DNA of 27,219 nucleotides from Thermoplasmata archaeon (lineage in GTDB: Archaea > Thermoplasmatota > Thermoplasmata > RBG-16-68-12 > JAFNFQ01), in the NCBI GenBank assembly GCA_041489255.1, contig JBGPQV010000028.1:1-27219 (forward strand), in the 5' to 3' direction. The notes below the pieces were generated by a model, which saw only the letters and a program-made list of their open reading frames with translations, ran no database searches and was not told the origin of the DNA. The stretch's first letter is position 1. The number at the start of each line of letters is the position of its first letter. The position numbers and the translations under genes were made by a program. Positions 1 to 27,219 of the stretch are shown one piece after another.

Positions 1-2
1 AG

Positions 3-125
3 GCGTGGCGGTTCGAGACGCTGGACGACTTCCTGTTCTACTACAACCAGGTCAGGCCTCACCAGTCCTTGGACTACGAGAAGCCTTTGGAGGTGTTCCT
101 TGCAGACCCACTCCCGTTCCACTAA
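3..125 (+). mobile_element. C-terminal fragment of IS481/IS3-like DDE transposase (runs off window start)
   Basis: Frame 3 reads AWRFETLDDFLFYYNQVRPHQSLDYEKPLEVFLADPLPFH*. YN-xx-RPH-xSL-xY-xxP is the typical C-terminal signature of integrase-core IS481/IS3 transposases. The right end of the element probably lies near 190 but was not confirmed. Confidence 0.8.
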
Positions 126-268
126 TTATTGCGTAGTACAATCGTCAGGGTTTGTGTCAAATCCAGAAATAAGTTCCTTGGAGAGACCGCAATACCCCCG
201 TTGCATCAATGTCTTGAATTGACCGGACGGATTAGGTTTACATGGTTCGCGAGGCATTGTGAGTGCCA

Positions 269-723
269 ATGGAGTGGTGGCAGGATCCCGCATTCTTGAC
301 GCAAATCACCGCCATTCTCGCTATACTCGTGACGCTGGTTGGCGGTCTCCTTTACCTTTGGCGCTGGGGAAGGTCGCACGATCGCGTCCACGCCAAACTC
401 GAGGCATTGCCAGGGAGAGTCGACGATCTGGACAGGAAAGTGTCCGCGCTTCTTGCGATCGAGGTCGACCGCAACCGAACCTCTGGGACAAGGTGAAGGC
501 GTACAGCCCGGCGAAATCGAATCCGTACGACCCCGCGCACAAGAACGCGTTGCTCGACAAGATGCGCTCGGGCACAATCAAGCTTCAAGAGGCGCGCGAG
601 CTCGAAGCCATCCTCAACGAAGACCTCGCCCGGGCACGGGTGGAAGGTGCGGGCGCGATGGTTGCAATAATCGCAATCCTCGGAGCCCTCGGCGCGCTGA
701 TCTACCTGCTGACACGCGAGTAA
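269..723 (+). pseudogene. Frameshifted membrane protein (N- and C-terminal TM helices), ~150 aa if repaired
   Basis: ORF 263/269-496 (MEWWQDPAFLTQITAILAILVTLVGGLLYLWRW...EVDRN) and the distal part of ORF 259-723 (PNLWDKVKAYSPAKSNPYDP...AIIAILGALGALIYLLTRE) join if one C is restored in aac-c(c)g-aac at ~476. Confidence 0.6.
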
Positions 724-911
724 CCATCCCGGGCAGCACTTTCAATGCCGACATTTCTTTCCCCCTAATAGACAGCTTCTGTCCGCCAGCGAGCGCGGAA
801 TCAGGCATGGTTCGTCGATGCTTCCCGCTTGTCAGGTTTCATGAAGATTGCACGAACCGCTGGAGCCCCGGACAGCAAGGCGTTTATCGATGCCCGCCGT
901 TGTCTGCAACG

Positions 912-1052
912 ATGAGGGTCCTGCAATGCCCCCAGTGCGGCTCGCCTGACATCTACTACGAGGCCGGGCTGATCACCGGACAGAAGTATCACTGCAACAA
1001 GTGCGACTACGTCGGCTCCTTCGTCATCGAGCGCGACATGCCGGAACCCTAG
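912..1052 (+). CDS. Small Zn-ribbon protein (46 aa)
   Basis: MRVLQCPQCGSPDIYYEAGLITGQKYHCNKCDYVGSFVIERDMPEP has two CxxC pairs. A TTTAT element sits ~27 nt upstream of the ATG (leaderless), and the stop overlaps the pan stop (CTAG). Confidence 0.8.
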   Translation: MRVLQCPQCGSPDIYYEAGLITGQKYHCNKCDYVGSFVIERDMPEP

Positions 1053-2257
1053 GCGTACATCACGCCAGGTTCTTTCTGCCTCGTCAGGCTCTCGCCGAAC
1101 ACCTTGTCGACGGCCTTCTCGAAGTCCGCCATCGTCACGTAGTCCCTGTTGTCGCGGATGGCGAACATGCCTGCCTCGGTGACCATCGCCTTGATGTCGG
1201 CGCCCGTCGCGCCGTCTGCCTCCTTGGCCATCGCCTCGAAGTCGATGCCCTCGGCCATGTTCATCCTGTGCGTGTGTATCTTGAATATCTCGCAGCGCGC
1301 CTCGAAGTTGGGCACGGGTATCGCGATTATCCTGTCGAACCTCCCCGGCCTCATCATCGCCTCGTCCAGGATGTCCGGGCGGTTCGTGGCCCCGATGATC
1401 CTGACGTTGCCTATCGGGTTGAAGCCGTCGAGCTCGGCGAGGAACTGCATCAGCGTCCTCTGGACCTCCCTGTCGCCCGAGGTGGCCATGTCCAGCCTCT
1501 TCGCGCCTATGCTGTCCAGCTCGTCAATGAACACTATGGATGGGGCCTTCTCCCTCGCCATCTGGAAGAGCTCCCTCACCAGCCTCGCGCCCTCGCCTAT
1601 GTACTTCTGCACGAGCTCCGAGCCGACGAGCCTGATGAACGTGGCGTTCGTCTGGTGGGCGACAGCCTTGGCCAGCAGGGTCTTCCCGGTCCCAGGGGGC
1701 CCGACGAGCAGCACGCCCTTTGGCGGGTCTATCCCGACCTTCTTGTAGAGTTCCGGCCTCAGCAGCGGGTCCTCCACCGCCTCCCTGATCTCGATTATCT
1801 CCTTGTCCAGGCCGCCGACGTCCTGGTAGGCCATGTCCGGCTTCTCGATTATCTCCGCGCCCATGACGATCGGGTCGAGCGACGGCGGCAGGACGCCCAT
1901 CACCGCCAGGGTCTGCTTGTTCAGGGCGACCCTCGCGCCGGCCTGGATGTTCTCCTTCGCGATGTACTCCGCCGTGTTGACGATGAAGTCCGGGCCGGTC
2001 GAGCTCTTGACGACGACGCGGCCGTCCGCGAGGATGTCGCGTATGTTCCCTATGATGAGCGGCGGGGTCTTGAGCCTGTCCAGCTCGGCCCTGAGCCGCT
2101 TGACCTCCTTCTGCAGGCGGAGCAGCTCGCTCTCCGCGTAGCGCTTCTCGCCCTCTATCCGGCGAGACGCCTCTGCGAGCTTGTCGTTCTTATCCTCCAG
2201 AAGTGCGATGCGTTCAGAGAGCTTCTCGTGGAACTCCCTGATTTGTTCGTCTTCCAT
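1049..2257 (-). CDS. pan: Proteasome-activating nucleotidase (AAA+ ATPase)
   Basis: N-terminal coiled coil, OB domain (PPLIIG), Walker A GPPGTGKT, pore loop KYIGEG, Walker B IVFIDELD, SRH ATNRPDILDEAMMRPGRFDR and C-terminal HbYX motif MYA. Confidence 0.97.
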   Translation of the reverse strand: MEDEQIREFHEKLSERIALLEDKNDKLAEASRRIEGEKRYAESELLRLQKEVKRLRAELDRLKTPPLIIGNIRDILADGRVVVKSSTGPDFIVNTAEYIAKENIQAGARVALNKQTLAVMGVLPPSLDPIVMGAEIIEKPDMAYQDVGGLDKEIIEIREAVEDPLLRPELYKKVGIDPPKGVLLVGPPGTGKTLLAKAVAHQTNATFIRLVGSELVQKYIGEGARLVRELFQMAREKAPSIVFIDELDSIGAKRLDMATSGDREVQRTLMQFLAELDGFNPIGNVRIIGATNRPDILDEAMMRPGRFDRIIAIPVPNFEARCEIFKIHTHRMNMAEGIDFEAMAKEADGATGADIKAMVTEAGMFAIRDNRDYVTMADFEKAVDKVFGESLTRQKEPGVMYA

Positions 2258-2300
2258 GGTTTACCCTCAAAGAAGTGCTCGAGGAGTCCTCGGTGAGCTT

Positions 2301-2328
2301 ACTTATAAATTGGGCAGGGTCTATTTAG
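2301..2328. promoter_or_regulatory. Divergent TATA-like elements for pan (minus-strand TTTATAA at ~2303-2309) and mbf1 (TATTTA at ~2322)
   Basis: AT-rich boxes in a GC-rich 90-bp intergenic region. The plus-strand box is ~26 nt before the mbf1 ATG. Confidence 0.55.
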
Positions 2329-2347
2329 CGTTTGTGGGGTCGTTTCC

Positions 2348-2842
2348 ATGCACTGCGAACTTTGCGGCGCTGAAGTACCGCGCACCAAGATTGTGACCAT
2401 CGAAGGCACGACCCTCTCGGTCTGCCCCAACTGCGCCAAATTCGGCGATCAGACGAGCGTGCCTCTGAAGAAGCAGCCAGGCGTCCCGGCGGAGATACTG
2501 CGGCGCCTCGAGGCGAGGAAGAAGCGCATGACCGTCAGGGACGTCTACTCCAGGGAGGGCGAGGAGACCCTCGTCGACGACTACTCCGAGAGGATAAGGA
2601 AGGCCAGGGAGAAGAAGGGCTGGAAGCAGGTGGAGCTGGGGACGAAGGTCAACGAGCGCGTGAGCATCATCGCCAGGCTGGAGTCCGGCGAGATGATCCC
2701 CACCGATGCAGTCGTGAAGAAACTGGAGAAGGCACTCGAGATAAAGCTGAGGGAGAAGGTCGAGGCGGTCGCCGCGATGAAGAGCAGCGTCGAGTCCAAG
2801 CCGCTGACGCTCGGAGACCTGATCAGGGTGGAGAAGGAATGA
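2348..2842 (+). CDS. mbf1: Archaeal multiprotein bridging factor 1 (Zn ribbon + HTH)
   Basis: N-terminal CELCG...VCPNCAKFG, LVDDYSERIRKARE-HTH and C-terminal LTLGD motif. Lying next to pan is common in archaea. Confidence 0.95.
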   Translation: MHCELCGAEVPRTKIVTIEGTTLSVCPNCAKFGDQTSVPLKKQPGVPAEILRRLEARKKRMTVRDVYSREGEETLVDDYSERIRKAREKKGWKQVELGTKVNERVSIIARLESGEMIPTDAVVKKLEKALEIKLREKVEAVAAMKSSVESKPLTLGDLIRVEKE

Positions 2843-3117
2843 AGAACGCGCCATTCTACGCCCTCGTCGGCGTGGTGGCGATCGTTCTCGGCCTGCTCGT
2901 CATCGCCATCTTCCTCCAGGCCATCCAGGGGCAGCTGCCCGAGAACGTCGTCGGCGGCATGTGCCTGATAATATTCCTCATCATCGCGACGATCGGGTAC
3001 GAGATGGTCGCGAAGCCTGGACTCTACTTGAGGCGCAAACCCGTGGAAGAGCCCGAGAAGAAAGAAGAGACGGCGTCGGCAGAGGAAGGCACGGAGAAGA
3101 AGCCCGGTTCACCCTGA
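2839..3117 (+). CDS. Small two-TM membrane protein with charged C-tail
   Basis: ATGA overlap with the mbf1 stop, two hydrophobic segments, host-like codon usage. Confidence 0.8.
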   Translation: MKNAPFYALVGVVAIVLGLLVIAIFLQAIQGQLPENVVGGMCLIIFLIIATIGYEMVAKPGLYLRRKPVEEPEKKEETASAEEGTEKKPGSP

Positions 3118-3582
3118 CCTCGACATGATCTCCCTTTCCGCACCGTCGAGCAGGTCAGATACATCGACCCCCAGGTCCCGCCCTACGATCAAGGCGGCGA
3201 CCTCGGCCTCCACGTCCATCATGTCCTGGATTGAGTTGATCATCGAGACGACCTGCTTCCTCTCGAGCTTCGTTGCGGCGGTGATCCTCTCGAGCACCTT
3301 GACGAAGATGCTCGGCGGCGCCACCCCCGCCTGGAGGAGGGCGGGTGGCGGCTTGTAGTCGAGGGGGATGTCCATCCCCGCCGCGTCGAAGGATAGCTTG
3401 AGCTTGCCGTCAACGACCAAGAGGAGCTTGGAGTCGAGTCCGATCTGCATCAACCTCTGCGCTTCCTTCGGCGGGAACCATCCGAGGTCCATCGACGCAG
3501 ACATGACGAAGTCCTTCTCCGACATCGCCTCCCGCCCCTTCCGCTTGAAGAGGAACGCGATCGCCTTCTTCACTTCTTCCAT
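3109..3582 (-). CDS. DUF2240 family protein
   Basis: AIAFLFKRKG...FVMSASMDLGWFPPKEAQRL...EVAALIVGRDLGVDV resembles archaeal DUF2240. Start is ATG 3582 or GTG 3591. Confidence 0.8.
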   Translation of the reverse strand: MEEVKKAIAFLFKRKGREAMSEKDFVMSASMDLGWFPPKEAQRLMQIGLDSKLLLVVDGKLKLSFDAAGMDIPLDYKPPPALLQAGVAPPSIFVKVLERITAATKLERKQVVSMINSIQDMMDVEAEVAALIVGRDLGVDVSDLLDGAEREIMSRSG

Positions 3583-3650
3583 GGAGTGCACCGCCGGATT
3601 GGCAGCATGGCGGGTAACTGCATAAATGATGCGGTTCCCAGCCCGGCATG

Positions 3651-3658
3651 TTTAATAC
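3651..3658 (+). promoter_or_regulatory. TATA-like box for the H/ACA sRNA
   Basis: TTTAATAC about 25-30 nt upstream of the first hairpin at 3681. Confidence 0.5.
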
Positions 3659-3680
3659 CTAGGCGGTCAATGATTCACCG

Positions 3681-3882
3681 CTCCAGCAACAAGGTCGCAG
3701 AGAATTGTGATCTGCGATGCAAGCTGGAGAGGGTACCGACATGGGTCCCTCCGCGATAGCCCCGCGACGGGGCGTCAATGAACGGAGGCCAACCCCGGTA
3801 TCCAACAATCCCTCGACAAGGGTCAGGGCGAGGAGAGAGCAAAGCTCACGATGAATCGCGCTGTTACTGTCGAGGGACATCC
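3681..3882 (+). ncRNA. Box H/ACA pseudouridylation guide sRNA with 2-3 hairpins
   Basis: Hairpin 3: stem 3810-3818/3868-3876, then ACA at 3877-3879; pockets AGGGUCA (3819-3825) and GUUAC (3863-3867, 14 nt to ACA); K-turn-like GAGA/ACGAUGA cap. Hairpin 2: stem 3731-3738/3796-3803, ACA at 3805-3807; pockets GGUC/AACCC (14 nt to ACA). Hairpin 1: 3681-3687/3723-3729 with a GA...GA K-loop-like top and no clear ACA. Confidence 0.8.
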
Positions 3883-3986
3883 TAGTCCTTGATCGCCCTT
3901 CGACGCTCTTTTCTCCACCTGCCCAGGATCGGGAGGAAAATGCCGACTCCCGCCACAAGCACGACCATGTCTTCGAACTCGGGGAT
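3882..3986 (-). other. PEF-CTERM-type archaeosortase sorting signal
   Basis: IPEF motif, hydrophobic helix MVVLVAGVGIFLPILG and basic tail RWRKERRRAIKD at the extreme C-terminus. Confidence 0.75.
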
Positions 3987-6900
3987 CACGCTGAACTTCG
4001 TCTCGTAGGCGCCGGAGCCGCTGCCCTGGCCCCAGAGCCAGCAGACGGTGCCGGTGTCTGATGCGGAGTATATTGTCGTAAGGTAGCTCTTCGCGGTCGT
4101 CGATGTGTCTATCCCGGAGATGGACGACCAGCTCCCTCCCGAATACTTCTTGGCGGTGATCTGGTTGCTGCTGTCTATCCAGAAAACGTAGAGGTCGCTC
4201 GACATGAGGGTGATCGAGGGGTACACGTTGTTGGTGGTCGTCGTGACCACGGTCGCGGTGCCCCAGCTCGTCGTCCTCTGGCGGTAGATCACCCGGCCCG
4301 TGGAGTCGGAGAAGACAAGGTTGATGTTGTACGATGAGTCGACGACGACGGAAGGACCCTTGGTGCTGACCCCTGACGAGGTCGTGTTGATGGTCTTCTG
4401 GCTCGTCCACCAAGTCGAATTGCCCGCGGTGTACATCTTGCCGTATATCGTCCCGTCGGCGTACCAGAGCCCGTACATGTTCCCGCTCGCCAGGGGGACG
4501 ATCACTCCATAGATGTTGGCGTTGGCGATGTCTGCCGCCATGAGCGGGGTGAACGTGCCCCATGCAGACACGCTGTCCGTGCTCGTGGAGCGGATCGCCG
4601 CGAAGTTGTAGTCGGCCTCCTGTTCGCTGCTGGCGACCCAGATATACCCTGATGTGTCCCTGCATATGAACGCGATTTTGCTCACCATATTCTTGGTGCT
4701 TATGGTGACAAGAGCCTCCGAATCCCATGTTATCGTGGAGCCGCTTATGCTCCCTCTCCTGGCGAATACCTCCTTGTCACTGGCTGCGTCGTCGCCGACA
4801 ACGTAGACGGTCTTGATCGAACCGGATGAGTAGAACCAGACCGATGTTGCCTTCACTCCCGCCGATGTGAAGGCCGCGCTGTAGCCATTCATCCACGTCT
4901 CGCCGGTAGAGCTGTACGTGTAATAGGTCGTCGTGCCGTCATCGTGGAAAGCCCAGAAATAGGTGCCATCGTAGAAGACCCGGCGCTGGTGTGAGTACTG
5001 CGTGGGGGTGGAGGAGGTCGAGGTGTCCACGGTGACGCTCTTCACCGACGTGCTGTATACGCTGAAGCGCACGTCCCTCGTTGTGAATGGCGCGTCTGTC
5101 CAGGCCCAGCAGATATTGGATGAGCCTGAGGTCTCGTAGATCGAAGTGAGGGACGACTTCGATATCGTGCTCGTCTCTATGCTGATGGTGGACCAGGAAC
5201 CGCTCGAATACTTCTTCCCCTTGATCTGGTTGCCGGAATCCCTCCAGAGCGCATAGAGGTCGCCAGAGCCCGTCTCGCGGGAAAGTGCGGGGTACACGTT
5301 GCCCGAGCCGCTGTCCAACGTTGTGGCTGCATTCCAAGACGTGGTCCTCTGGCGGTACAGGACATTCCCCGATGGCGAGTTCGCGATGTAGACGATATTG
5401 ATATACGCCCAGCCGTCCACCACCGCGCTCGCCGCGGCGTAATAGACCGAGGCGGGCGCTGTGTCGATCGACTCGACGCTCCCCCATGTGCTTGTGCTTG
5501 ACGTGTACTTCTTGCCCGCGATGTTGCCGTTCTCATACCAGAGCGCGTACACATCCCCGCCAGATAGGGGCAGGATCTCTGGTTCAATGTAGGTGTTGCC
5601 CACATCTGAAGAGAGCATGTTTCCCGACCATACCCATGCGGTCACGCTGTCGGTGCTGGTCGAGCGGAAGACGGTGATTGAATAAGCGCCGGTCCCGGTC
5701 TTGTTCATCGCAGTCACCCACACGTATCCGGTTGATGATCTGCAGATGAACGGGGCTTTCGAAGCCAGCGTGTTGGTTGAAATCGACAACGCCGTGTCAG
5801 CTGCTGCCCACGTTATCGTCGTGCCGCTGATCGACCCTTTTCTCAGATAGATATCCTTCGAAACCGAGCTTTTGTCGCCCGCGATGAAGACCGTGCTCCC
5901 GCCGGCATAATGCCATACCGAGGCGAGCTGGACGCCCGTGTTCGAGAACGCCTGCTGCCTCGTGTTCACCCATGACATCCCGTCCGAGCTGTACTCATAC
6001 TGAGTCTCTGTGCCGTCCCAATAGAATGCCCAGAAATAGGTCCCATCGTGGAAAATCTTCCGCTGATAGTGGTAGCCCGTCGGACTCGTCGAACTGGACG
6101 TGTCGATGATCCCCGTCGGGTCGAGGATCACCGGGTAAGCTCTCTTCTGATCGAGGAACCACTCCAGCGGCGCCTCCATGGAGAGCAGCCAGCCGCCGTC
6201 CGATTTCTGAACCCTGAACGACCCGCCCACTCTGGCCTCCACATCCCCCTGCTCGTATGCGAACGGGGCTTGCAGCGTGAGGAGGTTTCCGCCAGCGGAT
6301 CTCACTTGGATGTCGCCGGATGTGGCGAAGTCGCCCGACTGCGCGACCCCGTTGACCGCCAACGCCGTTTCGTTGCCCAACGATATCTTTCCTCTGATCA
6401 CGAGCATGTCGCCGACTGCCGGGACTGCTGACGGGTCTTGCAGAACTATGTCATGTTTCACTTTGTTGAGCTGGACGGTGTATCTGTCTTGAACGCCGGG
6501 GAACAACCCCCGGTACTCGATGCTATTCCCTGCAACGTTCGCGTTCACTCCTGTGACTGCACTCGCCAATCTGAACTCGCCGTTTGCGAGCGTGCCGATG
6601 GCAAGCGGCTGCCAGGAGAACTGCAGGTCTCCTCTCGACAGCAGGGAGAATGCTTGACCGTCGCTCTCGCCAGTGAAGTAGGCCGCCATGCCGTTCTTCT
6701 CGACGGCATAGGCGTACAAGCCTTCCGTTGCCGTGAACTTGAGGCTCGCGCTCTGGAGTCTGCCGGCATCGTCCAAGTAGGTATCCACTTCGCCCGCCTC
6801 GCCCATGACGGTTCCGTCAGCGAATACCCCGCGGGTGCCGCGCCTCGATGACTGTGCGATGTCGCCGGCAGAACCGCGCCAGTCCGTTGTCGCCCAGGAG

Positions 6901-9900
6901 ACCCTGGAATCAGAGTTGAGTCCGGGAATCGCTCCGGAGGCCTCGATGCGATCCTGCTCGAGAGCGTATGAAGCGGCTCCCGTCAGCGTCCATGTCCACT
7001 GACCTTGCGTTGTTCCCGAGTGCCGCCAGACACCCGAGTTCGTGACCCTGCCTTCCCTGCCGCGCAGCTCGACCATGTAGTCGGCACCGATGTTCCCCAC
7101 GAGGAATCCTGTGGCGGTGCTGTTGTCGACGTCGACGAAGAACCTCGCCGAGTCCTCTCCGTTGACGGGCGGCCTCAAGGTCGGACCGATGTAGAGACTC
7201 ACAAAGCGTCCTGCATAGGGGACCGTGAAGTTGGCGGGAATAGTGGTGTTCAGCCACTGGTCAGTTCCAAATGGATAGTCAATCAACGAGTCGCCGTCGA
7301 TGTCGTGGTTGGAGTCCACATCGGGGGTCCCGTCGTTGTTGAAATCGAACGGGAACAGGTCGACCGTGTCCGGAACCGTGTCCCTGTCGGTGTCTGCCAC
7401 GGTGGGGGTCGTGGTGTTAGGTGCGGGGATGCTCGGCTGCGGCGTCGCGACGCCTTCAAGGGCCCGTCCCTGGAGCCTGAGATAGAAGTACGCTGAGCCG
7501 GAGATGTTGGCGTCGAATGAGGCGATGTCGAGACTGTCCACGCCCTGCGTGCTCGATTCCCCGATGGAGTCAGTCTCGGGATTGGTCCAATCCTCGAACC
7601 CGCCATCGATAACCCTGCCTGTCGGTACGAAGCCCAAGTAACCTAGCGGGTATGTCGCCGTGAGATTGAGCCGCGTGATCGCCCAAGGTCCGCCGCTTGC
7701 ACGTGTCGGCGACACAACATCGTCCATGGGCAAGTTCAAACCCAACGTCTTCCCGTCTGAGAGCGATGTGTCCGCAGCGACGGTGAGGGTCAACAAGTTG
7801 CCGTTCGTGACGCGGATGGGCTGAAGCGGGTGGAACGAAACAAGCCTGCTCGCGGGCACTCTCGAGTCCAGCACGGTCATCGTGCCGTCGAGCAGCCTCA
7901 ACATGGTGACGTCACTCAACGGAGCGGTGCCCACGATGAGCACTCGCAGGTCCGTGAGCGAGAAGTCCCCTTCGATCGACGTCAGCTCGACCGCCAGCAG
8001 GGGTATGCCGGTACCGGAGACCGTCGCGGTAGCGAGGCTCTTCTCGCTTATCTTCAGCAGGCCTGGCATGTTGCTCAGCACGTTCTCACTGAACTGCTCC
8101 TGGCCATCCCAGCTCATCGCCTGGAAGAGCACCGCAACGGGTATGCTCTCTTGCTCCATCAATGCCAGCCAGGGAACCTCCGTCTCCAGCCGGTTCGCGG
8201 ACACGGCGGCGTAGAGGCCGGCGGCCTGCTCCCAGCTGCCCCAATTGTCCTGGCTGCTCGCGCCGAGCGCATACGATGATAGCTTCGCCAACTGCGAGGT
8301 CCCGCCCCATCCCCAGATCTCAACCATGAATTCCGCGCCCAGGCCTTTCACCAGATAGCCTGTCGAGGCGTCCCCGTCCGTGTCCAGGAATATCCTCACC
8401 GCGTCCATCAGACGCTGCGGATCTGGTCCGCCTTGGAGCATCGAGCCCTCGACCTCGACGTAGAATGCGAGATAGTCAAGGTTGTCGACCACGCCCGCGC
8501 GGTTTATCCGGACGTTGGGGCTGACGCCCGAGTCAGTCCGCAAGGAGATGACTCTCTGGCTGGACCAATCGCCGAAGCTGCCATCGATTTCGATGACATA
8601 TGAGGTGGTGCGGATGCTGCCTGGGATGAGAACAGGGAACATCAGTAGCGCCACCGCCATCAAGGGAACGATGTAGAGCTTCCATCTGTAGAACTTGGCC
8701 TGCCTCCTGAACCTGTTCGACCCCAAGCCGTTCGTGAAGCCGTTGCCGTTCGTGAGGCCGTTGGTTATGCCGCTCCTGAGGTCCCTCAGGCCGTTCACCA
8801 GGCCATTCGTGACCCCTTCCGCCCTGCCCTTGGTCGTGAGACCGTTGACCTTTCCCATCCCCTGGCGCACCCCGTTCACGAGACCGTTGGTCCTGCCCCT
8901 CATGCCGTTCGTGAGGCCGTTAGTGCGTCCCCTCAGTCCGTTGGTCAGGCCATTCGTCCGGCCGCGCAGCCCGTTCGTAAGTCCGTTCGTGCGCCCTCGA
9001 AGGCCATTCGTGAGCCCGTTTGTCCGTCCTCTCAACCCGTTCGTCAGGCCGTTAGTTCGACCGCGATGCCCGTTGGTGAGACCGTTGGTGCGTCCCCTGA
9101 GCCCGTTGGTGAGACCGTTTGTCCGGCCCCGCAATCCGTTGGTGAGACCTTTTCCCTTCCCCAGCCCGTTCGTCAGGCCGTTGGTCCTCCCCTTCGGCGC
9201 GCTCACGACGGCTCCCTTGGGCACCTTCCTCTTCTGCGGAGGCGAGGGGGCGACCTTGGAAATCTCTGGCTTTGGCTCGGGGCGTGAGTCCGGTCTGGCC
9301 GGCGGCGCCGGTGCGGGCCTCTGCTCCGCTTCTCCGGTCATGAACGGTATGCCGCAGGAGGGACAGGCGGAAGCTCCCTCCTTGACCGGCGCGCTGCACA
9401 TGGGGCAGACCAGCTGCGAAACCTCTCTGACGACTTCCTCTTCCGCCGCGATCTCATCCTCAATCTGCTGCGACCTCTCGCGGCAAAGCTTCGCCTTCTG
9501 CTCATCTCCCAGGCTCTCGTATATCTTCGACTTCAGAAGCCAAAGACCGGGGTACTTGTGGTTGATCTTCGTGAGTTCGTTCAGCGCTTTCATCGAGTCG
9601 TCGTATCGCTCGAGCGCGGCGAGCGCCGTTGCTTTGGCGAAGAGGGCGTCGACGTCGTTCGGGTTCTCCTTGAGGCGAGACTCGCTCGTCTCCAGTATCC
9701 TGAAGACTCTCGACGGCTTCTGGAGAGGCTTGGGTGCCGACTCTGCCCGTTGCGCCGCAGCCGACTTGGCAGCGATTGCATCGAGCCGGGCCTTTTCCGC
9801 CTCTTTCCTCCTACCCAGCTTCTCGAGCGACTCGGCGATCAGGTTCAGCGCTTCCGCGTTCTTGGGATCAATCTTCACGCAGGACTCGAGGGCGACGAGC

Positions 9901-10736
9901 GCCTTCTCGTGCCTGCCGGACTGGTACAGGGCCCTGCCAAGACTGAACCATAGATAGGAATCGCGGGACCTCTCCGGCGCAAGCCCCTGCTTCTCACCCT
10001 CCCGCTCGGTGCCGGTGGCCCTCCCGACCGCGAGTTCTCCCTCGTTCGTGACCTCGAACGGGACATAGTCGCTCTGGGCCGCTGTCCCCTTGAGCGAGAG
10101 GACCGCCAGCTTGCGGACTATCTTGTCCCCTTCCCTGATCCTGTCCATCTCGATCACGCCGTCGAACGGCTGGAGAAGCGTCGAGAGAGTCGTCGAATCA
10201 TGCATCTCCTTCTCGACGAGGAAAATCGACGTGAGGTTCTGTCTGCTCAACTTCGCCTTCGTCGCCTGGGCGAACGTGTGAACCTGCGAGAGATCGTAGA
10301 CGCTGAGAGCCGGAGAAAGGATCTCGACAACCGCCCTCCTCGGCTTGTCCTTCGCGAGGGAGGCTATCGCCCTCGTGATCGCGATGCCCACGTTGAGCAG
10401 GTCCAGCGAGACCTTGATGACCGGCCCGGCCTCTTCCAACTCGACGACTGATTCCTCTCGTTGACTGTACCAGTCCACCACCCTCAGGCGGCCCTCCTCG
10501 TAGAGCTTGTCCGGGTCGTAGCCCTTCGCCCTAAGTTCCTCGAAGAAGGTGGCTGGCGGCTTCGACGAAAGGACGACCAGGAGCGCCTCTCCATTCCTCA
10601 GACCCTCCGCGATGAATGTGCTGGCGAAGTAGTCCTTCTCGACCCCCGAGGGGCCTTCCAGGACGACCGTCGAACCTTCCGGGAGCCCACCCTGTATCAG
10701 CTCGTCGAAACCCTTGATGCCGGTCTTGACGCGCAC
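3882..10736 (-). CDS. Giant (2284 aa) membrane protein: degenerate RAD55/KaiC domain, TPRs, Zn ribbon, TNG repeats, TM, multi-domain ectodomain, PEF-CTERM
   Basis: N-terminus VKTGIKGFDELIQGGLPEGS with degenerate Walker A GPSGVEKD; TPR-like helices (WFSLGRALY, DALFAKATAL); CPMC...CPSCG; TM WKLYIVPLMAVALLMFPVLI; repeated IDG-x-F-x-DW domains; two ~359-aa S/T/W-rich repeats; C-terminal IPEF + TM + RWRKERRR. Confidence 0.9.
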   Translation of the reverse strand: MRVKTGIKGFDELIQGGLPEGSTVVLEGPSGVEKDYFASTFIAEGLRNGEALLVVLSSKPPATFFEELRAKGYDPDKLYEEGRLRVVDWYSQREESVVELEEAGPVIKVSLDLLNVGIAITRAIASLAKDKPRRAVVEILSPALSVYDLSQVHTFAQATKAKLSRQNLTSIFLVEKEMHDSTTLSTLLQPFDGVIEMDRIREGDKIVRKLAVLSLKGTAAQSDYVPFEVTNEGELAVGRATGTEREGEKQGLAPERSRDSYLWFSLGRALYQSGRHEKALVALESCVKIDPKNAEALNLIAESLEKLGRRKEAEKARLDAIAAKSAAAQRAESAPKPLQKPSRVFRILETSESRLKENPNDVDALFAKATALAALERYDDSMKALNELTKINHKYPGLWLLKSKIYESLGDEQKAKLCRERSQQIEDEIAAEEEVVREVSQLVCPMCSAPVKEGASACPSCGIPFMTGEAEQRPAPAPPARPDSRPEPKPEISKVAPSPPQKRKVPKGAVVSAPKGRTNGLTNGLGKGKGLTNGLRGRTNGLTNGLRGRTNGLTNGHRGRTNGLTNGLRGRTNGLTNGLRGRTNGLTNGLRGRTNGLTNGLRGRTNGLTNGMRGRTNGLVNGVRQGMGKVNGLTTKGRAEGVTNGLVNGLRDLRSGITNGLTNGNGFTNGLGSNRFRRQAKFYRWKLYIVPLMAVALLMFPVLIPGSIRTTSYVIEIDGSFGDWSSQRVISLRTDSGVSPNVRINRAGVVDNLDYLAFYVEVEGSMLQGGPDPQRLMDAVRIFLDTDGDASTGYLVKGLGAEFMVEIWGWGGTSQLAKLSSYALGASSQDNWGSWEQAAGLYAAVSANRLETEVPWLALMEQESIPVAVLFQAMSWDGQEQFSENVLSNMPGLLKISEKSLATATVSGTGIPLLAVELTSIEGDFSLTDLRVLIVGTAPLSDVTMLRLLDGTMTVLDSRVPASRLVSFHPLQPIRVTNGNLLTLTVAADTSLSDGKTLGLNLPMDDVVSPTRASGGPWAITRLNLTATYPLGYLGFVPTGRVIDGGFEDWTNPETDSIGESSTQGVDSLDIASFDANISGSAYFYLRLQGRALEGVATPQPSIPAPNTTTPTVADTDRDTVPDTVDLFPFDFNNDGTPDVDSNHDIDGDSLIDYPFGTDQWLNTTIPANFTVPYAGRFVSLYIGPTLRPPVNGEDSARFFVDVDNSTATGFLVGNIGADYMVELRGREGRVTNSGVWRHSGTTQGQWTWTLTGAASYALEQDRIEASGAIPGLNSDSRVSWATTDWRGSAGDIAQSSRRGTRGVFADGTVMGEAGEVDTYLDDAGRLQSASLKFTATEGLYAYAVEKNGMAAYFTGESDGQAFSLLSRGDLQFSWQPLAIGTLANGEFRLASAVTGVNANVAGNSIEYRGLFPGVQDRYTVQLNKVKHDIVLQDPSAVPAVGDMLVIRGKISLGNETALAVNGVAQSGDFATSGDIQVRSAGGNLLTLQAPFAYEQGDVEARVGGSFRVQKSDGGWLLSMEAPLEWFLDQKRAYPVILDPTGIIDTSSSTSPTGYHYQRKIFHDGTYFWAFYWDGTETQYEYSSDGMSWVNTRQQAFSNTGVQLASVWHYAGGSTVFIAGDKSSVSKDIYLRKGSISGTTITWAAADTALSISTNTLASKAPFICRSSTGYVWVTAMNKTGTGAYSITVFRSTSTDSVTAWVWSGNMLSSDVGNTYIEPEILPLSGGDVYALWYENGNIAGKKYTSSTSTWGSVESIDTAPASVYYAAASAVVDGWAYINIVYIANSPSGNVLYRQRTTSWNAATTLDSGSGNVYPALSRETGSGDLYALWRDSGNQIKGKKYSSGSWSTISIETSTISKSSLTSIYETSGSSNICWAWTDAPFTTRDVRFSVYSTSVKSVTVDTSTSSTPTQYSHQRRVFYDGTYFWAFHDDGTTTYYTYSSTGETWMNGYSAAFTSAGVKATSVWFYSSGSIKTVYVVGDDAASDKEVFARRGSISGSTITWDSEALVTISTKNMVSKIAFICRDTSGYIWVASSEQEADYNFAAIRSTSTDSVSAWGTFTPLMAADIANANIYGVIVPLASGNMYGLWYADGTIYGKMYTAGNSTWWTSQKTINTTSSGVSTKGPSVVVDSSYNINLVFSDSTGRVIYRQRTTSWGTATVVTTTTNNVYPSITLMSSDLYVFWIDSSNQITAKKYSGGSWSSISGIDTSTTAKSYLTTIYSASDTGTVCWLWGQGSGSGAYETKFSVIPEFEDMVVLVAGVGIFLPILGRWRKERRRAIKD
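3990..6110 (-). repeat. Tandem duplication of a ~359-aa beta-rich (propeller-like) domain
   Basis: IIDTSSSTSPTGYHYQRKIFHDGTYFWAF versus TVDTSTSSTPTQYSHQRRVFYDGTYFWAF. The DNA anchor gcccagaaataggt occurs at 6028 and 4951 (1077 nt apart). Further shared motifs: GSISGxTITW, RSTSTDSVxAW, YRQRTTSW, KKYSxGSWS. Confidence 0.85.
8868..9131 (-). repeat. Eight tandem 33-bp / 11-aa repeats (RGRTNGLTNGL) within a longer TNG-rich tract (~8720-9195)
   Basis: Read directly from the translation. The peptide is nearly invariant while third codon positions differ between units. Confidence 0.95.
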
Positions 10737-10737
10737 C

Positions 10738-11451
10738 CTAGACCACCCTCTCGTCGGCCTCGACGACTATGCCATTCTGAGTGATCCTCAGGGGGTGCTT
10801 CACCGTGTCGTGCTTGGTGAACCGCATCTTGCGGACCGTGATCGTCCTTCTGAGCTCACCCTTTGTCTCCTCCATGCCGAGGTGGATGAACGAGTCCGCC
10901 ACGAACTGCTCGAACCCCCATCTGGTGAGCCCGGCGTTCTCCAGCGACTCGGTGATCAACAGTGCCGTCACGTTTGTCTCACGGAGGTAGCGGGCGAACA
11001 GGAACAGCTCCTCCCGGAGGTCCCTCATCGACCTGTAGTGCAAGCCCATGGCAGAGAGCGAATCGACCACGAGGCGCTCGACGCTGTTCTTCTTGAGTGA
11101 ACTCCTGAGGAAGTCCTGGAGCTCGCCGAAGCCGAGCATCGTCCCGACATTCTTGTCCGCGACCCTGAGCTCCCCCAGATCGAGGAGTATCAGCTTGCCC
11201 ATCGACTCGAAGGGCGCCATCTCCATTCCGAAGGTTCCGAGGACCTTGTCGAGGTTGGCCCTAGGCTCCTCGAGCGACAGATACATCGAATTGTCCCCGT
11301 GGACTGTGGCCCCGCCATGGAAGAAGTGGAGCCCGAGCAGCGTCTTGCCGCTGCCCGCCGGACCCGAGACCAGGTTCACGGTTCCCTTTGGGAACCCGCC
11401 CTGGATGATCTTGTCGAGGCCTTCGACTCCGGTCGACAGGCGGTCAGGAAT
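10738..11451 (-). CDS. RAD55/KaiC-like single-domain ATPase
   Basis: Walker A GPAGSGKT, SLEE, Walker B LVVDSL, LLITE, RTITVRKMR. The frame extends upstream of the listed GTG (11379) through IPDRLSTGVEGLDKIIQGGFPKG to an ATT at 11451 preceded by GGGGTGA. Confidence 0.9.
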   Translation of the reverse strand: MPDRLSTGVEGLDKIIQGGFPKGTVNLVSGPAGSGKTLLGLHFFHGGATVHGDNSMYLSLEEPRANLDKVLGTFGMEMAPFESMGKLILLDLGELRVADKNVGTMLGFGELQDFLRSSLKKNSVERLVVDSLSAMGLHYRSMRDLREELFLFARYLRETNVTALLITESLENAGLTRWGFEQFVADSFIHLGMEETKGELRRTITVRKMRFTKHDTVKHPLRITQNGIVVEADERVV

Positions 11452-12091
11452 CGCCGGTCACCCCCAGGTCGGCCAGGATGTGTTGCCCGCACGTGGCGGT
11501 CGGATGGGTCATCATCGTCTCTCTCGCCGCGCCCTCGAAAATCCTAGCTGTCGCGACCTCGCCAAAGTTAGAGACGAACGCGCGCTTGATCTTCTCCATG
11601 AAATGGATGAAGACCGACCTGAGGTCCGATTCCGAGGAAGAGTCCTTGGCAGCACTCAACTCGCGAATCATCAGGTCGGTGAACGATGCGTCACGATTCC
11701 CCAGCTCCCTGACGACGTCTCTCTCGATTGATCGCCACCCCATCTTCTTCGCCTTGACGAAAAGCCTCTCGAGGAACTCCAGGTAGAAGGTCACGACCCG
11801 GTCGCGCTCGTCGGCTGGAGAGGTGTCCAGGTCAAGCTCCAGGACGATCCTGTCGCCCTTGAGCCTGTACTCGTACGCGGGGCGGGTCTTCCTCTGCCCC
11901 TTGCGTCGCTCGATCAGCCCGCACCCGTAGAGGCTGTTGAGGTCCTTCGTCGCGGTGCTGACGTGTATCCCCAGGTCCGCGGCGAGGTCGCTGGCGATTA
12001 GCCAGCCTTTCCTGCGCAGGCAGTCCAGGATGGGCAGACAGTGGTCGCTGGATAGCGTCCTTGCTGCTTCAAGGAATTCAGCACGTTTCAT
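11444..12091 (-). CDS. ArsR-like winged-helix regulator with C-terminal helical domain
   Basis: ILDCLRRKGWLIASDLAADLGIHVSTATKDLNSLYGCGLIERR...RPAYEYRL is a typical wHTH. It is the first gene of the operon and overlaps the ATPase start. Confidence 0.85.
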   Translation of the reverse strand: MKRAEFLEAARTLSSDHCLPILDCLRRKGWLIASDLAADLGIHVSTATKDLNSLYGCGLIERRKGQRKTRPAYEYRLKGDRIVLELDLDTSPADERDRVVTFYLEFLERLFVKAKKMGWRSIERDVVRELGNRDASFTDLMIRELSAAKDSSSESDLRSVFIHFMEKIKRAFVSNFGEVATARIFEGAARETMMTHPTATCGQHILADLGVTGDS

Positions 12092-12317
12092 AAGGGGGAT
12101 ACTCCAGGTTTGCTAGAGTTACTATCGAGATACTCTACGTTTTGTGGACTTAAGCCGGTTATGACCTGGCTATCGCCGGTGATTCCAAAACCTGAGAAGT
12201 GATTCCCTTCAAAAAAGCCGCGATTTCAGCGCGTAATGGAGAACCCAGCAGTAATGCCGCCCGGGTATCCCGCAATCCCCGCCAAAACCTCATTAACCCA
12301 CGTCGGTTTCACGGCGG

Positions 12318-12470
12318 GTGTTGAGCGAGGAGACGTTCTTCGAGATACTCTGCCGCGGCAAGGACAAGTGCGGCACGTTCGTGTCCGCGGTCAAGATCGA
12401 GCGCTGCCCCAAGTGCAGCTCCCCCAAAGTGCTGGTCAGGGAGATGTCGAGGGATCTCGAAAAGGACTGA
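12318..12470 (+). CDS. Small Zn-finger protein (50 aa; absent from the ORF track)
   Basis: GTG/TTG start: MLSEETFFEILCRGKDKCGTFVSAVKIERCPKCSSPKVLVREMSRDLEKD*, with C-x5-C and CPKC. Host-like codons; ATTAA ~26 nt upstream. Confidence 0.75.
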   Translation: MLSEETFFEILCRGKDKCGTFVSAVKIERCPKCSSPKVLVREMSRDLEKD

Positions 12471-12479
12471 TGTCGGACT

Positions 12480-13082
12480 CTACCTCGTTGTCCTGAGGAG
12501 GACCACCGCGACTTCCTCCGCCTCGCTCTTGTGGAAGTCGAACATGTGCGGTATGGGGAACTTGTAACTGAGGCTGTGGGTCGGCTTCCTTCCGAGCTCG
12601 CCCAGCTTCCTCCTGACGAACTCCTCGGTCTCCGCCTTGTGGAACGAGTACAGCACGTCGCCGACCTCAGCGGCCTTGTCCAGGAATGCCGCGTCCGCGT
12701 GGATGTTCTCCTTCTGGGCACCGAATGGCGGGTTCATTATCACGGTGTCGCACCTCTCCGGGAACTCGCCGAAGTCCATGGTGAGGAAGCAGATGTCCAC
12801 TCCGAGCGCATCCGCGTTCTTCATCGCCGCATCCACCGCCACCTCGTCCACGTCGAGCGCGACGACGTCGCCTGCCCCGAGAAGTTTCGCGCCGATCGCC
12901 AGGACGCCCGTGCCGCATCCGGGGTCGACGATCTTCTTCCCGTGGATGTCCCCCTGACCGTACGCGAAGTACAGGGCGTCTGCCGCAATCGTGGCGGGAG
13001 TCGAGTATTGCTCCAGCTTGGGGCTAGGATCCGGATGCGGACCGATCTTCTGTAGGAGCATCTCCAGCTCCTTCTGCTTCAT
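12480..13082 (-). CDS. METTL5-family (COG2263-like) SAM-dependent N6-adenine RNA methyltransferase
   Basis: LEQYSTPA, DPGCGTGVLAIG, MNPPFG, AFL, YSFH, FDFH motifs. Confidence 0.92.
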   Translation of the reverse strand: MKQKELEMLLQKIGPHPDPSPKLEQYSTPATIAADALYFAYGQGDIHGKKIVDPGCGTGVLAIGAKLLGAGDVVALDVDEVAVDAAMKNADALGVDICFLTMDFGEFPERCDTVIMNPPFGAQKENIHADAAFLDKAAEVGDVLYSFHKAETEEFVRRKLGELGRKPTHSLSYKFPIPHMFDFHKSEAEEVAVVLLRTTR

Positions 13083-13133
13083 AGGAGTTCGGAACGATTC
13101 CGGACTAATAGAGGCTTTGGTGACGACAGATCG

Positions 13134-13943
13134 TCACAGGCTACTCGGCATATCCCGCCAGTTTTTCACAGCCTGTTCGCCCTGCAAGGTCACGATCGCG
13201 GTGAAATCGGAGGGTCCGCGCCACTGTAGCTGGATCAAGCCTTCCTTCCCGAGCTCCTCCAGCTCCCTCTGCAGCTCGTCGTACCCCACTCCCTTGAACA
13301 TCAGGAACACGTCTGTCTTATTGACCCCGAGGCGACCCTTCTTCGCAAGGAAGGCGAGCAGGCGCTCCTTCAGACTCTGATCCACCCGCCTCGCCTCGTA
13401 ATGGTTGAACGCCCTTTCCACTATCTCGCCCGCAATGATATTGAACGCGTCCTCCACGAACTCGCCCGTCTTGGCGGACGTGTAGGCGTACGTGACATCA
13501 TACATCTGCACGACCTTCTCGACCTCGTCCTGCCGCAATGAACCCAGGCCCATGAGGTCTTTCTTGTTCACGAGTATGATGATCGGCATCTCTCCGGCGA
13601 TTTCCGTGGCGATGGAGATCCACTTGTGGAGTGACTCGAGCGTCTGCTTTCTCGTCACATCGCAGACCGCCATCAGCCCCTGGCACCCGTGGAAGAAACA
13701 TTCCTTCACGAGATCACCGAATCCCAGTTGGCCGACGATGTCGAAGACGCTGAGGTCCATCCTCACCTCGACATCCTCGCCATAGGCAATGACGAGTTCT
13801 ATCTTGCTGACTTTCGTGCCGAGCGTGTTGATGTATGCGTCCGAGAACTCGTTGAGGACGAACCTGCAGATGAGGCTCGTTTTGCCCACTCCGGAATCGC
13901 CGACGAGGGCCATCTTTGCCTTCATGGTCACCGGATGCCGCAT
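13134..13943 (-). CDS. Rab/Ras-like small GTPase with C-terminal winged-helix extension
   Basis: G1 GDSGVGKTS, G2 YINTLG, G3 DIVGQ, G4 NKKD, G5 TSAK, then ~85 aa with wHTH-like ELQRELEELGKEGLIQL...VTLQG. Confidence 0.88.
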   Translation of the reverse strand: MRHPVTMKAKMALVGDSGVGKTSLICRFVLNEFSDAYINTLGTKVSKIELVIAYGEDVEVRMDLSVFDIVGQLGFGDLVKECFFHGCQGLMAVCDVTRKQTLESLHKWISIATEIAGEMPIIILVNKKDLMGLGSLRQDEVEKVVQMYDVTYAYTSAKTGEFVEDAFNIIAGEIVERAFNHYEARRVDQSLKERLLAFLAKKGRLGVNKTDVFLMFKGVGYDELQRELEELGKEGLIQLQWRGPSDFTAIVTLQGEQAVKNWRDMPSSL

Positions 13944-14194
13944 GCTCTTGTCCTCTGTATTCGGGAGCTTGCTTTGTAGAGTGTTCTATTTAGTGGTGTT
14001 GGGGCTGTTATCAATGTCTGGAATACCTCGTAGACAGGGGACCATGCCGCCAGGGCATCGGCTCACGCCGGTTGTGGATACTTGTCCACAAACATCATGT
14101 GCGTCCCATCCACCAGATCCTTCCGCCTATGACGACGAACCGCAATCGGCAAGTATTATCAACAAGCGAGGGCTGGTTGGTCAAAGGTGACATC

Positions 14195-14674
14195 ATGGCA
14201 GTCTCAATCAAGGAAGGATCAAAGGCACCGAACTTCGCGCTTCTGGACACGGACAGGAAGATGAGGGATCTCAAGGAGTTCACCAAGGGCAACCTCGTCC
14301 TTGCGTTCTACCCCGGCGCTTTCACCTCGACCTGCACCAGCGAGATGTGCGCTCTCAGAGATTCCCTCGCGAGGATGAACTCCCTCAACGCCAACGTCTT
14401 GGCGGTGAGCGTGAACGACCCGTTCTCCAACAAGGCCTTCGCGGAGAAGAACGGGCTGAGCTTCCCGCTCCTCAGCGACTACAACCGCGAGGTCGTGAGG
14501 AAGTACGGCATCGCGCTGGACGACTTCGCCGGAATGAAAGGGTACACCGCCGCAAAGCGCTCCGTCTTCATCATCGACAAAACGGGGACGATCCGCTACA
14601 GGTGGGTCTCTGACGACCCGGGGAAGGAGCCCGATTACGGCGAGATAGAAAATAAGCTCAAAGAGACGAAGTAG
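14195..14674 (+). CDS. Peroxiredoxin (BCP/PrxQ-like)
   Basis: KAPNFAL, FYPGAFTSTCTSEMC (PxxxTxxC plus CxxxxC), FPLLSD, RSVFIID. SD-like AGGTGA lies before ATG 14195. Confidence 0.93.
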   Translation: MAVSIKEGSKAPNFALLDTDRKMRDLKEFTKGNLVLAFYPGAFTSTCTSEMCALRDSLARMNSLNANVLAVSVNDPFSNKAFAEKNGLSFPLLSDYNREVVRKYGIALDDFAGMKGYTAAKRSVFIIDKTGTIRYRWVSDDPGKEPDYGEIENKLKETK

Positions 14675-14906
14675 CCCAATCGGAAATGCGAACCTCAAGG
14701 GGGAAGCCTCTCGAATCATTCTATCTGAGTCAGCGACTGAGCCCATTTGGGGCGGACTCGAATCGATCCACAATCCTGATGCGGTCTCGGCTGCGTTGAG
14801 ACGGACAGAGGAATCTTGATGGCTTCGATGGGCTCGGCCAACGTAACTGGAGCCACGTACTTGAGCCTTCGGGAGTCTTGATAAGGAGGGCGCCAGGAAA
14901 TGCAGG

Positions 14907-16094
14907 ATGCAGAGAGTCGGACTATACATCAGGGTGAGCACGCAGGAACAGGCGGACAAGGGCTGGAGCATCGAAGCGCAGTACGTGGAGCTGAGGCGGT
15001 TCTGCGACTCGCATGAAGACTGGAAGGTCGTGAGGGCGTTCAAGGATCCCGGTTACACGGCAGCGAACCTCAATCGGCCGGGCATCCGGAATCTGCTTGA
15101 GTGCGCGCAAAGAGGGGAGCTCGACCTCCTGGTAGTCTGGCGGTACGATCGAATGAGTCGCGATAACCTGGACTTCCCCCTGCTTCTCCATCTCTTGAGG
15201 AAGGACAACGTTCGCGTCATGTCAGCAACGGAACCTAACGCGGAGGACGATTCGCCTCACGGCGAGTTCGTCGTGGGATTGCTCGGACTCCTCGCGACAC
15301 TGGAGCGAAAGACGAACGCCGTGCGCGTGAGCCTGGGCATGCGAGCGAGGGCGAAGGAGGGCATGTGGCACGGCGGCATTCCGGCCTACGGATACCATTA
15401 CAACGGCTCCACTGGTCGCTTGGAAGCGGACACCGAAGGCGCGAAGGTCGTGTCGCATATCTTCCACGAATACGCGAGACTCGGGGACCTGCATGAGTTG
15501 AAAGCAAACCTGCGCTCCCGGAATATCGTCGGTCGGAGCGGGAAGCCTTGGGCGGTGACTCAGCTGCGCAGGGTCCTGAGGTGCGAGACTTATCGCGGAA
15601 TGCTTCGCTGGGGCGATGTCGTGGCCGCAGACGAATCCCTTCGCCTCATCGACGACGAGACGTTCAGCAGGTGCCAGGGGCTCCTCGAACAGGAGGAGAA
15701 AGAGAACGGTTCGGGGGAGATTGACAGTGTAGAGCTAAAGCATGCGCACCTTCACAAGTCCGGACTGCCGTCGTGCCCCCGCTGTTCTTCCCACCAGGCC
15801 GTGAGGCGCAAGGGCGTCCGTTCGCTTGTCGACGGGACGACGATACGGCGTTACTGGTGCCGCGTCTGCAGAGGGGAGTTCGACGACAGGACCGCCGAGA
15901 TAGAGGTACCGCCATGCCCTGACTGCGGACGTCGCGAGCGAGTCCAGTACTATCGCCAGTGGGAGTCAAGTGACGGTATCCCCTTCCGGGTCTTCGGATG
16001 CAGGAAGTGCGGGAACCGCTTCCGGGTCCTCGTCCGCGACGTCGGGCAACCATTGAGCGGCGCCGCAGTTGCTGCAGTAGGCGCGGGCCCCTGA
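14907..16094 (+). CDS. Large serine recombinase 1 with two C-terminal Zn ribbons
   Basis: YIRVSTQEQ catalytic Ser, DRMSR, GGIPAYGY recombinase domain; C-terminal CPRC...WCRVC and CPDC...GCRKC. Confidence 0.92.
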   Translation: MQRVGLYIRVSTQEQADKGWSIEAQYVELRRFCDSHEDWKVVRAFKDPGYTAANLNRPGIRNLLECAQRGELDLLVVWRYDRMSRDNLDFPLLLHLLRKDNVRVMSATEPNAEDDSPHGEFVVGLLGLLATLERKTNAVRVSLGMRARAKEGMWHGGIPAYGYHYNGSTGRLEADTEGAKVVSHIFHEYARLGDLHELKANLRSRNIVGRSGKPWAVTQLRRVLRCETYRGMLRWGDVVAADESLRLIDDETFSRCQGLLEQEEKENGSGEIDSVELKHAHLHKSGLPSCPRCSSHQAVRRKGVRSLVDGTTIRRYWCRVCRGEFDDRTAEIEVPPCPDCGRRERVQYYRQWESSDGIPFRVFGCRKCGNRFRVLVRDVGQPLSGAAVAAVGAGP

Positions 16095-17072
16095 GAGTGG
16101 AAAACCGCAGCCGTGGCACCACTCGTCCCTGGGTATTGAGGAGCCTCGCGGGCGGTGGAACCGTGCGATCCGATGCCTTCGCCATTCCGAGCGACGCGCG
16201 TGGAGCTTCGACATAGTCTCATCGTCGAAGACTCTCAGGGACTCGTCCTTTGTGACGACGTCCTTGTAGCGCAACAACCCGACGTAGATCGGGTTGCCGA
16301 TGAGCCTCGAGACCGTCGCCTTGGACCACGGCTTGCCGCGCCGCGTCGTGATTCCTTCCCGCCGGAGGCGGCGTACCACGGTCCCCAGTTCACCCTTAGC
16401 GATCGCAAGGTCGACGATGTAACCAACGATGTCGACCTCCTTCTCGTCCGTCATCAGGCGGCCCGTCTTCTCATCGTACACGTATCCGTATGGGGGCGGA
16501 CCGCCGTGCCACTTGCCCTGCTTCGCGCGCCCGAGCGCCCCCATCGCGGCCCGGTCCTTGATCGTGGCCCTCTCCATCTCGGACATCAGCGCGAGCATGT
16601 CGAACAAAGCCTTGCCGACCGGAGTCGTCGAGTCGAAAGGCTCCGTCCCGCTCACCACTTCCACTTCCAGTTCCTTGAGGTACGCCCATACGTTCTGAAG
16701 GTCCAGGTTACTCCTTCCCAGGCGATCCACCTTCCAGACCAGCACGATGTCGAAGGTTCCTTGCTGGGCGAGGCCGAGGAGCCTGTCCAGCTTTGGTCTC
16801 TCCAAGGTTCCGCCGCTCTCGACCTCTCGGAACAGGCGCGTGCACCTCCCTCCCTTGTCACCGCAGAACGCTCTGAGGCGGGCTACCTGCTCGTCCAGGC
16901 TGAAACCCGAGGCTTGCTCCGTGGTGGAGACTCTCGCGTAGATGGCGACGCGCGCTGCTCGGCCGCTGTTCCGATAATCCGACCAGGCAAGACCTTCTTT
17001 GGGGGTTGTGGATTCCATCCCTGTTTTGCGACCCATCGCGACCTGCTGCCCAGGCGTCGCATCTGTTCGCAT
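15966..17072 (-). CDS. Large serine recombinase 2 with C-terminal Zn ribbon
   Basis: IYARVSTTEQ, ERPKL, VDRLGR, GGPPPYGY, NPIYVG; C-terminal CHGC...YCSNC. The start may be one of the downstream ATGs. Confidence 0.92.
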   Translation of the reverse strand: MRTDATPGQQVAMGRKTGMESTTPKEGLAWSDYRNSGRAARVAIYARVSTTEQASGFSLDEQVARLRAFCGDKGGRCTRLFREVESGGTLERPKLDRLLGLAQQGTFDIVLVWKVDRLGRSNLDLQNVWAYLKELEVEVVSGTEPFDSTTPVGKALFDMLALMSEMERATIKDRAAMGALGRAKQGKWHGGPPPYGYVYDEKTGRLMTDEKEVDIVGYIVDLAIAKGELGTVVRRLRREGITTRRGKPWSKATVSRLIGNPIYVGLLRYKDVVTKDESLRVFDDETMSKLHARRSEWRRHRIARFHRPRGSSIPRDEWCHGCGFPLSGARAYCSNCGAAQWLPDVADEDPEAVPALPASEDPEGDTVT

Positions 17073-17080
17073 GTCTGGTT

Positions 17081-17953
17081 TCAGCTGCCCCGTCTCCCCT
17101 TCCCCCTCTTCCTTGGCGTCCAGCTCACTATTGCCGGATAGATTCCCGGGACAACGATATCCATCCAGTGCGAAGCCCCGCGATAGAGGAGGTTATGGAC
17201 TATGCGGAACACCTGGCGCTTCGTCCATAGCTTCCCCTTTTTAGTGGGGATCCCCTCGCCATTGAGCCGAGCCGCTATCCACGCGAGCGACTCGCCTCGG
17301 CATCGCAACTCGCATATCCTGCGGACTACCGCCGCCTCCTGCTCGTTGACCGCCAGACCGCCATTGCCGACATCGTATCCATAGGGTGCGCTCATCCCGT
17401 TGAAGCCGCCCTTCATGGCCTTCTGGGTCATCCCGTGCCTGACCCGTTCGCCGATCATGCCGGACTCGAACTCCGCGATTGCAGCTATCATCTGCATGAA
17501 GAATCGACCGAGCGGCCCACGCGTGTCTACCGTCTCGTCAACCGAGGCGAAGTGGACCTTGTTGCGCTGCATCTCGCGCAGTATTGCGAGGAAGTCGAAC
17601 AGGTTCCTGTTCAGCCGGTCGAACTTGGCAACGACCACGACCCCGACCCGTACTTTGCAGCCGTCCACGGCGAGCCCATTCCACACGGCGTTCATCATTT
17701 CCTGGAAATCCGGTCGATTCGTCGAGCGGCCTGAGAAACCGTCATCGACATATTCGCGGAGCAGCCTGTACTCTTTCGCGCTGCAGTACGCCCTGATGCG
17801 CCTCTGCTGGGCTTCGAGCGAGAAGCCCTCCCGCGCCTGATCATCCGTGCTCACTCTCGCGTATGAAACAGCGAAGATTTCCGAATCCGGAAGAGGTCGT
17901 CTTTGCCTTGTTGTGGAATGAGCGTTCACTGCCTTCCTCATTCCGCGATGCAC
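17081..17953 (-). CDS. Serine recombinase 3 (resolvase + recombinase domain, no C-terminal Zn domain)
   Basis: YARVSTDDQ, DDGFSGRSTNRP, FDRLNR, APYGY, IAARLNGEGIPT; ends soon after YPAIVS. Confidence 0.92.
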   Translation of the reverse strand: MHRGMRKAVNAHSTTRQRRPLPDSEIFAVSYARVSTDDQAREGFSLEAQQRRIRAYCSAKEYRLLREYVDDGFSGRSTNRPDFQEMMNAVWNGLAVDGCKVRVGVVVVAKFDRLNRNLFDFLAILREMQRNKVHFASVDETVDTRGPLGRFFMQMIAAIAEFESGMIGERVRHGMTQKAMKGGFNGMSAPYGYDVGNGGLAVNEQEAAVVRRICELRCRGESLAWIAARLNGEGIPTKKGKLWTKRQVFRIVHNLLYRGASHWMDIVVPGIYPAIVSWTPRKRGKGRRGS

Positions 17954-18027
17954 CGGCCTGGGGGTTCTCGGTCCACGGTCGTCCCAAGATACTAATATGA
18001 CTTATCTATTGTCATTTGGCGGTAATC

Positions 18028-19476
18028 ATGTCAAATCCAAAACCCAGAGGCCGGAAACCGGGCTTCAAGGTCAAAGACCCTGCACGGCGCCTCCTTGACT
18101 GCTGGATAGGCTGCGAGTCGGAACTGAAAACCCGAACAACTCTGAAGCACGAGTTGAAGGACTCCCGATCCGAGCGCACGGTCGACAGATGGATCTCCTC
18201 GCTCGCAAGGAGTGGAACGTTGGAGCAAATGGGGCGTGGTCGATATCGCCCCTCAAAATACGACCTGCCCGCGACCGCGGCGCTCCTCCGGGCAGTCGAG
18301 AGCCGCGTTCTCTCCCAACAGACCGTCCCGCTGAACATTGACACGTGGGTGAATCTCGGCAATTTCCCGCCGTTGGCATCCCTTGACGCAACCGAGCTTG
18401 GAAGACTCGAGGAAGCAAAGAGGAAACTCACGGAGTTCATGAACCTGATGGAGTCCGTCCGTCGCGGCTTCTGGGCAAGGGAAGTTCAGCGACGACTTAG
18501 CAAATCCGATGATGAATTCACGAGACAGTTCGAGAGGCTCCTGCAGGAGATGAACAAGCTCGCCAGATGGTCTGCGGACCAAGGCAGGTCCGAGGAACAG
18601 ATGGAAAGCGAGGCCAGAGATGTCGATTCTTTGGCGGATCGGTTCGTGAACAGCGTTCAAGGTCGACTGATGCCACGGGACTTAACCGTCTATGTCTCGG
18701 AACCCTTCGTGGCGACCACCACACATCTATGCCCCGCACTGGAGATCGACACTAGCGACTGGATGTTGGGTGCTTTCAGGACCGGTGCGAACCAGTACTC
18801 AATGCTCTACCATTATCTGCGCCGGGCAGTCGAGCTGGGCGCTGAGATGGCCAGACAAGCCTATGAGAAACAGGGCTGGAAGCAGGACAGGATTGAAAGG
18901 GAACTGAGCAAACTGGAGCTCGATGACGTCCATGTTCAATCAAGGGTTCAGAAACTCGCCAAGGATGCTCTCTTGAACCTCACCGACACTTCGCTCAGGC
19001 AGTGGCGCGACCGGCTGAAGGAACTCAATGCTATAGCTAAAAGCCGGAAAAACGGTGAAGCCACAGTATCCTCAGAAGACATGCTGGCTGCCTTGAGTGT
19101 GCTCGGCCCGAAGGCTCGGAAGGAAGCCGCTCAGTACATGGACCGCCGCCGCTGGTTTAGAATGGCGATGAAACCAATCGAACAGATCAACAGAGCCGTC
19201 TTCGCGTCGGAGCATCAAACCGCTCAGCGGAGCCTCGATGACGAATCTCTTACCCGCGACCTGCTCTTCTCAAAGGCAACTCAGCATGCACAGGATTGCA
19301 TCGCCAGTCTGAGAAAGCAGCGCAGGGTGATCGAGAATGCAGACCGATCGGAGTTGCTCAAGCTGTCAACGCAGTACCCGGCCCCCCTGCAATCCCTCCT
19401 TGACCAATGGGGGATGTCATGCAAAGCCATTGAGGAATCCATTCGAGCAGAAGCACGAGAGTCCTACCATGGTTGA
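18028..19476 (+). CDS. Hypothetical protein, N-terminal wHTH-like region and long helical body
   Basis: Long ORF divergent from recombinase 3. SERTVDRWISSLARSGTLEQMGRGRYRP resembles a wHTH recognition helix and wing. TTATCTA sits ~26 nt before ATG 18028 (alternative start TTG 18016). Confidence 0.75.
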   Translation: MSNPKPRGRKPGFKVKDPARRLLDCWIGCESELKTRTTLKHELKDSRSERTVDRWISSLARSGTLEQMGRGRYRPSKYDLPATAALLRAVESRVLSQQTVPLNIDTWVNLGNFPPLASLDATELGRLEEAKRKLTEFMNLMESVRRGFWAREVQRRLSKSDDEFTRQFERLLQEMNKLARWSADQGRSEEQMESEARDVDSLADRFVNSVQGRLMPRDLTVYVSEPFVATTTHLCPALEIDTSDWMLGAFRTGANQYSMLYHYLRRAVELGAEMARQAYEKQGWKQDRIERELSKLELDDVHVQSRVQKLAKDALLNLTDTSLRQWRDRLKELNAIAKSRKNGEATVSSEDMLAALSVLGPKARKEAAQYMDRRRWFRMAMKPIEQINRAVFASEHQTAQRSLDDESLTRDLLFSKATQHAQDCIASLRKQRRVIENADRSELLKLSTQYPAPLQSLLDQWGMSCKAIEESIRAEARESYHG

Positions 19477-19915
19477 AGTGAATCCGCACAGGTCTTCCCG
19501 ATGGTCTCGCTGTTGTGCCACGTCTCACTGTCCCTCCCTCCCCTCGGACCCTCGGAATCGCAGTAGCAGCTACCGCAGGTTCGAGGGGGCGATCAGCCCT
19601 ACGAGCAATGTGTGCATGCGGGGAGGAACGTCACCTCCGTGCCCGTTGATCGGACGTTCGGGACGGAGGACCGCCGTTCGCAGCCAACTGGTCACTCTGA
19701 TTACCTTCTTCTACCACCTTACGCACCTCTTCCGCATCCGTTGTGAACGCCCTGACAATACGATGCGGACTCGACATGCACACCGTGTCGCCCTCGTGGA
19801 ATCCACGCAACGACCATGCGCCTACATCTTCCTCACACCCTGCTATCACGCTAATTGCGTCGTAACATCCGCCATTTGAGAGAGCTTAATAGGCTCTGAG
19901 TAAGAAGCTCCTAGC

Positions 19916-20410
19916 ATGAGCAAGATGAAACCGCAGAGAGAAATGAGGCCACCTCTTGCATTTCTGGAGTCGCTTGAGTGTGAACTCGACGGAGCAGACG
20001 AGGAATCCTTGTACAAGATGCACGAAGACTTTGCTACGCAAGAACTCGAAGAGGTGATCTATATCTTGGCTGCCAGAAGAAGACTGAAGGTTGTGTGCGC
20101 GTTGACGGATGGACCCCTGACACAGAAACACATCTCCAGAGCTACCGGGATAAAGTCAGGTCATCTGAGCCGGGTGTTGAAGCAGATGATTGAGGGAGGA
20201 ATAATCGTCTGCAGAACGCCTAAGCTGAGGAAGTTCAAAACTTACGGCTTTAGCGCAAAAGGGAATGTTGTCAAGCTTTACCTGATAACCCTTGTCTGGG
20301 AGAAGAAAGGGGGATTCTCAATGACACCCTTAGAGATGGAGTTCTATGGTAACCTGAAAGAGGTTCTCGATGAATCATCGGATGCCTCAGGATTTGGTGA
20401 GTGGTCATGA
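19916..20410 (+). CDS. Winged-helix transcription regulator
   Basis: RRLKVVCALTDGPLTQKHISRATGIKSGHLSRVLKQMIEGGIIVC...YGFSAKG; TTAATA ~28 nt upstream. Confidence 0.85.
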   Translation: MSKMKPQREMRPPLAFLESLECELDGADEESLYKMHEDFATQELEEVIYILAARRRLKVVCALTDGPLTQKHISRATGIKSGHLSRVLKQMIEGGIIVCRTPKLRKFKTYGFSAKGNVVKLYLITLVWEKKGGFSMTPLEMEFYGNLKEVLDESSDASGFGEWS

Positions 20411-20484
20411 GAGGACGCTCAGTCAGCCGACTATCACCAAGTGGCGGTGCTCCTTAAGTATCAAGAAAGGACATAGCGGGTAGT

Positions 20485-21423
20485 GTGGTTGTATTCCCAG
20501 CGATTGTTTACATTCTTGGTGCGGGCTTCTCTCGCTCTGCTGGAGGACCCTTGCTTCGAGAGATTCTCGACAAGGAAAACGATGCAAATAGGCTCGCGGT
20601 AGGACGTCTCTGGGAGAATCCTTTGTACGCCGCGTTAATGCGACTACATGATTCCCTACCAGAAGAAGAGCGTAACATAGAAGGTCTCTTCGATAGTCTG
20701 CAGAGCTCGAAATTCCTTGGCAGGCATGTTGGCCAGTATTCAGCTCAGACTCTCATAGACTTCCTAACGAAGTACTTAGGTCAGCTGATTCAAGAAAGAG
20801 TATCTGAGCCGAATGACATTGAAGTGTATGAACACTTTCGCGATGATATCCTCAGCCCCGAAGAATACGCCATTGTCACGTTCAACTATGACCTCGTCGC
20901 TGATCAACTTCTATTGCATGCCAGGGGCTCTCTGCACTACGGATTCCCGTCCAATCCTAAGTACCGTTATGATAGACTGAGACACGCGAGGAGACGTCCG
21001 TATCTTCTGAAGCTTCACGGCTCCCTAAACTGGGTAATATGCACAGTCTGCCGTACGATTTGGCTACGCGACCGTTACTCGACCGACCTGCATGGGAGAT
21101 CCTGTTTTCGGCCCAACTGCAATGGCAGGCTTAGGCTCCTCATAGTCCCTCCAGTGTGGAACAAGGAACCAGCTGCGAAGGATATTGATCTTCTCTGGAA
21201 GCGCGCGCGCATGTTTCTGGGGACAGCTGAGGAAATTGAGATCATTGGATTTTCCTTCCCTTCCGCTGACCGCCTAGCCATAGACATGGTTCGAGATTCC
21301 CTGAAGGCAAATATGGACGCACGGGTTAGCGTCCACAATGGACCGAACTTCGATTACGGACGCCTTTCCCGCATTCTTGGATGCCCGATTGTTTCACCTG
21401 GAAAACGGTTTGAGGATTTATGA
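20485..21423 (+). CDS. SIR2-like domain protein (SIR2_2 type) with Zn-ribbon insert
   Basis: ILGAGFS, VTFNYD, LKLHGSLNW, CTVC...CFRPNC, IVPPVWNK, IIGFSFPSAD. Confidence 0.88.
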   Translation: MVVFPAIVYILGAGFSRSAGGPLLREILDKENDANRLAVGRLWENPLYAALMRLHDSLPEEERNIEGLFDSLQSSKFLGRHVGQYSAQTLIDFLTKYLGQLIQERVSEPNDIEVYEHFRDDILSPEEYAIVTFNYDLVADQLLLHARGSLHYGFPSNPKYRYDRLRHARRRPYLLKLHGSLNWVICTVCRTIWLRDRYSTDLHGRSCFRPNCNGRLRLLIVPPVWNKEPAAKDIDLLWKRARMFLGTAEEIEIIGFSFPSADRLAIDMVRDSLKANMDARVSVHNGPNFDYGRLSRILGCPIVSPGKRFEDL

Positions 21424-21551
21424 CGGCTTCCCTGCCATGAGAGCGTGAATCGACTAATGAGGATAACGCCATTTGGCACCCCTATTGAAATTGGGTAAGA
21501 TTGACGATTCCAGTCCGCCGTACAGAAAAGCACGCTGCGTTCAACCTGCGG

Positions 21552-22307
21552 CTAACTCTTGGTGAATGGTGAAATGTCCTTCCAGTCGATACCCGACAAA
21601 ACCGCCAGAATCTCCTCCATTCCCCATGATGGATCCATGAATCTCAATGGATATTTCCTGGTTTCAAATTCTGGACGACCTCTCACCCATTCCTCGAAAG
21701 GCGCTATATCCCCTTCTGGACAAAAACCGAATGCAACGTCGTCTGGACCGAATGGTACATCTCCTCGGCTCCTCCATTCCCTTTCCCAATAGAATTCTCT
21801 TTGGCCGGTCGCCCAGGTTCCCATGGGCTCGATGAAGGGCGTGATCTCCGCGATAGGAGCACAATGGAAGACCTCGGGGCGAACATCTTCAATGAGCTTA
21901 TTGAGTGGATTGTTGTCCCCAAGGTTCCCATGGAGCCATCTGCGGCCAGGGGTTTTATCTATGTACCATACCGGATTGACCCCGAGGTTTCGCGCTCTCT
22001 GGCGCGTGAAAGCAATGCCGTATTTGGACAGATGGACTCTTCGCGGCGGAGTGAGGTCCTCCACGAACAGCCAGAGTTGATCCAGAGGAGCTTCGCTGAA
22101 AGAAACCACCATCTGAGATTGCTCCGCCAGTCGATGGCCTTTCACATATTCTTTCGCGATTCCCATTCCCGAGCGCGCCTCAAGCTTTCGATTCCGCAAA
22201 ATCGAAGCAAGATTGTTTCGGGCAGGTTCATCCTCGTAATCGCGAGTGAGATGGATGATGAACGTTGATAGGTCGTAGCGTCTCGACAAAGCTTCCCTGA
22301 TATGCAT
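21552..22307 (-). CDS. AbiGi/DUF2743-like protein (possible ADP-ribosyltransferase-like fold)
   Basis: IIHLTR, NLASIL, VSFSEAPL, YGIAF, NPVWY and FYWEREWR match my recollection of the AbiGi family. The H...S.S...ExE pattern is ART-like. Confidence 0.7.
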   Translation of the reverse strand: MHIREALSRRYDLSTFIIHLTRDYEDEPARNNLASILRNRKLEARSGMGIAKEYVKGHRLAEQSQMVVSFSEAPLDQLWLFVEDLTPPRRVHLSKYGIAFTRQRARNLGVNPVWYIDKTPGRRWLHGNLGDNNPLNKLIEDVRPEVFHCAPIAEITPFIEPMGTWATGQREFYWEREWRSRGDVPFGPDDVAFGFCPEGDIAPFEEWVRGRPEFETRKYPLRFMDPSWGMEEILAVLSGIDWKDISPFTKS

Positions 22308-22397
22308 GGCGCAGTCCCTTTGCCGCTCAAGTAGTCCCTGGAGATGACATAAGCGTTTGGTTGAGGGGGGTGAAAGTTTTTTCGTGGACTGCCCTCT

Positions 22398-23066
22398 TCA
22401 GCGAGATTTGAAGTACTCATCATCCTGCCGCTGAAGGCCATCCTCTCCGACGGAATCCGGCAACGTTTCTGGCTCGATTCCCTGCAGCTGTGGTCCCCCG
22501 GAAATACTCGGGCTCCCAGGGAGATAATTATTCCAACCGAATATCATGTTTATCAGGAATTCCACCGATGGGAAGAATGAGAGGCTCTGAGGGGCGGCAA
22601 TGGCTAGAACCATCAATACCGCGAGTTTGACAGTGTCGTCTTGGATTTCTTTTTGATAACCCTGAGCTGCATGACCCGTCAGACTGCAGCCGGCGAAAAG
22701 TCCGATGGCCACGAAATACCGCGCACCCATTTCATAAAGGTACGCCCTTCCGATGCTCACATCATGTCCATCGGAATTGACCAATATGGCTAAGTCTTGG
22801 ACGGAGTCGTAGTATTGGAGCAGCATCTGAACGGTCTGGAACGCAACATCAGTGATGTTCCGGATGCCGGGATCCAAGGAATCTATGATGACTTCCTGCC
22901 ACAGTCTATCAGCGCTTTCGGTATCTGTACCGCATATGTCGTATCGCTCCGGCGTCAACCATGTCATAATGCTGCTAACAAATATTGCCGCCACAATCAG
23001 GATTACGATAATCAAGACTGCTGCAATCAAAGGTGCCTGGCCTCTACCATCCCCTCGTATTCGCAT
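22398..23066 (-). CDS. Membrane/secreted protein with class III (pilin-like) signal peptide
   Basis: MRIRGDGRG|QAPLIAAVLIIVILIVAAIFV: basic residues, G, then Q and a hydrophobic helix. Start chosen at ATG 23066; the ORF extends to 23123. Confidence 0.6.
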   Translation of the reverse strand: MRIRGDGRGQAPLIAAVLIIVILIVAAIFVSSIMTWLTPERYDICGTDTESADRLWQEVIIDSLDPGIRNITDVAFQTVQMLLQYYDSVQDLAILVNSDGHDVSIGRAYLYEMGARYFVAIGLFAGCSLTGHAAQGYQKEIQDDTVKLAVLMVLAIAAPQSLSFFPSVEFLINMIFGWNNYLPGSPSISGGPQLQGIEPETLPDSVGEDGLQRQDDEYFKSR

Positions 23067-23179
23067 GCATGTAATGATGGGGTCTTCCCTTTTAAAATCG
23101 AGCCTAGGTCCGGTGAATCTCACACTTCAGTGATTTCACCCATAATCCTTACCGCCGCGAAATTCATAACGAATCGGAC

Positions 23180-23629
23180 CTACTCGACGGTTCCCGCTGT
23201 CACCGCATCAACAAGGACGCCTTCCCCGAGACGGCCCGTTTTCTCCCCGGCTTTGACGCGGTAGGTGTGTCGCCCTCCTTGGCGATCGATCCACCAGACG
23301 GTTAGGTCCATGAGGGCAATCCCCTCGCTACTCACGCTGCAATCGCACCCGCCCTCGTGCCCCTTCCGATCACAGGGAATCACGCGCTTTCTGCGACGGG
23401 CGCGCACAAAAGGAGAGGCGGACTCGGAAGACCTCGATTTTGCAAGACGGACAATCCCGATGGCCGACACGAAGACTGCAATGCCAATGAAAATAGAAAT
23501 GGCGTACCCGAAGGGCCAACCACCGAGCCGGTCGGATACAGGGAAGAAGGCGGCCAACAAAGCGAAGACTCCGAGAACCGCGGCGATGCCGATTTGCACA
23601 GTGGTGAGGCCTAGGAACTGGAATCGCAT
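23180..23629 (-). CDS. Hypothetical two-TM membrane protein with Cys-containing C-terminal domain
   Basis: MRFQFLGLTTVQIGIAAVLGVFALLAAFF...YAISIFIGIAVFVSAIGIV, then RARRRKR and CDRKGHEGGCDC. Confidence 0.6.
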   Translation of the reverse strand: MRFQFLGLTTVQIGIAAVLGVFALLAAFFPVSDRLGGWPFGYAISIFIGIAVFVSAIGIVRLAKSRSSESASPFVRARRRKRVIPCDRKGHEGGCDCSVSSEGIALMDLTVWWIDRQGGRHTYRVKAGEKTGRLGEGVLVDAVTAGTVE

Positions 23630-23790
23630 AACACACCGTACGCTGAACCGGCTACATGGGCCTTCCGGCTTCGGGAGCCTCGGTCGGCGACAGGCAGCGT
23701 GGCGACTGTCTTCCACCCCCACTGTCGTCGCGAAGAGCGATCTGTCGCGGAAGATTAAATTCATGTTCTGCTCTGTCTCTCGCGGCATCG

Positions 23791-24600
23791 ATGGCTGGAA
23801 TCGCAGATTACTACGACAAGAACCGCCAACGCGAGTGGGAAAGACTCGAGAGGCGACACCGTACAGAATTCGCTCTCACGATGCGCTCTCTGGCAGAACA
23901 CCTGCCTCCTTCACCTGTCGACATCCTCGACATCGGCGGCGGACCATGTCGCTACGCCATCGCCCTCGCGAAAATCGGCCACCGGGTGACTCTGCTTGAC
24001 CCTTCCACCGAATGCCTGGATTTGGCAAGGCAGAAAGCAACGGAGGAACGGGTGCAACTTGCGGCAATTGAGTCCGGCGACGCACGGGATCTTTCCCGGT
24101 TCCAGGGTGAGAGCTTCGACGCCGCCTTGCTCATGGGCCCGCTCTACCACCTCGTCGAAGAGGCTGACCGTCAGGCTACCCTCCGCGAGGCACGCCGCGT
24201 TCTCAGACCGAGAGGACTCGTATTTGCGGCGTTCCTCACGCGCTACGCGCCGATACGAAAGATGGCAAAGGAGAGCCCAGAGTGGCCCCTGAAGGAGCCG
24301 GATCGATTCGCGCGGATTCTCGAACAGGGAGTAGTCCTGGCGACTGATAGGGAAAAGGGATTCCCAGACTCATACTTCGCCCATCCGACCGAGGTCAAGC
24401 CCTTCATGGAGGCGGGAGGCTTCGAGACACTCGACTTGCTCGCCTGTGAAGGCGTCGTCAGCATGATTGAGGAGAAGTTGAATAAGTCGTCACCGGAGGC
24501 CTTCGAAGTGTGGGTCGAGGTGAACTATCGACTTGGGCGGGACCTCTGCACACACGGCGGAGCAGAACACCTGCTGTATGTTGGGCGGCTGCGGGCGTGA
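23791..24600 (+). CDS. Class I SAM-dependent methyltransferase
   Basis: YYD...EWERL, ILDIGGGPCRYA, GDARDLS, FDAALLMGPLYHL, EHLLYVG. Confidence 0.9.
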   Translation: MAGIADYYDKNRQREWERLERRHRTEFALTMRSLAEHLPPSPVDILDIGGGPCRYAIALAKIGHRVTLLDPSTECLDLARQKATEERVQLAAIESGDARDLSRFQGESFDAALLMGPLYHLVEEADRQATLREARRVLRPRGLVFAAFLTRYAPIRKMAKESPEWPLKEPDRFARILEQGVVLATDREKGFPDSYFAHPTEVKPFMEAGGFETLDLLACEGVVSMIEEKLNKSSPEAFEVWVEVNYRLGRDLCTHGGAEHLLYVGRLRA

Positions 24601-24938
24601 CCGGTGATAGACGCCGAGCCAGTCGTCCACATTGATACTAAACATGGCGTCTTAAGTCCTTGCGCATCGACGAGTGATACTGTATGGAGTGACGATTTGT
24701 CATGGTCGAATCTATGCGCAGATTCCGTTGACGTTGTGTTTAGAAGACCGGAAGCAGGGCGCTTCGTTTCTCTCTTATGTGTGAGGAAGTCGGACGACCA
24801 CTCAACGGATACTCACTCTTCGCATCGCTGCAAGTCGTCGGACCCGTGATCGGCTCCGCGCAAGGACGCATAAATCATTCGTGGATATTCGCAGTCAGCT
24901 TTGAATAGGTCTAAAGCATACAATCTACAGGCGGTCGT

Positions 24939-26231
24939 ATGCTCAAAGGCCACGTGGGAAGACGAGTTGCGGAGGCGGGCATTGCCATTGTCTATTCAGG
25001 AGTCAGCTATCAGAGGCGTGCGATAGATTCTCAGCCATTCTTGAAGGAATTGCTAATATTGCCAATCTACAACCTTCCTGGACTTGACTTGAGCGCATAC
25101 AAAGCGCTGATTTTCCCGAGGGGCACAGATCAAGAATTCATGTTCCTTATGAGGCAGAAGATGAGACAATTCCTGGACGGCGGCGGAATTGTAGTCGCTT
25201 TCGGTGAAATCTCAGAAAAGTGGCTGCCGTCTTGCAGATGGCATCCCGCTATTCCGGCAGACAATGAGCTTCCTATTCTGCCCGGGAATCATCCGATTCT
25301 CAAAGGACTTCGAAGTGAGGATCTTCGCTGGCACAAGGGCCTGACTAAGATGTGTTCTCATGGGCATTTCTCAGCACCATCGGCTAGCGAGGTTCTTGTC
25401 CAGAATACGAAAGGTAACGCAATTGCCTACATCGACAGGAGTAGCACGAATGGAACGATTGTGGCGATGTCAAATCTGGATGCATTCTGCCATGCCTCCT
25501 TGGGGGAGAAAGGGGCTGTGCGATTGCTAAGGAACCTAATCACGTGGCTAAGGGTTGAGACGAAGCGAATTGAGAAACCCCTTGAGCGTCCTTCGCCAAG
25601 AATTGCTGTGCTATATTCCGGAGTAAAAATAAACCGCGATGCTTTCGCGCTTGAGCGACTGGGGCATCCAGTCGAGTTGGTGAATGCATTCATGTTTCCT
25701 CAGGTTAATATCTGCGACTTCGACATTCTCGTGGTCCCGCGCGAAAGCAGTCAAGAGGTCTTGGTTCGGACAAGAAGTAAGATTAGACAGTTTCTAGATA
25801 ATGGGAAAACGCTCATAGCATTTGGAGAGGTGACTCGGCCTTGGCTCCGTGACTGCAAATGGTTTGATAATGAGGTAGACGTTCAGGCATTACGGATGCC
25901 GAATCCGTCACATCCTCTATTCAGGGGACTGGAGAAAAAAGACATCCAATGGCACGCGCACGGTACCTTTCAAAAGCTCCCGGGTGTCGAAGTATTGATA
26001 GAGGAAGAATCTGGGGGAGTCATCATGTATGTAGACCGACGCGGCCATGATGGCACGATATTGGCCACCACCCTCGATCCAGAATTCCATGTCGGATACG
26101 GCTCAAATAGAACGCTTAAGATCCTCAAGAGTATCATTGAATGGGCAATCGAAGACTTTATCGGAAGGACGGAAGGAGGTGCAGATTGTGGAGAGCCGAG
26201 TCTTGGTACTGAATTCAGGAATACATCATGA
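24939..26231 (+). CDS. Protein with two tandem class I GATase-like domains
   Basis: Internal duplication: YSGV, (F/V)PR..Q, RQFLDxG, FGE...WL, HPxxxGL..D..WH, HG.F, Y(I/V)DR, GTI.A..LD...H. The fold call is an inference from the beta/alpha pattern (FLDGGGIVVAFG). Confidence 0.8.
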   Translation: MLKGHVGRRVAEAGIAIVYSGVSYQRRAIDSQPFLKELLILPIYNLPGLDLSAYKALIFPRGTDQEFMFLMRQKMRQFLDGGGIVVAFGEISEKWLPSCRWHPAIPADNELPILPGNHPILKGLRSEDLRWHKGLTKMCSHGHFSAPSASEVLVQNTKGNAIAYIDRSSTNGTIVAMSNLDAFCHASLGEKGAVRLLRNLITWLRVETKRIEKPLERPSPRIAVLYSGVKINRDAFALERLGHPVELVNAFMFPQVNICDFDILVVPRESSQEVLVRTRSKIRQFLDNGKTLIAFGEVTRPWLRDCKWFDNEVDVQALRMPNPSHPLFRGLEKKDIQWHAHGTFQKLPGVEVLIEEESGGVIMYVDRRGHDGTILATTLDPEFHVGYGSNRTLKILKSIIEWAIEDFIGRTEGGADCGEPSLGTEFRNTS

Positions 26232-27066
26232 GGCTGCGTTCAAATGGATGTCCGATCCAAAACCTGAATACCTGTACGCTGCAGAACTCAAGAAAGAGAG
26301 CCTACTGAAGAGCGACATTGTCATTGTGCCGTTTCATACGGACCAAATAGCTCTTCACAGACACAGAGGGAAACTAGAGAGTTTCGTGAAAAAGGGTGGT
26401 GTCTTGGTGATATTGGGCGCCACGCAAGAAGGGGACCTGGGCTGGCTTCCTTTCTGTCGATGGAAGACTCCTTTCTCCAAGGTATTGAAGATCGATAAAT
26501 CCACCTCGGATGGTTCCATCATATTCAAGGATATAGAGGAGCCAGAGGCCCTGAGGTTTCACCGTGACTTCTTCGCACATGGAACTCTATTACCTGGATT
26601 CAGCGAAGATAAGATCAGCGTTCTTGGGCGAGCAGAGAAAGATTCGATAGTAATGTTCGTCCGAAGGTGTGGCTTCAAAGGAAGCCTATTCTGTACGACT
26701 CTCGATCCAGATTATCATTCAGTTTCTGAGGTCCCAGATGTCGACGAGCAAAGAACGACGCAAGATCGGGCTGCCAAACTTCTTGAAAACATAATAAACT
26801 GGGCAATTCTCGAAGCGAAAGGAAAGTCTCCACGGACTCGACGATTGCGAAGATTAGAAGGATACTTGGGAGGTTTTGTCAACGGATCCCTCTTTCTGCT
26901 GATGCTGATCTTCCCAGTCACAGTCGGATTGTACTTTCTCCTTTCAGAGAGACTAAAATACCAAGCGCCGGCCGTCGAAGCAGGGCTCGCCACACTCGGG
27001 CTTATTGAGTTCGCCGCCACCATTATCGGGCTGTCCTTGGAGAGAAGACAGGCTAAAAAGGAGTAG
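26188..27066 (+). CDS. Third paralogous GATase-like domain fused to two C-terminal TM helices
   Basis: GGAGGT SD at 26175-26180 then GTG 26188. Motifs VPFHTDQ, FVKKGGVLVILG, WLPFCRW, FH...HGTL, TTLDPDYH; TM segments FVNGSLFLLMLIFPVTVGLYFLL and AGLATLGLIEFAATIIGLSL. Confidence 0.82.
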   Translation: MESRVLVLNSGIHHEAAFKWMSDPKPEYLYAAELKKESLLKSDIVIVPFHTDQIALHRHRGKLESFVKKGGVLVILGATQEGDLGWLPFCRWKTPFSKVLKIDKSTSDGSIIFKDIEEPEALRFHRDFFAHGTLLPGFSEDKISVLGRAEKDSIVMFVRRCGFKGSLFCTTLDPDYHSVSEVPDVDEQRTTQDRAAKLLENIINWAILEAKGKSPRTRRLRRLEGYLGGFVNGSLFLLMLIFPVTVGLYFLLSERLKYQAPAVEAGLATLGLIEFAATIIGLSLERRQAKKE

Positions 27067-27078
27067 CTTCAATCAAAC

Positions 27079-27219
27079 CTAGTGTAGTGTATCGTAAGTC
27101 CGTCGGTACTTCTCGACCTTTCGCAGAATCTCGTCCACCGTGGCCGTCCACTTGAACGGTTTCGGGTCGGCGTTGTGCTCGTCGAGCCAGCCTTGGATGG
27201 CGGTCTCCAGTTCGGGGAC
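27079..27219 (-). mobile_element. C-terminal fragment and right end of IS630-family transposase
   Basis: Minus strand reads VPELETAIQGWLDEHNADPKPFKWTATVDEILRKVEKYRRTYDTLH*. HN-xx-PKPFxWT is typical of IS630, and the stop falls in CTAG, consistent with the TA target of IS630. Confidence 0.88.

Follow-up and report, generated by a model that had tools for sequence, protein, structure and literature searches.

The window, meaning the whole 27,219-nt stretch that was analysed (Thermoplasmata archaeon, GenBank assembly GCA_041489255.1, contig JBGPQV010000028.1), passes from host chromosome into an island that opens with three serine recombinase genes, here called A, B and C. The features on which the argument turns are, from left to right:

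14198..14674, plus strand: peroxiredoxin (AhpC/TSA; Pfam AhpC-TSA, E 2.7e-34), the host gene closest to the island
14675..14828, no strand: spacer on the host side that forms the B arm of attL; 87% identical to locus L047 alone and absent elsewhere in this genome and from the other loci
14829..14835, no strand: crossover interval with the 7-bp core TGGGCTC, common to attL, attR and both tRNA-Val 3′ ends
14829..14906, plus strand: element-side P′ arm of attL, a conserved 78-bp non-coding block that ends at the start codon of A
14907-16094, plus strand: recombinase A, 395 aa; a catalytic and a recombinase domain, then two zinc ribbons in tandem
15966-17072, minus strand: recombinase B, 368 aa; the paralogue sister to A, its zinc ribbon single and short and its C-terminal tail acidic
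17081-17953, minus strand: recombinase C, 290 aa; catalytic and recombinase domains only, with a basic C-terminal tail
17954..27219, no strand: cargo of the island, as far as the contig reaches, comprising ORFans and wHTH, SIR2-like, AbiGi-like and methyltransferase genes

The listed peroxiredoxin open reading frame starts at 14072, the AhpC-TSA match begins at its residue 49, and an ATG at ~14198 is the likely start; C has an alternative start at an ATG at 17941, four codons in. Synteny with a congeneric genome (G001, 88% DNA identity) ends at 14678, 4 nt past the peroxiredoxin stop codon, and GC content drops from ~0.60-0.63 to 0.49-0.53 beyond ~19.5 kb, both of which bear out the island edge that an earlier note on this DNA had drawn here.

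All three proteins match Pfam Resolvase (PF00239, E 1e-30 to 2e-40) and, above cut-off, Recombinase (PF07508, E 2e-11 to 3e-13), with pairwise identities of 29-40%. When the three are aligned, R9-V10-S11-T12 and D81-R82-x-x-R85 (numbered as in A) do not vary, and both motifs are retained throughout the family alignments of A, B and C, so that the resolvase-type catalytic domain with the Ser and Arg/Asp residues of the serine recombinase superfamily is present together with the recombinase domain (DBD1, PF07508) of its large members. The small helix-turn-helix of resolvases and invertases was not found in any of the three, the recombinase domain being in that position. It is in what follows this domain that they are unusual. 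The zinc ribbon of large serine recombinases (DBD2, PF13408, precomputed on bacterial relatives) had no match in A, B or C, and no coiled coil is apparent in them. All 17 aligned A-type proteins have C290/C293/C318/C321 and C337/C340/C365, and almost all have C368, giving two ribbons; the second (residues 336-373) matches Pfam Zn_ribbon_TFIIS at 25.6 bits, where 21 is the cut-off; the B family alignment holds a single compact C-x2-C...C-x2-C motif, and C sequences stop shortly past the recombinase domain. In an AlphaFold model of A (pLDDT 77.6) residues 299-375 form beta strands only, without a long helical insert, and the best PDB matches of that model with Foldseek are the large serine integrases of SPbeta (9dxd, E 8e-16), Bxb1 (9iu2) and phiC31. 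Profile searches with A reach the TP901-1 catalytic domain (E 5e-29) and align to a C-terminal fragment of A118 integrase (4kis, E 1e-6). In structure, as modelled, A belongs with the large serine recombinases but has no coiled coil. The earlier note had seen three paralogous resolvase and recombinase-domain genes, one plus and two minus, with catalytic motifs intact and with two, one and no zinc ribbons in place of the canonical zinc domain and its coiled-coil insert, and on each of these counts the open reading frames, Pfam, the alignments and the model of A agree with it.

The genes are packed closely. A and B converge, their 3′ ends overlapping by 129 nt (15966..16094), and an overlap of 129-177 nt is found in all seven complete triads; B and C share a strand with C upstream and a gap of 8 nt, for which reason they probably form one operon. 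The B tail carries a net charge of −6 to −9 in 8/8 triad B proteins (+1 and +4 in two non-triad relatives) and the C tail one of +6 to +14 in 7/7 triad C proteins; such opposite, triad-specific charges suggest adaptation to the module.

Complete triads, always in the order A(+) B(−) C(−), occur at seven loci. These include the window and a second copy in this genome (G000) on contig C25, whose identity to the window triad is 70% for A, 67% for B and 44% for C; the others, from 18 loci compared, are L035 in the congeneric genome and the metagenome loci L046, L047, L048 and L050. L057 has a triad made partial by a contig end, L049 is a decayed copy with A, a truncated B and no C, and L052, L053 and L055 have A alone. 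Genome contigs were scanned with an alignment; a single-protein scan of them gave nothing. Genomes of the same order are recorded as Methanomassiliicoccales.

In the tree each paralogue forms its own clade by position in the triad, with matching internal topologies, and the A and B clades are sisters (support 100/99). C is nested among single recombinases of ~270-290 aa from other genomes of the order. With A as query 32/41 genomes of the order give matches, mostly a single one of the ~280-aa size, and one such single copy is syntenic between this genome and the congeneric one. In 17/18 gene comparisons, those that were computable, dN/dS is 0.10-0.26, with all three genes covered, and by this measure A, B and C are all under purifying selection. 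The branch that leads to the window-type C is nevertheless very long, at 1.31 substitutions per site, and this C differs from that of L046 by a dS of 0.79, against 0.13-0.16 for A and B; the module is therefore a mosaic, not strictly co-inherited. By their recurrence and by the constraint on them the three genes are conserved as one unit, and are not relics.

The crossover was mapped by comparing an empty site (contig C46 of G001) with attL (C25 and the window) and attR (C8, C17 and G001:C3). G001:C46 fuses the left flank of C25 (99% over 6167 nt) to C8 of this genome from position 38543 onward (96% over 8.2 kb), and the joint sits at an intact tRNA-Val(GAC). L048 is the occupied form, its flank 98% identical to that of the empty allele. 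Going by the congeneric empty site, attB is the 3′ end of tRNA-Val(GAC), with attR on another contig. A conserved P arm of ~54 nt abuts tRNA-Val(GAC) on C8 and tRNA-Val(CAC) on both C17 and G001:C3. The core of identity is 10 bp at tRNA-Val(GAC) and 7 bp at tRNA-Val(CAC), and the attP core is one base off each tRNA-Val end. No open reading frame was found to span the core at attL or attR.

The 78-bp P′ block is near-identical in seven triad-type loci, and still conserved, though altered, in an eighth (L050), while the A genes that follow have only ~70% DNA identity. Its left boundary is sharp, the flanks beyond differing between loci, and there is one copy per triad. It probably also carries expression signals for A, and its conservation may in part be that of a promoter and leader; Rfam gave no match for it at E up to 1. 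With the P arm it makes up a conserved attP region of ~130 nt, inside which lie nested inverted motifs; the arms have inner (AGTTAC), middle and outer (GGCGCC) motifs. In the reconstructed attP the dyad is centred on core positions 6-7, and its symmetry is only moderately above chance, being reached by 44, 28 and 269 of 5000 arm shuffles. The junctions fit an attP × attB exchange at a short core with the dyad centre within it, catalysis by A, B or C being putative.

Within the window no tRNA was found, the tRNA lying on another contig. In G001 there is a single triad and a single attR, the latter at tRNA-Val(CAC), with tRNA-Val(GAC) left as an empty site, and in 7/8 more distant relatives the orthologue of the Ras-like GTPase of the window has a tRNA-Val(CAC) 0.2-4.4 kb away towards the island; on both grounds the island of the window is placed in tRNA-Val(CAC). 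The spacer at 14675..14828 would then be the natural 3′ flank of that tRNA gene when unoccupied. L047 carries its triad at the same site as the window, and triad-type modules are found at either tRNA-Val site, depending on the genome. The attL of the window would pair with the attR on C17, a separate contig. The three A-only loci have three different left flanks, all meeting the same core, and this ties A to the attachment site. An attB downstream of the peroxiredoxin had been suggested; it is not simply that, but the 3′ end of a tRNA-Val gene which the island has moved away from the surroundings of peroxiredoxin and GTPase. As to circular or inverted junctions, which had been proposed as a check, no excised circle or empty-site joint appears among the assembled contigs of four public runs over window positions 12000-27219, and the loose end that X1 and X2 show ahead of 14829 is accounted for by the flank to the left of the C25 copy, and so reflects a branch in the assembly.

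Both islands of this genome, that of the window and that of C25, are incomplete and run off their contig ends, and an integrase of another kind may lie in the unassembled DNA. The island of the window continues past its contig, and its right end would be at G000:C17:1-1889, beside tRNA-Val(CAC). Matches of its cargo in Pfam, PHROGs and PADLOC are limited to the SIR2-like, AbiGi-like, methyltransferase and wHTH genes; its 486-aa protein has no lead from a language model (Atlas), and its cargo has no protein similarity to that of other triad loci. The conserved cargo of C25-type elements has no match in PHROGs, PADLOC or Pfam. In the cargo reading frames scanned, from islands themselves incomplete, no replication, conjugation or virion gene was recognisable. 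IMG/VR lists the L046 contig as viral; no virion gene was seen there, and the listing was given no weight. Of the four tyrosine-recombinase (PF00589) matches of the genome two are on C18, one is on C6 and one on C14; the island contigs C28, C25, C8 and C17, as assembled, have none, in keeping with the contrast that the earlier note had drawn to the mostly tyrosine-type integrases of archaeal elements.

Over 830 nt of L051 (the P′ arm and the 5′ part of A) DNA identity to L047 is 97%, against 68% for the flanking host genes, and G000 and G001 agree at 95% in the C25-type element, against 88% in neighbouring core DNA. An identity of the element in excess of that of its flanks points to horizontal spread. 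The genomes are metagenome bins in which flank identity between G000 and G001 ranges from 88% to 99%, so that mis-binning or a mixed population is possible.

The reading that we favour, and think probable, is that A, B and C are the integration and excision module of integrative islands in the tRNA-Val 3′ ends of one Methanomassiliicoccales genus. The islands would be at least 14 kb, and up to several tens of kb, and the module, ~3.0 kb and always at the attL end, would consist of the P′ arm, then A, then the convergent C-B operon. Recombinase A, encoded beside the crossover, would catalyse attP × attB exchange inside the acceptor-stem sequence of the tRNA, with tRNA-Val regenerated at attR. 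A is likely the integrase, and may suffice for integration because its A-only relatives have the same junction core. To B and C, as co-inherited partners of A, can be assigned a putative role only: they may supply the synapsis control and directionality that bacterial serine integrases owe to the coiled-coil insert, for example by occupying accessory parts of an unusually long attP or by driving excision. The earlier note had expected the triad to mark the edge of an archaeal mobile element, and had held that this would fail if the three genes never co-occurred elsewhere or if the locus had no empty site; seven complete loci with the same gene order, the empty site on G001:C46 and the archaeal setting in genomes of one order, Methanomassiliicoccales, all speak in its favour.

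Do B and C join in the exchange itself? A heteromeric machine of the three, as the note had proposed, is possible. In a bolder version, which we hold only tentatively, three paralogues without coiled coils would form a mixed synaptic complex on the ~130-nt nested-dyad attP, in place of the logic of coiled coil and directionality factor, and the convergent transcription units of A and C-B would act as a switch between integration and excision. A stricter alternative, in our judgement doubtful, makes A, B and C obligate parts of one mixed complex, all required for integration and for excision, like CcrA/CcrB in SCC. The fixed order, overlapping genes and matching phylogenies would suit it, as would the catalytic residues kept under purifying selection in all three and the oppositely charged tails of B and C; so would the nested inverted motifs in the attP region, which, at ~54 nt of P and 78 nt of P′, exceeds the ~40-50 bp given for serine-integrase sites in the abstract of PMC12286644. 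Against it are the A-only relatives with the same junction core, and a C that was swapped independently of A and B in the lineage of the window.

Division of labour is also unlikely: A would be the integrase, with B and C acting on other sites, in multimer resolution of an excised replicon or in inversion of cargo. That C comes from a clade of single ~280-aa recombinases, mostly one per genome of the order, with one copy of the single type syntenic in both congeneric genomes, would be expected of such enzymes, and A-only elements do exist. Against it, a search of the assembled 12.6 kb of the island for an invertible segment met repeats at chance level only, with no convincing inverted or direct ones, which also bears on the inversion role raised by the earlier note; B and C, moreover, have the integrase-type recombinase domain, not the small helix-turn-helix of resolvases and invertases, and their tails, peculiar to the triad, point to a fit with the module. 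Three integrases that work independently on separate targets, such as different tRNA-Val isoacceptor genes, would explain elements of the same type at tRNA-Val(GAC) or tRNA-Val(CAC), a notion made very improbable by a single attP core that, one base from each tRNA end, accounts for both sites, by one conserved site per module and by the want of a conserved non-coding block next to either B or C (the window and L046 cease to be homologous within the 5′ extension of C). That the three are relics or bystanders, left by successive insertions at one tRNA (tandem accretion at tRNA sites is common) or idle while an integrase from some other family, in unassembled DNA, performs the exchange, could appeal to islands that are not closed and to the decayed L049, and is least credible of all in the face of overlapping frames in the same order at seven loci, dN/dS of 0.10-0.26, intact catalytic motifs and four island contigs without a tyrosine recombinase.

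Descriptions of integrative elements in archaea almost all involve tyrosine integrases. A 2021 review (PMC8371274) notes archaeal serine recombinases in transposons and calls them never investigated. The full-text literature, subscription journals lying outside it, yielded no description of an archaeal serine-recombinase triad or of tRNA insertion by a serine integrase in archaea. If the mixed synaptic complex were real it would be the first archaeal serine-integrase integration system, and one aimed at tRNA genes. The locus is directly testable because attB, attL and attR are mapped and attP can be reconstructed, and it could show how serine recombinases without a coiled coil choose partners and direction. 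It bears, too, on the repeated rise of multi-paralogue modules such as the triplets of streptococcal ICEs and CcrAB. Enzymes so short (290-395 aa) with a defined tRNA-end target are therefore candidate genetic tools for methanogen-related archaea.

Those streptococcal triplets are the closest analogues. In the account of Ambroset et al. 2016 (PMC4701971) one extremity of the element carries three serine recombinase genes side by side, and their paralogues cluster by position, as expected of an ancestral three-gene module; three adjacent genes at an extremity with position-specific clustering are what is found here. The same account gives them Resolvase and Recombinase domains throughout, some without PF13408, and very short direct repeats at their junctions, a further likeness. 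They differ in having a bacterial host in place of an archaeon and in disrupting protein genes (mutT, traG, hsdM), whereas the triad island enters a tRNA 3′ end that is regenerated; nor do they share the convergent orientation of A against C-B with overlapping 3′ ends, and the triad island has no recognisable conjugation module, unlike the streptococcal ICEs. A and B fall within Thermoplasmatota-only clades, in a tree without streptococcal sequences, which suggests an origin independent of the streptococcal triplets.

The large serine integrases of phages (phiC31, Bxb1, A118/LI, SPbeta, TP901-1) have homologous, structurally matched catalytic and recombinase domains, a gene that adjoins attP, and a short identity core with a non-palindromic central dinucleotide. 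These phage integrases are ~450-700 aa long, against 290-395 aa for the triad proteins, and A has two plain zinc ribbons where phage integrases have the coiled-coil zinc ribbon, whose insert, as PMC11722253 describes it, controls synapsis and direction. The phage systems use one enzyme and an unrelated directionality factor, the triad three paralogues. CcrA and CcrB are likewise paired paralogous serine recombinases of a non-conjugative island, SCC, differing in being two genes not three, with another target and in another domain of life. According to PMC6972569 an MCM-like helicase gene adjoins the recombinase genes in SCC-type elements. C25-type elements have, 1.6 kb from the triad, a gene for a 758-aa protein with wHTH and P-loop-like parts, for which Atlas leads to MCM/AAA with a score of 0.88, under the line of 0.9; with no Pfam match and a structure model at pLDDT 54.6, its helicase likeness makes it a candidate only.

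Among the integrative plasmids and viruses of archaea the SSV type and the pT26-2 family (PMC8371274 and PMC6972569) likewise insert at tRNA 3′ ends, tRNA-Val included, duplicate the tRNA end and carry ORFan-rich cargo. They use tyrosine integrases (PF00589, split in the SSV type), whereas the assembled parts of the triad islands have none and no open reading frame crosses the core.

RIT elements of bacteria are a conserved trio of tyrosine recombinases that move as a unit bounded by long inverted repeats. With as many as 6 mismatches in 26 allowed, neither the genome nor the loci searched gave a second copy of the P′ motif, direct or inverted, and a bounded RIT-like or IS-like unit was rejected. 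The triad shares with RIT a trio of paralogous recombinases moving as a unit; its conserved site, unlike theirs, occurs once per module, and where RIT is a self-bounded unit the triad module makes up the end of an island larger than itself.

The contig that makes up the window is one of 41 in a 2.74-Mb archaeal genome bin (G000), and it carries host genes followed by three serine recombinase genes, A, B and C.

1-14674, host genes: proteasome-activating AAA ATPase, DUF2240, KaiC-type genes, Ras-like GTPase and peroxiredoxin
14907-16094, plus strand, recombinase A, 395 aa
15966-17072, minus strand, recombinase B, 368 aa
17081-17953, minus strand, recombinase C, 290 aa

The earlier note's account of the three, with their domains, catalytic motifs and differing ribbons, is borne out by ORF coordinates, Pfam and alignments. 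All have Pfam Resolvase and Recombinase domains and keep R-V-S-T and D-R-x-x-R; A has a pair of CxxC...CxxC ribbons, with seven of their eight cysteines invariant across an alignment of 17 family members and the other nearly invariant, B has a single motif of the CxxC...CxxC type, and in the family alignment of C there is none. Pfam gave no match to the zinc-ribbon family of large serine recombinases (LSRs), PF13408, in any of them. A structure model of A (pLDDT 77.6) has the SPbeta, Bxb1 and phiC31 integrases as best matches, and its profile matches the catalytic domain of TP901-1 (E 5e-29) and a DNA-binding fragment of A118 integrase (E 1e-6). Since all three proteins have the catalytic and recombinase domains expected of LSRs and all three lack the zinc ribbon with coiled coil, they are termed LSR-like here rather than typical members.

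Searching for the same triad, as had been proposed, brought the complete copies to seven, the window's own included, all A(+) B(-) C(-), and shows the triad to be a conserved module. Ten resolvase-domain genes came from a family search of G000, and three of them make up another triad, on contig C25, with order and orientation as in the window; the two triads match one-to-one (A-A 70%, B-B 67%, C-C 44% identity), different paralogues being 29-40% identical to each other. The congeneric genome G001 has one triad. Among 18 related loci fetched with an alignment of A-type proteins, five have the complete triad (L035, which is that of G001, L046, L047, L048 and L050), and the two G000 copies bring the total to seven. 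A 2.4-kb contig (L057) has partial A, whole B and the beginning of C, L049 has A and a truncated B, L059 has A-like and B-like genes 2 kb apart, and 10 of the 18 show A alone: in four (L052, L054, L036, L038) the ~2-8 kb that follow A contain neither B nor C, and the other six contigs are short or end less than ~1 kb from A. L049 (1-1650) is a decayed module with A intact, B without its N-terminal half and C absent, its homology to L047 ending mid-B. In L059 (1996-6167) the deep-branching A-like and B-like genes are convergent with three small ORFs between them, an arrangement which hints that an A/B pair is older than the triad; the contig stops just past the pair.

A maximum-likelihood tree of 55 recombinases, from which nine fragments or duplicate rows had been removed beforehand, nests the triad A proteins within a clade of A-only relatives, with the B clade sister to A (support 100/99) and C nested in a separate clade of single recombinases of ~270-290 aa; the A, B and C sub-trees are broadly concordant. 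A single match of about that length is found in most of the order's genomes (with A as query, 32 of 41 genomes give a match), and A-type genes at 70% identity or more are confined to G000 and G001 among 79 of its species genomes. Two such single recombinases (catalytic plus recombinase domain), at G000:C4:77478-78344 and G000:C18:33011-33865, are of a type 51-57% identical to the C25-type C, and the one on C4 is syntenic between G000 and G001 except for a 450-bp indel just upstream. Of 18 dN/dS comparisons, 17 gave values of 0.10-0.26, and in the other dS was saturated. The module is mosaic, with dS values of 0.16 (A), 0.13 (B) and 0.79 (C) when the window is compared with L046; the homology of these two loci ends within a 5' extension of C.

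B and C, separated by 8 nt on one strand, probably form a single operon that converges with A, and the 3' overlap of A and B (129 nt in the window) is 129-177 nt in all seven triads. The C-terminal tails of B and C are triad-specific and opposite in charge: -6 to -9 in 8 of 8 triad B proteins (+1 and +4 in two non-triad relatives), a composition not free to vary because it is encoded antisense to the A tail, and +6 to +14 in 7 of 7 triad C proteins (-4 to +6 in nine single relatives).

Immediately 5' of A is a 78-bp non-coding block, one copy per triad, that is near-identical in seven triad-type loci, the A genes of which are only ~70% identical in DNA; L050 is an eighth, conserved with changes. 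Its left boundary is sharp, at window position 14829, and the flanks beyond fall into unrelated groups. Comparison with relatives lacking the island, which the earlier note had advocated, located the empty site (attB) on G001:C46, at tRNA-Val(GAC). That contig is 99% identical to the C25 triad's left flank over 6167 nt and continues directly into G000:C8 sequence from 38543 (96% over 8.2 kb), the join being an intact tRNA-Val(GAC) with its 3' end towards the flank. The empty site, the left junction (attL, C25) and the right junction (attR, C8) have in common a 10-bp core, the 3' strand of the acceptor stem. In L048 the site is occupied, and its flank is 98% identical to that of the empty allele, and so the insertion is polymorphic among close relatives. 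Further attR-like junctions, both at tRNA-Val(CAC), are on G000:C17, with the same conserved ~54-nt arm, and on G001:C3. The flank at G000:C25:20499-26665 is 99% identical to G001:C46, whereas the window core region is 88% identical to G001, a contrast that may reflect recent recombination, a mixed population or binning effects.

Which tRNA-Val gene does the window's island occupy? The single triad of G001 adjoins the peroxiredoxin orthologue, its single attR is at tRNA-Val(CAC) and its tRNA-Val(GAC) site is empty; the peroxiredoxin-side attL therefore pairs with tRNA-Val(CAC). In 7 of 8 more distant relatives that tRNA gene is 0.2-4.4 kb from the Ras-like GTPase orthologue, on the side and strand expected, so that the window's island has split it from the GTPase/peroxiredoxin neighbourhood. 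We infer an island of at least 14.3 kb, from 14829 to the contig end and thence to C17:1889, a right end deduced rather than bridged by sequence. The assembly break falls inside the island because the contig ends in a repeat (27079-27219). A contig spanning the repeat is at depth 29.8, loose ends occur at 27079 in several runs, and in one run (X1) summed contig word depth is 20.3 in the final bin (26732-27219) vs 13.6 elsewhere. The core at the tRNA-Val(CAC) site is 7 bp, TGGGCTC (14829-14835); the first 11 nt of the element arm are one base off each of the two tRNA-Val ends of G000 and identical to the tRNA-Val(CAC) end of two relatives. The stretch from the peroxiredoxin stop to the P' (right-arm) block is a 154-nt spacer in the window and L047, 3.3 kb of unrelated DNA in G001:C36 (L027:10531-13864) and 750 nt, including a 193-aa ORF, in L051; such extra DNA may be debris from earlier insertions at the same tRNA site.

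When attP is reconstructed by joining the arms in a script, an inner inverted pair, AGTTAC/GTAACT (8 bp perfect in the C25 element), has its centre between positions 6 and 7 of the core, a GGCGCC pair lies farther out, ~57 bp to each side of the same centre, and a middle pair is offset by ~4.5 bp. When the arms of each of the three elements were shuffled 5000 times, 44, 28 and 269 shuffles reached the symmetric run seen in the real arms, which makes the dyad symmetry suggestive but not strong. Conservation covers ~54 nt of the P arm and 78 nt of the P' arm, well beyond the ~40-50 bp given for serine integrase sites (PMC12286644); part of the P' conservation may serve expression of A.

Several comparisons point to mobility. 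L051 is 97% identical in DNA to L047 over the 830 nt of the module present in L051 (P' arm and 5' part of A), vs 68% in DNA for their flanking host genes (62-76% in protein against G000), and G000 and G001 share 95% identity over 7.45 kb of the C25-type element, vs 88% for adjacent core DNA. The tRNA-Val(GAC) site of L046 has a window-type module, the tRNA-Val(CAC) sites of G001 and L047 have a C25-type module, and cargo is completely different between element types.

A is likely to be the integrase, being encoded right beside the crossover, resembling integrases in model and profile, and having A-only relatives that meet the same core as the triads: in L052, L053 and L055 three distinct left flanks do so. 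A fourth A-only relative, L054, has similarly arranged arms around a different tRNA-like core. A genome-wide search of G000 gave four tyrosine-recombinase matches (two on C18, one each on C6 and C14) and none on the four island contigs, and no reading frame crosses the core at attL or attR as in an SSV-type split integrase. In bacterial serine integrases the coiled coil governs tetramer formation and direction (PMC11722253); since A, B and C all lack it, B and C would, on the simplest proposal, supply the control it otherwise exerts.

The window's cargo comprises ORFans and genes for a wHTH protein, SIR2-like and AbiGi-like proteins and a methyltransferase. The attR side of the second island has a LuxR-type HTH gene, an Eco57I-like restriction-modification gene, a pst phosphate-transport operon and a TIR-domain gene adjoining a Piwi-domain gene; for its 20 kb no DNA counterpart was found in G001. 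The TIR/Piwi pair (463 and 527 aa, TIR directly upstream; G000:C8:28500-35200, loci L128 and L130) is a short-Argonaute system, SPARTA-like, and adjoins a 1070-aa Eco57I/MmeI-like restriction-modification gene, all in DNA absent from G001. C25-type elements have in common a 758-aa protein in which, on our reading of the alignment consensus, a putative N-terminal wHTH and deviant Walker-A-like motif precede an hhhhDE motif; Atlas gave a below-threshold lead to MCM/AAA, Pfam no match, and the structure model was too poor for a fold search. No virion or conjugation genes were recognised in the island cargo. The elements look like defence- and ORFan-rich integrative islands.

The nearest analogue is the serine-integrase triplet of streptococcal ICEs, which likewise has the two Pfam domains, some members without a zinc ribbon and position-specific clades (PMC4701971); other systems related in kind are CcrAB of SCC elements and the classical phage integrases. 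Unlike these known systems, the triad has an archaeal host, a tRNA 3' end that is regenerated as target, no coiled coil, tandem ribbons in A, convergent overlapping genes and a long attP. Full-text literature searches found no published description of such a system in archaea, and with the attachment sites mapped, assays can be designed directly.

Two other features merit mention. At G000:C14:7408-9132 and C18:17907-19593 a tyrosine recombinase match lies within ~1 kb of a short resolvase-domain match, which may represent another type of recombinase pair. Among the window's host genes, a 2284-aa ORF (3882-10736, minus strand) with a KaiC-type ATPase at its N-terminus and TPR repeats, 82% identical to its G001 orthologue, adjoins a second KaiC-type gene (10738-11379) and a wHTH gene.
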